A stretch of 63,281 nt of DNA, the filler included, from Actinomycetota bacterium (GTDB taxonomy: Bacteria; Actinomycetota; Acidimicrobiia; IMCC26256; VFJJ01): the NCBI GenBank assembly GCA_009886115.1. It is 4 parts of 4 records of this genome, joined end to end, with 100 filler letters (N's around TTAATTAATTAA, not from the genome) between each part and the next. Parts side by side here need not be neighbours in the genome. Positions count along the whole stretch, not along the records: positions 36,864 to 56,191 come from VFJJ01000104.1; 3 more parts are not named here. One strand, 5' to 3'. The translations under genes and the position numbers were made by a program. The notes under the pieces are model-generated. The model saw only the letters and a list, made by a program, of their open reading frames with translations. It made no database searches and had not been told where the DNA came from. Of the stretch, positions 1-63,281 are shown in pieces. Positions within the stretch are counted from its first letter, which is position 1. Every line of letters starts with the position of its first letter.

Positions 1-320
1 AGCTTGGTCAGGTTCACCGTCGCCAGGGCCGGCAGCAGGTACCGGTCGATCATCCCCCGGGTCTCGAGCACGGTCTTGGGCGAGAAGTCGGCCCGTGCGT
101 GCTCGAACCAACGCTCGAGCAGCTCCCCCACCGTCGCACCCGGCGTCGCCAGCCCGTGACGGTCGGCGTCCGCCACCATCGCGGCGAGCGCCCGCTGGGC
201 CTCACGTTTGCCGCCGCGCACGGTCCGGTTCGCCCATTGCTTCTTGCCGTCGACCGGGTTCCGGCCGATGTACACGCGCAGCTCCCACGAGTTTCCTCGC
301 TGACGCATGAAGCCAGCCAT
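1..320 (-). CDS. Tyrosine recombinase/phage-type integrase, N-terminal part (runs off window start)
   Basis: Not in ORF track. Manual translation from ATG at 320: MAGFMRQRGNSWELRVYIGRNPVDGKKQWANRTVRGGKREAQRALAAMV...TVGELLERWFEH...SPKTVLETRGMIDRYLLPALA, resembling an arm-binding plus core-binding N-terminus; next to a tRNA 3' end. Confidence 0.85.
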   Translation of the reverse strand, partial: MAGFMRQRGNSWELRVYIGRNPVDGKKQWANRTVRGGKREAQRALAAMVADADRHGLATPGATVGELLERWFEHARADFSPKTVLETRGMIDRYLLPALATVNLTK

Positions 321-365
321 CTGCGACTCCCCTGCTCGGTCCTGCGAGGCCAATTCCGACGAGAG

Positions 366-386
366 GGATTGGCAAAGGATTGGCAA
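366..386. repeat. Tandem direct repeat GGATTGGCAA x2, candidate integrase arm-type sites
   Basis: Exact 10-mers at 366-375 and 377-386 between integrase start and tRNA-Glu 3' end. Confidence 0.55.
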
Positions 387-446
387 GATGGTAGCAAGAA
401 GGGCGGCCTCCGCGTGGGAGACCGCCCTTGACCTGGTGATACCGAG

Positions 447-519
447 CAGCCCGTACGGGATTCGAACCCGTGTCGCCACCTTGAGAGGGTGGTGTCCTAG
501 GCCCCTAGACGAACGGGCC
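447..519 (-). tRNA. tRNA-Glu (anticodon CTC), CCA not encoded
   Basis: GGCCCGTTCGTCTAGGGGCCTAGGACACCACCCTCTCAAGGTGGCGACACGGGTTCGAATCCCGTACGGGCTG folds as a cloverleaf with GGTTCGAATCC T-arm. Confidence 0.97.
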
Positions 520-610
520 CCGTGGTGAAACCGGGGGTGGTGCGGCTGCTTGCGGCGGCGCACCCTAGCTGGGGGCGTCGCCAGCGACGAAAAGCACACG
601 CTCGTCGCAG

Positions 611-682
611 CTCGGGGGGAAGGACTCGAACCCTCAAGGGCAGGACCAGAACCTGCTGTGTTACCTATTACACCACCCCCGA
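611..682 (-). tRNA. tRNA-Gln (anticodon CTG), U1-A72
   Basis: TCGGGGGTGGTGTAATAGGTAACACAGCAGGTTCTGGTCCTGCCCTTGAGGGTTCGAGTCCTTCCCCCCGAG cloverleaf. Confidence 0.96.
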
Positions 683-891
683 AGGTGGCGCTGAACGCTG
701 TTGAGCAAGAGCTTGGAGAGCTCCGGGCTCGACGCACGGCAGCGGCGTGCAGGATAGCGCGCCGTCCCCTGGGGCCTCACACCCTTACACCCTGGGGACG
801 GGCCCCCACCCGGCGAGCACCTTTCGCTGAGGATGACTGGGGGCCACCTGAACGACAGGTGCTCGGATCGTCGGATCGATCGCGCCCCACC

Positions 892-1533
892 TCAGCCGAA
901 CAGGCGGCTCATCCGACCGAAGCCGATGAGCCGGCCTGTTCCCACGGCCAGGGTCTCCTGGGCGACACGTCCCAGGGGCGGACGGGCGTCCGGCTCGGCC
1001 GGCGAGGTGGTGGCGTCGAGGCCCACGTCGCCGGCGATGCCGGCCGCGCGAGCCAGGTGATACCCGTCGGACACCAGCACGACCGAGGTGACGGAGCGTT
1101 CGCGCAAGAAGCGGGCCGTGGCCACGATCGACTCCCAGGTCGAACGGCCGGTGGTCTCGCGCAGGATCGCCGTGTCGGGCACACCGCGAGCGATGAGGTA
1201 GTTGGCTGAGGCCGTCGCCTCGGTGAATCGATCACCAGTTGCCCGGCCCCCCGTCACCACGACCAACGGCGCCAAACCGTCGCGGTACAGGTCGGCCGCG
1301 TGCTCGAGCCTGCGTTCGAGCACGTGTGACGGCCGACCGTCGTACTGCGCTGCGCCGAGCACGACGATCGCCTCGGCAGTGCGCGCCCGCTCCGAGGTGG
1401 CCGTCCGCCAGACCGAGACGAACGTGACCGCCACGTAGATCGCGACGAACGCCCCCACCAGCGCGAGGAGCGCCCACCACCGCCGGAACCCCCGAAGCCG
1501 CCAGAACCGCCGGACGCGAACGACGGGCCGCAC
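892..1533 (-). CDS. YdcF/DUF218 family membrane-anchored protein
   Basis: N-terminal TM; AIVVLGAAQYDGRPS, VVTGG, TEA, STWES, VLVSDGYHLAR motifs. Confidence 0.85.
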   Translation of the reverse strand: MRPVVRVRRFWRLRGFRRWWALLALVGAFVAIYVAVTFVSVWRTATSERARTAEAIVVLGAAQYDGRPSHVLERRLEHAADLYRDGLAPLVVVTGGRATGDRFTEATASANYLIARGVPDTAILRETTGRSTWESIVATARFLRERSVTSVVLVSDGYHLARAAGIAGDVGLDATTSPAEPDARPPLGRVAQETLAVGTGRLIGFGRMSRLFG

Positions 1534-1537
1534 CCGC

Positions 1538-2989
1538 TCAGCCCAGCCGGGCTCGCGCCGATCGCAACCGACCCAGCGTTCGATCGCGGCCCAGCGCGTG
1601 CATGGCGTCGAACAGCGGCAGGCCCGAGTGGCGGCCCTCGACCACGGCGTACAGCGCGCTCATCACCGTGCGGGGCTTGAGCCCCAGCGCGGCGATCACC
1701 GGTTGCAGCGAGATGGCCTCGACGGTCCAGGCGCAGGTCTCGACGTGGACGATGACCGCTTCGATCACGTCGGTCACGCGCTCGGTGGCCACGACCACGT
1801 CCCACGAGTCGTCGGCGATGCGGAACGACGACTCGTCGCAGAAGAGGAAGGCCACGAACCCGGGAACCTCGGCCAGGGTCACCAGCCGCTTCTGGGCCAC
1901 GCCCAGGAGCGCCGCGAACTCGGGCGCATCGACGTCGACCGACGCGGCCGCAGCGTCGCCACGTGCCGTGGCGGAACGGCACCAACAGCCGGCGCGAGCG
2001 ACGAGCTCCGACACCGGCAGCGCCCGCAGGTACTCGCCGTTCATCCAGTCGAGCTTGTCGTGGTCGAAGAACGCGGGGCTGTGGTTGACCCGGCCAAGGT
2101 CGAAGTCGGTGACGACCTCGGTCACCGGGCGCACCTCCGACCCCTCGGCCGGAGCCGGGAACCCCAGCAACGACAAGTAGTTGACGAGTGCCTCGGGCAG
2201 ATACCCCGCGTCGCGGAAGTCTTCGACGGCCACGGCGCCGTGGCGTTTCGAGAGCTTGGCCCGGTCGTGGCCCACGAGCAGCGGGAGGTGCGCGTACACC
2301 GGAGCGCCCGGGTGACCGAGCGCGGCCCTGATGGCCAGCACCCGGTGCGTCGAGTCGAGGAGGTCCTCGCCCCTGATCACGTGCGTGATGCCCATATCGG
2401 CGTCGTCGACGGCATTGGCGAGGTAGAAGACGGCGTCGCCCGACGAGCGCACGATCATGAAGTCGGCGATGGTGTCCCATGGCGCCGCCACATGGCCCCG
2501 CACGACATCGTCGAACTCGGCGGTGCCCGAGGTGGGCGTGCGAAACCAGATCGAGCGGGAGCGATCGTCGCTGGGGAGGCCCGGCCCGATCTCCATCGCC
2601 CGCTCGTGAAAGCGCGGCACGCCCCCATCGGTCTTTGCGGTCTGGCGCTCGGCGTCGAGCTCGGCCTCGGTCAACCAGCTCTCGTACGCCGCTCCCGAGG
2701 CGACCAGCTGCTCGGCGGCGTCGAGGTAGCGCCCGAGACGATCGCCTTGGCGGTACGGGCCTTCGTCCCAGTCGAGGCCCAGCCAGCGCAGGGTGGCCTG
2801 GATCCCGTCGACCCACTCTTCGCGGGTGCGATCGCGGTCGGTGTCCTCGATGCGCAGCACGAAGGTTGCTCCGTGGTGCCGAGCGAAGAGCCAGTTGAAC
2901 AGCGCCGTGCGGGTCCCGCCGACGTGGAGGAAGCCCGTGGGCGACGGCGCGAAGCGCACGCGAATCGTGGGGTCGGTCTCGTGGGTCAT
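1538..2989 (-). CDS. gltX: Glutamate--tRNA ligase
   Basis: RVRFAPSPTGFLHVGG (HIGH), LRIEDTD, ITHVIRGED, KLSKRHG (KMSKS); start placed at MTHETD. Confidence 0.97.
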   Translation of the reverse strand: MTHETDPTIRVRFAPSPTGFLHVGGTRTALFNWLFARHHGATFVLRIEDTDRDRTREEWVDGIQATLRWLGLDWDEGPYRQGDRLGRYLDAAEQLVASGAAYESWLTEAELDAERQTAKTDGGVPRFHERAMEIGPGLPSDDRSRSIWFRTPTSGTAEFDDVVRGHVAAPWDTIADFMIVRSSGDAVFYLANAVDDADMGITHVIRGEDLLDSTHRVLAIRAALGHPGAPVYAHLPLLVGHDRAKLSKRHGAVAVEDFRDAGYLPEALVNYLSLLGFPAPAEGSEVRPVTEVVTDFDLGRVNHSPAFFDHDKLDWMNGEYLRALPVSELVARAGCWCRSATARGDAAAASVDVDAPEFAALLGVAQKRLVTLAEVPGFVAFLFCDESSFRIADDSWDVVVATERVTDVIEAVIVHVETCAWTVEAISLQPVIAALGLKPRTVMSALYAVVEGRHSGLPLFDAMHALGRDRTLGRLRSARARLG

Positions 2990-3040
2990 GGGAGCCCGAG
3001 TGTACGGGAGGGGCCCGTCGCCCAAGGGACGGGAATTGTC

Positions 3041-3066
3041 GAGGGACCCGCCGAAGCGGGTCCCTC
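3041..3066 (-). terminator. GC-rich hairpin with UUCG loop downstream of cold-shock gene
   Basis: GAGGGACCCGC-TTCG-GCGGGTCCCTC on minus strand; weak U-tract. Confidence 0.6.
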
Positions 3067-3117
3067 AAGAGTCATACCAATATTCGTCGGTTCAGCAGGT
3101 CTCGACAGTGTCGAGAA

Positions 3118-3321
3118 TCAGCCGATCCGGCGAACGTTGGCGGCGTTGGGGCCCTTCGGGCCGTTGGTGACCTCGAACTCGACCTTCTCGTTCTCGTTCA
3201 AGCTCCGGTACCCGGAACCCTCGATCGCTGAGAAGTGCACGAACACGTCGGCTCCGCCGTCCTGGGTGATGAACCCATAGCCCTTCTCGGCGTTGAACCA
3301 TTTTACGGTGCCAGTCGCCAC
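3118..3321 (-). CDS. cspA: Cold-shock protein (CspA family)
   Basis: [18 protein letters not shown]...DVFVHFSAI (RNP1/RNP2); GTG start with GAGGAGG Shine-Dalgarno. Confidence 0.96.
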
Positions 3322-3600
3322 AAGCAATCCCTCCTCTCCTGGCCGTTTTCCGGACATCTCATGGTCCGATCGGCCCTTCCGGCTCTCGCCGGCAAGTCGG
3401 GGAACTGCTCGAAGCTCGCTTACGTGCCGCACCCGCGAGAGTGACTCTAGTCGGCCGCGCGCCTCACCGTCGACATCTCCGAAGAATGTGTCCGGAGCCT
3501 GGAACCAAGGTGTCGATCTTCGCCGAGCGAAGCGAGGTCTCGACGTCGCCCGCGACGGCGCCGCAGGCGCCTTGGAGCCGCAGGCGCCTTGGAGCCGGTA

Positions 3601-5310
3601 CTAGTAACGCGTGAGGACGAACGTGCCTCCCGGTGTACCGCCACCCGCCGACACCACGGCCACCTCGGGGGTGCCGGGAACCTGACGGGCGCCACCGTCG
3701 CCCCGGAGTTGCACGCACGCCTCGTGCAGGAATCCGTAGCCGTGGAGGCGTCCGGCCGAGAGCTGCCCGCCGTGGGTGTTCAAGGGGAGCTCGCCGTCGA
3801 GCGCGATACGGTGACCGCCCTCGACGAACGGACCGCCCTCGCCGATCTCGCAGAAACCGAGCTGCTCGATCCACGACAGGCAGTTGAAGCTGAAGCCGTC
3901 GTAGAGCTCGACGACGTCGACGTCGGACGGGCGGAGATCGGTGCGCTCCCACAGGTGCCGGGCCGCCCCTTGCAGCAACGGCTCGTGGATGAGCGTCCCC
4001 TGATCCCACGAGACCCGCTCGGTGAGCGCCGTTCCCACAGCCTCGAAGCGGATGGGTGTGGTCGGAGCATCAGCGGCGGTCTCGACCGCCGAGACGATCA
4101 CCGCCACCGCTCCGTCGCAGGGAACGTCGCAGTCGTAGAGCCCGAACGGGCTGGAGATCATGCGAGCCGACAGGTAGTCATCCATCGTCAGCGGGTCTTT
4201 GTAGACGGCCCAGGGGTTCAGGGCAGCGTTGCGTCGGGCATTCAGCGCGATCGCTCCCAGGTGCTCGCGCTTGGTGCCGAAGCGGTGGAAGTGCCGGCTC
4301 GCTTGCAGCGCGATCCAACTCGCCGCCGACACCGCGCCGTAGGGGATGCGATGGGCGGCGTCGCCGCCGACCCGTCCACCGGACGGACGGACCACACCGG
4401 TCTTGAGGAGCTGATCGTGGGTCGACTCCCAGACGCACCGGTAGCACAGCACGTGCCGGCACAGGCCCGACGCCACGGCCAGCATGGCGTTGACGACCGA
4501 GCCGGTCTGGCCCGAGGTCTCGATGCCGCCCGAATGCCAGGCGGGGCGCAGGTCGAGCATCTCGACGACCTCGCTCACCGAGCCCCCGCTGAACCCGCCG
4601 CCCACCGACATGCCCGGATACGACGAGACGCCGTCGATGTCGTCGATGGTGAGGCCGGCGTCGGCCACGGCGGCCAGGGCCGCTTCGGCGATGAGACCGC
4701 GGGGGTCGCGCATGAGCCGGCGGCCGACCTGTGACATGCCGATCCCGCTGATGACCGACCGGTCCTCGAACTTCTCGCTCGCCCGGAAGCGGCGCGACTC
4801 GCGTTGGTGGACGGGATGGTCGGGGGTGTCGGTCGCCAGGCGCGGCGGCTCGCCAGGGATGGGCCTGAACAGGGGGAACCAGACGGCGTCCTGGTGCTCG
4901 AACGTGACCTCGACCCGCATCCCGATCACCACGGCCTCGATCGGGCAGCCCACGATGTTGGTGGTGATGCGGACGTCGGGGTCGTCGTCGAGCTGGACGA
5001 CGGCGATCACGTACGGTGGAACGAAGCCGGGCAGCCACTGATGATGGTTGACGGTGAAGCCGGCGACGGTCGCCCGTCCGGAGACCTCGGCGATGCCCAT
5101 GTCGAAGCTGCGACAGACCAGGCACACCGGGCCCGAAGGATGGTTCAACCTGCCGCAGGCGTTGCAGCGCTGGATGCGCAGGGTCCCATCGGCCCCACCG
5201 GTCCAATAGAACTCGGTCCACGGATAGACCTGCGGTTGCGGACGATTCGGGGGAGCCGGCTCAGCACCCGTGGCGTCGGCGTCGGCATCAGCTCGTTCGT
5301 TCGCAGGCAT
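3601..5310 (-). CDS. DUF35 (Zn-ribbon + OB-fold) fused to SCP2-type thiolase-like domain
   Basis: N-term IQRCNACG...PVCLVC and OB fold; C-term LYDCDVPCDGA, ELYDGF, LNTHGGQLSAG. Confidence 0.88.
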   Translation of the reverse strand: MPANERADADADATGAEPAPPNRPQPQVYPWTEFYWTGGADGTLRIQRCNACGRLNHPSGPVCLVCRSFDMGIAEVSGRATVAGFTVNHHQWLPGFVPPYVIAVVQLDDDPDVRITTNIVGCPIEAVVIGMRVEVTFEHQDAVWFPLFRPIPGEPPRLATDTPDHPVHQRESRRFRASEKFEDRSVISGIGMSQVGRRLMRDPRGLIAEAALAAVADAGLTIDDIDGVSSYPGMSVGGGFSGGSVSEVVEMLDLRPAWHSGGIETSGQTGSVVNAMLAVASGLCRHVLCYRCVWESTHDQLLKTGVVRPSGGRVGGDAAHRIPYGAVSAASWIALQASRHFHRFGTKREHLGAIALNARRNAALNPWAVYKDPLTMDDYLSARMISSPFGLYDCDVPCDGAVAVIVSAVETAADAPTTPIRFEAVGTALTERVSWDQGTLIHEPLLQGAARHLWERTDLRPSDVDVVELYDGFSFNCLSWIEQLGFCEIGEGGPFVEGGHRIALDGELPLNTHGGQLSAGRLHGYGFLHEACVQLRGDGGARQVPGTPEVAVVSAGGGTPGGTFVLTRY

Positions 5311-5312
5311 GG

Positions 5313-6461
5313 TCAGGCTCCCCGTCGGCTGAGCGACTCGTACACGGCTTGTTGGAGCAGATACCCGCGCAGGTCGATGTCGGCCCCGAGGCGAATCTCG
5401 TTCTGGGTGTAGGAGAAGCCGACGCGGTTGTCGGTGTCGGCGAAGCCGCACGAGCCGCCCATCCCGCTGTGACCGAAGGCTGTCGGGCTGGGGCCGTAGC
5501 TCCCCCCGACGTTCGACTGGAAGCCGAGCCGCCATTCCAGCTCCATGCCCAGCACGAGGTTCATGCCGCTGTTCTGCGGCTGGCGCGCCCGGTCGATGGC
5601 TTCGGTGCTGAGCAGTCGCAGCCCGTCGAGCTCACCGCCCCGGGCCAGCACGCCATAGACCCGGGCCACACCCCGGGCGTTGCCGTGGCCGTTGGCTCCG
5701 GGGATCTCGGCGCTCCGCCATGCTGGCAAGTTCGAGATCTTCGAGCTGACGGGCTGGTTGCCCATGGCCGCCCGTCCGACCTCAGGCAGGCTCGCTGTGA
5801 AGTCAGCCGCGCCGTTGCCCACCCCGGGTAGGTCGGTGAGGGGTGCGACCCGGCCGTGCTCGCTCTCGGGAAGGCCGATGTGGAAATCGGCGCCGAGCGG
5901 ACCGGCGACCTCCTCGGCGAAGAACCGTCCGACCGAACGACCGTCGATGCGCCGGATCACCTCTCCCACCAGGAAACCGTAGGTGACGGCGTGGTAGCCG
6001 GTGGCCGTGCCCGGCTCCCACCACGGCTCCTGGGCGGCCAGACGGGCACACGCCCCGTCCCAGCCGCAGAGCTCCTCGAGCGTGATGCGCTCACGGAAGG
6101 CGGCCATCCCCGCCTTGTGGTTGAGCAGCATGCTGACGGGGATGCGCTCCTTGCCGGCCGCAGCGAACTCGGGCCAGTAGCGCGCCACCGGGGCGTCGAG
6201 GTCGAGCAGGCCCCGGTCGACGAGCATGTGGGCGCACAGGGCCACCATGCCCTTGGTCGTGGAGTACACGTTGACGATCGAGTCGCGCTGCCACGGAGTC
6301 GAGCGCTGCGGGTCGACGTGGCCGCCCCACAGATCGACGACCATCTCGCCGTCGACCACCACCGCCACCGAGGCGCCGAGGTCGGCGAGGTCGGTGAAGT
6401 TCCGCTCGAAAGCGGCTCGCACCCCGTGGAAACGTTCGTCGCAGTACCCGTCCACCGTCAT
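5313..6461 (-). CDS. Serine hydrolase, beta-lactamase/EstB-like family
   Basis: SxxK (YSTTK), YWPEF, WWEPG, YHA, FGHSGMGGS. Confidence 0.92.
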   Translation of the reverse strand: MTVDGYCDERFHGVRAAFERNFTDLADLGASVAVVVDGEMVVDLWGGHVDPQRSTPWQRDSIVNVYSTTKGMVALCAHMLVDRGLLDLDAPVARYWPEFAAAGKERIPVSMLLNHKAGMAAFRERITLEELCGWDGACARLAAQEPWWEPGTATGYHAVTYGFLVGEVIRRIDGRSVGRFFAEEVAGPLGADFHIGLPESEHGRVAPLTDLPGVGNGAADFTASLPEVGRAAMGNQPVSSKISNLPAWRSAEIPGANGHGNARGVARVYGVLARGGELDGLRLLSTEAIDRARQPQNSGMNLVLGMELEWRLGFQSNVGGSYGPSPTAFGHSGMGGSCGFADTDNRVGFSYTQNEIRLGADIDLRGYLLQQAVYESLSRRGA

Positions 6462-6553
6462 CGTGGCCCCTTCCGGTTGCCGTGCAGTCAAGCACTCGTC
6501 TAGACGGAGGACCCACCCGGAGCGACGGGCTCCGCCCCCGACCGGAGGAACCG

Positions 6554-7003
6554 ATGGACGACCTCACCAAGCTGCTGGCGATCGAGGAGATCAAGCAGGT
6601 GAAGGCCCGCTACTTCCGCACCATGGACACCAAGGACTGGGACGGCTACGCCGAGGTCTTCGCCCCCGATGCCGTGATGGACATGCGCTCCGAGGGCTCG
6701 CGCGACGGTGTGGCACGCGACGAGATGGTCACCACCGGCAACCGGGCGATCGCCGAGTTCGTGAAGGCCGCCATCGACACCGTGACGACCGTCCACCACG
6801 GGCACATGCCGGAGGTCACGTTCACGTCCGACATGACGGCCGACGTCATCTGGGCCATGGAGGACAAGCTCCGCTGGCCCGAGGGATCGCCGATCTCGAC
6901 GTTGCACGGCTACGGCCACTACCACGAGACCTATCGCCTGGTCGACGGGGCCTGGAAGATCCAGACGCTGCGCCTCACCCGGCTCCGGATCGACGCTGTG
7001 TAG
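6554..7003 (+). CDS. NTF2/SnoaL-like protein (BaiE/LinA-like)
   Basis: IEEIKQVKARYFRTMDTKDW, TVHHGHMPE, GYGHYHETY, WKI; GGAGGA Shine-Dalgarno. Confidence 0.88.
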   Translation: MDDLTKLLAIEEIKQVKARYFRTMDTKDWDGYAEVFAPDAVMDMRSEGSRDGVARDEMVTTGNRAIAEFVKAAIDTVTTVHHGHMPEVTFTSDMTADVIWAMEDKLRWPEGSPISTLHGYGHYHETYRLVDGAWKIQTLRLTRLRIDAV

Positions 7004-7082
7004 ATGGCGACGGGCCCCGACGCCGGCGTCGGGCAGGCCCCGGCGCGGGACGGGCGCGCGCCGGGAGTCGGGGAATCGGCGA

Positions 7083-7604
7083 TCAGTGCTCGGGGGCAGC
7101 GATGAACAGGGAGCGCCAGTCGGAGGCCGCTCGGCTGCGGACCGTCTCAAGCGACAGCCGTAGGACGGCGGGATCGACGGCATCCACCGTGGCCCGGCGG
7201 GGCTCGTAGTGGTGCGCCGCATCGTGCACGAGCGGCCGCCGCCAAGCGACCTGCTCGGGGTTCGACATACCGAGCACACCGAGGATGGTGAACCCGACCT
7301 CGAGGTCGGTCGAGGTGGGAGCCCGGCCGAAGCCCGAGGCCCGTCGCATGGCGATCTCGGCGGCGACGGCCTCGACGTCGGCGCTGTGCTCGAGCGGGTC
7401 GAGCTGCAGCCGATCACGGAAGCGGACGAGGAGCGAGAGGACATAGCCCAGATCGGGTCCGGGACTGCCGAGCATCGCTCCGCTCGGCTGCGATGCGCCC
7501 AGCTCGCCCGGTCGGTCGGCTCGCCATGCTCGAGCCGGCGGGGGGCCCAGCTCAGTGCGGGGCTCGTCGGCGGTACGGGTCGCGACGTACGGGGGAACGG
7601 CCAC
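7083..7604 (-). CDS. Hypothetical protein
   Basis: GC3-biased frame, GAGGAG upstream of GTG; motifs GSPGPDLGY and RRASGFGRAP. Confidence 0.7.
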   Translation of the reverse strand: MAVPPYVATRTADEPRTELGPPPARAWRADRPGELGASQPSGAMLGSPGPDLGYVLSLLVRFRDRLQLDPLEHSADVEAVAAEIAMRRASGFGRAPTSTDLEVGFTILGVLGMSNPEQVAWRRPLVHDAAHHYEPRRATVDAVDPAVLRLSLETVRSRAASDWRSLFIAAPEH

Positions 7605-7647
7605 GGTCAAGCTCCTCGGGGATGGGCTGTGTCGGTGCGGGCTGCGT

Positions 7648-7989
7648 TCACGATCGGGGCGGGAACGACGCGGCGATCTCGTCGGTGCTGTCGACGGCCA
7701 CGAGGTCGACGCCGGTGACGCCGCCCCGATCATGGGTGCTCCAGCGGATCGTGACCCGTCCCCAGAGCACACCGAGATCGGGATGGTGCTCGGCCTGCTC
7801 GGCCACGAACGCCAGCCTCACGACGAACGCGATCGTGTCGGCGTATGACGCGAACCGCAGCTCCCGCTCTAGCCCGGCGACACCGTCGACCTCGACGACG
7901 CTCCAGCCCGGCCGTTGCCCGACGGCGGCGGCGAGCTCGTCGGCAGCGATGAGGGCACGTGAACCAGGCACGCCCTCATCGTGCCACAT
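7648..7989 (-). CDS. phhB: Pterin-4-alpha-carbinolamine dehydratase
   Basis: AEQAEHHPDL, WSTHDRGGVTGVD. Confidence 0.85.
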   Translation of the reverse strand: MWHDEGVPGSRALIAADELAAAVGQRPGWSVVEVDGVAGLERELRFASYADTIAFVVRLAFVAEQAEHHPDLGVLWGRVTIRWSTHDRGGVTGVDLVAVDSTDEIAASFPPRS

Positions 7990-8027
7990 GCGCCCCCGTC
8001 AGGCCGCTGTTCAACCTGCGTCTCAAG

Positions 8028-8043
8028 TGCTACAATGTAGAAC
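8028..8043 (+). promoter_or_regulatory. Extended -10 (TGC-TACAAT) of a probably leaderless TA operon, overlapped by CTACA-A-TGTAG palindrome
   Basis: TACAAT at 8031-8036, 7 nt before ATG 8044; inverted repeat 8030-8040. Confidence 0.7.
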
Positions 8044-8319
8044 ATGAAGGCTGTTGGAGTGCGAGAGCTCAAGCAGAACGCGTCGGCCGTCGTAGCCGAA
8101 GCGGCCGCCGGCGAGATCATCACGATCACCGTTCGGGGACGGCCCGTGGCGCAGATCGTCCCACTCCCCGACGATCGTCTGCGCGGGCTGATCTCGGCGG
8201 GGCGAGCCCGGCCGGCACGTCGCTCGCTCGACGACCTCGCACCCCCTCCGAAGCGCCGACGAGGTGCCGAACCCTTGTCGGACGTGCTCAAGCACATGCG
8301 CGCCGACGACCGAGACTGA
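8044..8319 (+). CDS. Phd/YefM family antitoxin
   Basis: VGVRELKQNASAVV...GEIITITVRGRPVA. Confidence 0.92.
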   Translation: MKAVGVRELKQNASAVVAEAAAGEIITITVRGRPVAQIVPLPDDRLRGLISAGRARPARRSLDDLAPPPKRRRGAEPLSDVLKHMRADDRD

Positions 8320-8334
8320 TCCGGCGCCCACCGC

Positions 8335-8727
8335 GTGGCGTACTACCTTGACACCTCGGCTGCGGTGAAGCTCGTGGTCGCCGAGCCCGAGACTGCGGCA
8401 CTGCTGAGGTGGCTCCGGACACCGCATCTGAAAGTGATCGCCAGCGACCTCGTGCGCACCGAGCTCCGACGAGCGACGCGCCGAGGTGCGCCTGAGGCCA
8501 TGGAACGGGCGGACACGGTCCTCGACTCGGTCACGTTGCTGACCATGAGCACGTCGGTGTTCGAGCGCGCTTGCTGGCTCGATCCTCCGATACTGCGCAG
8601 CCTCGACGCGCTGCACCTCGCTGCCGCGCTTGAGCTGGGCGACGAGCTCGAAGGAATCATCACCTACGACGATCGGCTCGCCGAAGCGGCAAGGCTTCAC
8701 GGGCATGCGGTGATCGCGCCCAAGTAG
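8335..8727 (+). CDS. vapC: VapC PIN-domain toxin
   Basis: YLDTSAAVKL, RTE, LRSLDALHLAAA, TYDDRLAEAA. Confidence 0.93.
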   Translation: MAYYLDTSAAVKLVVAEPETAALLRWLRTPHLKVIASDLVRTELRRATRRGAPEAMERADTVLDSVTLLTMSTSVFERACWLDPPILRSLDALHLAAALELGDELEGIITYDDRLAEAARLHGHAVIAPK

Positions 8728-8818
8728 GCGCTCCCGACGGTCGGCCGCGAGATAGCGGTCGGCCGTCGGGCCGCGAGTTGCCGAACTCCCGAACTACCGA
8801 ACTCCCGGGGTGGCCGAC

Positions 8819-10492
8819 TCAGCCGGTGACGCCTTCGGCGCGCATGAGCCCGTAGACGATCGACTCGGCCAGGGCCTGCCACGACGCCTCGATGATGTTC
8901 TCGGACACGCCCATCGTCGACCAGTCGTCGGATCCGTTCGTGGAGTCGAGGAGCACCCGCGTGACGGCCCCGGTTCCCTTGTGGGAGTCGAGGATGCGGA
9001 CCTTGTAGTCGGTGAGGTGGAGCTCGCCCAAGCTCGGGTGCGCCCGGCCGATCGCCTTGCGCAGCGCGGCGTCGAGCGCGTTCACCGGACCGTTGCCCTC
9101 GGCCGACTCGATCACCCGAACCCACGTCGACTCGTCGTCGGGCGCCGCGTCGGGACCGGGCACCCACACCTTGATGGTGGCCTCGGTGGCAACGGTTCCC
9201 GAGGCCTGCTTCTCCATGAGCACCCGGAACGACTCGAGACGGAAGAACGTCTGGTGGAAGCCCGCCGCGGAGCGAAGGAGCATCTCGAACGACGCGTCGG
9301 CCACCTCGTAGTGGAACCCCTCGTACTCGAGACGCTTGAGCTCCTCGACGACGTGCGCCAACTGCTGGCCGTCGAGCGTGATGCCGAGCGTCTCGGCCTT
9401 GAGCGCCACCGTGGAACGCCCACCGAGCTCCGAGACCACGAAGCGCGTTGCGTTGCCCACCAAGGCAGGCGGGCAGTGCTCGTAGGCGTCGCTGGCCCGT
9501 GAGATGGCGCTGGTGTGCAGCCCCGCCTTGTGGGTGAACGCCGACGTGCCCACGAACGGCGACTGGGGATCGAGGGTGAGGTTCACGAGCTCGGCGATGT
9601 AGTGCGACACCGGCGTGAGCAGCTCCAGGCACTCCCGGGGCACCGTCTCGACCCCCATCTTCAACGTGAGGCTGGGGATCACCGAGCACAGGTTGGTGTT
9701 CCCGGTCCGCTCGCCATAGCCGTTGATGCAGCCCTGCACCTGCACGGCGCCCTGCATCACCGCGGCCAGGGCGTTGGCGACGGCCAGACCGGCGTCGTTG
9801 TGGAAGTGCCCCCCGACACCCACGCCGGGGAGCGCGGCCCTCACCTCGGCCACGATCCGCTCGACCTCCCACGGCATGGTGCCGCCGTTGGTGTCGCACA
9901 GCACGAGACGATCGGCTCCGGCGTCGTGCGCAGCCTGCAGCACCCGCAGGGCAAAGCCCGGGTTGCGCCGGTACCCGTCGAAGAAGTGCTCGGCGTCGAG
10001 GAGCACCTCGAGGTCGCGTGCCTTGAGCCAGGCGACCGAGTCGGCGACCATGGCCACGCCTTCGTCGAGGCTGGTGCGCAGGGCCTCGAGCACGTGGTAG
10101 TCCCACGACTTGCCGACCATGCAGACGGTCTGCGTGCCGGCCTGGGCCAGGTTGCGCAGGTTCTCGTCGCCCTCACACGTTGCGCCGGCCTTGCGGGTGG
10201 CGCCGAACGCGACGAAGCGCGACCGCGTCAGGGAGAGCTCCGTGCGAGCCCGAGCGAAGACCTCGTCGTCCTTGGGGTTGGCGCCGGGCCAGCCGGCCTC
10301 GATGTAGTGCACGCCGAGCTCGTCGAGCTTGACGGCGATCCGCAACTTGTCCTCGACCGTGAGCGACAGGCCCTCGCGCTGCGAGCCGTCGCGCAAGGTG
10401 GTGTCGTAGATCTCGACGCTCGCGGGAACGGCCGACGCCGCCGTGCCTGCACCATCGGGCCGTTGGAGCTGGGAGGCACCGTCAGCCGACAT
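8819..10492 (-). CDS. cimA: Citramalate synthase
   Basis: YDTTLRDGSQREG, EAGWPGANPKD, DAEHFFDGY, HFHND, GPVNALDAALRKA, DYKVRIL. Confidence 0.92.
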   Translation of the reverse strand: MSADGASQLQRPDGAGTAASAVPASVEIYDTTLRDGSQREGLSLTVEDKLRIAVKLDELGVHYIEAGWPGANPKDDEVFARARTELSLTRSRFVAFGATRKAGATCEGDENLRNLAQAGTQTVCMVGKSWDYHVLEALRTSLDEGVAMVADSVAWLKARDLEVLLDAEHFFDGYRRNPGFALRVLQAAHDAGADRLVLCDTNGGTMPWEVERIVAEVRAALPGVGVGGHFHNDAGLAVANALAAVMQGAVQVQGCINGYGERTGNTNLCSVIPSLTLKMGVETVPRECLELLTPVSHYIAELVNLTLDPQSPFVGTSAFTHKAGLHTSAISRASDAYEHCPPALVGNATRFVVSELGGRSTVALKAETLGITLDGQQLAHVVEELKRLEYEGFHYEVADASFEMLLRSAAGFHQTFFRLESFRVLMEKQASGTVATEATIKVWVPGPDAAPDDESTWVRVIESAEGNGPVNALDAALRKAIGRAHPSLGELHLTDYKVRILDSHKGTGAVTRVLLDSTNGSDDWSTMGVSENIIEASWQALAESIVYGLMRAEGVTG

Positions 10493-11402
10493 GCTCGACC
10501 CAGTCCTTGTAGCGATCGACCTCACCCCGCACAGCCTTCGAGTAGGTCTGCTGGATGCGCTCGGTGATCGGACCACGCGAGCCGATCACCCGGCCGTCGA
10601 CCGAGTTGATCGGCACCACCTCGGCGGCCGTGCCCGTGCAGAACATCTCGTCGGCGAGGTACAGGTCGCCGCGGAGCACCGGCGTCTCGGCCACCTCGTA
10701 GCCCAGGTCTCGGGCGATCGTGATGACCGAATCGCGCGTGATCCCTTCGAGGATGCCGGCCGAGGTTGGCGGCGTGATGACCCGGCCGTTGCGCACCAGG
10801 AAGAGGTTCTCGCCCGAGCACTCCGCGACCTGACCGGCGGTGTTGAGCATGATCGCCTCGTCGTAGCCGGCCTTGATGGCTTCGACCTTGGCGAGCGACG
10901 AGTTCACGTAGTAGCCGGACGCCTTCACCTGGGTGGGCACGGCGGTGGGGTCGTGCCGGCGCCACGACGACACCATCATGCGCACGCCCTTGGTGGCACC
11001 GTCCTCGCCGAGGTAGGCGCCCCACGGCCACACGGCGATCGCCACGGAAGTCTTGCAGGGAATGGTGTTGAGCCCGATCTCGCCGTAGTTCAGGTACATG
11101 AGCGGGCGCAGGTAGCAGCCATCGTCCTGACCGTTGGCCTTCACCGTCTGCTTGCAGGCCTCGATGATCTGCTCGCGGGTGAACGGGACGTCCATCATGA
11201 GGGTCTCGGCCCCTTGGAACAGCCGCTCGATGTGGTCGGTGAGGCGGAACACGGCGACACCACCCGAGGTCGGGTAGGCGCGGATGCCCTCGAAGACGCC
11301 CGAGCCGTAGTGGAGCGCGTGGGTGAGGACGTGCACCTGGGCGTCGGCCCAGTTCACGAGCTCGCCGTCCATCCAGATCTTCTCGGTCGTTGCGAAGGGC
11401 AT
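10482..11402 (-). CDS. ilvE: Branched-chain amino acid aminotransferase
   Basis: THALHYGSGVFEGIR, KASGYY, ECSGEN, LEGITR, GTAAEV. Confidence 0.96.
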   Translation of the reverse strand: MPFATTEKIWMDGELVNWADAQVHVLTHALHYGSGVFEGIRAYPTSGGVAVFRLTDHIERLFQGAETLMMDVPFTREQIIEACKQTVKANGQDDGCYLRPLMYLNYGEIGLNTIPCKTSVAIAVWPWGAYLGEDGATKGVRMMVSSWRRHDPTAVPTQVKASGYYVNSSLAKVEAIKAGYDEAIMLNTAGQVAECSGENLFLVRNGRVITPPTSAGILEGITRDSVITIARDLGYEVAETPVLRGDLYLADEMFCTGTAAEVVPINSVDGRVIGSRGPITERIQQTYSKAVRGEVDRYKDWVEHVG

Positions 11403-11488
11403 GGTCTGGCTCCTCGATCGGGTGTGGCCGTGGGCGACGGGGACTCGGGGCGACGGGGACTCGGTGGCTCGGTGGGGAAGGGACGGTG

Positions 11489-12532
11489 TCAGGCCAGGTT
11501 GGCGGCGACGAGGTCGCCCACCTCTCTGGTGGAGGACTGCATGGTCGACGCGGTGGTGCCGCCCATGGTGGTGAGCGCGATGCCCACCGCCGCCTCGATG
11601 CGGGCCGCAGCCGCAGACTCGCCCAGGAATTCGAGCATCATGGCGGCGCTGATGATCGCGGCGAGCGGGTTGGCCCGACCGGTTCCGGCGATGTCGGGCG
11701 CCGAGCCGTGGACAGGCTCGAACACCGACGGGGCCTCACGGACCGGGTTCAGGTTTCCCGACGCCGCCAGACCCAGGCCGCCGGCGATCGCCGCGCCGAG
11801 ATCGGTGAGGATGTCGCCGAAGAGGTTGTCCGTGACGATCACGTCGTAGCGGTCGGGCGACTCGACCATGTACAGGCAGGCGGCGTCGACGTGGTTGTAG
11901 GCGGTGGTCACGCTCGGGTAGTCGCGTGCGACATCGTCGAACGTGCGCTGCCACAGATCGCCGGCGAAGGTGAGCACGTTGGTCTTGTGGCACATGGTGA
12001 GGTGCCGGCGGGGGCGCTTGGCGGCGAGCTCGAAGGCGTAGCGGATGCACCGCTCGGCGCCGAGGCGGGTGTTCACCGAGCCCTGGGTGGCGATCTCGTG
12101 GGCCGTGCCCCTGCGGAGGAAGCCGCCCTCACCGGCGTAGGTGCCCTCGGTGTTCTCGCGAATGACGACCATGTCGATGTCGGCCGGGCCTCGACCCGCG
12201 AGCGGTGTGGACGCACCGGGGAGGAGCTTGACCGGACGGAGGTTCACGTACAGGTCGAGCTCGAAGCGCAGGCGCAACAGCAGGCCCCGCTCGAGCACGC
12301 CGGGCGGGACCTCGGGCGTACCAACGGCCCCGAGCAGCACGCAGTCGAGACCGCGGATCTCCTCGAGCACCGTGTCGGGCAGCACCTCGCCGGTCGACAG
12401 GTAACGGCGTCCGCCGAGGTCGTAGTCGACGGTGTCGATCTTCACACCGACGGCGTCGATCACCTTGAGGGCCTCGGCGACGACCTCAGGGCCGATGCCG
12501 TCGCCGGCGATGATCCCGATGCGGTAGCTCAT
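11489..12532 (-). CDS. leuB: 3-isopropylmalate dehydrogenase
   Basis: [36 protein letters not shown]. Confidence 0.93.
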
Positions 12533-12618
12533 GGTGTGGTCCCGGTCTCTGATCGTGGTTCGTGGTGGTTCCTGGTGGGCTGCGAGTGCTGGCCCATCGG
12601 GCAGAGGGGCCGACAACG

Positions 12619-12644
12619 AAAAACCGCCCACCGAGGTGGACGGT
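12619..12644 (-). terminator. Attenuator terminator upstream of leuB
   Basis: Minus strand ACCGTCCACCTCGGTGGGCGGT hairpin followed by T-run. Confidence 0.85.
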
Positions 12645-12672
12645 CGGGGCGAACGCCGGGTCGCGGCGCTCG

Positions 12673-12714
12673 CTAGACGATGACGATGATGGCGGTGTCG
12701 AAACGGCAGCTCAT
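12673..12714 (-). CDS. Ile/Val-rich leader peptide [13 protein letters not shown]
   Basis: ATG...ATC ATC GTC ATC GTC TAG, with GGAG upstream, ending about 30 nt before a terminator. Confidence 0.85.
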
Positions 12715-12802
12715 GGCTCCCCGAATCGTAGCGGCTGGGCGCCGGCACCCGTCAACGCGGCCCCGAGGGTACCGAGTCGCCGCGGCGAGCAAGTAGCCTC
12801 CG

Positions 12803-13270
12803 ATGATGAGCGAGACCCAGCTTTCGCGCGCTGCACACGACCGCCTGCGTGCCGAGCTCTACGAGCGGATCGGTCCGCGCCGCCGTGAGATCGCCGACAT
12901 GATCGAACGTGCCCGCGAGCTCGGCGACCTCAAGGAGAACGGCGACTACCACGCGGCCAAGAACGAGCAGGGGCTCAACGAGTCGCGGGTGCGCCAGCTC
13001 GAGTCGCTGTTGAAGAAGGCCGAGATCATCGACGACCTCCCGTCCGACATGGTGACCCAGGGGATGATCGTCGAGATCAGCATCGCTGGCGGACCGTCGA
13101 TGACGTACCTCTTCGGCTCGATCGAGGAACGCTCCGAGCACGACCCGCTCTCGCCGACCTCGCCGCTGGGCAAGGTCCTGGCCGGCAGGGGCCCGGGTGA
13201 CCGGGTCGAGTACGAAGCGCCCCGCGGCATGCTCATGGTCGAGATCGTCTCGGTCCGCCCCGCCGACTGA
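12803..13270 (+). CDS. greA: Transcription elongation factor GreA
   Basis: ARELGDLKENGDYHAAK, SPTSPLGKVL. Confidence 0.95.
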   Translation: MMSETQLSRAAHDRLRAELYERIGPRRREIADMIERARELGDLKENGDYHAAKNEQGLNESRVRQLESLLKKAEIIDDLPSDMVTQGMIVEISIAGGPSMTYLFGSIEERSEHDPLSPTSPLGKVLAGRGPGDRVEYEAPRGMLMVEIVSVRPAD

Positions 13271-13310
13271 CGACCCTCCGACCCTCCGACCCCACCCCAC
13301 CCCTCCGAAA

Positions 13311-13351
13311 TGTGTGCAGAAATCGTCGCCTGGCGACGATTTCTGCACACA
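13311..13351. repeat. REP-like palindrome, copy 1
   Basis: TGTGTGCAGAAATCGTCGCC-T-GGCGACGATTTCTGCACACA between convergent genes. Confidence 0.85.
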
Positions 13352-13364
13352 GATGGCGCTGGGG

Positions 13365-14750
13365 TCAGCGGACGAAGAGGATCGCGCTGGGGTCGCTCAC
13401 GGCGATCGTCCACCCCGGGTCGGCCGCCAGCACCTCGGCCAGAGGACGACGCGCGCCAGTGAGCACGCAATCGACACCCAGGTCGTCGAGCTCGTCGGTC
13501 ACCGGACGCTGGGCCGTGTTCCAGGTGATCCGCAGCAGCGGACGCAACCGATCCTTGCCGTACATGTCGTTGCGGCCGTCCTGGGCCACGAGCACCTCGG
13601 GCCAGCGGCGCTCGATCACCAGGCCCCCGAGGTCGTAGTCGTTGAACAACCGGCACCCCGCCGGGATGGCGTCGACAGCTCGCACGGGCATCGACTCCGG
13701 GTCGATCGTGCCCGCATCGGCCAGCATCGGTACCGCCGAAACCGTCGTGACCACGGCCACGATCACCGTGGCCAGCACCAGCTGCGACGCCCGCGCCTTC
13801 GCTCCGGCGCGCAGGCGCGGGATCGGCGCCACCGTGAACGCACGGGCGAGCTCGCCGGCGCCGAGCACGAGGAAGAACGGGCCGTTGCGGATGGCGTCGA
13901 TCGTCATGAGCGCCAAGGCCGCCAGGGGCAGCGCGACATCGGGTCGCCGCCAGCGGCCCGTCCGCCACAATCCGTAGGCGACGCCCAGCCCGATCACCAC
14001 GATCGCCTGGTCGCGAGTGTCGAGCACCGAAAGGTGGCGGTACTCCTCGATCTTGCTCGAGACGGCCCGCACGTGCCACGCATGGGTGTACACGTGCCAC
14101 GTGAACGGGTTCACGAGCGGCGCCAGCACGGCCACGGCCACGAGCGGGACCTCACGCCGGAGCGCTTCCAGGGGACGGCCCGAGCCGTGACGAGCGGCGA
14201 GGATCCGACCGAGGGCCTGGAGCCCCACGACTCCCACACCGACCACGAACACCCCGTGCGTGTTCGCCCACACGGCCAGCACCGCGCCCACCCCGGCCAG
14301 GCTCCGGGCGCGACCGAGCCGGTTCTTCGGATCGGCAAGCGCGAGGAGCGCCGGGAACAGGAGGAAGCTGAACAACTGCGGTCGCTCGGCCACGAACGGG
14401 TCGAGGGCGAAGGTGCACAGCCACGCGGCCCCCACCGAGGCCCAGGCCCCGGCACCGGTGCGGCGGGCGATGCGGTACAGCACGATCCCGAAAGCGGCGA
14501 CACCGACGGCCCGGAGCAGCGACACCGCCGTGAGGCCTCCGATCCGGTCGGTGAGCGCCAGGACGACATCGGCCAGCCAGGCATTGGGCTGCCAGTCGGC
14601 GCCACCGGCCGTCCATGAGAACGGGTCGCTGCGGGGAATGCGCCCGGTGTCGAGGATCAGCTCACCGGTGCGGCGATGCCACGGCCCGTCCGGATCGACG
14701 AGCGTCCCGGCGTTCACCAGCGCCCGTCCGGCGAGCGCGATCGCCATCAC
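13365..14750 (-). CDS. Polytopic membrane protein, possibly GT-C glycosyltransferase-like
   Basis: Many TM segments; DPDGPWH, DPFSWT, ERPQLFS, WANTHG, DGRNDMYG. Start uncertain. Confidence 0.7.
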   Translation of the reverse strand: MMAIALAGRALVNAGTLVDPDGPWHRRTGELILDTGRIPRSDPFSWTAGGADWQPNAWLADVVLALTDRIGGLTAVSLLRAVGVAAFGIVLYRIARRTGAGAWASVGAAWLCTFALDPFVAERPQLFSFLLFPALLALADPKNRLGRARSLAGVGAVLAVWANTHGVFVVGVGVVGLQALGRILAARHGSGRPLEALRREVPLVAVAVLAPLVNPFTWHVYTHAWHVRAVSSKIEEYRHLSVLDTRDQAIVVIGLGVAYGLWRTGRWRRPDVALPLAALALMTIDAIRNGPFFLVLGAGELARAFTVAPIPRLRAGAKARASQLVLATVIVAVVTTVSAVPMLADAGTIDPESMPVRAVDAIPAGCRLFNDYDLGGLVIERRWPEVLVAQDGRNDMYGKDRLRPLLRITWNTAQRPVTDELDDLGVDCVLTGARRPLAEVLAADPGWTIAVSDPSAILFVR

Positions 14751-14943
14751 CCAAGGCGCGAAGCGCTGGAGGCGCTCGGCTGGTGACGTCAGGCTCGGCG
14801 AGGGACGGGTCAGGGCGACGATCCTCGGGTATCGACCTCCGAGAACCCAGGCTGGAGCACGATCAGCACGTCGATCCCCCTGTCCCCGAGCACGCCTCGG
14901 CGCAACGCCTGGAGGCGGCCTCTTCCCCGCCCGCGCTCGTCCG

Positions 14944-15471
14944 TCAGCTCGACGCGACTCGGCGTCGTTCGGCGGCGCGGAACGGGATGGCGAACACCAC
15001 CATGAGCACGACAGCTCCGAGCATCACGCCATGCTCTCGGGTTCGAGGCACGACTCCCAGCGAGACGATGAGCGTGGTGGCGCACGCCGGTGCGTGCAGC
15101 GAGCGCAGCCCGAGCAGGAGCCCCGCGGTCAACGCCACCGACAGCCCCACGGCACCGACGCGCGTGCCCGAGACCCCCACCGCGATCGCGCTCCCCGCGT
15201 CGACCAGCCCGAACAGGTGCAGCGAGGTCCACCCGGCAACCAGGCCCGCTGCGTGCCCCACGACGACGGCCCTCGGCGAGTTCACCGGGTTCGCCGGCTG
15301 GGCCACGAGCAAGAACGCCGTGGGTCCGAGCGACGGGAAGATCATCGGCTCGTCGAGGATCGCGGCCGAGGCTGCGAGCACCATCGCCAGCAGCCCGGCG
15401 CCGGCGCCGACGAGCGCGATCTGCCGCGGGCCGAACGCCGCTACCCGGGCCGCGCCGGGAAGGCCCGTCAT
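14944..15471 (-). CDS. HPP family membrane protein
   Basis: [28 protein letters not shown]. Confidence 0.85.
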
Positions 15472-16337
15472 CGCGATCCCAGCGACCGCTCGACCGAAGC
15501 CGCGGCGCCCATGACAGCCACCGCCAACCGCTCGCCGGGCTTGCGCCCCATCCGCTCGACAGGTCCGCTCACCGAGACCGCTGCTCTCACAGCCCCGTCA
15601 CGGTCACGGATCGGGGCGCTCACACTGGCGACGCCCGGCTCGCGCTCGCCGACACTCTCGGCCCAGCCCCGCCGCCGAACCGTCGCCAGGAGCGCGCTGT
15701 CGAGTCCGAACTCATCGCGATCGCCCGCCCACGCCAGCAGGACCTTGCCGCCCGAGCCCCGATCGAGGGGCAACGGCACGCCCACGGGAACGGTGTCGCG
15801 CAGGCCGGCCCGGGGCTCGGCACTGGCAATGCAGACCCGGTGATCGCCGTCACGCACGTACAGCTGAGCTGTGAGACCCGTCGCGTCGCGCAGATCAGAC
15901 AGCAGCGGCCGTGCTGCATCGACGAGACCCATCTCCCCCACCGCCGCGCTGCCCCACTCGAACAGCCGCAGGCCCAGCACCCACCGGCCCCGGTCGTCGC
16001 GGCGGAGCAGGCGGTGGTCTTCGAGTGCCGAGGCCAGCCGATGGGCGGTGGCACGCGAGAAGCCCGTGGCCTCGACCAGCTCCACGAGCGAAACCGCGCT
16101 CCTCGAGTGCACGGTGGCCAGGATGGTCACGACCTTGTCGAGCACACCGACCCCGGTCACGGCCACGCCAGCCACGCCAGCCACGCCGGCCACGGCGGCC
16201 ACGCCGGCCGTGGGGCCCGAGGCGGCCGTGGGGCCCGAGGCGACCACGCCGAGGGCGGGCGGCTGGGCTGCCGATGCTTCGCCACGGGAGCTGGCGCCGG
16301 GCTTGTCACGAGGCGATGGCCGAGGTACGGTGATCAC
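15468..16337 (-). CDS. IclR family regulator (NdgR/LtbR-like), divergent from leuCD
   Basis: [55 protein letters not shown] -10 six nt before GTG 16337. Confidence 0.92.
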
Positions 16338-16351
16338 ATCTCGATATTAGC

Positions 16352-16368
16352 ATCTCATATTCTGAGAT
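16352..16368. promoter_or_regulatory. Palindromic operator ATCTCA-N5-TGAGAT between IclR gene and leuC
   Basis: Inverted repeat in an AT-rich 51-bp divergent intergenic region. Confidence 0.7.
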
Positions 16369-16388
16369 ACAAGACCGGGGAGCATGCG

Positions 16389-17786
16389 ATGGGCCAGACC
16401 CTGTCCGAGAAGGTGTGGGAGCGCCACGTCGTCCACCGGACCGACGACGAACCCGACCTCCTGTACGTCGACCTCCACCTCGTCCACGAGGTCACGTCGC
16501 CGCAGGCCTTCGAAGGGCTCCGGCTCGCCGGCCGCCGGGTGCGCAGACCCGACCTCACCCTGGCGACGATGGATCACAACGTGCCCACGGCAGGCCTGCA
16601 CCTCGGGATCACCGACCCCATCTCCCGCCGCCAGTGCGAGGCGCTCGAGAGCAACTGCAAGGAGTTCGGCGTACCGCTGTACGCCATGGGCCATGCCGAT
16701 CAGGGCATCGTGCACGTCATCGGTCCCCAGCTCGGCCTCACCCAGCCGGGGACCATCATCGTCTGCGGCGACTCGCACACCGCCACCCACGGCGCCTTCG
16801 GAGCCATCGCGTTCGGCATCGGCACGAGCGAGGTCGAGCACGTGCTGGCCACGCAGACGCTCCCCCAGACCAAGCCCGGGACGATGGCAGTCACCGTCGA
16901 CGGGCCCCTCCCGGTGGGGGTCACCGCCAAGGACGTGATCCTGGCGATCATCGCCCGCATCGGCACCGGCGGCGGGATCGGCAAGATCATCGAGTACCGG
17001 GGCTCGGTGTTTCGCGGGCTCTCGATGGAAGGCCGCATGACCGTGTGCAACATGTCGATCGAAGGCGGTGCCCGCGCCGGGCTGATCGCCCCCGACGACA
17101 CGACCTTCGCCTACCTCGAAGGTCGCCGCCACGCCCCCAAGGGCGCGGAGTGGGAACGGGCCCTCGACGACTGGCGCAGTCTCACCACCGATCCCGACGC
17201 CACCTTCGACGACGACGTCGTGATCGACGGGACCACGCTGAGCCCGCACGTCTCGTGGGGTACGAACCCGGCCCAGACCCTCCCGATCGACGCCTCGATA
17301 CCCGATCCCGACACCATCGCCGACCCCGGCGCGGCCGACTCGGCCCGGAGAGCCTTGCAGTACATGGGCTTGCGAGCCGGCACACCCATTCGTGACATCA
17401 CCGTCGACACCGTCTTCGTGGGCTCGTGCACCAACGGGCGCATCGAGGACCTCCGCGCCGTGGCCGAGGTGTTGCGGGGCCGCAGGGTGCACGAGGGCGT
17501 GCGCATGCTCGTCGTCCCGGGGTCGATGGCGGTCAAGGCCCAGGCCGAAGCGGAAGGCCTCGACGCCGTCATCTCCGGGGCCGGGGCCGAATGGCGCGAG
17601 GCGGGATGCTCGATGTGCCTGGCCATGAACCCCGACAAGCTCGCCCCCGGGGAACGGTCGGCATCCACGTCGAACCGGAATTTCGAAGGGCGCCAAGGGC
17701 CCGGCGGGCGCACCCACCTGGTATCGCCCGGGGTCGCCGCCGCCACGGCCGTCACCGGCCACCTGGCCGCACCGGCCGATCTGTAA
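16389..17786 (+). CDS. leuC: 3-isopropylmalate dehydratase large subunit
   Basis: [43 protein letters not shown]. Confidence 0.98.
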
Positions 17787-17811
17787 CCACCATCGGGAGC
17801 CAGGAGGCGTC

Positions 17812-18411
17812 ATGCTCGCAGTGCAGAGGGTGCAGGGGACGGCCGTCCCACTCGACCGGTCCGACGTCGACACCGACCAGATCATCCCGGCCGAGTGGCT
17901 CAAGCGGATCGAGCGCACCGGCTTCGGCGCCGGGCTGTTCTCGGCCTGGCGCCAGGATCCGGCGTTCGTGCTGAACCAGCCGCGGTACTCGGGTGCGTCG
18001 ATTCTCGTCGCCGGACCCAACTTCGGGACGGGGTCGTCGCGCGAGCACGCCGCCTGGGCCTTGCAGGACTACGGGTTCGAGGTCGTCATCTCGTCACGCA
18101 TCGCCGACATCTTCCGCAACAACTGCACCAAGATCGGGGTGCTCCCGGTCGTGCTGGCACACGATGTCGTCGACCGGTTGATGCGGGCCATCGAGGACGA
18201 TCCCGCCCTGGAGATCGTCGTCGACGTGCAGGAGCGCACGGTCTGGGTCGGGGCGCTCGATCTGAGCGAGCCCTTTCCACTCGACGACTTCACCCAGTAC
18301 CGGTTCCTCAACGGGCTCGACGACATCGGCCTGAGCGAGCGCCACGCCGCGGCCATCGCCGCGTACGAGGCAGCCCGCCCCTCGTACCTGCCCACGACGA
18401 CGCCGGTCTGA
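17812..18411 (+). CDS. leuD: 3-isopropylmalate dehydratase small subunit
   Basis: DVDTDQIIP, NFGTGSSREHA, GLDDIG. Confidence 0.98.
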   Translation: MLAVQRVQGTAVPLDRSDVDTDQIIPAEWLKRIERTGFGAGLFSAWRQDPAFVLNQPRYSGASILVAGPNFGTGSSREHAAWALQDYGFEVVISSRIADIFRNNCTKIGVLPVVLAHDVVDRLMRAIEDDPALEIVVDVQERTVWVGALDLSEPFPLDDFTQYRFLNGLDDIGLSERHAAAIAAYEAARPSYLPTTTPV

Positions 18412-18493
18412 GTCACCGACCCCGGACCCCCGACCCCCGACCCCGGAACTGGCAGCCGTCAGCCCGCCGGCCCGATGCCGTAGCATCGACATC

Positions 18494-19276
18494 GTGACGT
18501 TCCGGGACCTCGTCAAGCAGCCCCTGTACGGCATCTACGAGCGCCGGCTGCTGCAGACCATCCCGTCCGATCGGCTCCCGCACCACGTCGGCATCATCCT
18601 CGACGGCCACCGGCGCTACGCCCGTGAAGCGGGGCTGCCCGACTACGAGACGAGCTACCGGGCGGGGATGGCCAAGTTCGAGGACTTCCTCGACTGGTGC
18701 CATGGTCTGGGCATCCCCGCCATCACCGCATGGGTGCTGTCGACCGAGAACCTCAAGCGGCCCACCGACGAGCTCGACCCGTACTTCGACGTGCTCATCA
18801 GCCTGTTCGAGCGGCTGCCCGCGCACGCCAACCGGCTGGGGTACTCGATCAGGTTCATCGGCTCGCTCGACCTGCTCCCCGACGCGCTCGTCCGAGCGGC
18901 CAAGCAGGCCGAGGAAGGCGCCAGCCATGGCCAGCACCGGCTGACGATCGCCCTGGGCTACGGGGGCCGCCAGGAGATCATCGACGCGTGCCGCGAGCTG
19001 GTGAGTGATCTCGCCGCCGAGGGCATTCCCGCGGCCAACCTGGCCGAGCACATCGACGTCGACGCGCTCTCGGCCCATCTGTACACCGCCGACCTGCCCG
19101 ACCCCGACCTCGTGATCCGAACCTCGGGCGAGTCTCGGCTGTCGGGTTTCCTGCTGTGGCAGTCGGCCTATGCCGAGTACCTCTTCGAGGACGTGTTCTG
19201 GCCGGCGTTCCGACGGGTCGACTTCCTCCGGGCCTTGCGCGACTACGCCCGACGAGAGCGCCGCTTCGGACGATGA
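18494..19276 (+). CDS. cis-prenyltransferase (UppS family, short-chain Rv1086-like)
   Basis: HVGIILDGHRR, LSTENLKR, GYGGRQEI, IRTSGESRLSGFLLWQ, RRFG. Confidence 0.93.
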   Translation: MTFRDLVKQPLYGIYERRLLQTIPSDRLPHHVGIILDGHRRYAREAGLPDYETSYRAGMAKFEDFLDWCHGLGIPAITAWVLSTENLKRPTDELDPYFDVLISLFERLPAHANRLGYSIRFIGSLDLLPDALVRAAKQAEEGASHGQHRLTIALGYGGRQEIIDACRELVSDLAAEGIPAANLAEHIDVDALSAHLYTADLPDPDLVIRTSGESRLSGFLLWQSAYAEYLFEDVFWPAFRRVDFLRALRDYARRERRFGR

Positions 19277-19971
19277 ACGCCGACACGACCCGGACGGGGA
19301 CGACCCGGCCGGGTGAGGGACGGGGGCTCGGGCACCGTCAGGTCCGTACGCCCGCCGAGCGCAACAAGGCGCTGCTGACCCTCATGGGCGGACTGGTCGT
19401 CGTGGTCGTCGTGATGCTCGGCGTGCGCCAGCTCGGTGGCGGGACCGAGACGGCCGACGTGAGGGTGGTCGCCTCGGGGCTGGGACCCGTCCAGGCCCTC
19501 GAGGTCTGCGACGACGGACGGGTCTTCGTGGACGCCGAGGCCCTCACCGGAGCCTTGCTCACCACGGCCGACGGCACCACGCTGCGGCCCGACCCGAGCG
19601 CGATCGCCAGCGACCCGGCGTGCCCCCCGGCGTCGGTGGCGCTCGATCCGTTCGTGGCCGACGGTCCCGACGGGGGGCGGTTCAGCGTGGCCGACGGTGT
19701 GATCTCGCGCCGCGATGCCGACGGGACGATCGTGGTGGCCGCCGGCGCTCCCGTGCCCGTCGAGGGGATCACCGGGATCGCCGTCGATCCGGCCGGGCAC
19801 GTGTTCGTGTCGCTTCCCGACGGGCTCCGCGAGCTCACTCCCGCGGGAACCCTCCGTGAGATCGAAGCGAGCGGGGTCGTCGCCCCCGGCCCCATCGTGG
19901 CGCCGTCCCTCGGGGTCATCATCGTCGGGACCGCCGCCGGCACCCTCGTGCGCGTGCAGCTCCCCCGCTGA
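19273..19971 (+). CDS. Hypothetical single-TM protein with propeller-like beta segments
   Basis: ATGA overlap with upstream gene; TM LLTLMGGLVVVVVVMLGV; GIAVDPAGHVFVS. Confidence 0.65.
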   Translation: MNADTTRTGTTRPGEGRGLGHRQVRTPAERNKALLTLMGGLVVVVVVMLGVRQLGGGTETADVRVVASGLGPVQALEVCDDGRVFVDAEALTGALLTTADGTTLRPDPSAIASDPACPPASVALDPFVADGPDGGRFSVADGVISRRDADGTIVVAAGAPVPVEGITGIAVDPAGHVFVSLPDGLRELTPAGTLREIEASGVVAPGPIVAPSLGVIIVGTAAGTLVRVQLPR

Positions 19972-20037
19972 GCCCGGCGAGCACCAGCCGGAGCGGGCGC
20001 GCCGTCGCAGCCGGGGGGCGCAGGCCGCCGGGGGAAG

Positions 20038-21603
20038 CTACGGACCCGTGCGGTCGGCCACCACCGGGCCCGACGGTCGCTCTCGGATGCGGAGGATGCG
20101 GTTGACCGCAGCGAGGAACGCCCGGGCCGAGGCCTCGACGACGTCGGTCGAGAGCCCGCGCCCCGAGACCTTCAAGCCGTCGTGCTCGGCCTTGATCACC
20201 ACGTCGCCGAGGGCGTCGGTGTTGCCCGTGACCGACGAGACCTTGAAGTCGGTGAGCCGGGCGTCGATCCCGGTGGCCTGCTTGATGGCCGAGCACACGG
20301 CGTCGATCATCCCGTCGCCCTCGCCGAACGCCGTGACCTTGGTGCCGTCGCGCTCGAGCACGACCCGAGCCGATGGGGTCGAGAGGTTCCCCCCGTGCAC
20401 CTCCAGCGACACCATGGCATAGCCCGTGCCGACGGCCTGGCCCAGCTCTTCGACGACGATCGCCTCCAGGTCGGCCTCGTTCAGCTCCACCTTGCGATCG
20501 GCGAGCTCCTTGAAGCGCATGAACGCGGCGTTGAGCGCGTCGCCCTGGAGCCGGAAGCCCAGCTTGTCGAGGGCGTCACGGAATGCGTGCCGCCCGGAGT
20601 GCTTGCCCAGGACGATCTCGGTGGTCTGCCCGACGGCTTCGGCATCCATGATCTCGTAGGTCGACTTGTCGGTGAGCACCCCGTGCTGGTGGATTCCCGC
20701 CTCGTGGGCGAAGGCGTTGCGGCCCACGACGGCCTTGTTGTACTGCACCGGGTAGCCGGTGAGCCGTGAGACCAGTCGGGACGTGCGCGCCAGTTCCTCG
20801 GTCCTGATGCCCACCTCGAACTGGCCCAGGGCATCGGCCCGGGTCCGCAGGGCCATCACCAGCTCCTCGAGCGCGGCGTTGCCCGCACGCTCGCCGATCC
20901 CGTTGATCGTGCACTCGATCTGACGGGCGCCGGCGGCGACCCCGCTGAGCGAGTTGGCGACGGCCAGCCCCAGGTCGTTGTGGCAGTGCATCGACAGGAC
21001 GTAGTCGCCGCTGACCCGCTCCCGGATGCTGGCGATGCGCCGACCCCACTCCTCGGGAACGGCGAAGCCCACGGTGTCGGGGATGTTGAGCGTCGTCGCC
21101 CCGTTGTCGACGGCCAGTCGGAGCACATCGCACATGAAGTCGAAGTCGCTGCGAGAGGCGTCCTCGGGCGAGAACTCGACGTCGTCGCAATACGACCGGG
21201 CACGCGCCACCGCCGTCGCCGCCTCGATCTTCACCTGATCGGGGGTCATGCGGAGCTTCTTTTCCATGTGGATGGGCGACGTGGCGATGAACACGTGGAT
21301 CCGGCGACGGGCGGCGTGTTGCACGGCCTCCCAGGCCCGGTCGACGTCGGCGAAGCCGGTGCGCGACAGGCCGCAGACGATCGGCGAGCCCGAGGCTCCC
21401 GGGGTGCCGAAGAGGCGGGCGATCGCCTCGACGGACTCGAAGTCACCCTGGCTGGCGATCGGGAACCCGGCCTCGATCACGTCGACGCCGAGCCGGGAGA
21501 GCTGCTCGGCGATCTCGAGCTTCTCGGTCACGTCGAGCGAGATCCCGGGCGACTGCTCGCCGTCTCGCAGGGTGGTGTCGAAGATCGTGATGCGCTCGCT
21601 CAT
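20038..21603 (-). CDS. leuA: 2-isopropylmalate synthase
   Basis: FDTTLRDGEQSPG, HCHNDLG, GIGERAGN, AFAHEAGIHQHG, C-terminal regulatory domain. Confidence 0.97.
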   Translation of the reverse strand: MSERITIFDTTLRDGEQSPGISLDVTEKLEIAEQLSRLGVDVIEAGFPIASQGDFESVEAIARLFGTPGASGSPIVCGLSRTGFADVDRAWEAVQHAARRRIHVFIATSPIHMEKKLRMTPDQVKIEAATAVARARSYCDDVEFSPEDASRSDFDFMCDVLRLAVDNGATTLNIPDTVGFAVPEEWGRRIASIRERVSGDYVLSMHCHNDLGLAVANSLSGVAAGARQIECTINGIGERAGNAALEELVMALRTRADALGQFEVGIRTEELARTSRLVSRLTGYPVQYNKAVVGRNAFAHEAGIHQHGVLTDKSTYEIMDAEAVGQTTEIVLGKHSGRHAFRDALDKLGFRLQGDALNAAFMRFKELADRKVELNEADLEAIVVEELGQAVGTGYAMVSLEVHGGNLSTPSARVVLERDGTKVTAFGEGDGMIDAVCSAIKQATGIDARLTDFKVSSVTGNTDALGDVVIKAEHDGLKVSGRGLSTDVVEASARAFLAAVNRILRIRERPSGPVVADRTGP

Positions 21604-21633
21604 GTTCGCTCCTGCGTCGCTGGTGGCACGGGG

Positions 21634-21665
21634 AAAAGCAAAACCCCCTGGTCAAGACCAGGGGG
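21634..21665 (-). terminator. Attenuator terminator upstream of leuA
   Basis: CCCCCTGGTC-TT-GACCAGGGGG then TTTTGCTTTT on minus strand. Confidence 0.9.
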
Positions 21666-21696
21666 CGACCGGCGAGCACCGAAAGGGCGCTCGCCG

Positions 21697-21735
21697 CTAC
21701 AGAAGGAGGAGGCCGGAAAAAGGAAACGTGCTCAT
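21697..21735 (-). CDS. Leu-rich leader peptide MSTFPFSGLLLL
   Basis: ATG...CTC CTC CTT CTG TAG followed by hairpin 21671-21695 and terminator. Confidence 0.88.
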   Translation of the reverse strand: MSTFPFSGLLLL

Positions 21736-21771
21736 GTGACCGTGAACGCTACCACAGCCGCTCCCCCAACG

Positions 21772-21818
21772 AAATTTGTGCAGAAATCGTCGCCTGCCGA
21801 CGATTTCTGCACAAATTT
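21772..21818. repeat. REP-like palindrome, copy 2
   Basis: AAATTTGTGCAGAAATCGTCG-CCTGC-CGACGATTTCTGCACAAATTT; same core as 13311-13351. Confidence 0.85.
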
Positions 21819-21857
21819 GGGAACAGACGTGGGGACGGGGACGGGGGCGCGGGGGGT

Positions 21858-23444
21858 TCAGGTGAGCTCGATGGGGCGGGCCGAGACGATGCCGTCGTTG
21901 GCCACGAGTTCGGCGACCACGGTCGGCGCCACCACGTCGTCGGTCGCCAGGGCCATCAGCGCCACCTCACCCGACGGGCTGCGGCCCAGGTTGAGGTAGG
22001 AGATGTTGACCCCGGCTCGGCCCAGGGTGGTGCCGACGAGACCGATCTGGCCCGGACGGTCGCTGTTGCGCACGACCAGCATGTGCCGTGTCGGCGGGAT
22101 GTCCACCGAGTGGTCGTCGATCGAGACGATGCGCGGTTCCTGCTTCGTCCCGCTCAGCGTGCCGGCGACCTGGTGCTCGGCGCCGGCCACCCGTCCCCTG
22201 ATGGAGATCAGGTTCACGAAGTCCCGGGCGCTCGTCGACTTGGTCTCACGGACGTTGAGCCCCCGCTCCTTGGCCAGCTGGGGGGCGTTGACGAACGAGA
22301 CGGCCTCGTCGATCGTGGGCTTCAGCAACCCCTTCATCACCGCGAGGGTGAGCACCCGGCAGTCGTAGTCGGCGAGCTGGCCCTCGAACAGGACGTCGAT
22401 CTCGTCGCCGAGGCCCCCGGTCATCACGCTGAAGAACTGGCCGAGCCGCTCGGCCAGCACCAGGAACGGCCGCACGGTCTCGGAGGCCTCGCGGGCATCG
22501 ACGTTGACGGCGAACGGCACGAAGTCGCCGCGGAGGGCCAGCACGACCTGCTCGGCGATGGTCTGGCCCGCGTTGTCCTGGGCCTCGACCGTCGAGGCGC
22601 CGAGATGGGGTGTGACCACGACTTCCGGCCGCCCGAACAGTGGCGACTCCGTGGTGGGCTCGCGCTCGAAGACGTCGAGCGCGGCACCGGCCACCCGTCC
22701 GTCGACGATCGCCTCGTACAAGGCGGCCTCGTCGAGGATCCCCCCTCGGGCCGTGTTGACGATCCGCAGCCCGGGCTTGGCCTGCTTGAGCGCCTCCGCA
22801 CCGATGATCCCGACGGTCTCGGGGGTCTTGGGCAGGTGGATCGTGAGGAAGTCGGCCTGGGACATGAGCTCGCCCACCGTTGCCACGAGCTCCACGCCGA
22901 GCTGGCGGGCCCGCTCGGGGCCGATGAACGGGTCGTAGGCGAGCACGCGCATGCCGAAGGCGGACAGGCGCTGGGTGACGAGCACCCCGACCCGTCCCAG
23001 CCCGACGACGCCCAACGTCTTGCCCCGCAGCTCGACGCCCTCCCAGCGTGACCGGTTCCACGCACCGCCCACCAGATCCCGGTGGGCCTGGGGGATGTTG
23101 CGGGCCTGAGCCAGCATGAGGGCCACCGTGTGCTCGGCTGCCGACACCACGTTCGACTGCGGCGCGTTGACGACCATCACACCGCGCCGGGTCGCTTCGG
23201 CCACGTCGATGTTGTCGAGGCCGATCCCGGCCCGGCCCACGACCACCAGCTCGGATGCCGCGGCCAGGGCCTCGGCGTCGACCGCGGTGGCGCTGCGGAC
23301 GATCAGCGCGGCGGCTCCCGGGAGGGTGCGAAGCACCGCCGCCCGATCGAGGCCGAGCTGCACGTCGGCATCGAGCCCGGCCGCATCGAGAACGGCGACG
23401 GCGCTCGGTGCGAGCTCTTCGGTGATGAGCACTCGTCGATTCAC
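21858..23444 (-). CDS. serA: D-3-phosphoglycerate dehydrogenase
   Basis: GRAGIGLDN, NAPQSN, GLGRVG, TARGG, TPHLGAST, ASB + ACT C-terminus. Confidence 0.96.
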   Translation of the reverse strand: MNRRVLITEELAPSAVAVLDAAGLDADVQLGLDRAAVLRTLPGAAALIVRSATAVDAEALAAASELVVVGRAGIGLDNIDVAEATRRGVMVVNAPQSNVVSAAEHTVALMLAQARNIPQAHRDLVGGAWNRSRWEGVELRGKTLGVVGLGRVGVLVTQRLSAFGMRVLAYDPFIGPERARQLGVELVATVGELMSQADFLTIHLPKTPETVGIIGAEALKQAKPGLRIVNTARGGILDEAALYEAIVDGRVAGAALDVFEREPTTESPLFGRPEVVVTPHLGASTVEAQDNAGQTIAEQVVLALRGDFVPFAVNVDAREASETVRPFLVLAERLGQFFSVMTGGLGDEIDVLFEGQLADYDCRVLTLAVMKGLLKPTIDEAVSFVNAPQLAKERGLNVRETKSTSARDFVNLISIRGRVAGAEHQVAGTLSGTKQEPRIVSIDDHSVDIPPTRHMLVVRNSDRPGQIGLVGTTLGRAGVNISYLNLGRSPSGEVALMALATDDVVAPTVVAELVANDGIVSARPIELT

Positions 23445-23640
23445 AGATGTCCTCGGGTCGCAGAGCTCGGACGGGGCTGACGGGCGAAAGGCGCGGCCAC
23501 CACCCGGATCCGGGCGGAGGGTGCCGGTCCGACGGCCGCCCGGGGTTCCATCGTCACAGGACGGGTGCGGCCACAGGGAATCCGAGACCGTCGAGCTGGT
23601 ATCCCTCGCCACACCCACCCCGATGTCGTACCGTTACAAC

Positions 23641-25100
23641 ATGAGGAACATTGGCCTCATTCACCCCATGGGCTGCGGCGACGTCCGCCGCCGCCTGAGG
23701 ACCGCCATCACAGCCCGGACCCGGCTGCTGGTCGTCGTGGCGGCCGTGGGGCTCGTCGCTGGCGCAGCGCCCGCGCCCAGCCACGCTCAGACGACCGCCC
23801 AGACGACCGCCCAGGTCGAGCCGGCACCCGCGCCGTCGACCGAGCCCACCACGGGGGGTAGCGCCACGGTTACGCCGGCCGATGCGTGCGTCACGGCAGC
23901 GGCCACGTACTTCCCGGTCGCGGCCAAGGAGTGGATCCTCGTCGACGCCGATACGGGCGCCGTGCTGTCGTGCTATCGCCATCACGACGCCGTGGCCCCC
24001 GCCAGCACCGTGAAGCTGGTGACGGCACTCATCGCCATGGAACGGCTGCAGCTCGGCACCGAGATCGTCGTCAGTGAGCTCGCCGCCTCGCAGCCGTCGC
24101 AGCGGATCGGGCTGTCCCCGGGCGAGCGCTGGCGCTACGAGGCCCTGCTCCAGGCGATGATCGTGGGCTCGGCCAACGATGCCGCCTACGCCCTCGCCGA
24201 GGCGTCCTCAGGCACCATCGACGCCTGGGCCGACGACGCCAGGGAGCTGGCCACCCGGCTGGGCCTGAGCGACAGCACGTTCGCCGACCCGGCTGGGCTC
24301 GACAGCAACGCCGCTCCCAGCGGGGTCTCGCTGCTGTCCGCCTTCGACCTGGCGATCGTGGCGCGCAGCGTGTTGGCCCGGCCCGAGCTGGCTCAGATGG
24401 TCGCCACGACCGAGACCTCGATCACCGGCCCCGACGGCGTCGTCCACGAGGTACGCACGTCGAACCAGCTCTTCGAGCTCACCGAGGGCGTCCTCGGCAT
24501 CAAGGCGGGCTACACCAGCGCAGCCGGTCACACGATCGTGGCCGCGGCGACCCGGAGCGGGCGCACGATGATCGCCGTGGTGCTCGGTTCCTCCGACCTC
24601 TACGGCGCCACCGCGACCCTCCTCGAGATGGGCTTCGCATCACCGATTCGCACGCCGGGGACGCGTGAGCGACTCCCCGCGCTGCGGGTCATCGAACCGG
24701 CGTCGCTGCCGAGCGGCTCCGAGCGCGACGCAGCCCGGGCGGCGGTCTCCACCACCGATCCGACCGGCATCCCAGCACCAACCAGCCTCGAATCCGACCA
24801 CCCCGGAGGTTTCCCCGTGTCCACGCCCACCATGATCCTCGTCCTCATCGCGCTCGTGAGCTTGGGTCTCGTACGACGTCGAGCGATCGTGAAGCAGCGT
24901 CGGATCCGCCTCCAGCGCCGCAAGTTCATCGAGGCGCAGCGCAAGGGGCTCGTCCACGTCTGCACTCGGGAGGCCGTCGAGGACGGCGACACGCCGACGG
25001 TGCGTGTGCACCGCATGTCCGAGCGCCCGTCGACTGCCGCAGCGGCGTCTCCCATCGGGGGCCGGCCGATGGGCTCGAGCCGTCCTGCGACTGCTGCCCG
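23641..25100 (+). CDS. D-alanyl-D-alanine carboxypeptidase (peptidase S11), 3' end at contig gap
   Basis: Signal peptide, PASTVK (SxxK), SAN (SxN), KAGYT, C-terminal TM. Start uncertain. Confidence 0.88.
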
Positions 25101-25200
25101 NNNNNNNNNNNNNNNNNNNNNNNNNNNNNNNNNNNNNNNNNNNNTTAATTAATTAANNNNNNNNNNNNNNNNNNNNNNNNNNNNNNNNNNNNNNNNNNNN
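25101..25200. other. Artificial contig linker
   Basis: N-run flanking TTAATTAATTAA (stops in all six frames). Confidence 0.98.
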
Positions 25201-25278
25201 ACCGGTGATCCCCGAGCTGCCCGCCGTGTTCCCGATCGACGACGACATGTCGCCGTCTCTCGGGCTCCACTGAGCACA

Positions 25279-27458
25279 TCAGCAGCGCTCGCACAACCGA
25301 GCCGCCGGCCGGGCGTAGATACCCCTGCCTGACGGCGTGAACGAGAGGCTCGTCACCCACTCGCCCGGCTCCCGACTCAACCGCCGGGTCATCGTCATGA
25401 CACCCACACGGGCATCGCCGAAGCCTTGAACCACACCGGGTTCGGTCACGATCGCATAGCCGTTCCCCGACGGCGTCCGCTCGAGGTCGATCGCCCGGGT
25501 CCCCACGGTGCCACCACGCGGCCCGACGGTCGCCGACGCGTCACCCCGATGCTGCGCATCCCCGAAGGCGTAGACCCTCCCGTCGTCGCCGAGCATCCAG
25601 TACCCGGACCGGGCCGGAGCCTGCGCAGCCCGCGGGGGAGGCGCTGCGGGTGGAGTCGGAGGCGGTGCGGGTGGAGGAGGCGGAGGAGGCGTGCCCAGGG
25701 CCAAACGGCCGAGGCCGACCGCCGGCCCGGCCGCCGGTGGAATGGCCACCCGGGCGGCCAAGGCCTGCTCGATCGCCGTGGGGTTGCGGTTCAGGCTCGG
25801 GACGGCCTGCATCAGGAGCGCAGCAGCCCCCGAGACGTGCGGCGCCGACGCGCTCGTCCCGCAGAATCCGCTGAAGGGGGTCGCCGTACGGGGCCCGCCG
25901 CTGATCGTGGAAACGCAGTCGGGGGCCGACATGAACGGGACCGCCGAGCCGTCGAGGTTCGGCCCGAACGAGCTGTACGGCTTGAGCGCGCCGGTGAACG
26001 CGTCAACGGCGCCGACCGAGGTGGACGCTCGCTGGCTCGCAGGCTCGATCGCGCTTCCGGCCCCGACGGGCAGGCTCATCAGAGCTCCACCACCGGTCAC
26101 CCACACGTCGAGACGCAGGCCCGGGGATGCGCCAGCGAAATTGCCCACGCCGATCGTGAAACCACTGGGACAGGATCCGAAGGCAACCAGGAACTCGACA
26201 GGAGGTTGGGTGCCCGTTTGCACCGTCTCCGACGATTCCACGATGCTCGCACCACACAGGAGAAAGAGATCCAGGTCGGTCGGCGTGGGGTCAGGGCTCG
26301 CTCCCGGCCAGTCGTCCCACCGCAGCCAGACACCCATCAGCCCGGTGGCTCCGTTCGAGATGACGCCGCCGGGCGGCAATCCGTCGAGCACTCGGTCTCC
26401 GCCAGCATCGACCCAGGGCCCGCCCCAATGGGTCTGGGCACTGTTCCCCGTGGCGTTCACCCACACGATTCCGGCATCTCGGACCGCCGCCACCACCTCG
26501 GCCGGCGTGTCGACCGTCCCGTCTCCGTCGTCGTCGCGATCGCCGCCTCGGCTCGTTCCCATGTAGCCGACCGACATCTGGACGATGTCGATCCCGTTGG
26601 CGGGTTCAGGATGTAGTCCTTGGCCTGGAGGAGCTCACTCAACGAGAGCGCACAGATGAGGTGCAGGCGGGCACCCGGCGAGACGTCGTGAACGATCTCG
26701 GCGACGGCGGTCCCATGAGAATCGGCCTCGAAAACCGGGCAGAAGCTCTGCGTGACGAGCTGCGACCCGGCCGGCAGATCGCCCGCGGCCTGCCGGGCCA
26801 GGAACCCCGCGAAACCCGTATCGACGATGGCGATGTCGATGCCGGCGCCGGTGATCCCCGCCGTGTGCCAGGCGCCGGCGCCGATGCCCGCGAGACCCTC
26901 GGTGGTGACCGGTCCGGCAGAGCGCTCCGCGACGGGCTCGGGCTCGACGTAGCGGACACCGGCGACGGCGCCGATCGCGGCGAGCGTCGCCTGGTCGGGC
27001 GCGACATCAGCAAAGATCGTGCCCCCGGCATCGAACGTCACGGTCGCGCCCGTCGCCTCCATGGCCGCCCTCACCGCGGCTCCTCGAGCCGGATCGACGT
27101 GCACGGCGACAGCCACCGTCCCGTCGACGTCGCCCGAGCTCGCGCCCGCGATCGCGGTTCCGGCGGGGACCAGCCCGCCCGCCCCAACCGAGTCGGCGAC
27201 GGGGCGGAGTGGGCCCGCCTGTCGCAAGCTCGAGGCCAGCGTGTCGGGCAAGCCTGGCGTCTCGCTGTCGTACCGGTCGAGGGTCTCGCCCGCCAGTGCT
27301 GACGCCTCCCCGATCCCGATCTCGGTCGGGGCACGCATCGGTTCGGGGCGATCACCGCCCCACGCTGCCACGGGCCCCGCAGCGGCGATCGTGGCGGCCA
27401 CCATCGTGATGGCCGCAACGGTCACCGTCGTTCGGCCGATCCGGTTCCGAGCGTCCAC
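25279..27458 (-). pseudogene. Secreted subtilisin-like S8 peptidase split by a 1-nt frameshift near 26602
   Basis: ORF 26457..27458 has signal peptide, Asp (IVDTG) and His (SHGTAVA); ORF 25279..26577 has NATGN, Ser (GTSASAPHV), Pro-rich linker and GYW...VYAFGDA repeat. Confidence 0.8.
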
Positions 27459-27661
27459 GGCCCGCTCCTCTGCTCCAGGGCGTCGAAGGCCTGGATCAGC
27501 GAACCGCCATCGGGCTCGCGGCAGTCCCGCCGATCCGAACCGGACGATAGGGGTGGCCCACCCAACGTCGGCCGAACCCCCGATGAACTCTGGATGATCG
27601 ATCGGATCGGCGCCCGGTCAGGAGCTCAGGAGCCGAGGGCGTGGAACTCGACCAGGAGCGC

Positions 27662-28810
27662 TCAGGCGGCGACGGGCGCGGGTCGGCGGCGCAGGCCCCA
27701 GTTGTTGCTCGGCTCGGTCTGGGTTCGGGCATCGACGGCGGCGAGGTCGTCGGCCGAGAGGACGGCCTTGAGCGAGACGATGGCCACCTCGAGCTGATCG
27801 AGGGTGGGCTCGCGGGTCGTGAGCTTCTGCAGCAGGCGGCCGGGACGCGACACCCAACGCACGACCCGGAATCGCTGGTGCTTGGCCATCAGGCGGATCG
27901 CCTCGTAGCTCACCCCGGCCACGGGGAGGACCATCAGGACTCGGGTGAAGATGATCCCGACGACCCCGGGACGGCCGAACAGGAGGTGCGACGCGATCGA
28001 GACGACCATGACCACGAGCAGGAAGCTCGTGCCGCAGCGGACGTGCTCGGTCGTGAACTGCTGCGCCGTCGTGGGTGTGAGCTCGACCTCGTTCTCGTAG
28101 GCAGCGATCGCCTTGTGCTCGGCACCGTGGTACTGGAAGACCCGCTTGATGTCGGGTACGAGTCCGATGAGGCCCAGATAGGCGATGAAGAACGAGAACT
28201 TGACCGCTCCGTCGACGAGGTTGAAGGACGTCCCCGAATCGGTGAAGGCGTGCGAGATGAGCCCGGGAACGATCATGAAGAAGCCGACGAAGAAGACGAT
28301 TCCGATCGCCATCGAGATGCGCATGGCGAGCTTCGACACCCCGCCGAGCTCGCCGTCGACCGGCGAGTTGGCCTCGGCGCCCGAGGCCTCATTCTTGGCG
28401 TTCTTGACCTTCTTGGCTCTCTTGGGGGCTGCCGGAGCCTCCCCGCGCTCGGCGGCCGCGGCGGCTGCGGCGGCGTCCTCCTCGCGGATGCGGGCTTCCT
28501 CGGCTGCCAGCGCCTTGTCGGCCGACCAGGTGAGGGCCTTGAAGCCCAAGACCATCGACTCGACGAGCGTGGCCACACCGCGCACGAACGGCACCTTGCG
28601 ATACTTCTCGGCCGACACCGGAGCGTCGTGGACCTCGGTCTCGATCGTCCCGTCGGGCAGACGGATCGACACGGCCCAGGTGGTGGCGCCGCGCATCATG
28701 ACGCCTTCGAGAACCGCCTGACCACCCACGTAGCGGGGCTCGCCTCCGTCGGCGCCCGTGACGAGCGTCGGGCTCGACGGGCTCGACGTTTGCGATGATC
28801 CTCGAGGCAT
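27662..28810 (-). CDS. DUF1385 domain membrane protein
   Basis: GGQAVLEGVMMRG, VFQYHGAEHK, HVRCGTSF, LQKLTTREP; downstream of rpmE. Confidence 0.92.
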   Translation of the reverse strand: MPRGSSQTSSPSSPTLVTGADGGEPRYVGGQAVLEGVMMRGATTWAVSIRLPDGTIETEVHDAPVSAEKYRKVPFVRGVATLVESMVLGFKALTWSADKALAAEEARIREEDAAAAAAAAERGEAPAAPKRAKKVKNAKNEASGAEANSPVDGELGGVSKLAMRISMAIGIVFFVGFFMIVPGLISHAFTDSGTSFNLVDGAVKFSFFIAYLGLIGLVPDIKRVFQYHGAEHKAIAAYENEVELTPTTAQQFTTEHVRCGTSFLLVVMVVSIASHLLFGRPGVVGIIFTRVLMVLPVAGVSYEAIRLMAKHQRFRVVRWVSRPGRLLQKLTTREPTLDQLEVAIVSLKAVLSADDLAAVDARTQTEPSNNWGLRRRPAPVAA

Positions 28811-28836
28811 GGACGCTCCGGTGCTGGTTGGGGGGG

Positions 28837-29070
28837 TTAGCTCTTGGCGGTGCTCTGGGCCTGCGCGGCCTGGGTCTTGGCGTAACGGCGCTGGAAGCGC
28901 TCGACCCGTCCACCGGTGTCGACCAGCTTCTGGCGGCCCGTGTAGAAGGGGTGGCACTCCGAGCACAGCTCGACGCGCATTTCCTTCACCGTGGCCCTGG
29001 TGACGTATTCGTTGCCGCACGAGCAGTGGATCTTGCAGAGGTCGTATTCGGGATGGATGCCGGTCTTCAT
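28837..29070 (-). CDS. rpmE: 50S ribosomal protein L31 (Zn-binding type)
   Basis: [30 protein letters not shown]. Confidence 0.97.
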
Positions 29071-29173
29071 GATCGATCCTCGGGCTGCGTCTTGGAAACG
29101 TCGCGGGGGACGTCGTGGGGACGGGCCAGTGTACTGGTCGAGTTGCCCCAACCGTGCAGTGACCTGAGTTGTC

Positions 29174-31369
29174 TCACACCCCGCCGCTCGGCGCCTTGGC
29201 GATCTCAGCGAGGAACTCGTCATTCGAGCGGAAGGTCTTGAGCCGGTCGATGAGCATTTCGAGGCCGGCGCCGCCCCCGCCTTCGGCCAGAGCGCCCAGA
29301 ACACGGCGAAGCTTCCACACCTGCTGGAGCTGCTTGCGTTCGAAGAGCAGCTCCTCGTGGCGCGTGCTCGAGGCATCGACGTCGATCGCCGGGTAGATCC
29401 GACGCTCGGCCATCCGTCGGTCGAGCCGCAGCTCCATGTTCCCAGTGCCCTTGAACTCCTCGAAGATCACCTCGTCCATGCGCGATCCGGTCTCGACGAG
29501 CGCGGTGGCCAAGATGGTGAGCGAGCCGCCTTCTTCGATGTTGCGCGCCGCACCGAAGAACTTCTTCGGCGGGTAGAGCGCGCCGGAGTCGACCCCGCCC
29601 GACATGACCCGACCTGTGGCCGGAGCACCCAGGTTGTAGGCCCGAGCGAGACGGGTGATGCCGTCGAGGACGATGACCACGTCGCGACCCAGCTCGACGA
29701 GACGCTTGGCCCGCTCGATGGTGAGCTCGGCCACTTGGATGTGCTCCTCGGCCGGCCGGTCGAAGGTGGAGGCAACGACCTCGCCCTTGATGACGTGCCG
29801 GCGCATGTCGGTGACCTCTTCGGGCCGCTCGTCGACGAGCACGACCATGAGGTGGACCTCGGGGTTGTTGCGCTCGATCGCGTGCACGATCTGCTTCATG
29901 ATCGTGGTCTTGCCCGCCTTGGGGGGCGACACGATCAGCCCGCGCTGACCCTTGCCGATCGGGGAGATGAGGTCGATGATCCGCCCGGTCATGTTGTCGG
30001 GCTCGCCGGGACGCTCGAGCTTCAACCTCGTGTCGGGGAACAGCGGCGTGAGGTTCTCGAACTCGGGGCGGCCCCGTGACTCCTCGGGGCTCATGTCGTT
30101 GATGCGGTCGACCCGAAGCAGGGCCGGGTACTTCTCGTTGCTCGACGGCGGGCGCGTCGCGCCATGGACGTAGTCGCCCTTGCGCAGCCCGAAGCGGCGA
30201 ACCTGCGACGCCGAGACGTACACGTCGCGCTTGGACGGCAGCACGCCGCTGGTGCGCAAGAAGCCGTATCCCTCGTCGCGGATCTCGAGGATCCCCGAGA
30301 CCTCGATGACCTCTGCCGGCTCGGCATCGCGCTCACGAGGCTGGAACTCCGGGCGATCGGCCCGTTCGGCCGCGATCGGCCGATCGGCTCCCTCCGGGCG
30401 ATCGGGACGGTCGCCGACCCGGTCGTCGCGGTCGCGGCCACGGCGGCGGCGGCGACGACGGCCTTCGCGGGTGGCGTCGTCCCACTCGCGGCGGGGCCCG
30501 CCGTCGGCACCCGTCCCGTCGCCGGGACCCTCGTCGTCGCTGGCGCCTTCGTCGTCGTCGCCGTCGTCGCTGCGATCGTCGTCGTTGTCGACGCTGCTCG
30601 AGCCCGGGGTCGGCGTTGCTGCGGGGGCGAGACGGGCGTCGATCGAGTCGCGTGGAGCACCCGCAGCGTCTGGGCCGTCGTGGTCGGCCACGGTCCGCTC
30701 GGCCGCGGCCGTGGGGGCGGGGCGCGCCGACCGGCTCCGGTCGATGACAGGCTCGGCGGTCGGAGCCGAATCCTGGGCGTCCATCGAGCCGTTGCTCGAT
30801 GAACCATCACCTGACGGGGAGGTGACGGGTGGGGTCGGGAGGGGGGCGAAACGGTACTTGCTCGCCGAGTCGGTCGCACCCATGGCCGGGGCCGGTGCTG
30901 ATGCCGACGGCCACACAGCGGCGTGACCGTCGACCGCTGCAGGGGCGGGGATCGATTCGGCGTCGACCTCGGGCACCGTCCCGAAGAGGTCGGGGGCCTC
31001 GGTCATGGGCCCGGCAGCCGGGTCGGCGTCCTTCTTGACCCGAGTCGTGGCTCGAGCCCGCTTGGGCTTGGGCTCCGGGACGGTCCCGCCGTCAGACAGC
31101 CCCGCGTCGGACAGCGAAGCATCCGGCGGAACAGCATCCGGCGGTGCAGCGAACGCTGTCGGCGCACCGGAGACGGCCATCGCCACGAGCGTCGGCACCG
31201 AGCCCGACGTCTCGCCGTTGCCCGGACGCGGGGCGTCGACGATGGCCGAGATGATGTCGGCCTTCTTCGTTCTCGACGGCACCTTCAGCCCGAGGGCGCT
31301 GGCGATCGTGAACAGCTCCTCGCGCTCTTTCGATTCGAGAACGGAGCGCTCGAAACCCTGCTGATCCAC
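29174..31369 (-). CDS. rho: Transcription termination factor Rho with long N-terminal insertion
   Basis: [44 protein letters not shown]. Confidence 0.98.
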
Positions 31370-31702
31370 TGATTCTCCTTGATGGGAAACACGATCGTCC
31401 CCGCCAGCCCCGATCCGGCCTGCGCCCGTCCCGCCGACGGAAAGTGTCGGCGGATGATGCCGGGTGCTCGCCGAGTCGCCAAGAGGCCGGGAACCCGGAA
31501 GAGCAAGGATCGAGGAGCAACGGCTGGCTCGGGGGCTGACGACCGGGGGCGTTGCAGACCTCTGAGCGATCTCAGAAGCGAACGGCGACCGGCATCCCGG
31601 GAGCCAGTCCGCGAGAAGCCGGAACTCTCGAGAAGAAGAGTGGGCCGGCGACCCAGGGACGACACCACGCCCGCGAACGCGAGCGGCTCATACATCAGTG
31701 TA
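31370..31702 (-). promoter_or_regulatory. Putative rho promoter (-10 TACACT) and long 5' leader
   Basis: TACACT at 31702-31697; about 320 nt to GTG; AAGGAG Shine-Dalgarno; C/T-rich tracts. Confidence 0.55.
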
Positions 31703-31799
31703 CCCCCCGCGCGCGACCCGTCACAACCATCGACGCCGGACCCCGATCTCGGGCCGCCCGCTCGCGCGTTCAGGGCGAGGGTCTGGAGTGGAGGGCCGC

Positions 31800-33017
31800 T
31801 CAGCCCGCCACGGCCACGAGTCGAGCCATCAGCCCGTGCGCGGCCACCGGCACGCAGTGGGCCGTCGCCGACTCGGTGTAGACGCCGCCGGCGGTGTCGA
31901 TCTCGGAATCGTAGAGGAGATACGGGACGGCATCGGCGGTGTGGGTGCGCAGCCGGCAGGGTGTCGCGTGGTCGGGGAGAAGCAGGATCCGATGCGGGCC
32001 CATGGCCTCGAGGGCCTCGAGCAACGGCCCGATCACGAGACGGTCCCAGTTCTCGAGCGACTCGGTCTTGATGTCGGCCCGTCCGGCGTGGCCGGCCTCG
32101 TCGGTGGCCTCGATGTGGATGAGGAAGAAATCGCGATCGGCGAGCGACGCGATGCACGCGTCGCGTTCGGCGACGTAGCTCGTGTCCCACAAGGCCGTGA
32201 CGCCCTCGGCTTCGACCGGATCGAGCCCGGTGAGCACACCGAGGCCGCGAACGAGGTCGACCGCGGTCACGAGCCGACCGTGCACGCCGAACGTGTCGAA
32301 GAAGCTCGGCAGGGCCGGGCGGGCACCCTGACCCCACAGCCAGATCTGCGTCGCCTGCGCTCCGACCTCGGCCGCGACCCGGGCGACGACGGCCTTCGAC
32401 GCCTCCATGAGCTCCTGAAGCCACGCTGCCGCCACACCCGTGGGAAGGGCCGCAGGCTGGTCGGTGATGTCGTGCGGCGGTACGCAGTCGGCCTCGGCGC
32501 GGCTGCGGGGCACCACACAGACGTGGCGGTACTCGACCCCGGCGTGGAAGCGCACCCCGTCGCGCCGGCCGCGCTCGGAGCCCGAACCGAGCTCGGCGTC
32601 GAGCGCATCGATGATCGCGCGGGCCTGCTCGCTCGTGATGTGGCCGGCCGAGAAGTCGACCATGGTCGGCGGGACGGCGCTGTCGTCGACGGTCACCAGG
32701 TTGCACCGGTACGCCACCTCGTGATCACCGATGTCGACGCCCATGGCGGCAGCCTCGATGGGGGCCCGACCGGTGTGGTAGATGGCCGGGTCGAAGCCGA
32801 GGATCGCCATGTTGCCGACGTCGCTCCCCGGTGGCAGCCCCGGCGGGATCACGTGTGCTCGTCCGACCTCGGACCGGGCCGCGATGCGGGCCAGGTTCGG
32901 CATGTGGGCGGCTTCGAGAGGGGTACGGCCGCCGAGCTCGTCGACCGGCTCGTCGGCGCAGCCGTCGGGAACGAGGACGACGTACTTGCGGCGAGGGCTC
33001 GACATGGGACTCGACAT
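31800..33017 (-). CDS. apgM: ApgM-type cofactor-independent phosphoglycerate mutase family protein
   Basis: VPDGCADEP, GRTPLEAA, PGSDVGN, YRCNLV, HIEATDEAGH, PDHATP, RTHT. Confidence 0.88.
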   Translation of the reverse strand: MSSPMSSPRRKYVVLVPDGCADEPVDELGGRTPLEAAHMPNLARIAARSEVGRAHVIPPGLPPGSDVGNMAILGFDPAIYHTGRAPIEAAAMGVDIGDHEVAYRCNLVTVDDSAVPPTMVDFSAGHITSEQARAIIDALDAELGSGSERGRRDGVRFHAGVEYRHVCVVPRSRAEADCVPPHDITDQPAALPTGVAAAWLQELMEASKAVVARVAAEVGAQATQIWLWGQGARPALPSFFDTFGVHGRLVTAVDLVRGLGVLTGLDPVEAEGVTALWDTSYVAERDACIASLADRDFFLIHIEATDEAGHAGRADIKTESLENWDRLVIGPLLEALEAMGPHRILLLPDHATPCRLRTHTADAVPYLLYDSEIDTAGGVYTESATAHCVPVAAHGLMARLVAVAG

Positions 33018-33220
33018 GGGGCGCCATCGTAGAGGGCAGCCCCCGCCCGGCCGGCCGTCGAGCGGGCGCGCTGTCGGCTCGACGGTTCCCCGCATTCATG
33101 TTCCGGCAAGCGTCGCGACAACTGAGGGCCACCGTGCTCGATCATCCTTGAACCCGGCGAGCACAGGTACGGCGGCGCGTGGCGCCTGAGCGCGATCGGT
33201 CGCAAACCAAGGGGGGACAC

Positions 33221-35329
33221 GTGCGGGTCCGGATGGGGCTGCTGATCGGTGTGGCGGTCATTCCTCTCGTCGGGCTCACCGGCGTCTCCGGAGTCGGCGC
33301 GACCGATCCCTGGACCGCCCCGCACGTCGAGCAGATCATCTCCGGGCCGTCTCGCCCCGGCGTGGCGGCGTGGGGCGTCGCCTACAACCCTGTGAGCGGC
33401 GAGATCATCGTGGGCGACTACGCGTCGGCGCAGGTCCGCAGGTTCTCGATCGGCGGCGTCCACCTGGGCGATTTCACGAACCCCAACGGGTCGACGCAGG
33501 GCGTGGCCTCCGCGGTCGCCGTCGATGCACGGGACGGATCGGTCTACGTGGCTCAGGTCGGCGACGGTCGCATATCGCGCGACGTTCGCAAGTACGACGT
33601 CGCGGGGAGCTTCCTCTACGACTTCGACGTGCCCGGGTCGGTCGCATGGCTCACGGTGCAGGACGACGGCGACCTGTGGACGGCCGAGCCGTTCGCCGGG
33701 GCCAAGATCCACGAGCTGCGGGTCTCCGACGCCACCCGCCTCGCCACCATCGTGCGCACGGTGGCGACACCCGGGACCGCACCTGGTCGCTTCAAGCAAC
33801 TCACGGGCATCGACGTCGACGCGGCTGGGAACGTCTATGTGGCCGACACCGGCAATGGAACCGTCCACGTGCTCGGACCCACCGGCACGTGGCTCGACGA
33901 CGTCGGGAACCGATCGAGGTTCCCTGGCGACCTCCGGGGCGTCGTCGTCGACGATGCAGCCGGTCGGCTGTACGTGGCCGACGCCCACTCCGGCGAGATC
34001 GAGGTCTTCACCCTCTCGGGTGCACCCGTCGCGACGTTCGGGAGCCTCGGTGAAGCGCCCGGGCAGTTCGTCGACGGCGCCCGCCAGCTGGCGGTGCTTC
34101 CCGGTGGCGATCTGCTCGCGGCCGACTACGGAGCCCGTCGTGTGCAGCGCTTCACACCGGATGGGGGCTCCGTGTCGCAGTTCCCCGACCCGCCTCAGCC
34201 GGCCGCTCCCGACGGTCTGGCCCTGCCCCGGGGGATCGCCGTCGACCCGGCCACCGGCGACGTGCTCGTGGCCGACGCCTGGAACCAGCGCATCCAGCGA
34301 TTCGCGCCCGACGGGACGCTGCTCGCCGTGCACGGCCGCCGGGGCTCACTCCCACCCGATGGGATGAACTACCCGCGTTCCATCGCGGTCGACCCCGCCA
34401 CAGGCCACGTCTGGGTGCCCAACTACGAGGGCAACCCCGATCTCGTCGTCTACGACCGGGATTTCCGGTTCCTGCGCCGGATCGACGTTCCGCGCTTCGT
34501 CAGCGACATCGACATCGTCGGTGGCGTCGCTCATCTCGTCGTGCGCCGGACGGGAAGCGTCATGCGTATCGACACCGTGACCGGTACGACCACCGGGACC
34601 TGCTGTACCGGCCTCGGTCTGCTGCGAGGGATCGCCGTCGACCCGGTGAACGGTGACTACTGGCTGACCTCCGACACCCAGCCTCGGGTGCTCGTGGTAC
34701 GCCAGGACGGCACGCTGGTCCGACAGGTGAGCGTGGACGGCCGGGGCTGGGGCGTGACGATCGTTGGTGAGGTCGTGTACGTCGCCGACGCGTCGGCCAA
34801 CCGGGTGCTCGCCTTCGACCGTCTCACCGGTGCTCGGCTCGGCAGCTTCGGCACGGCCGGCTCGCTGCCGGGGCAACTCCGCGGACCGTCGGGCATCACC
34901 CACGACGCCGATGGTGACCTCTACGTGGTCGAGGAACGCGGGGGTCGGGTGCAGGTGTTCGGCCACGATCCGCTCCCGGCGCCCGAGACGGTCGCGCCAG
35001 GGCTCACCTGGACCGGACCCCTCCCCCTGACCGGAGCACCCCTGCCGCTCAGGCTCACCGGACGTGCGAACGATGCGAGCGGTGTGCTGCGGGTCGAGGT
35101 CCTCGTGCAGCACGTCGCTGCGGGCACCTCCTGGAACGCGACCTCGGCTCTGTGGAGTCCATCGGCCACATGGAACCAGGCCGTGATCTCAGGACCGGCC
35201 TCCGACGTGGCGTGGTCGTTCACCGTCGTCCCGGCCACCGCCGGCACCAGCTTCCTGGTCCGGGTCCGGGCCACCGACGTGCACGGCGTCCAACGAACCA
35301 TCGCTCGAACGGTGTCGACGACGGCCTGA
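33221..35329 (+). CDS. Secreted NHL-repeat (double beta-propeller) protein with C-terminal Ig-like domain
   Basis: Signal peptide; repeated PRGIAVDP..GDVLVADAWNQRIQRF-like units. Confidence 0.88.
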   Translation: MRVRMGLLIGVAVIPLVGLTGVSGVGATDPWTAPHVEQIISGPSRPGVAAWGVAYNPVSGEIIVGDYASAQVRRFSIGGVHLGDFTNPNGSTQGVASAVAVDARDGSVYVAQVGDGRISRDVRKYDVAGSFLYDFDVPGSVAWLTVQDDGDLWTAEPFAGAKIHELRVSDATRLATIVRTVATPGTAPGRFKQLTGIDVDAAGNVYVADTGNGTVHVLGPTGTWLDDVGNRSRFPGDLRGVVVDDAAGRLYVADAHSGEIEVFTLSGAPVATFGSLGEAPGQFVDGARQLAVLPGGDLLAADYGARRVQRFTPDGGSVSQFPDPPQPAAPDGLALPRGIAVDPATGDVLVADAWNQRIQRFAPDGTLLAVHGRRGSLPPDGMNYPRSIAVDPATGHVWVPNYEGNPDLVVYDRDFRFLRRIDVPRFVSDIDIVGGVAHLVVRRTGSVMRIDTVTGTTTGTCCTGLGLLRGIAVDPVNGDYWLTSDTQPRVLVVRQDGTLVRQVSVDGRGWGVTIVGEVVYVADASANRVLAFDRLTGARLGSFGTAGSLPGQLRGPSGITHDADGDLYVVEERGGRVQVFGHDPLPAPETVAPGLTWTGPLPLTGAPLPLRLTGRANDASGVLRVEVLVQHVAAGTSWNATSALWSPSATWNQAVISGPASDVAWSFTVVPATAGTSFLVRVRATDVHGVQRTIARTVSTTA

Positions 35330-35429
35330 TCGCATCGATGTCGGGGCACGACGCAGTCCCGGAGTTGCCCTACGATCGGGAGCGCGGCGAGGCCTCGAAC
35401 GCCCAGCGCAGTCGACGACAGGTCGAGAC

Positions 35430-35888
35430 GTGCCCAGGTTGCTGATCGTGCATCACACACCGTCTCCGTCCGTCCACTCGATGCTCACCGCGGTGATCGA
35501 CGGCGCCCGCGATCCGCTCCTGGCCGAGGTCGAGGTGGTGGTTCGGCCGGCGCTGGCGGCGAGCACCGCCGACGTGCTCGAGGCCGACGGATACCTGCTC
35601 GGGACCCCGGCGAACCTGGGCTACATGTCGGGGGCGCTCAAGCATTTCTTCGATCTGATCTACTACCCGTGTCTCGAGGCCACGGTCCGACGACCGTACG
35701 GGTACTTCGTGCACGGCAACAACGACACCGCCGGCGCCGCGACCGCCATCGAGAAGATCGCCACAGGCCTACGCTGGCAGATGTTCCAAGCCCCGGTGCT
35801 GGTCGTCGGCGAACCCGACGGTCGGGCTCTGGCGGCGTGCGTCGAGCTCGGCGCGGCCATGGCTGCGGGGCTCGTGCCTTCGGGGTGA
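35430..35888 (+). CDS. Flavodoxin/WrbA-like protein
   Basis: LLIVHHTPSP, GTPANLGYMSGALKHFFD, VHGNND. Confidence 0.88.
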   Translation: MPRLLIVHHTPSPSVHSMLTAVIDGARDPLLAEVEVVVRPALAASTADVLEADGYLLGTPANLGYMSGALKHFFDLIYYPCLEATVRRPYGYFVHGNNDTAGAATAIEKIATGLRWQMFQAPVLVVGEPDGRALAACVELGAAMAAGLVPSG

Positions 35889-35976
35889 GGCTGGAGACGG
35901 CCGTCCTCGGCGAGTGCCGGCCCCTCGATCGCGGGCGCGACCGAGGGCACCGGAGCCCGCACCTAGATTGGTCGGG

Positions 35977-36763
35977 GTGCCCACCTTTCGATCCGTCGCC
36001 CATCTCGTGCATCTCATCAGCGGTCTGACACTCGTGGCTGTGCTCGCCGCGTCCTGCGGCGACGACGGGGATGGCTCGGGCGACGCGGCCGCGCCGCCGA
36101 CCACATCGAGCGCCGAATCGGCTGACGAATCGACGGCCGAATCGGCTGACGAATCGGCTGACGAATCGACGAGCACCGCCCCGGCAACGGCGGTCGCCAC
36201 GACCAGCTCGGCTCCCGTCCCGGCAACGCCTTCACCCCCCGCCCCGGCGCCGGCGTCGACGGGCGCACCAGCCACGACCGCCCTGTCGGCGACCGGCACC
36301 GCCACGACCATGGCCGTCCCCGCCGCGCCTCCGGCGCCGATCGGCTCGGTCGCGCTGCGCCTCACCGAGATCGCCCGTCTCGAGGACCCCACGGCGTTCG
36401 CTCCCCACCCCGTCTCCGGCGTCGCCACGATCACCGAACGCGCCGGACGAGTGATGCAGGTCACCGACGCCGGCGAGGTCACCGTGGTCCTCGACCTGCG
36501 CGACCGGGTCGGCTCCGGATCTGGCGAGCAGGGGCTGCTCGGGCTCGCCTACTCCCCCGACGGCGCCCGTCTGTACCTCGACTACACCGATCGCTCGGGC
36601 GATACCCGGGTCGTCGAGTTCATGCTGACGAACGCCTCCACGGCCGATCCGGCCAGCGAGCGCGAGGTCCTGTTCGTCGACCAGCCCTTCGCCAACCACA
36701 ACGGCGGCCAACTCGCCTTCGGACCCGACGGGATGCTCCACATCGCACTGGGCGACGGCGGAT
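35977..36763 (+). CDS. PQQ-dependent sugar dehydrogenase (GSDH family) lipoprotein, truncated by gap
   Basis: Lipobox LAASC; GEQGLLGLAYSP, QPFANHNGGQLAFGPDGML; TAGATT 7 nt before GTG. Confidence 0.88.
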
Positions 36764-36863
36764 NNNNNNNNNNNNNNNNNNNNNNNNNNNNNNNNNNNNN
36801 NNNNNNNTTAATTAATTAANNNNNNNNNNNNNNNNNNNNNNNNNNNNNNNNNNNNNNNNNNNN
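36764..36863. other. Artificial contig linker
   Basis: N-run with TTAATTAATTAA. Confidence 0.98.
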
Positions 36864-36924
36864 CCCCGGTCACCAGCACCAGGGCCAGGGCCAGAGCCGC
36901 CGTCGTCATCCTTCTCTGCTGCAT
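36864..36924 (-). CDS. Start of a secreted protein or lipoprotein, truncated by gap
   Basis: MQQRRMTTAALALALVLVTG signal peptide; GAGGGAG upstream. Confidence 0.55.
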
Positions 36925-37261
36925 CAAGATCGCTCCCTCGTCGATGGATTCCCCGGTCGGTCGATTGCGGGCGTTCGTCACCCACTGCAACCGACGCACC
37001 ACGAGCATCCGCGGGTGACAACCATCTGGCGAGGGCGCCACCCCTCCGATACGAGGGATGCCAGCCGAACCTGGCGCTGGGTGGCTGCGCCCGGTACCTG
37101 TGGTCCTGACGATGCGGCGTGCTGCGCCTCCTCTGGGCCGAGGGCGGCGATCCGGGCCTGGGCCTGAGCCGGCAACGAGCGAAGTACGTCGTCTTGGCCC
37201 CACTTCGACCCTGGGGGCTGCACCCTCGCCCCGATCGACGCGGCGTGGTCTGACCCACACC

Positions 37262-37744
37262 ATGCACGCACCACAACGGCCGGCCGGCCCTGTCGGTCTG
37301 CTCGTCCGCTCCGAGCTCCGGCGCCGGTGGCCGACGTTCGTGGTCGTCGGGGTCCTCTTCGGCCTCGTCGTCGGGATCGGTCTCGGGTGCCTCGCCTGAG
37401 CGCGGCGGACGGCGTCGCTGTTCGATCGACACCTGCAGGCATCCTCGGCCTCGCATGTCGAGATCGACCCGGGCACACCCACCGCCGCCGTCGACCGGGC
37501 GATCCGGGCGCTCCCGCACGAGGTCGAGGCCTCGTACTGGACGACCATCTCGGCCTATCCACTGAAACCCGACGGGACACTCGACGAGTCGCTCATCGGG
37601 ATCCTGAGCTTCACGGCCGGCGGACGCTACCTCGACATGGATCGCGTCGCGGTGGCCTCGGGTCGGCGGCTCGATCCCGCCCGCGCCGATGAGGTCATGG
37701 TCAACGAGGTGCGGGCCGGGTTCACCGGCACCCAAACACCATGA
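37262..37744 (+). pseudogene. FtsX/MacB-like permease remnant (internal TGA at 37397-37399, truncated)
   Basis: LLVRSELRRRW...GLGCLA*ARRTASLF...GRRLDPARADEVMVNE parallels the N-terminus of the permease at 39920..42328. Confidence 0.8.
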
Positions 37745-37832
37745 CACCGGTGGTCGTCACGAGCACCGTGAGCAGCACGACGGTCGGCCATCCGCTCCTG
37801 AGGTCGGCTCCTCAGCCGGTACAGGACCGTCG

Positions 37833-39923
37833 TCACGACGTGACGTGTTGGGGCGTCACCGGCCCCGGCCCCGAGGACGCAGCGAGTGGGATCGAGCCGG
37901 CGACGCGGGTGCCGACGCCGGGCGCTGACGAGACGGTGAGGGACCCGTCGAACGCGCCGAGGCGGTCGGTCATGTTGACGAAGCCATGGCCGACCCGGCC
38001 CGCAGGAGCCGACGATGGGGAGGACGTGGCGGGCTCGAACCCGGCGCCGTCGTCGGAGACCTCGAAGCGCAACGCGGGACCGGCGTCCTCCCACAACCGC
38101 ACGCACGCGCGCGCCCCGGCCCCGGCGTGCTTGCCGGCGTTCTGGAGCGCCTCCAGGCAACAGAAGTAGACGGCGGCCTCGACCTCGCTCGGGTACCGGC
38201 CGATCCCGTCGAGCTCGACCGACGTGTCGAGCGCCGCCCGGGTCGCGGCAGCCGGGAGGGCCTCGGCCAGCCCGCCAATCATCAGCAGCGGGGGGAAGAT
38301 CCCGTGCGCCAGCGCTCGCAGCTCGGTGATCGAGTCCTGGAGGTCGGAGCGAAGCTCGTCGATCAACCCCATGGCATCGGCGGTGTCGCCATCCTCGATG
38401 GAGTCATGCGCCAGGCGCAGCTTGACAGCCATGGCCACCAGGTGTTGCTGGGCCCCGTCGTGCAGGTTGCGTTCGAGCTTGCGGCGCTCGGCGTCACCGG
38501 CGGCGACGATGCGGCTCCGTGAGTCACGCAGCTCGACGTTGCGGGCCTGGAGCTCCTCCAGGGAAGCCTGGAGCGCCGAGTCGAGCTGCACATTGTGCAG
38601 GGCCAGGCCGACCTGACGGGCCAGCTCGGTGAGCACCCGATCGCCCTCGTCGTCGAATGGCTCCCCGTCGGCCCGGCGTTCCAGCACGATCAGACCGAGC
38701 AGCTTGCCGGCGTGGGCGATCGGGGCCACCCGGACGGTCTGGGCGTCGCGACCCTCCAGCAGCGACGCCACCCAGATCTCGACCCAGGTCCCGCCCGAGA
38801 CCCCGGCCCGGGCCACCACGGGCAGCTCGCGCTCGCCGACGACCAGCGCCGGCGGGTTCCGGTGCGGGACGCCGGCGGCGAGCTCGTAGTGGCCGTCGCC
38901 CCCCGTCCAGATCTCCGCAGAACGCAGCAGCAGGCTCTTGCGCAACGACTCGACCAGCTGCAGCAGCAGCTCCTCCATGGGGATCGCCCGGGTGAGCCGC
39001 GAGCCGAACGTGCGGATCGTCTCGTCGGGCGCGACCCGCTCGCCGTAGACGAGCCGGTTCGCCTCGTCCTCGAGCCGGGAGCGGGCCCAGGGGTAGGCCA
39101 GCGCGATGACTCCCGCGGCGCACATCGACAACAGCAACATGCTCCGCTCGCTGTCGTCGGGACGGCGGCCCAGGCCGAGCAGCACGACCCCGTAGACCGC
39201 GACCACGAGCACCGTCAGCCCGGCCAGCGACACCGAGTGCGTGAGGAGACGGTCGACGCGGGCAGCCAGGCGGGGGCTGGTGCCGGCGACGAGCGCCGCC
39301 GCCACGAGCCCGCTCGCACCCACCGCGACCGTTTCCTCATGGTGGGGCCAGTCGGCGAGCAGGCTGAGCGCCACGGTCACGAGCACCGCCTCGGCGGCCA
39401 GCGCGATTCCCCACCCGACCCATTGGAGCCGTCGACGGTCGACGGCGTTCGAAGTCCGGTACCGGCCGTTGGCCGCAGGCAGCGCTATCGCGGCAAGTGC
39501 CACGGCCAGCAGAACGAACGGCCACCGGCGGATCGACGCCGATCCGTCGGCAGTGTCGGAGGCCGCGGCGATCGTCACCGCGCCCACGGCTGCGGCGATC
39601 AGGTACCCGGCCGCCGCCAGGCGGCGGTGCGCTCGGCTGACGAGCTTCCCGTCGGGCAGGGCCAGCAGCACGTGCATCGCCGCCGCGGTCATCAGCGCGC
39701 CGACCCCGCCGGCGCCGGCCAGCGCGACGTCCGCGGCCGAGCCCGTCGGCTCGCCAAGCTCGCGCCAGGCCTGGGTCGCCAACCCGATCCCGCCGAAGAG
39801 CGTCAGCACCACGATCACGCGCCCCATGGGCTCGGCAGGCCGGCGTCGCCAGAGCACGAGCCCGGCCGCCAGCCACGCGCCGGCGACCGCGATGCCTGCG
39901 ACGAGCGCGGAGGTCATCGTCAC
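37833..39923 (-). CDS. Membrane sensor histidine kinase (multi-TM, GAF-like, HisKA_3, HATPase)
   Basis: About 8-9 TM segments; ERRKLERNLHDGAQQ H-box; EALQNAGKHA; VSDDGAGF; GHGFVNMTDR. Confidence 0.95.
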   Translation of the reverse strand: MTMTSALVAGIAVAGAWLAAGLVLWRRRPAEPMGRVIVVLTLFGGIGLATQAWRELGEPTGSAADVALAGAGGVGALMTAAAMHVLLALPDGKLVSRAHRRLAAAGYLIAAAVGAVTIAAASDTADGSASIRRWPFVLLAVALAAIALPAANGRYRTSNAVDRRRLQWVGWGIALAAEAVLVTVALSLLADWPHHEETVAVGASGLVAAALVAGTSPRLAARVDRLLTHSVSLAGLTVLVVAVYGVVLLGLGRRPDDSERSMLLLSMCAAGVIALAYPWARSRLEDEANRLVYGERVAPDETIRTFGSRLTRAIPMEELLLQLVESLRKSLLLRSAEIWTGGDGHYELAAGVPHRNPPALVVGERELPVVARAGVSGGTWVEIWVASLLEGRDAQTVRVAPIAHAGKLLGLIVLERRADGEPFDDEGDRVLTELARQVGLALHNVQLDSALQASLEELQARNVELRDSRSRIVAAGDAERRKLERNLHDGAQQHLVAMAVKLRLAHDSIEDGDTADAMGLIDELRSDLQDSITELRALAHGIFPPLLMIGGLAEALPAAATRAALDTSVELDGIGRYPSEVEAAVYFCCLEALQNAGKHAGAGARACVRLWEDAGPALRFEVSDDGAGFEPATSSPSSAPAGRVGHGFVNMTDRLGAFDGSLTVSSAPGVGTRVAGSIPLAASSGPGPVTPQHVTS

Positions 39924-42328
39924 TCCGCTCTCAGCACGTCGGCTGGGCGGAGACGTCGGACGTCATGGAGCGGGCGTGCCGCAGCGAGCCCGGCCAACGC
40001 GAACGCGCCCGGGACGGCCAGCCACACCCAGCTCGGGTACGCGATCGACGGGACGACGGTGACCCGCTCGGCCAGGTTGTAGACGACGATGCGGGCGGCG
40101 ACGAGCCCGACGGGCAGACCGATCGCCAGTGCCAGCGCAGCGACGAGCGCCGCCTGCCAGACCAGTGCCCGGCTGAGCTGGGCCCGGCTCACACCCAAGG
40201 CCCGATGGATCGCCAGCTCCCTCCGTCGCTGCCGGGTCGCGGTATGCATGGAATAGACCAGCGCCGCCGCGCCGAGAGCGGCGAGGAAGATCGCCAGGGC
40301 CGTGGGGACGCCACCGAGCTCCCGCAGGTTCTCGACGTTGGCCGGTGGCTCACGATCGGCCGAGAAGCCCGGGTACTCGTCTGCCAGCGCCTGCAGTGTC
40401 TCTTCGTCGCGGGCGTCGGGGCCCAGCCGCACGAGCACGGACGAGACGTCGAGATTGCCACCGACGAGGAGGTCGGCCCCGGGCCCGTCGAGCACCAGCC
40501 CCCGGGCCGAGTGGTCGTTGCCCGGGCTCACCACCACCCCTACTACGACGGCCTCCACGACCCCGATGTTGGTGAGCGTCACCGGCGAACCGATTCCGGC
40601 CCCTACTGCGTCGAGCAGATCGGGCCCGAGCGCGATCTCGGCCGGCCCGCTCGGGGCCCGACCCTCGAGGAGGACCGGGGCGATGGAGCCCTTGTACGCC
40701 TCGAACACGGTCGGGTCGACCTCCACGGTCGCCTCACCGCTCGGGCCGGCGAGGGTCGTGCCGTAACCGTTCTCCTGGGCCGTGGCGTCTCTGGCTGCCG
40801 TGACGGCATCGAAGCGCGGATCGGCCACGATGGCCTCGATGTCGAGCACCGATCCCAGCTCGTTCTGGATCGTCGCGTCGAAGTCGGCGCCGTACAGGCG
40901 TGGGGTGGCGAGCACTTGGTCGATCGAACCGTCGACGAGCCCGACGGCGATCACCCCGACGATCCCGAGCGCGAGCCCGACCACGCCCGCCCGTATGGGC
41001 GATCCGGAACCTCCGCTCGAGCGCCGGGCTCCCAGGTTCAACCCCACGACACGCGCCGGAGTACCGCCGGCCAGCCGTGCGAGCCATCTCGAGCTGCGGG
41101 CCGGGCTCGCTGTGGCCTGACGCCGAGGCCCACGCGCCCGGGCCGTCCACGACGCCACCACGATGCTCACCACCACGACACCAGCCAGCAGGACGGTCGC
41201 TCCCGTGACGAGCACCGAGCCGTCGAACTCTCGACCGGGGTAGGGCTCGGCCCTCCCGGCCAGACCCACCGGAAGCGCCGCCGAAGCGAGCCAGGCCGTC
41301 CCGACGGCCCCGACGGCACCGAGGGCGAGCACCGGCGCCACGAGCGCCAGCCCGGCACCGGCCTCCTGCCGGCGGGTGATACCGAGCGCTCGACGGGCGT
41401 CGCGTTCGGCGGCTGCCAAGGCCATCTGACGCGCCAGTGCCTGGATGACCACCACGGATCCGGCGATCGCGCAGGCCAGCGCAGCCACCCCGAGCACCCC
41501 GACCTGCAGGCCGATCGCGTCAGCGACCCGGGCCTCGAAGTCCTCCGACGGCTGAACGATCGCGCTGTCACCGAAGCTCGCCCGGAGCCGCTCGATCACA
41601 GCGTCGCGTGCCGCCGGCCTGGCCCGAACCCGGATCCCGCACTCGCAGCGCCACATGTCGGGCCCGTACGCCTCGAGGAAGCCGGGCCCGACCGCCAGGA
41701 ACGGATCGGGGTTGTCGGACACATCCTCGATACCACGGAACACGCCGACGATCGTGACTGTGGGGCGGGGCCCCGCGGGGGGCCCGGGGTCGACCTGCTC
41801 GTCGATCGCCCGCGACTCGTTGAACACCTCGATGAGGAACTGCTCATCCGTCTTCGACCACAGCGCAACCTGATCACCGGGCCCCTTACCGAGCTGATCG
41901 GCCATGGCCTCGTTGACGACGATCTCGTCGGCCGCGGCGAGGTCGAGGTTGCGGCCGTCGATGATGAACACGTCGTCGTCACCGGAATCGCCAGCTCTCT
42001 CCGCGATGCCGACCGAGAAGAAGTTCTCCGACGGCTGGGGGGCCAGACCGAGCAGCACGAAGGCGTAGGCCGAGGTCACGTCGGGATCGGCGACGATCCG
42101 CTCGAACGCGTCGTCGGGCAGCGTCGAGACGAAGTCGGGAGTGAGCACCTCGATGTTGGGCTCGGCCGTGGCCGCGGCCCCCCGGGTGAACGCCGTGTCG
42201 GTCCGCCTCGCGCCCGCGATCGCGGCGAGCACCGCGCCGCCCGAGATCGCGATCAGGAGCGCGACCGCGGCCAGCGAGCCGAGCCGCCGTCGCCACTCGG
42301 CGCGCACCCAGAGCCAGACGGCGCTCAT
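39920..42328 (-). CDS. FtsX/MacB-family ABC permease (two FtsX domains)
   Basis: RAEWRRR, GARRTDTAF, DEIVVNE, RRALG, RRRELAIHRALG, RPADVLRAE; stop overlaps kinase start. Confidence 0.92.
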   Translation of the reverse strand: MSAVWLWVRAEWRRRLGSLAAVALLIAISGGAVLAAIAGARRTDTAFTRGAAATAEPNIEVLTPDFVSTLPDDAFERIVADPDVTSAYAFVLLGLAPQPSENFFSVGIAERAGDSGDDDVFIIDGRNLDLAAADEIVVNEAMADQLGKGPGDQVALWSKTDEQFLIEVFNESRAIDEQVDPGPPAGPRPTVTIVGVFRGIEDVSDNPDPFLAVGPGFLEAYGPDMWRCECGIRVRARPAARDAVIERLRASFGDSAIVQPSEDFEARVADAIGLQVGVLGVAALACAIAGSVVVIQALARQMALAAAERDARRALGITRRQEAGAGLALVAPVLALGAVGAVGTAWLASAALPVGLAGRAEPYPGREFDGSVLVTGATVLLAGVVVVSIVVASWTARARGPRRQATASPARSSRWLARLAGGTPARVVGLNLGARRSSGGSGSPIRAGVVGLALGIVGVIAVGLVDGSIDQVLATPRLYGADFDATIQNELGSVLDIEAIVADPRFDAVTAARDATAQENGYGTTLAGPSGEATVEVDPTVFEAYKGSIAPVLLEGRAPSGPAEIALGPDLLDAVGAGIGSPVTLTNIGVVEAVVVGVVVSPGNDHSARGLVLDGPGADLLVGGNLDVSSVLVRLGPDARDEETLQALADEYPGFSADREPPANVENLRELGGVPTALAIFLAALGAAALVYSMHTATRQRRRELAIHRALGVSRAQLSRALVWQAALVAALALAIGLPVGLVAARIVVYNLAERVTVVPSIAYPSWVWLAVPGAFALAGLAAARPLHDVRRLRPADVLRAE

Positions 42329-42509
42329 CCTCGCGATCTCCTCACGGCCACCATGGCATCAGTAGACGCCCCTGCTCGGTGACGTGCAAGGAAGCCACCA
42401 CACCCACCCCGGTGTGGTTGTCACCACCGGCACGACCAGCCCACGCACGACCAGGAGTGAGTACAGCCCCACATGCCCCGGACAACTCACTCCTGCTCGG
42501 CTCGTGGGT

Positions 42510-43398
42510 CGGGACGTGGACGCTGTCGGGCCCGTCCTTCAGCCGCACGAGCGATCCCGCGCCGTACACGAAGGCACCCGATCCCTCGCTCCTCCACCAG
42601 GCCGGGGTCGTGTACACGACGAGTGGACGGGAGATCGTGAGCAGGGCCGAGGGCTCCTCGGGAACGAGATCGACGAAATCCCGAACGACCCCCGTCACCA
42701 GGGCCGGCCGGCCGGGTCGTCGTGGTGGTTCGCTCCCGTCGCTCGCGGCGTCGGGTTCGTCGACGGAGTACGTGCTGAGCACCGTGGTGTCGCCGGGGCT
42801 GAGCCCGAGGTCGCCCGCCAGGCCTTCGTTGATCGCGATCTCACCGGCCGCGTCGAGACGGGGGAGCCGACCCCGCAGAACCGGCGGCGCGCCGGTGCCG
42901 GCCAGCCCGCCGTCGAGATCGGCCGAGATGAGGGTCCGCAGCGGAAGACCCGGGCGCGACGATTCGGGGGTGAGGGGCCGGCTGGGGCCGGGGCGGCTCC
43001 GGCCGGGCCAGCACCGACCTGAGCAGCAATCGACCCCACATACGACCCGGAACGGCCCACCGCCTCCACCTCGGGCACGCTGCGGAGGAGATCGGCGGTC
43101 GCCGCCGTCGCCTGGTCGTCGAAGCACTCGTCAACCCTCAGCTGGAGACTGACGTCGAGCTGCTCGACGGTGAAGTCCGGGTTGCACGCGATCGCCACGA
43201 CATCGCCCGTGCGGCGATGCTCGGAAAAGCGCTCCAGGGCCGAGTCGCTCCGGCGCGACGCAGCGGTCGCCGCCATGGCGTGCTCGCGGCCAGGCCCGCC
43301 AACAGCGCGAGGAAGATCGAGGCCCGGACGTTGGATGCCAGCAGGCGCACGGCCCGCAGTCGAACGGCGGCCCCGGGCCCGCGCAGCACCTGTATCAC
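42510..43398 (-). pseudogene. Second FtsX-like permease remnant (two frameshifts, truncated)
   Basis: GTG overlaps MBL stop; three frames join as ...IFLALLAGLAAS / AASRRSDSALERF... / GRLPRLDAAGEIAINEGLA...VTGVVR. Confidence 0.75.
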
Positions 43399-44273
43399 CC
43401 GAGCCGGATCTCGCAACCCTCGCGGGCCGCGCTCACGCTCACGCCGACCGGCGCGGCTGCGGCCAGGCGGCGCTCCAACGCCTCGACCTCGGCGTCGGTT
43501 CGGCTGGGGTCGTGGTGGAACAACAGCACCTGGTGCGCTCCGGCGACCTCGGCCAGGCCCAGCGCGTACTCGGCGGCAGCATGGCCGAACGGGCCTCGGG
43601 CGGGAAGCTCGTCGGCGGTGTACTGGGCGTCGTGCACGAGCAGGTCGACCCCATCGGCGAGTGCCATGGCCGCGGCGTGGTGGGCCCCCACACCGCGGGG
43701 TCCGAGACCGAGATCCTGGGGCGCGTGGTCGGACAGATAGGCCATGGTGCTGCGCCCGTCGGTGATCCGCAACCCCATGGTGCGGCCGCCCTTGTGCGGG
43801 ATCTCGCGCGCCGTGACCGTGAAGCCCTCGGCCGCGAACGAACCTTCCCCGTACGACTCGAAGGTCCAGTCGCCCCGCAGCTCCGAAGGCGTGATCGGGA
43901 AGTGCGGCGGTCCCATGGCCCGGGCGAGCAACGCCTCCGAGTCCTGCGGACGGGTGCCGTGCGTCGCCCCTGGACCGGCGTCCTGCTCGGGGAGCAGCAG
44001 TCGCACGCGCGCGTCGTCACGGTCGCCGGCCTTGAAGAACGGGAGGCCCTGGGTGTGATCCCAATGGAGATGACCGAGGACGATCGTCCCCCGAAAGGGG
44101 GCGCCGTCGAGCAGAGCGCTCACCCTGCGCACGCCCGTCCCGGCGTCGAGCACCAGGACCGGTACGCCCTCGTCGTGGGCGATGGCGATGCAGGAGGTGT
44201 GGCCTCCGATCCCCAGGAACTCACTCCCGCACAGAGGCGTCGAGCCCCGGACCCCGCAGACGTGGACCCTCAC
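43395..44273 (-). CDS. MBL-fold metallo-hydrolase, candidate cNMP phosphodiesterase
   Basis: GVRGSTP, GGHTSC, LDAGTG, HLHWDH, PHKG, SDH, HDAQY, FGH, FHHDP. Confidence 0.9.
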   Translation of the reverse strand: MRVHVCGVRGSTPLCGSEFLGIGGHTSCIAIAHDEGVPVLVLDAGTGVRRVSALLDGAPFRGTIVLGHLHWDHTQGLPFFKAGDRDDARVRLLLPEQDAGPGATHGTRPQDSEALLARAMGPPHFPITPSELRGDWTFESYGEGSFAAEGFTVTAREIPHKGGRTMGLRITDGRSTMAYLSDHAPQDLGLGPRGVGAHHAAAMALADGVDLLVHDAQYTADELPARGPFGHAAAEYALGLAEVAGAHQVLLFHHDPSRTDAEVEALERRLAAAAPVGVSVSAAREGCEIRLG

Positions 44274-45364
44274 GAACCGGTCGTCCCGAAGGCCGCCAGC
44301 TGCTCCTCGCGCCGGTGCCCTTCGGCCAGCGCAGTGAGTTGCTCCCTCGTGAGGTCGCCTGCTCCAAGCTCGGCGACCCGGCAGGCGGTGACCGCGCTGA
44401 CGGTGGACGTGCGGAGCCCCTGCTCGAGGATGGCCCGCTCGCCCAGCACGGCGCCGGGGCCGAGCTCAGCCAGGAGTTGCCCGTCGACATCGACCGCGAC
44501 GACGCCGTCCATCACCACGAACATCGAGTCGCCGGGCTGGCCCTGCTCGACGAGCCGGTCGCCCACCTTGAGGCGGCGGAACCGGGCCTGATGTCCGGGA
44601 GCGAGCAGCTCGGCCGACAGCGTCCGTTCGAGGGCGGTCTCGATCTCGGTCACGAACGCCTTGGAGTCGAGGTTGCCCCACGGGGTGTTGCGCCCGAAGG
44701 CTCGCTTCCACCAGTGCTTGAAGTCGGTGAGGCCGCTCTTGGATGCCAGCCGACCGGCCGTGTCGTAGACCCAGTGACGGGGGAACGGGCTGGCGCCGGT
44801 GAGCTCCGAGTCGGTCCGCCCGTCGGCGTGCACGGTGAGCGTGAGCGTCGTCCAGGCGACGGGGGCGCGCCACTGCACGAACGGCGGCCGGCGCACGGTG
44901 CGGGGCGCGGGCACACCGGTGCGACCACCGGCTGTCTGAGTGAAGCGCACCCAGCCGTCGCCCCACTCGGGTTCCGACCTCCGGTCGGGGAGGGCGACGG
45001 CGGTGACGATCCACGCTGCGCCACCGAGCTTCACCCTGGTGGCGCCGATGCGGCCCTCGCCGCCGTAGCCGGCATCCACGATGCGTCCGTCGACGACGTC
45101 GATCCAGGCGGCGAGGTGATTGGCGAAGCGGAAGCGATCGGCCAGGCGCAGCTCGTCGAGGCGGGTCACGACCGAGGCCGCGTCGGTCGCGGGGCCCCCG
45201 GCGTCGCCCTGGCCCTCGGCGGCGTCGGTCGGGGGGCCACCGAGATCATCGGGTGGCACCTCGTCATAGTGGAACGTACCCATCCGGAAGGGCAGCTTCG
45301 GCAACCCGGAGATGGCTTCCATCGGGATCCAGGAGATCGATGTGACGGCAGCTTGATGACGCAT
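44270..45364 (-). CDS. Cyclic nucleotide-binding domain protein with unassigned N-terminal domain
   Basis: Start at MRHQAAVTSISWIP; C-term LVEQGQPGDSMFVVMDG...LGPGAVLGERAIL...RTSTV; no CRP HTH. Confidence 0.88.
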   Translation of the reverse strand: MRHQAAVTSISWIPMEAISGLPKLPFRMGTFHYDEVPPDDLGGPPTDAAEGQGDAGGPATDAASVVTRLDELRLADRFRFANHLAAWIDVVDGRIVDAGYGGEGRIGATRVKLGGAAWIVTAVALPDRRSEPEWGDGWVRFTQTAGGRTGVPAPRTVRRPPFVQWRAPVAWTTLTLTVHADGRTDSELTGASPFPRHWVYDTAGRLASKSGLTDFKHWWKRAFGRNTPWGNLDSKAFVTEIETALERTLSAELLAPGHQARFRRLKVGDRLVEQGQPGDSMFVVMDGVVAVDVDGQLLAELGPGAVLGERAILEQGLRTSTVSAVTACRVAELGAGDLTREQLTALAEGHRREEQLAAFGTTGS

Positions 45365-45496
45365 CGTGTGACCGTACGGATCATCGGCCGGCGCGAACAG
45401 GGCGCAGGCCGGGCAACCGGTGGGGGTGCTGGCCCCACCCCGTTCTCCGGGCCTGCCCCCTGTTCTGGGCGAGCCCCATGCGCTCCAATGGTCATC

Positions 45497-46858
45497 ATGG
45501 AGACGGCCGTCATCACGGTGTACCTCGCCGACGACAACATCATCGTGCGTGAAGGCGTCCGGGCCATGTTGGCCCGGGCCAAGGACATCGAGGTGGTCGG
45601 GGTCGCCGACGACTACGACTCGCTCGTGGCCGGGGCCGAGGCCGCCGCACCGCAGGTCGTCGTCACCGACATTCGCATGCCCCCGGCGTTCCAACGCGAG
45701 GGGATCGACGCGGCGAAGCTCATCCGCAAGCGCCATCCGGGGACGGGCGTCGTGATCCTCTCGCAGTACGACGATCCCGACTATGCCGTGGCGTTGCTCT
45801 CCGAGGGGGCGTCGGGGTACGCGTACCTGCTCAAGGACCGCATCGCCGAGGGCGACCAGCTCGCCAGCGCCATTCGCACGGTGGCCCAGGGCGGCTCGAT
45901 GCTCGACCCGGTGATCGTGAACGCCTTGGTACGTCCGGTGACGCGGCCGGGGGAGCTGGCGCCCGCCGACGAGGAGCTGCTCGGTCTCGTGGCTGCCGGA
46001 CGCCCGCTGAAGGCGATCGCGCTCGCCCGAAGGACGACCGCGGCCGCCGTGGCGGAGGACGTCGAACGGCTCTTTCGCGTCCTCGCCGACGGAGCCAGCT
46101 CTGGCCAGCAGGGGGCTCTGCGGCGCCTGCGGATGCTGCACGAGGCAATAGTGGAGCGCGAGGAGCGCAGCGAGTCGCTGAGCCGCTTGCTGCCCGGCGG
46201 GGTGGCCGAACGGCTCCTGCGTGGCGGCAAGGCGATCGGCGAGAGCGAGGAATGCATCGTGACCGTGCTGATGTCCGACATCCGGGGCTACACGACGATC
46301 GCCGAGCATGCCGAGCCGGCCCAGATCGTGGCCCAGCTGAACGTGCACCGGGCCGAGATGAACCGGGCCATCCTCGACCAGGCCGGAACGGTGATGCAGT
46401 ACGTCGGCGACGCCGTGATGGCCGTGTTCGGCGCGCCCGAGCCCTGCCCCGACCATGCCGAACGCGCCCTCGCTGCCGCCATCGCCATGCACGCGGCTCA
46501 AGCCACGGTGAACGAGCGCTGGTGTGCGGAGGGCCTACCGCCCTTCGGGCTCGGGATCGGGCTGTCGACGGGGAGTGTGGCCGCCGCGATCATGGGTTCG
46601 GAGGAGCGCCTCGAGTACACGGTGATCGGCGATGCCGTGAACCTCTGCAACCGACTCCAGCAGCTCGCGTCGCCAGGGCAGACCGTGTGCTCGGGTCCGC
46701 ACTGGCGTGAGCTGGCCACCGTCCCGCCCGATCACGAGGAGTTGCCGCCGCAGCTCGTCAAGGGGCGCGACACCCCGGTCGTTGCCTACCGATTCCCGGT
46801 GGCGACTTTCGCGACACCAGTCCCGTCGAGCACGAGCCCGGGAGGCGACACCGCATGA
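45497..46858 (+). CDS. Receiver + degenerate LuxR-HTH + class III nucleotidyl cyclase fusion
   Basis: LADD, VTDIRMPP, LSQY, YLLKDR receiver; MSDIRGYT, QYVGDAVMA, GIGLSTG, YTVIGDAVNLCNRLQ cyclase. Alternative start 45488. Confidence 0.93.
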   Translation: METAVITVYLADDNIIVREGVRAMLARAKDIEVVGVADDYDSLVAGAEAAAPQVVVTDIRMPPAFQREGIDAAKLIRKRHPGTGVVILSQYDDPDYAVALLSEGASGYAYLLKDRIAEGDQLASAIRTVAQGGSMLDPVIVNALVRPVTRPGELAPADEELLGLVAAGRPLKAIALARRTTAAAVAEDVERLFRVLADGASSGQQGALRRLRMLHEAIVEREERSESLSRLLPGGVAERLLRGGKAIGESEECIVTVLMSDIRGYTTIAEHAEPAQIVAQLNVHRAEMNRAILDQAGTVMQYVGDAVMAVFGAPEPCPDHAERALAAAIAMHAAQATVNERWCAEGLPPFGLGIGLSTGSVAAAIMGSEERLEYTVIGDAVNLCNRLQQLASPGQTVCSGPHWRELATVPPDHEELPPQLVKGRDTPVVAYRFPVATFATPVPSSTSPGGDTA

Positions 46859-47610
46859 GTGACGATCTGGCGATCGAGGCCGTCGGCCTGTACCGCACCT
46901 TCGAGGCCGAGACGGCGCCGGTCCGCGCGTTGCGGGGCGCCGACCTCACCGTGAGACGCGGCGAGTTCGTGGCGGTCATGGGGCCCTCGGGATGCGGGAA
47001 GTCGACGATGCTCAACGTCGTCGCCGGCCTCGACACGCCCGACGAGGGCGAGATCTCGGTGGCCGGCCAGTCGCTCGTCGGCCTGTCCGACGATCAGCTC
47101 GCGCTCATGCGCCGAAAGCACGTCGGTATCGTGTTCCAGTTCTTCAATCTGCTCGAAGGCATGACCGTGCAGGAGAACGTCGTCATGCCCGCGCTCATCG
47201 CCGGCGTGAAGCGCAAGAAGGCCGAAACCCGCGCTCGCGACCTCCTCGACCTCCTGGGCCTGCCCGACAAGGCCCGCCAGGCCCCGGGGGTGCTCTCGGG
47301 CGGGCAACGTCAGCGTCTGGCCATCGCCCGGGCCCTGGCCAACGAGCCGACGATCGTGCTGGCCGACGAACCCACCGGCGCGCTCGACTCCGAAGGCGGC
47401 GAGGAGATCCTGGAGCTGTTCCGCCGCCTCCACGACGGCGGTCAGACCATCCTGCTCGTCACCCACGACCAGCCGGTCGCCGACGCCGCCGAACGGATCG
47501 TCCGCATGCGCGACGGTCGGGTCGTCGACGAGGGCCACGGGCCAGGCGACACGTCCTCAGGGGGAACCGACCCGATGACCGTCGGCACCACCAGGGAGCG
47601 CTCGGCGTAG
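46855..47610 (+). CDS. ABC transporter ATP-binding protein (LolD/MacB-like)
   Basis: GPSGCGKST, VFQFFNL, LSGGQRQR, LADEPTGALD, VTHD; ATGA overlap with cyclase gene. Confidence 0.96.
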   Translation: MSDDLAIEAVGLYRTFEAETAPVRALRGADLTVRRGEFVAVMGPSGCGKSTMLNVVAGLDTPDEGEISVAGQSLVGLSDDQLALMRRKHVGIVFQFFNLLEGMTVQENVVMPALIAGVKRKKAETRARDLLDLLGLPDKARQAPGVLSGGQRQRLAIARALANEPTIVLADEPTGALDSEGGEEILELFRRLHDGGQTILLVTHDQPVADAAERIVRMRDGRVVDEGHGPGDTSSGGTDPMTVGTTRERSA

Positions 47611-47723
47611 CACCGGTGTGAGGGATCGCTCGAGTTCCTTGCGCGAAGTCGGGTTCGTGCGCGAGCGTCGCCCGCAGCAGTGCGGCGTCAACGAGCGCAA
47701 GTCACCACGACTTCGGAGGATCC

Positions 47724-48860
47724 ATGGAATTCGGCATCTTCGTCATGATGAACATCCTGGGTCAGGCAGCCCACGACCCCGAGGTCGAGCACCGGACCCT
47801 CAAGGAAGAGCTCGAGACGATCCGCTCGGCCGACCAAGCGGGCTTCAAGTACATCTGGGTGTCGGAGCACCACTGCCTGCCCGAGTATTCGCACCTCTCG
47901 GCGAACGAGTCGTTCATCGCCTACGCGCTGGCGATCACCGAGAAGATCCACGTCGGCTCGGGGATCTTCAACCTCAACCCGATCGTGAACCATCCCGTCC
48001 GCATGGCCGAGCGGGTCGCCATGCTCGATCACCTCGGCGAAGGCCGCTTCGAGTTCGGGACCGGCCGCGGCGCCGGCTCCTGGGAGGTCGGCACCTTCAA
48101 CCTCGACACGTCCAAGACCAAGGAACCGTGGGAGGAGGTCGTCTGGGAGCTCAAGAAGATGTGGGAGTCGCGCGACTACTCGTTCGACGGGAAGTACTTC
48201 CAGACGCCGGGTCGCAACATCCTCCCCAAGCCCTACGGCGGCGGCACGACACACCCGCCGATGTGGGTGGCGGCCGGCAACCCGCCCACCTTCGAGAAGG
48301 CGGCCCGTCACGGGATGGGTGTCCTGGGCTTCAACGTGGAGCCCGCACAGGCCATGAAGGCCCGCATCGAGGCGTACCACGCGGTGATCGCCGAAGCCGA
48401 GCCTGTTGGCCAGTTCATCAACGACAACGTGATGATCAGCTCCAGCATGCTGTGCATGGAGGACGGCAAGCTGGCCCGGCAGGTCTACCGCGACGCCATG
48501 ATGCACTACTTCTTCCCGCTCCTGTTCCTCTACCACGACACGTTCCCCGTCCCCGAGGGTGCGACCCGCTGGCCCGACATCCCGGGCGAGTTCACGCTCG
48601 ACGACGTGGAAGCCATGATCGACGGCGGCCAGATCCTCTGCGGCGATCCCGAGGAGGTGCGTCAGCAGCTCGACGCCATGCAGGACCTCGGCATCGACCA
48701 GCTCGTCTTCGGCGGGCCCAACGGCATCCCCTTCGAGATCCAACGGGCCTCGAACGAGCTCTTCGCCAAGAAGGTCATGCCCCACTTCGACAAGCAGCCC
48801 GACGTGTGGCGCACCGACACCATGCGCTACGGCCCCGCGGGCAAGCCCTCGGCGAAGTAG
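47724..48860 (+). CDS. LLM-class flavin-dependent oxidoreductase
   Basis: MEFGIF, WVSEHH, HPVRMAERVAMLDHL, GRFEFGTGRG, HPPMWVA. Confidence 0.93.
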   Translation: MEFGIFVMMNILGQAAHDPEVEHRTLKEELETIRSADQAGFKYIWVSEHHCLPEYSHLSANESFIAYALAITEKIHVGSGIFNLNPIVNHPVRMAERVAMLDHLGEGRFEFGTGRGAGSWEVGTFNLDTSKTKEPWEEVVWELKKMWESRDYSFDGKYFQTPGRNILPKPYGGGTTHPPMWVAAGNPPTFEKAARHGMGVLGFNVEPAQAMKARIEAYHAVIAEAEPVGQFINDNVMISSSMLCMEDGKLARQVYRDAMMHYFFPLLFLYHDTFPVPEGATRWPDIPGEFTLDDVEAMIDGGQILCGDPEEVRQQLDAMQDLGIDQLVFGGPNGIPFEIQRASNELFAKKVMPHFDKQPDVWRTDTMRYGPAGKPSAK

Positions 48861-48889
48861 CGCCGGTGGGATCGGTAGCCTGACGCCCG

Positions 48890-49600
48890 ATGCCGAACCT
48901 GACGACGATCGCCTTCGACGGCGACGACACCTTGTGGCACAACGAGACCGTGTTCTCGATGACCGAGGAGCGCATCACGACGCTGCTCGCCGACCACATG
49001 GAGCCGGCCGAGCTGTCGAAGCGCCTGCTCGCCACCGAGACGGCCAACCTCCGCCTCTACGGCTACGGCGCCAAGAGCTTCATCCTCTCGATGATCGAGA
49101 CGGCGATCGAGGTCACCGACGGACGAGTCAGCACCGAACACCTGAAGGAGATCCTCGACGTCGGCAAGGAGATGCTCGACCATCCCGTCGAGCTGCTCGA
49201 GGGGGTCGAGGAATGCGTCAAGACCCTGGCCGACGACGGGCGCTACCGCCTCCTGGTGATCACCAAGGGCGACCTGTTCCACCAGGAGTCGAAGGTGGCG
49301 CGGTCGGGGTTGGCCGAGTTGTTCTGGAAGGTCGAGATCGTGGTCGAGAAGGACGTCGCCACCTACCGGCGCATCATGACTGCCCACGGGATCGACCCGA
49401 CCGAGTTCGCCATGGTCGGCAACTCGTTGCGGTCGGACGTGATCCCCGTGCTCCAGATCGGCGCGACCGCCGTCCACGTCCCGTACCCGTTGGTCTGGGC
49501 CCACGAGCACGTCGACCCGACCACGGTCGCCGAGTTGCGCTGGCACGAGGTCGGATCACTCGCTGCCGTCCCGGCCCTTCTCGATGAGCTGCGCCGCTGA
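48890..49600 (+). CDS. HAD-family hydrolase
   Basis: FDGDDTLW, ITKGD, MVGNSLRSD. Confidence 0.92.
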   Translation: MPNLTTIAFDGDDTLWHNETVFSMTEERITTLLADHMEPAELSKRLLATETANLRLYGYGAKSFILSMIETAIEVTDGRVSTEHLKEILDVGKEMLDHPVELLEGVEECVKTLADDGRYRLLVITKGDLFHQESKVARSGLAELFWKVEIVVEKDVATYRRIMTAHGIDPTEFAMVGNSLRSDVIPVLQIGATAVHVPYPLVWAHEHVDPTTVAELRWHEVGSLAAVPALLDELRR

Positions 49601-49640
49601 CGCTCTCTCGGTCGTCAGCGAGAACCAAGGAGGCGACGAC

Positions 49641-52010
49641 GTGGACGGGCACGAGTTCGGCGGGGTGATCGGGCGCTACTGGTACGAGTCGACCCCGTGG
49701 TGGCCACCGGAACCCCGTCCCCCCGTTGGGGTTCCCAACGTGGTGATCGTCCTCCTCGACGACGTGGGCTTCGCCCAGCTCGGCTGCTACGGCTCCGACA
49801 TCGACACGCCGACGTTCGACGGCCTGGCCGGTGGTGGCCTGCGCTACACGAACTTCCACACCACGAGCCTGTGCTCGCCGACGAGGGCGTGCGTGCTCAC
49901 CGGCCGCAACCACCACGCGTGCGGCGTGGGCCGGATCGTCGACCTCCCCCTGGGCTTTCCCGGCTACGACGGCCGCATCCCGAAGAGTTGCGGCCTGCTG
50001 TCCGAGATGCTGGTACCACACGGGTATGCCGCCTACGCCGTCGGCAAGTGGCACCTCACCCCGGAGGACGAGTGCCACCATGGCGCGTCGCGAGCGCGGT
50101 GGCCCCTGTCGCGCGGGTTCGAGCGCTTCTACGGGTTCCACGGCGGTGAGACCCACCAGTTCGCACCGTCGCTCGTGTACGACAACCATCAGATCCCGCC
50201 GCCACGATCCTTCGCCGACGGCTACCACCTCACCGAAGATCTCGTCGACAAGGCGGTGGAGTTCCTCGGCGACCTGCGCTCGATCGACGACGTCAAGCCG
50301 TTCCTCCTGTACTTCTGCCCCGGGGCGTGCCACGCGCCCCACCAGGCCCCGGCCGACTGGCTGGCCCGCTACCGGGGACGCTTCGACCGGGGTTGGGACG
50401 TCGCTCGCGAGGAGACGTTCGCTCGCCAGGTGACCATGGGGTTGCTGCCGTCGGGCACCGTGCTCTCGCCCCGGCCCGAGTGGGTGCCATCGTGGGACGA
50501 GCTCACGCCCGACCAGCGACGGGTGAGCGCTCGCTACATGGAGGCCTTCGCCGCCATGCTCTCGCACACCGACCATCATGTCGGGCGCCTGCTGCGCTTC
50601 CTCGAGGAGACGGGCGATCGCGACAACACCATCGTGCTCCTCATGTCCGACAACGGCGCCAGCTCCGAGGGCGGCCGGAACGGGTCGGTGAACTTCGCCC
50701 ATCTGTACAACGGCGGCGGCATGCGCCTGGCCGATGTCGTCGACCGCATCGACGACATCGGCGGTCCTCGCTTCCACAACAACTACCCGTGGGGCTGGAC
50801 CGTCGCCGGAAACACGCCGTTCCGTCGTTGGAAGCGCGAGGTGCACGAGGGCGGCGTGGCCGATCCGCTCGTCGTCCACTGGCCGGCCGGGATCGCTCCC
50901 GAGAGCCGGGGCGGCAACCGTCACCAGTACGTGCACGCCATCGACGTGGTGCCGACGATCCTCGAGATCACGGGCCTCCCGGTTCCGGCCGTGCTCAACG
51001 GCGTTGAGCAGAAGCCCGTCGATGGGGTGAGCTTCGCCCACACGTTCACCCCGGAGGCCGCCGACCCCAGCGAGGCGACGGGCGTCCCGAGCCGTCATCA
51101 CACCCAGTACTCCGAGATGTTCGGCTGCCGCGCCTTGTACCACAAGGGTTGGAAGGCCGTGGTGTACCACCAGATCCAGCGGCCCGACGAGAACTTCCAC
51201 GAGGACGTGTGGGAGCTCTACCACGTCGAGTCTGATCCGTCGGAGTGCAACGACCTCGCGGCGGAGCGGCCCGATCTGCTCAGGGAGATGATCGACCGCT
51301 GGTGGGTCGAGGCTGCGAAGAACGATGTGCTCCCGCTCGACAACCGCCCGATCTCGTCGTCTGTGCGCATCCGGCCGCCGTTGCTCGAAGCCCGCAACCG
51401 TTACGTGTACTGGCCGAGGACGGCGACGGTCCCCGAGAACGTCGCCGCCGACGTGAAGAACCGCTCCCACACCATCACGGCCCACGTCGACCTCGGCGTC
51501 GACGTCGCCGGAGGGGCCGGAGGGGCCGGAGGGGCCGGAGGGGCCGCGGTGGCCGCAGGGGCCGCAGGGGGTGTCCTTTGTGCACAGGGCAGCCTGCTCG
51601 GCGGGTGGACGCTGTTCGTGCTCGACGGGCACCTCACCTACGTTCACAACCTCACCGGCGACGAGCAGCACCGCATCAGCGGACCCTTACCCCCCTTGGC
51701 TCCCGGCCACCACACGCTCGCGTTCGCCTTCGAGCGCACCGCGGAGCACCAGGGGATCGGGCGCCTCAGCGTCGACGGCATCGAGATCGCGACCGGTCCG
51801 ATTCCACGCTTCACCCCCGTGGCCTTCTCGGTCACCGGGATCGGGCTCTCGTGCGGCGACGACGCCGTGCTCGCCGTCGTCGACGACTACCGGACACCGT
51901 TCCCGTTCGACGGCCCGCACGCGAGGCTCCTCCGGGTCGTGATCGAGGTCGAAGGCGATCGTCACCTCGACGCCGAGGCCGAGGCCGAGATCGCGATCAT
52001 GGTCCAATAG
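49641..52010 (+). CDS. Arylsulfatase (formylglycine-dependent)
   Basis: LLDDVGF, LCSPTR (CxPxR), GKWHL, HAPH, SDNGAS; AAGGAGG Shine-Dalgarno. Confidence 0.94.
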   Translation: MDGHEFGGVIGRYWYESTPWWPPEPRPPVGVPNVVIVLLDDVGFAQLGCYGSDIDTPTFDGLAGGGLRYTNFHTTSLCSPTRACVLTGRNHHACGVGRIVDLPLGFPGYDGRIPKSCGLLSEMLVPHGYAAYAVGKWHLTPEDECHHGASRARWPLSRGFERFYGFHGGETHQFAPSLVYDNHQIPPPRSFADGYHLTEDLVDKAVEFLGDLRSIDDVKPFLLYFCPGACHAPHQAPADWLARYRGRFDRGWDVAREETFARQVTMGLLPSGTVLSPRPEWVPSWDELTPDQRRVSARYMEAFAAMLSHTDHHVGRLLRFLEETGDRDNTIVLLMSDNGASSEGGRNGSVNFAHLYNGGGMRLADVVDRIDDIGGPRFHNNYPWGWTVAGNTPFRRWKREVHEGGVADPLVVHWPAGIAPESRGGNRHQYVHAIDVVPTILEITGLPVPAVLNGVEQKPVDGVSFAHTFTPEAADPSEATGVPSRHHTQYSEMFGCRALYHKGWKAVVYHQIQRPDENFHEDVWELYHVESDPSECNDLAAERPDLLREMIDRWWVEAAKNDVLPLDNRPISSSVRIRPPLLEARNRYVYWPRTATVPENVAADVKNRSHTITAHVDLGVDVAGGAGGAGGAGGAAVAAGAAGGVLCAQGSLLGGWTLFVLDGHLTYVHNLTGDEQHRISGPLPPLAPGHHTLAFAFERTAEHQGIGRLSVDGIEIATGPIPRFTPVAFSVTGIGLSCGDDAVLAVVDDYRTPFPFDGPHARLLRVVIEVEGDRHLDAEAEAEIAIMVQ

Positions 52011-52020
52011 CCGGCCCTCC

Positions 52021-52075
52021 CCCGTTCTTTGTGTGCCGCCCGGTGCTGGGAGCGGCCCTGGACACAAAGAACGGG
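52021..52075. repeat. Intergenic element with 14-bp terminal inverted repeats
   Basis: CCCGTTCTTTGTGT ... ACACAAAGAACGGG. Confidence 0.7.
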
Positions 52076-52122
52076 AGCCGGCCCACCCAACTGCCATTGC
52101 ACCCAGGAGACGGAGAGCAGCC

Positions 52123-53694
<1,572 letters not shown>

Positions 53695-53733
53695 CGGCCC
53701 AGCCGAGCCGACAGGGGACAGCACAGCACCGAC

Positions 53734-54531
53734 ATGGACAACACGGGACGGGTGGTCGTGGTCACCGGCGGGACGCGGGGCATCGGGCGAGGCATCGCCC
53801 AGTGCTTCCTCGACTCCGGCGCCGAGGTGATCGTCTGTGCCCGACGGCCGCCCGACACCCCGGTGACGAGCTCACCCGGCGCACCTCGGGAGCGCGGCGA
53901 AGGCGGCGAGCGCGGCGAGCGACAGGACGCCCGCAGCGCGCGGTTCGTCGCCGCCGACGTCCGTGACCCCGAGCAGTTCGCGGCCGTCCTCGACGCCGCC
54001 GAGGCCGTCACGGGACGGCTCGACGTGCTCGTGAACAACGCGGGAGGCACCCCGGCAGCCGACCCGGCCCGGGTGAACGCACGCTTCCACCGCTCGATCA
54101 TCGACCTCAACCTCGTGGCGCCGCTGCTGTGCGCCACCATGGCCTACGAACGGATGCGGGCTCGGGAGGTCGTCGGCGGCTCGATCGTGATGATCTCCAG
54201 CGTCGTGACCCGGGTGCCCAACCCCGCCGCCGCCTCGTACTCCGCAGCCAAGGCCGGTCTCGATTCGCTCACCGAGTCGCTCGCGGCCGCCTTCGCGCCC
54301 CACGTCCGCCTGAACGCCGTGTCGCCGGGGCTCATCGCCACCGAACTGCTCGACGAGACGTACCCGCCCGAGGCGATCAACAGCATTCCCATGGGCCGCT
54401 TCGGAACCCCGCGCGACATCGGCCACGCCTGCCTCATGCTCACCGACCCGGAACGGGCGGCCTACATCACCGGAGCCACCCTGGCCTGCCACGGCGGCCG
54501 CCCGTTGCGCTGGCCCGTCGACCAGCCCTGA
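53734..54531 (+). CDS. SDR family oxidoreductase
   Basis: TGGTRGIG, NNAG, YSAAK. Confidence 0.93.
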   Translation: MDNTGRVVVVTGGTRGIGRGIAQCFLDSGAEVIVCARRPPDTPVTSSPGAPRERGEGGERGERQDARSARFVAADVRDPEQFAAVLDAAEAVTGRLDVLVNNAGGTPAADPARVNARFHRSIIDLNLVAPLLCATMAYERMRAREVVGGSIVMISSVVTRVPNPAAASYSAAKAGLDSLTESLAAAFAPHVRLNAVSPGLIATELLDETYPPEAINSIPMGRFGTPRDIGHACLMLTDPERAAYITGATLACHGGRPLRWPVDQP

Positions 54532-54570
54532 AGCCCGCTACGGATGGGTCCGCCCAACGAGCAGGCCCGC

Positions 54571-55719
54571 TCAGCGGAGGCGGAGCACCCGCGACGAGGC
54601 ACCGAGATCGGCGAGGGCGCTCCGGTCGACGGTCACCCCGAGGCCCGGCCCGGGCGGAACGCTGAGATACCCGTCGTCGAGGACGAAGGGCGTCTCGACG
54701 ATGTCGCGCCGGTAGTACCGCGCCGACGCCGAGAGGTCGCCCGGAAGCGTGAAGTTCGCCAACGCGGCGAGGGCGACGTTGGCAGCCCGCCCGATCCCGG
54801 TCTCGAACATGCCGCCGCACCAGACCGGAATCCCTTGGGCTGCACAGAGATCATGGATCCGCACCGCTTCGAGGAGCCCGCCGACCCGACCCGGTTTCAG
54901 GTTCACGACGCTGCACGCGCCGAGGGCCAGGGCCACCGCCGCCGACGCCACCGAGACGATCGACTCGTCGAGACAGATGGGTGTTCGGAGACGCCGAGCC
55001 AGCTCGGCGTGGCCGAGCAGGTCGTCGGCGGCCAACGGTTGCTCGATGAGCAGCAGGTCGAGGTCGTCGAGCGCCGCGAGCTCGGCGGCGGCGGCGGTGA
55101 CGGCGGCGGCGTTCGAGCGAGCGAACGACCCGTTGGCGTCGACCTGGAGTGCCAGGGCCGGATGGCGCTCCCGCACCGCCCGGACCGGCTCGACGGCGTG
55201 GCCCGGTGCGATCTTGAGCTTCACCCGGCGGTACCCGGCGGTCACGTACCCGTCGACCACCGAGCACAGCTCCGCGATGCTCCCGGTCGCCCCGACCGAG
55301 ACCCCGGCCGGGACCCGATCGACGACCGCCCCCAACCGACGGCCCAGGGGCTCCCCGAGCGCTCGGAGCTCGGCGTCGAGCACGGCCATCTCCAAGGCCG
55401 CCTTGGCCATCGGGTGACCGGCGATCCCGTCAAGTGCCGCGCGAACATCGACGGCAGCCACTCCCCCACCGCCGGCGTCGCACGCCACCGCGAGCGCCGG
55501 GACGAGGAAGCGCTCGGTCACCGCCGCGGCTCCGTCGGCCCACTCCGCCGTGTAGCGAGGCTCGGTGAGCGCCGCGCACTCCCCCCAGCCCTCGCCGTCG
55601 GGACCGTCGACGCGCACCAACAGCACGTCTCGCCCGTGCTCGACGCCGTACGCCGTGCGAAACGGCGTGACGAGCTCCATACGCACCCGTACCAGCTCGA
55701 CCACCTCGACGCGGATCAC
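54571..55719 (-). CDS. menC: o-succinylbenzoate synthase / N-acylamino acid racemase (enolase superfamily)
   Basis: VKLKI, VDAN, IEQP, LDES, NLKPGRVGG, WCGGMFETGIG, PGDLSAS. Confidence 0.88.
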   Translation of the reverse strand: MIRVEVVELVRVRMELVTPFRTAYGVEHGRDVLLVRVDGPDGEGWGECAALTEPRYTAEWADGAAAVTERFLVPALAVACDAGGGGVAAVDVRAALDGIAGHPMAKAALEMAVLDAELRALGEPLGRRLGAVVDRVPAGVSVGATGSIAELCSVVDGYVTAGYRRVKLKIAPGHAVEPVRAVRERHPALALQVDANGSFARSNAAAVTAAAAELAALDDLDLLLIEQPLAADDLLGHAELARRLRTPICLDESIVSVASAAVALALGACSVVNLKPGRVGGLLEAVRIHDLCAAQGIPVWCGGMFETGIGRAANVALAALANFTLPGDLSASARYYRRDIVETPFVLDDGYLSVPPGPGLGVTVDRSALADLGASSRVLRLR

Positions 55720-55765
55720 CGCCGGTCGCCCGGTCCGTCCGATGCTGCTCGTTCCGCCCCCACGA

Positions 55766-56113
55766 TCACGCTCCCCGCCCGACGGCTGCCGCCATTCCTA
55801 CACGGCGCGCTGCCGGACGACGCGTATCACCCACGCTCGGCCACACCACGATGTCGGCGACACCGGCTCGGGCCGGACGACGCGTATCACGTTCACGACG
55901 CGACTTCGCGCAGTACATGGCCCCGTCGGCCTTCTGGAGCAGCGTGGCGCCATCGCTGCGGTGATCGGGCGCGATGGCAATGCCGACGCTGGCACTGACG
56001 TTGAGCGTGAGAGCGTTCATCTCGACCGGACGGCGGAGCTCAGCGAGGAGGTGCGCCGCCACGGCCCGGGCGCTGGCTGCGTCGGCTGGACCATGCCGTC
56101 CTCCACATGGCAA
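55766..56113 (-). pseudogene. C-terminal GGDEF-domain remnant
   Basis: VSASVGIAIAPDH...TLLQKADGAMYCAK; no GGDEF motif upstream. Confidence 0.65.
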
Positions 56114-56191
56114 CCACCAGCAGCGCCGGTGCGGCGCAGTTGCCCACCATTGGGCGGGTTTCGCTCAACCCGTCAGCACCTGGACCCAGCA

Positions 56192-56291
56192 NNNNNNNNN
56201 NNNNNNNNNNNNNNNNNNNNNNNNNNNNNNNNNNNTTAATTAATTAANNNNNNNNNNNNNNNNNNNNNNNNNNNNNNNNNNNNNNNNNNNN
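56192..56291. other. Artificial contig linker
   Basis: N-run with TTAATTAATTAA. Confidence 0.98.
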
Positions 56292-56355
56292 CACCCCGCC
56301 ACCCCGCCACCCTGACACCCCGACACCCCGACACCCAGACGCCCCGACACCCAGA
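56292..56355. repeat. Degenerate 8-bp tandem array (CACCCCGA-like x8)
   Basis: caccccgc caccccgc caccctga caccccga caccccga cacccaga cgccccga cacccaga. Confidence 0.85.
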
Positions 56356-56367
56356 CCCAGGAACCCC

Positions 56368-57234
56368 ATGGAACCGGTGCACCTCCACAAGTTGCACGCC
56401 ACCGGCAACGACTTTCTGGTGGTGGTCGACCTCGCCGACACGCTCGGTGATCGCCTCGACGCCGTTTCCCTGTGCGATCGGCACCGGGGGATCGGCGCTG
56501 ACGGCCTGATCCGGATCCTGGCGGGTCGCGACGGCTGCGAACTCGCCATGATCCTCACCAATGCCGATGGGGGCCGGGCCGAGATGAGCGGCAACGGTGT
56601 GAGAGCCCTGGCCAGCGTCGCGGTGGCCGAGGGTCTCGTCGTCGGCCGCCGGTTCCGGCTGGCCACCGACGCGGGCCCCCGAACGGTCACCGTCGAATGC
56701 GACGACGCTGGACGCGCCGTCGCGGCCCGCCTCGACATGGGACCGGCCCGCTTTGGCGTCTCCGACGTCGAGGTGGCTGTCGAGGGTGGTGGAGGTTCCC
56801 CCTCGGCGTGCTACGTCGGCGACGAGGTCGACATGGGCAACCCCCATTTCGTCGTGTTCGTCGACGATCCCGACGCCGTGGCCCTCGTGGCCCACGGACC
56901 GCTGATCGAGCACCATCCGCGCTTTCCCCGGCGAACGAACGTCCATTTCGTACGGGCCACCGGCGCCGACCGGCTGCACATGGTGATCTGGGAGCGAGGG
57001 GCGGGGGCGACCCTCTCGTGCGGCACGGGAGCGTGTGCCGCCGTCGCCGCAGCCCACCGGCGCGGCCTCGTGGGTCCCCAGGTTGCCGTCGAGGTGCCCG
57101 GCGGCATTCTCGAGGTGACCATGGCCGAAGCGACGATCGTCCTCGGCGGCCCGGTGGCTCCGGTCTTCGAGGTCGACGTGGTCCCCGAGCACCTGGTTGC
57201 GAGCGGAACACGAGCCCGGACGGGACGGCGTTGA
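56368..57234 (+). CDS. dapF: Diaminopimelate epimerase (first catalytic Cys replaced by Ser)
   Basis: HATGNDF, GIGADG, NADG, EMSGNG, MGNPH, ERGAG.TLSCGTG. Confidence 0.92.
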   Translation: MEPVHLHKLHATGNDFLVVVDLADTLGDRLDAVSLCDRHRGIGADGLIRILAGRDGCELAMILTNADGGRAEMSGNGVRALASVAVAEGLVVGRRFRLATDAGPRTVTVECDDAGRAVAARLDMGPARFGVSDVEVAVEGGGGSPSACYVGDEVDMGNPHFVVFVDDPDAVALVAHGPLIEHHPRFPRRTNVHFVRATGADRLHMVIWERGAGATLSCGTGACAAVAAAHRRGLVGPQVAVEVPGGILEVTMAEATIVLGGPVAPVFEVDVVPEHLVASGTRARTGRR

Positions 57235-58544
57235 GCGCCGGGCACGCCGGACGTGCCGGCCGTCGACTCACCGCGTCCGAGACCGATCTCGCGGTCGTCC
57301 GTCAGCGCGCCATCGTGGTCGGCGTCGCCCTCGACGACCGGGTCGACCTCGAGGGTGGTCTCGACGAGTTGATGCTGCTCACCGATACCGCGGGAGCCGA
57401 GCCCGTCGAGCGGATCTCACAGCGTCGCGATGCCCCCGATCCGGCCACGTACCTGGGCGCGGGCAAGCTCGAGGAGCTGCGCGAGCTCGTCGAGGGGCTC
57501 GACATCGACCTCGTGGTGTTCGACGGCGAGCTCTCGCCGGCCCAGCAGCGCAACCTCGAGAAGGTGCTCAAGGTCGACGTGGTCGATCGGGTCGCGCTGA
57601 TCCTCGACATCTTCGCCCTCCACGCCCGGAGTCGCGAAGGCATGCTGCAGGTCGAGCTGGCCCAGCTGCGATACCGGTTGCCGCGCCTGCGGGGCAAGGG
57701 TGTGCAGCTCTCGCGCCTCGGCGGTGGCATCGGGACCCGGGGTCCCGGAGAGACCCAGCTCGAGGTCGATCGCCGACGCATCCTCCGCCGCATCTCCAAG
57801 CTCGAGGGCGATCTCCGCAAGCTGAGCGGCACCCGGGCCACCCAGCGCAAGGCACGCCGCCGCTCCGAGCATGCCGAGGTGGCGCTCGTCGGCTACACGA
57901 ACGCCGGGAAGTCGACGGTCCTCAACCGGCTCACCACCGCCGACGTCCTCGTGGAGGACCGACTCTTCTCGACCCTCGATCCCACCGTCAGGCAGTTGCG
58001 CCTCCCCGGCGGCGAGACCGTGGCCCTCACCGACACGGTGGGCTTCGTGCATCGGCTCCCGCACCAACTGGTGCAGGCCTTCCGATCGACGCTCGAGCAG
58101 GTGGCCGGGGCCGACATGCTGGTGCACGTCCTCGACGGCTCGACGGCCGACCCCGAGGCCCACATGGAGGCCGTCCAAGCCGTGCTGCGCGAGATCGGCG
58201 CCGACACGCTGCCGGTCCTCATCGCCGTGAACAAGATCGACCGGGCCGACGACGCCGTCGTGACCCGGCTCCTCCGCCGCTATCCCGGGACCGTGGCCCT
58301 GTCGGCGCTCACGGGGGAGGGCCTCGACGGGCTCGTGGCCGCGATCGCCGAGCAGCTACGCGTCGGAACGACCGAGGTGGAGCTCTCGATCCCGTTCGAC
58401 CGGGGCGACATCGTGGCGGCCTTGCACCGTGAGGGCGAGGTGCTCAGCCAGGTCCATCACGAGGGCGCCACGCTGGTCTGGGTCCGCCTCTCGAACGCTG
58501 GCCTGCAGCGCTTCGCCGAGTTCCGCGTGGTGCAACCCCGGTGA
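57231..58544 (+). CDS. hflX: GTPase HflX
   Basis: GGGIGTRGPGETQLE, GYTNAGKS, DTVG, NKID; TTG start inferred from overlap with dapF stop. Confidence 0.95.
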   Translation: MSAGHAGRAGRRLTASETDLAVVRQRAIVVGVALDDRVDLEGGLDELMLLTDTAGAEPVERISQRRDAPDPATYLGAGKLEELRELVEGLDIDLVVFDGELSPAQQRNLEKVLKVDVVDRVALILDIFALHARSREGMLQVELAQLRYRLPRLRGKGVQLSRLGGGIGTRGPGETQLEVDRRRILRRISKLEGDLRKLSGTRATQRKARRRSEHAEVALVGYTNAGKSTVLNRLTTADVLVEDRLFSTLDPTVRQLRLPGGETVALTDTVGFVHRLPHQLVQAFRSTLEQVAGADMLVHVLDGSTADPEAHMEAVQAVLREIGADTLPVLIAVNKIDRADDAVVTRLLRRYPGTVALSALTGEGLDGLVAAIAEQLRVGTTEVELSIPFDRGDIVAALHREGEVLSQVHHEGATLVWVRLSNAGLQRFAEFRVVQPR

Positions 58545-58689
58545 GCCTGGGTGGTCCGACCTCGGCGTCTCCGGGTGGCGCCACCACGGTACGGCGTCGG
58601 CCAGGGCCGACGTCTTCGATCTCGTCGAGCGTCTCGGCCGGCGATCGGGAGCGCTCGGTTGGCGAGCCCGACCAGTAGGCTCCCGCCCG

Positions 58690-59862
58690 ATGGCCGACCC
58701 CTTCGTGCTCCCGCCGTATCCCTACGACCGCCTCGACGTGCTGAAGGCCCGAGCCTCCTCCGTGGGTGGTGGCCTCGTCGATTGCTCGATCGGGACGCCG
58801 TGCGATCCGATGCCCGAGGTCGTGGTCTGGGCCATGGCGCAGTCGGCCGATGCGGGCATCGGGTACCCCCCGTCGATCGGGTCGCTCGGGCTTCGTGAGG
58901 CGGCCTGCGGCTGGATGCTCCGCCGCCTCGGTGTCGAGGTCGCGCCCGATCAGGTCACCAGCTGTGTCGGTACGAAGGAGGCGGTGGCCTCGCTCCCGCA
59001 GTACCTGCGCCTGCGCGACCGGTCTCGCGACACGGTGCTGTCGCCCGAGGTCGCCTACCCCACCTACGCCATGGGGGCCACCCTGGCCGGATGCCGTTCG
59101 GTGCCGGTTCCCGTCGATGCCGAATGGCACCTCGATCTCGACCGCGTGTCCGACGAGGACGCCGAACGGGCCCTGCTGCTGTGGATCAACGAACCGTCGA
59201 ACCCGACCGGTTCGGTGGCCAGCAACGAGTGGTACGCCAAGGCCGTCGATTGGGCCCGTCGCAGGGGCATCATCGTGGCGTCCGACGAGTGCTACGCCGA
59301 GTTCGTCGCCGATCAGCCCCGCTCGAGCGCCCTGAACGCGGGCACCGACGGGGTGCTGGCGGTGCACTCCCTGTCGAAGCGATCCAACATGGCGGGGATG
59401 CGTGTCGGGTTCATGGCCGGTGATGAGGGGCTCATCCACTATCTCGGCGAGGTGCGCAAGCACGCCGGGCTGATGATCCCGGGTCCGATCCAGGCGGCGG
59501 CGGCGGTGGCGCTGGCCGACGACGACCACGTCGACGAGCAACTCGCCCGGTACGCCGAGCGCCGGGCGCTGTGGATCGACTGGCTCGACCGGAGCGATCT
59601 GGTGCACGACGGTGGTCCCGGCACGTTCTACCTCTGGATCCGCAGCCGCGACGAGACCTCGGCGATCCCCGTGCGGGGCGTGGCCGATGAGCACATCCGA
59701 GCGTGGGAGCTGGCCGCTCGTTTCGCCGAGACCGGGACCCTGGTGGCCCCGGGCGATCTCTACGGCGAGCGGCAGGCCCACCATGTCCGGGTCGCACTCG
59801 TCCAACCGCTCGAACGACTCAGCCTCGCCCTCGAGCGGATGACGACCACGCTCCGGCGCTGA
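58690..59862 (+). CDS. dapC: N-succinyldiaminopimelate aminotransferase
   Basis: SIGTPCDP, GTKE, AYPTY, PSNPTG, SDECY, SLSKRSN; context with dapD/dapE. Confidence 0.9.
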   Translation: MADPFVLPPYPYDRLDVLKARASSVGGGLVDCSIGTPCDPMPEVVVWAMAQSADAGIGYPPSIGSLGLREAACGWMLRRLGVEVAPDQVTSCVGTKEAVASLPQYLRLRDRSRDTVLSPEVAYPTYAMGATLAGCRSVPVPVDAEWHLDLDRVSDEDAERALLLWINEPSNPTGSVASNEWYAKAVDWARRRGIIVASDECYAEFVADQPRSSALNAGTDGVLAVHSLSKRSNMAGMRVGFMAGDEGLIHYLGEVRKHAGLMIPGPIQAAAAVALADDDHVDEQLARYAERRALWIDWLDRSDLVHDGGPGTFYLWIRSRDETSAIPVRGVADEHIRAWELAARFAETGTLVAPGDLYGERQAHHVRVALVQPLERLSLALERMTTTLRR

Positions 59863-59914
59863 TCGCCCGTCCCGCTCGCGCCGCGTTCGCCCTTCTCGAA
59901 CCACCGGAGGCTCC

Positions 59915-60751
59915 GTGAGTGCCCATGCCCAGCTCGCCGCCACGATCGCGTCACTGTGGGAGCACCGCGACGACATCGAAGCCCACATGCCCAAGGGCCA
60001 GGCGCTCGAGGCCGTGAACGAGACCATCGCCCTGCTCGACTCGGGAGCAGTGCGGGTCGCCGAGCTGGTCGACGGCGAGGTGATCGTGCACCAGTGGGCC
60101 AAGCAGGCCATCCTGCTCATGTTCCGGCTGCGCGACATGGAGACGACCGAGCTCGGCCCCTTCGAGTACGTCGACAAGGTGCCACTCAAGCACGACTACG
60201 CCGCCGCCCGGGTCCGGGTGGTGCCGGGGGCGTCGGCCCGCTGGGGTGCGCATCTCGAACCGGGCGTCGTGATGATGCCGTCCTACGTCAACATCGGCGC
60301 CCGGGTCGGAGCGGGCACGATGGTCGACACCTGGGCCACGGTGGGCTCGTGCGCCCAGATCGGCGCCCGGGTGCATCTCTCGGGAGGGGTCGGCATCGGC
60401 GGCGTCCTCGAACCACCCCAGGCGGCCCCGGTCTTCGTGGGCGACGACACGATGATCGGTTCCCGGTGCATCGTGGCCGAAGGCGCCCGGGTCGGACAGG
60501 GCGTCGTGCTCGGTGCCGGCGCCATCTTGACCGGATCGATCCCGGTGATCGACGCCCAGACCGGAGCCGAGCTGAGCCGCGGCATCGTGCCCGACTGGTG
60601 CGTCGCGGTCTCGGCCACCCGGTCGCGCACCTTCGCCGGCGGCGAGTTCGGCATGCCCTGCGTCCTCGTCGTCAAGCGCCTGACCGAGGGTGAACGCCAC
60701 GACAAGGCCCAGCTCAACGACATCCTTCGCGACCACGGGGTCGCGACCTGA
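59915..60751 (+). CDS. dapD: Tetrahydrodipicolinate N-succinyltransferase
   Basis: DKVPLK, RVVP, MPSYVNIGA, MVDTWATVGSCAQIG, GIGGVLEP. Confidence 0.96.
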   Translation: MSAHAQLAATIASLWEHRDDIEAHMPKGQALEAVNETIALLDSGAVRVAELVDGEVIVHQWAKQAILLMFRLRDMETTELGPFEYVDKVPLKHDYAAARVRVVPGASARWGAHLEPGVVMMPSYVNIGARVGAGTMVDTWATVGSCAQIGARVHLSGGVGIGGVLEPPQAAPVFVGDDTMIGSRCIVAEGARVGQGVVLGAGAILTGSIPVIDAQTGAELSRGIVPDWCVAVSATRSRTFAGGEFGMPCVLVVKRLTEGERHDKAQLNDILRDHGVAT

Positions 60752-61905
60752 TGTCTCGTCCCGGGGCCGGGCTGGAGCCTCACGTCGCACGAGCGCTCGT
60801 CGCGGTCTGTGAGCTCCCGTCCGACGACCTGCTCGCCCTCACGGCCGCGCTGGTCGAGGTCCCCTCCGTGTCGCATCACGAGGCCCTCCTCGCCGATCTC
60901 GTCGAAGCCCGCCTCCGGGCGCGGGCTCCTCGGCTCAGTGTCGAGCGGTTCGAGAACAACGTCGTCGCCCGCACCACGCTCGGGCGCTCGCGCCGCGTCG
61001 TGCTCGCGGGGCATCTCGACACCGTCCCGGCCAACGACAACGAACGGGCCGAGATCGTGGGGTCCACGCTGCGGGGCCTGGGCGCAGCCGACATGAAGGG
61101 AGGGCTCGCGGCCATGCTGGCCCTCGCTGAAGCCGCCAGCCACGACTCCGAAGGCCTCGCGCTCGACCTCACGGTCGTGTTCTACGAGGGGGAGGAGGTC
61201 GCCGACGAGTTCAACGGGTTGGGCCGGCTGTTCACCCATCGGCCCGAGCTCGCGGCCGGCGATTTCGCCGTCGCGCTCGAACCGACCGATGGGCGCGTCG
61301 AAGCGGGCTGTCAGGGCACGATCCATCTGCGAGTCACGACGAACGGGGCCCGGGCCCACAGCGCCCGTCCCTGGATGGGTGACAACGCGATCCACGCCAT
61401 GGTCCCGGTCGTCGAGCGGGTGTCGGCCTTCGGCACCCCCCGGGTCGAGATCGACGGGCTCGAGTACCGCGAGGCGATGCAGGTGGTACGCATCGAGGGC
61501 GGGATTGCCAACAACGTGGTGCCCGACCGGTGCTCGATCGTGGTCAACCGCCGGTACGCGCCTCGGATGACCCTCGAGCACGCCGTCGAGGAGTCGATCG
61601 CGCTCCTCGTGGGTGACACGACCTCGGCGTCGAAGCCCGAGGTCGAGCTCGTGGCCGCGTCCGGGGGCGCCCATCCGAACCTCGGTGATCCGCTCGTGGC
61701 CGGCTTCATCCGCCATACGGGGGTGGAGGTGCTGCCCAAGCTGGGCTGGACCGACGTGGCCCGCTTCGCGGCTCACGGGATCCCGGCGGTGAACTTCGGT
61801 CCCGGCGATCCGGCGATCGCCCACACGGCCGGGGAATGGGTCGACGGGGGTGCGATCGAGCGCTGCCGCGACCTGCTCGACCGGTACCTGCGGTCGCCTC
61901 GCTGA
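60751..61905 (+). CDS. dapE: Succinyl-diaminopimelate desuccinylase
   Basis: GHLDTVP, DMKGG, GEE, HSARPWMG, GWTDVARF, GPGDP.IAH. Confidence 0.94.
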   Translation: MSRPGAGLEPHVARALVAVCELPSDDLLALTAALVEVPSVSHHEALLADLVEARLRARAPRLSVERFENNVVARTTLGRSRRVVLAGHLDTVPANDNERAEIVGSTLRGLGAADMKGGLAAMLALAEAASHDSEGLALDLTVVFYEGEEVADEFNGLGRLFTHRPELAAGDFAVALEPTDGRVEAGCQGTIHLRVTTNGARAHSARPWMGDNAIHAMVPVVERVSAFGTPRVEIDGLEYREAMQVVRIEGGIANNVVPDRCSIVVNRRYAPRMTLEHAVEESIALLVGDTTSASKPEVELVAASGGAHPNLGDPLVAGFIRHTGVEVLPKLGWTDVARFAAHGIPAVNFGPGDPAIAHTAGEWVDGGAIERCRDLLDRYLRSPR

Positions 61906-62528
61906 TGGTGCTGCCGAGCAGCTACGACCGGTTCGTCAGCCAGGCCCGCGAGCGGGTGGCGGGCTTCTCGTGGACCTCGGCCGACGGGGCGGGGCGCCGT
62001 GCCGCCGTGGCGGTGGTCATCGTCCCCGATGCCTCCGGCGGGCCCCATTTCCTCATCACCCGGCGGGCCTCGAGGCTCTCGAGCCACGCAGCGCAGTGGG
62101 CGCTTCCCGGTGGCCGGCTCGACGACGGCGAGAGCCCGGAGGACGCCGCCCGGCGCGAGCTGCACGAGGAGCTCGGCGTGGATCTCGGACCGGCTGCGGT
62201 GCTCGGACGCCTCGACGACCTTCCCACCCGATCGGGGTACGTGATCACGCCGGTTGTGATGGCTGCCACCGGGACCGTGGTTCTCGAGCCCAACCCCGCC
62301 GAGGTGGCGGCGGCGCACCTGGTCGCGATCGCCGAGCTGTCGCGTCCCGGAGTGCCACGTTTCGTGCGCATTCCCGAGAGCGACCGCCCGGTGATCCAAT
62401 TCCCGCTGTTGGGCAGCGTGATCCACGCGCCCACGGGGGCCGTCCTCTACCAGTTTCGCGATCTCGTCGTCTCGGGCACCACGACGAGGGTCGCCGACCT
62501 GGAATCGCCGGTGTGGGCCTGGCGCTGA
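61905..62528 (+). CDS. NUDIX hydrolase, CoA pyrophosphatase-like
   Basis: LSSHAAQWALPGGR...AARRELHEELG, NPAEV. Confidence 0.9.
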   Translation: MVLPSSYDRFVSQARERVAGFSWTSADGAGRRAAVAVVIVPDASGGPHFLITRRASRLSSHAAQWALPGGRLDDGESPEDAARRELHEELGVDLGPAAVLGRLDDLPTRSGYVITPVVMAATGTVVLEPNPAEVAAAHLVAIAELSRPGVPRFVRIPESDRPVIQFPLLGSVIHAPTGAVLYQFRDLVVSGTTTRVADLESPVWAWR

Positions 62529-62565
62529 TCGGATCGATGACGAGATCGATCACCACCAGGCGGGC

Positions 62566-63192
62566 TCAGAGGCGGCGCAGCACCGTGACGACCTTGCCGA
62601 AGATCGTGACCTCCTCGGCCGGGTACACGAGGTCGTCGAGACGGGCGTTGGCCGGCTTGAGCACGATCGACGCGCCCCGACGGCCGAAGGTCTTGACCGT
62701 GGCCTCTTCCCCGGGGATTCCGGCCACGACGATGTCGCCGGCCTGGGCCGTCGGCTGGTGGCGCACCACGACGTAGTCGCCGTCGAGGATGCCGGCGTCG
62801 ATCATGGAATCGCCCCGGACCTTGAGCATGAAGAGATCGCCGTCGCCCGTGAAGTCCTCGGGAAGCGGCAGGACCTCCTCGACGTTCTCGGCGGCGAGCA
62901 CCCCGGTGCCGGCCGCAACGTGGCCGACGAGGGGGACATGGCGGGTCGGACGTCGCTCGAGCTGGGCCCCCGACGCCGATTCGTAGTGCACCTCGATGGC
63001 GCGGGGCTTGGTGGGGTCACGGCGGAGAAAGCCCTTGTCCTGCAGCGATGCGAGGTGTGCGTGCACCGTGGAGGTGGAGGTGAGGCCGACGGCCTGACCG
63101 ATCTCGCGCACACTGGGTGGGAAGCCTCGCTGGCGGACCTCGGCGTCGATGAACTCGAGGATCTGACGCTGCCGGGACGTGAGCTCGGTCAT
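62566..63192 (-). CDS. lexA: SOS repressor LexA
   Basis: PPSVREIG, STSTVHAHL, VAAG cleavage site, GDSM, ATVK. Confidence 0.97.
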   Translation of the reverse strand: MTELTSRQRQILEFIDAEVRQRGFPPSVREIGQAVGLTSTSTVHAHLASLQDKGFLRRDPTKPRAIEVHYESASGAQLERRPTRHVPLVGHVAAGTGVLAAENVEEVLPLPEDFTGDGDLFMLKVRGDSMIDAGILDGDYVVVRHQPTAQAGDIVVAGIPGEEATVKTFGRRGASIVLKPANARLDDLVYPAEEVTIFGKVVTVLRRL

Positions 63193-63228
63193 CGGGGCCC
63201 TCTCGGTCGACCCGGTCGGTACCGGGTG

Positions 63229-63257
63229 CAGGTACAGGTACAGGTACAGGTACAGGT
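63229..63257. repeat. CAGGTA hexamer tandem repeat (about 5 copies) upstream of lexA
   Basis: caggta caggta caggta caggta caggt. Confidence 0.85.
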
Positions 63258-63281
63258 GGTCCTGAGCACCGTATCACGATC

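Follow-up and report, generated by a model that had tools for sequence, protein, structure and literature searches.

Between positions 37833 and 47610 of the window (the whole stretch of DNA analysed here, 63,281 nucleotides from a draft Actinomycetota genome of 224 contigs with 3% contamination), ORF listing, GC3 frame analysis and Pfam searches identified a cluster encoding six proteins, with the place and gene content that a first-pass annotation had assigned to it. In the window, four contigs are strung together with stretches of N between them (264 N in total), and the entire cluster lies within a single contig (36864–56191). The minus strand carries the genes for a sensor histidine kinase (37833–39923; 696 aa; assigned by Pfam, hydropathy and GC3), an FtsX-family (MacB-type) ABC permease (39920–42328; 802 aa; Pfam FtsX, E 4.5e-17), a metallo-beta-lactamase-fold hydrolase (MBL; 43395–44273; 292 aa; Lactamase_B_2, E 2e-13) and a protein with a cNMP-binding domain (CNBD), the predicted cyclic-nucleotide receptor (44270–45364; 364 aa; cNMP_binding, E 2.9e-16). 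On the plus strand lie the genes for a response regulator-cyclase (45488–46858; 456 aa; Response_reg, E 1.3e-16; Guanylate_cyc, E 6.4e-21) and an ABC ATPase of the MacB/LolD/FtsE type (46855–47610; 251 aa; ABC_tran, E 2.4e-36). The overlapping stop and start codons described at first pass are present as overlaps of 4 nt each at the permease/kinase (39920–39923), CNBD/MBL (44270–44273) and cyclase/ATPase (46855–46858) junctions.

The earlier placement of the six genes stood, and two sets of coordinates were corrected to those given above for the CNBD and receiver-cyclase genes. Here, two long ORFs overlap on opposite strands, 44270–46501 (minus) and 44315–46858 (plus); codon bias and family alignments put the true start of the CNBD gene at 45364, supported by the family-conserved M1, R2 and W12, and that of the cyclase gene at about 45488. 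The two genes are thus separated by a divergent intergenic region of 123 bp, which holds an imperfect inverted repeat (45395–45465) detected by repeat search and folding.

Further permease sequence lies within and beside the cluster. The permease remnant previously noted beside the MBL gene, at 42345–43130 (minus strand), matches the FtsX profile with E 2.4e-10; its codon bias is weak (GC3 0.77 versus GC2 0.63), and no Pfam family was found in it. Convergent with the kinase gene, the plus-strand segment 37019–37744 holds the N-terminal part of an FtsX-type permease in two reading frames: 37019–37396 matches an in-house FtsX profile (E 2.7e-6), and in tblastn residues 5–146 of a permease of a related locus, L001 (the FtsX N-terminus), match 37292–37717. 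No Pfam family was found in this fragment, which is probably a pseudogene. Tandem arrays of two or three permease genes occur in relatives, for example L001, L036 and L041. The gene 3′ of the ATPase encodes a luciferase-like oxidoreductase and not a permease; according to Pfam, the neighbours of the cluster are metabolic genes, which encode this oxidoreductase, a HAD hydrolase and a sulfatase.

Domain architecture and conserved residues

The kinase (GC3 0.92) has about eight transmembrane (TM) segments by hydropathy, followed by GAF (E 4.7e-5), HisKA_3 (42.2 bits, E 1.2e-10) and HATPase_c (37.2 bits, E 4.5e-9) domains, the latter two scoring above their Pfam cut-offs. In the permease, Pfam FtsX matches in two stretches (62.6 bits), and two long non-TM regions between TM segments (residues ∼38–276 and 466–582) form large extracytoplasmic stretches. 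The top NCBIfam models for the ATPase are MacB, LolD, FtsE and DevA, all below their equivalog cut-offs (MacB N-terminal part, E 1.3e-67; LolD, E 3.5e-64). Permease and ATPase together thus have the features of a MacB-type (type VII) transporter, an FtsX permease with large extracytoplasmic stretches and a MacB/LolD-like ATPase.

The response regulator-cyclase is composed of a NarL-type receiver (Response_reg, 61.2 bits), a LuxR-HTH-like segment, a helical linker and a class III nucleotidyl cyclase domain (PF00211, 75.2 bits versus a cut-off of 21.9). The receiver residues expected of a NarL/FixJ-type regulator, D15, D16, D61, S92 and K116, are invariant in 57/57 sequences, so that the acidic pocket, the phospho-acceptor Asp61, the Ser and the Lys are intact throughout. 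Equally invariant (57/57) are the metal-binding D264 and D308 of the cyclase, together with N385 and R389, all four in register with the solved cyclases 1wc0 and 2w01. Adenylyl-specific class III cyclases carry Lys and Asp (Thr in class IIIb) at the base-selecting positions. This signature was not found: Gln304, which aligns with the Lys of CyaC (1wc0), replaces Lys in all 57 sequences, and the second position, where Thr378 aligns with the CyaC Thr, is Thr in 43 and Ser in 14. This unusual pair of Gln and Thr/Ser does not point to one product and would be compatible with cAMP, cGMP or another nucleotide. Pfam detected no GerE domain in the protein; NCBIfam profiles of the MctR/MadR/NarL type match it over residues 9–197 (ending at 188–197), all below their cut-offs. 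A LuxR-like scaffold is visible before the cyclase, which fits descent from a DNA-binding regulator; its recognition-helix positions are the variable ones.

In the CNBD protein, an all-beta N-terminal domain (about residues 1–232) precedes a C-terminal cNMP-binding domain (PF00027, 59.6 bits versus a cut-off of 27.5) whose fold also matches CNBDs. The phosphate-binding cassette (G-E...R-T/S) is kept, with G308, E309, R310 and R318 invariant and T319 in at least 90% of sequences. The N-terminal domain is highly conserved and has one solved look-alike, an uncharacterised Bacillus protein. We considered a CRP/FNR assignment and rejected it: the CNBD is C-terminal, no HTH family matches, and the NCBIfam CRP model, with a cut-off of 266, gives 21 bits. 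The protein is therefore a non-CRP cNMP-binding protein without HTH, as had been proposed, and Pfam and hydropathy revealed neither a TIR domain nor TM segments in it.

The MBL (PF12706, Lactamase_B_2; 50.9 bits versus a cut-off of 27) has an intact HxHxDH motif. H68, H70, D72, H73, H160, D182, H183, H214, D215, H253 and H254 are invariant among 25 sequences, and with them all metal ligands. Judged by its profile, it appears to belong to the RNase Z/atypical class II phosphodiesterase branch, and one study groups the RNase Z/YhfI branch with the cAMP phosphodiesterases Rv1339 and CpdA (PMC9293780). We regard the MBL as a candidate cyclic-nucleotide phosphodiesterase.

Conservation of the neighbourhood and its palindromic element

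Neighbourhoods were counted in the 80 top-scoring of at least 591 CNBD-family loci, in which related genomes are not independent. A receiver-cyclase gene was present in 59/80 (52 divergent within 1.2 kb and 6 downstream on the same strand) and an MBL gene in 53/80, directly downstream of the CNBD gene in 47. Kinase orthologues (45–66% identity) occurred in 48 of these 80 loci, 47 of which also had the cyclase; ATPase orthologues (69–83% identity) lay 3′ of the cyclase in 35 and were never seen without it. FtsX ORFs were found in 32 of the 80 and accompanied the ATPase, now on one arm of the cluster and now on the other, in 28 of the 34 loci from which a whole ATPase ORF was extracted. The first-pass annotation had staked its reading on co-occurrence in other genomes, and the gene-neighbourhood search showed the genes to co-occur widely, with cyclase, MBL, ATPase and kinase all present in 26/80 loci. 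The cluster is thus real and conserved in many soil Actinomycetota and relatives. The receptor and cyclase families each comprise > 7,000 sequence clusters, nearly all from uncultured soil and peat organisms.

In a second sample, 400 other genomes of the phylum, 50 had the cyclase, 45 the CNBD protein and 20 both; the two genes were within about 3 kb on one contig in 14/20, or in 13/18 when unpublished genomes were left out. One family had the CNBD protein in 17/21 genomes and the cyclase in 1/21, and no MBL was found in these 21; another had a 45–50% identical receiver-cyclase in 18/22 genomes and the CNBD protein in 0/22. The cyclase–CNBD association is therefore strong, though not obligatory. 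MBL orthologues of at least 51% identity were present in 19 of the 400 genomes and stood directly beside the CNBD gene in 12 (11/16 with unpublished genomes left out); a separate tier of 30–44% identity occurred in 54 further genomes. The orthologous MBL is thus largely specific to the CNBD neighbourhood. The Dormibacterota loci examined had neither the ABC/FtsX genes nor the MBL, so the core does not depend on either. To call the circuit 'self-contained', as was done at first, is too strong, since the transporter and the MBL are accessory.

A canonical REC+GerE regulator was found in 37/80 loci and a lone receiver beside the kinase in 43/80. The contig of the cluster (36864–56191) contains neither; the pair is present on another contig of the same genome. 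The earlier description of a two-component module 'rewired' towards a second messenger therefore overstates the case: because relatives keep the canonical regulator and the lone receiver, the second-messenger arm is a branch.

The inverted repeat at 45395–45465 has arms of 32 + 32 nt around a 7-nt centre, CCAGCAC, with 78% complementarity, and folds at −55/−56 kcal/mol (z −3.2/−2.8) on the two strands; no Rfam family matches it. In 32 relatives a related core motif precedes the CNBD gene, and it recurs in further intergenic regions of the module. Where about 12 core matches were expected anywhere by chance, 49 were found, 46 of them ahead of the CNBD gene, in the gap separating the regulator gene from the lone-receiver gene, or close to FtsX starts, and a copy accompanies the regulator/receiver pair on the other contig of the same genome. 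The local repeat is one copy of a conserved palindromic element that marks several intergenic regions of the module.

Predicted signalling relay and alternative readings

Starting from the gene content, the conserved neighbourhood and the intact catalytic, phospho-acceptor and metal-binding residues, all directly observed, we infer the biochemical steps, the signal, the nucleotide and the action of the effector. On balance we favour a branched two-component module that signals through a cyclic nucleotide, in which the membrane kinase probably switches on a cyclase whose gene lies beside those of its own nucleotide receptor, a probable degradative enzyme and an ABC transporter. The multi-pass GAF/HisKA_3 kinase would detect a signal, maybe jointly with the MacB-type transporter as in Bce/Lia-type envelope modules, and pass phosphate to Asp61 of the receiver-cyclase. 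Phosphorylation would favour the dimer that class III cyclases require and hence synthesis of a 3′,5′-cyclic nucleotide, most likely cAMP, with the Gln/Thr pair permitting cGMP or mixed products. The nucleotide would bind the C-terminal CNBD of the divergently encoded receptor, whose conserved N-terminal domain would be the effector, and the co-transcribed MBL-fold phosphodiesterase would reset the signal. Sensing of the envelope and breakdown of cNMPs by the MBL, both part of the first reading, stand as predictions, as does the nature of the nucleotide. In most relatives a canonical NarL-type transcription factor and a single-domain receiver are probably further targets of the kinase, and the palindromic element probably unites the operons of the module in one regulon.

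The assignment of the MBL as eraser could fail while writer and reader remain linked: it may be an RNase Z-like or other phosphodiesterase with a different substrate, perhaps controlled by the CNBD protein. Its profile is closest to RNase Z/ELAC (E about 1e-11) and only marginally matches YhfI (6KNS; E 0.0024); with the NCBIfam 'cyclic nucleotide-degrading phosphodiesterase' model it reaches 25.9 bits, where the cut-off is 400. A Gly precedes HxHxDH in the window MBL (GHLHWDH), where relatives have G, S or T and the atypical class II signature is [T/S]HXHXDH (PMC9293780); many CNBD-family loci, moreover, lack an MBL. Against this stands its position directly behind the CNBD gene (12/19 genomes for orthologues of at least 51% identity, and 47/80 loci), often with overlapping or near-touching stop and start. 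In addition, the MBL, taken as about 280 aa, was counted as shorter than the matched RNase Z chains (280–320 aa), and the PF12706 branch includes proven cAMP phosphodiesterases (PMC9293780). On these grounds we think a different substrate unlikely.

The locus might instead be a classical Bce/Lia-like system for envelope or antimicrobial detoxification, with transcription as its output through a NarL-type regulator and a palindromic operator; the receiver-cyclase would then owe its effect chiefly to the HTH-like segment or serve as a phosphate sink, while cNMP synthesis would be minor or vestigial. HisKA_3 kinases and MacB-type transporters are a common pairing, which counts for this reading, as do the REC+GerE regulator and lone receiver of the relatives (37/80 and 43/80 loci), the palindromic GGTGCTAGCACC-like core that recurs in module intergenic regions and the LuxR-HTH-like scaffold kept in the receiver-cyclase. 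However, the catalytic residues are invariant (57/57) and the cyclase domain is about 65–73% identical across classes, which argues for an active cyclase. The HTH-like segment varies precisely at its recognition-helix positions, a dedicated CNBD receptor is the most constant neighbour of the cyclase, and the contig of the cluster is without a canonical regulator. We therefore consider a chiefly transcriptional system improbable.

Given a cyclase, a CNBD protein and an MBL, which resemble PycC, CNBD-bearing effectors and Apyc1, we also weighed Pycsar-like abortive infection, in which a cNMP made on infection would lead the CNBD effector to kill or arrest the cell while the MBL protects self. 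The cyclase domain is indeed hit by PADLOC PycC models (72.9 bits at best) and the CNBD by PycTIR models, yet these scores equal the generic Pfam scores of the same domains. The Pycsar arrangement, a two-gene defence operon of a cyclase and a CNBD-TIR or CNBD/TM effector, was not found: the putative effector lacks a TIR or transmembrane domain. A two-component system would control the cyclase, and the proteins are 55–70% identical and syntenic across classes and into Dormibacterota, in contrast to patchy defence islands. The neighbours are metabolic genes, and the specificity residues reported for cCMP and UTP cyclases (PMC11224242) differ from those here. A role in defence is unlikely, and this scheme in particular very improbable; as had been argued, signalling is preferred. 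Only generic domain matches connect the cluster with Pycsar.

That unrelated genes were packed together by chance or assembly error is scarcely credible and already contradicted by synteny: in its favour are the draft state of the assembly, a window pieced together from four contigs and permease fragments that betray local rearrangement, but the whole cluster sits in one contig and its gene set recurs in dozens of independent assemblies, closed chromosomes included.

Within the favoured signalling module, one can go further and suppose that the nucleotide is other than plain cAMP (cGMP, mixed or a pyrimidine cNMP), that the deeply conserved N-terminal, BAS0735-like domain of the receptor is an enzyme or switch of a new kind, gated by a cNMP and acting upon the cell envelope or the MacB-type transporter, and that the conserved 70–80-nt palindrome between the divergent operons is a structured RNA leader rather than a protein operator. 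Taken jointly this is speculative and unlikely; if true, soil Actinomycetota and Dormibacterota would possess a second-messenger pathway not recognised before, complete with writer, reader, eraser and cis-regulator.

Likeness to known systems

Literature searches of open-access texts found no paper describing the module, and from its sequence we predict that it functions as a variant, not seen before, of known kinds of signalling. Two-component systems are known mostly for transcriptional outputs, and cyclic-nucleotide signalling in Actinomycetota mostly from mycobacteria. The module would represent a widespread, compact kinase-to-cyclic-nucleotide relay with a dedicated receptor and a probable phosphodiesterase, and it may connect second messengers with MacB-type transporters. 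It makes an effector domain without known function accessible to study and supplies a class III cyclase whose Gln/Thr base-selecting pair is unstudied.

The Bce/Lia-type modules of Firmicutes combine a two-component system with a MacB-type ABC transporter, and here, too, the gene of a membrane-embedded sensing kinase accompanies those of an ATPase and an FtsX permease. The kinase and receiver weakly match LiaS, MadS/MadR and NarL family models, every NCBIfam match being far below cut-off. In contrast to these modules, the kinase has about eight TM segments and a GAF domain, one receiver would drive a cyclase, and a CNBD receptor and an MBL belong to the cluster. With Pycsar the module shares a class III-type cyclase and a CNBD-bearing partner; the similarity is confined to generic domains, and the cluster differs in having no TIR/TM effector, predicted two-component control and deep, vertical-looking conservation.

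The atypical class II cAMP phosphodiesterases (Rv1339 of M. tuberculosis, CpdA of C. glutamicum, YfhI/YhfI of B. subtilis) share PF12706, HxHxDH and metal ligands with the MBL. The similarity is distant, with a weak profile match to YhfI (6KNS), a Gly in place of the signature Thr/Ser, and a subfamily tied to a CNBD gene where that group consists of stand-alone housekeeping enzymes. The group adjoins RNase Z (PMC9293780), as the MBL profile does here.

The closest parallel for the response regulator-cyclase is CyaC of Spirulina/Arthrospira (1wc0, 1wc1), a receiver-regulated class IIIb adenylyl cyclase in which phosphorylation of the proximal receiver activates the cyclase (PMC3009899). There, too, the catalytic domain lies downstream of a receiver; the two catalytic domains align with E 7.8e-26, with both metal Asp, Thr, Asn and Arg in register. 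CyaC unites its own kinase, two GAF domains and two receivers with the cyclase in one hybrid protein, whereas here the kinase is a separate membrane protein, the receiver is of the NarL type with a LuxR-HTH-like segment, and the CyaC Lys is an invariant Gln. The best solved sequence match to the catalytic domain is a cyanobacterial cyclase, 2w01 (E 1.4e-28), labelled 'adenylate cyclase' in its PDB entry, which we take to be the guanylyl cyclase Cya2 of Synechocystis; it is without a receiver and has Glu and Gly at the base-selecting positions where the family described here has Gln and Thr/Ser.

Gene layout of the module

The whole module lies inside a single contig of 19,328 bp from a draft assembly (224 contigs, 95.6% complete, 3% contamination). 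The window joins four such contigs and is interrupted by N runs at ~25101–25200, 36764–36863 and 56192–56290 (264 N in total), so that arguments from gene neighbourhood are invalid across the joints. With a G+C content of ~70%, it contains many spurious open reading frames, and we picked reading frames by third-position G+C. Five features occupy the minus strand: a 696 aa kinase (37833–39923), in which ∼8 hydrophobic segments within the first 280 residues precede GAF, HisKA_3 and HATPase_c domains as assigned by Pfam; an FtsX permease of 802 aa (39920–42328); a weakly coding FtsX remnant (42345–43130; FtsX profile match, E = 2.4e-10); a Lactamase_B_2 hydrolase (MBL) of 292 aa (43395–44273); and the CNBD protein of 364 aa (44270–45364), whose sole Pfam domain is a C-terminal cNMP_binding domain. 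After a gap of 123 bp, the plus strand encodes a receiver-cyclase of 456 aa (45488–46858) and a MacB/LolD-type ABC ATPase (46855–47610). The gene coordinates bear out the 4-nt stop/start overlaps that the first-pass annotation had described between module genes.

A further FtsX fragment (∼37019–37744) is convergent with the kinase gene. Downstream of the ATPase gene, Pfam identified a luciferase-like oxidoreductase, a HAD hydrolase and a sulfatase, and no permease. A scan of positions 36864–48000 found neither promoters nor terminators. Database entry P0273, apparently the CNBD gene, is 350 aa long and starts 14 codons downstream of the 364 aa form; conservation of M1, R2, T8, W12, I13 and P14 in the family supports the longer form.

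Relative to the layout usual among related loci, the window's contig carries the kinase and one permease behind the MBL gene, its second permease is decayed and a regulator/receiver pair is missing. Parts absent from this contig are present elsewhere in the same genome: contig C23 holds a pair of NarL-type regulator and lone receiver (51199–52362), C220 another FtsX permease–kinase set of 79% identity to that in the window, together with a lone receiver (180–5245), and C219 a homologue of the FAD/amine-oxidase-like gene found in related loci (5275–6693). In addition, contig C16 carries the cyclase/CNBD/MBL core a second time, in decayed form (∼9530–11107; loci L082 and L083). Its receiver has internal deletions, and of the N-terminal part of the receptor only ∼80 residues remain, in a different frame; the CNBD reads in frame into what is left of the MBL, the C-terminal two thirds, which lack the HxHxDH motif.

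Conservation of the cluster

The CNBD family is large and tightly conserved: 7704 of 8000 scored candidates are relatives, typically of 335 aa with 55–64% identity over 97% of the query. Scanning one genome per prokaryotic species for the CNBD protein gave at least 600 stretches, 591 of them confirmed. The best 80 of these at least 591 loci, which stem from Acidimicrobiia, Thermoleophilia-type Solirubrobacterales, Streptosporangiaceae, other Actinomycetota and Dormibacterota, were searched with the window proteins by tblastn. An orthologous receiver-cyclase was present in 59 of the 80, divergent from the CNBD gene within 1.2 kb in 52 and just downstream on the same strand in six. The MBL was encoded in 53 loci (immediately downstream of the CNBD gene in 47), the kinase in 48 and the ATPase in 35, always accompanied by the receiver-cyclase; receiver-cyclase, MBL, ATPase and kinase occurred together in 26, all these fractions being biased upward because the 80 loci are the top-scoring relatives. 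Short contigs explain some of the misses, as four cyclase-less loci have < 1.5 kb of upstream sequence and three MBL-less loci < 0.9 kb downstream. Co-occurrence in many genomes, for which a neighbourhood search had been proposed as a check, is thus confirmed.

A Pfam scan of the neighbours revealed a usual gene order. Genes for a NarL-type regulator and a lone receiver converge on an arm comprising receiver-cyclase, ATPase and kinase; this arm diverges from a second one with the CNBD protein, the MBL, an FAD/amine-oxidase-like protein and an FtsX permease. The regulator (REC+GerE) was found in 37 and the lone receiver (∼130 aa) in 43 of the 80 loci. FtsX reading frames were present in 32 loci, and in 28 of the 34 from which a whole ATPase reading frame was extracted, on the cyclase arm in some and on the CNBD arm in others. 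Dormibacterota loci encode the cyclase, one to three kinase paralogues, the lone receiver and the regulator; no ATPase or MBL was found in them, which reduces the constant core to kinase, receiver-cyclase and CNBD protein, with MBL and transporter as frequent accessories.

The FAD/amine-oxidase-like gene (∼476–515 aa) occurs in 32 of the 80 loci, mostly right after the MBL gene, e.g. in L008 (11840–13270), L021 (8496–9953) and L069 (11043–12590), and in 29 others; none was found on the window's module contig. Its product could be a target of the module or part of its output. In L055 (1117–9789), L048 (2–8016), L006 (4267–8687) and L013, two to four paralogous multi-TM GAF kinase genes stand in tandem beside the CNBD gene. 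The L055 array has no receiver-cyclase nearby, and in L043 a CHASE2-cyclase lies nearby in place of the receiver-cyclase.

We also searched an independent sample, 400 further genomes from across the phylum, with the receiver-cyclase (E ≤ 1e-60), the CNBD protein (E ≤ 1e-40) and the MBL. Of these genomes, 50 encode the receiver-cyclase, 45 the CNBD protein and 20 both proteins, 14 of which have the two on one contig within ∼3 kb; minus four genomes flagged as unpublished (G148, G120, G239 and G018), these numbers become 48, 41, 18 and 13 respectively. MBL orthologues (51–61% identity) were found in 19 of the 400 genomes, with the CNBD gene as immediate neighbour in 12 (11 of 16 once G268, G120 and G148 are left out); a separate tier of 30–44% identity, in 54 more genomes, represents the wider family. 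Kinship makes the genomes non-independent, and no statistics were therefore drawn from these counts. The association is not strict. In one family, 17 of 21 genomes encode the CNBD protein, often as multiple copies, with the cyclase present in one of the 21 and the MBL in none; another has a receiver-cyclase of 45–50% identity in 18 of 22 genomes and no CNBD protein.

Receiver-cyclase, CNBD protein, MBL and the proposed circuit

Residues of the receiver-cyclase were compared in 57 sequences, i.e. the window's and those of 56 loci. In the receiver, D16, the phospho-acceptor D61, S92 and K116 are invariant, and D15 of the acidic pair is kept in 55 of 57. Family models of NarL, MadR and MctR align through residue 188–197; the segment following the receiver keeps a LuxR-HTH-like scaffold with variable recognition-helix positions, and leads via a conserved helical linker into the LLPGG-x-AE sequence with which the catalytic domain typically begins. 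This domain finds its best matches in class IIIb cyclases of cyanobacteria (2w01, E = 1.4e-28; CyaC 1wc0, E = 7.8e-26), and its D264, D308, N385 and R389 are invariant. At the base-selecting pair, Gln304 aligns with Lys of CyaC and Glu of 2w01, while Thr378 aligns with Thr of CyaC and Gly of 2w01; across the 57 sequences the first position is always Gln, and the second is Thr (43) or Ser (14). A Lys/Thr pair denotes use of ATP and a Glu/Gly pair use of GTP, and mycobacterial Rv0386, with Gln/Asn, has mixed activity. The pair of Gln with Thr or Ser is unusual, and the product may be cAMP, cGMP or another nucleotide. For Rv0386, PMC3466318 describes only an alternative substrate-binding mode; the pyrimidine-cyclase residues reported in PMC11224242 are unmatched by the receiver-cyclase. 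CyaC provides a precedent for a receiver-activated class IIIb cyclase, according to PMC3009899.

The phosphate-binding cassette of the CNBD retains Gly-Glu and Arg-Thr/Ser. The first 232 residues of the protein (N-domain) are more conserved than the CNBD itself and include many invariant polar residues. A model of the N-domain from 27 sequences (pLDDT 81.5, pTM 0.79) predicts an all-beta sandwich with a few helices, and among solved structures only 3c5p, from an uncharacterised protein of Bacillus anthracis, resembles it convincingly (Foldseek, E = 1.7e-4). Foldseek with the full-length model matched CNBDs only, an N-domain profile search of the PDB gave nothing meaningful, no literature was found on BAS0735, the name tied to the Bacillus protein, and the ESM Atlas returned only unnamed clusters with scores < 0.9. 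The profile hit 1431 clusters among 1.84 billion representatives. Sixteen of these proteins (12 of unusual length, four short) carried at most an extra CNBD, an Mpo1-like or a TrkA_N domain, and most carried nothing further; the N-domain was almost always fused to one CNBD, occasionally to two, and no informative alternative architecture was seen among the 16. Sequence profiles, the Atlas, the 1.84-billion-protein search and the literature thus yielded no function for the N-domain.

The MBL retains every metal ligand, and its profile is nearest RNase Z/ELAC, with a weaker match to YhfI. In PMC9293780, the cAMP phosphodiesterases Rv1339 and CpdA are grouped with the RNase Z/YhfI branch by the signature [T/S]HXHXDH; the first position is Gly in the window's MBL and G, S or T in its relatives. 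Complex prediction for the CNBD protein and the MBL scored 0.00, which gives no verdict for or against binding. Judged by their conserved residues, receiver-cyclase, CNBD and MBL look functional.

The best reading of the module is a branched phosphorelay. Phosphoryl groups from the kinase would pass to the receiver-cyclase, as well as to a transcription factor and a lone receiver in most species. The CNBD protein would sense the cyclic nucleotide, which the MBL would probably degrade, with the MacB-type transporter serving as co-sensor or target; either the cyclic-nucleotide or the transcriptional arm may be the main output. An anti-phage defence system is unlikely: PADLOC did return matches, but these were generic and at the domain level, the CNBD effector lacks both TIR and membrane parts, and the module is deeply conserved in synteny. 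A chance grouping of genes is excluded by the synteny across loci.

A full-text search of open-access literature for combinations of receiver-cyclase, CNBD, phosphodiesterase, FtsX and kinase found no description of the module, and the database names of its proteins are generic. We class it as a variant of familiar kinds of signalling, with the function-unassigned N-domain and an unusual cyclase specificity pair among its features.

An intergenic element

The region between the CNBD and cyclase genes contains an imperfect inverted repeat of 32+32 nt (45395–45465), which folds at ∼−55 kcal/mol with z ∼−3 on either strand. Homologous regions of relatives carry a related 70–80-nt element with conserved blocks, reading AAAGGGGGCAGG, GGGGGTG-CYAG-...-CACCCC and CACCACCCTT on the CNBD-sense strand, the core lying ∼75 nt before the CNBD start. 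Copies include L007 8383–8461 and L078 7430–7450. The nhmmer profile built on the core lacked sensitivity and did not recover the copy in the window. By regular expression, the core was matched at 49 distinct sites across the 1.36 Mb of the 80 loci, compared with ∼12 in block shuffles; 32 lie upstream of the CNBD gene, 10 between regulator and lone-receiver genes, four within 250 nt of the start of an FtsX reading frame and three elsewhere. In the window's own genome, a tighter pattern occurs in three places, one of them on another contig (C23, ∼51860), precisely where the regulator gene ends and ahead of the lone receiver.

That the element is a protein operator is somewhat more likely than that it is a structured RNA. 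Perfectly palindromic versions of the core (GGTGCTAGCACC) occur at some sites, as would suit a dimeric regulator of the LuxR type. A simple operator fits less well with the spacing between G-run and C-run, which varies from 4 to 7 nt, with apparently concerted changes of the flanking stem bases in several species, and with the same long hairpin being formed in the window and L007 though their outer stems differ. Against an RNA, the somewhat weaker candidate, RNAalifold predicted no consensus pairs in 37 aligned intergenic regions (MAFFT), and folding energy showed no strand preference (21 versus 14 of 37 for the central hairpin, 18 versus 17 of 35 for the whole element). Rfam 15 holds no such family, and at permissive thresholds returned only spurious miRNA-like hairpin matches. 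Whether operator or RNA, the element ties together the CNBD/cyclase region, the regulator/receiver pair and some of the permease genes.
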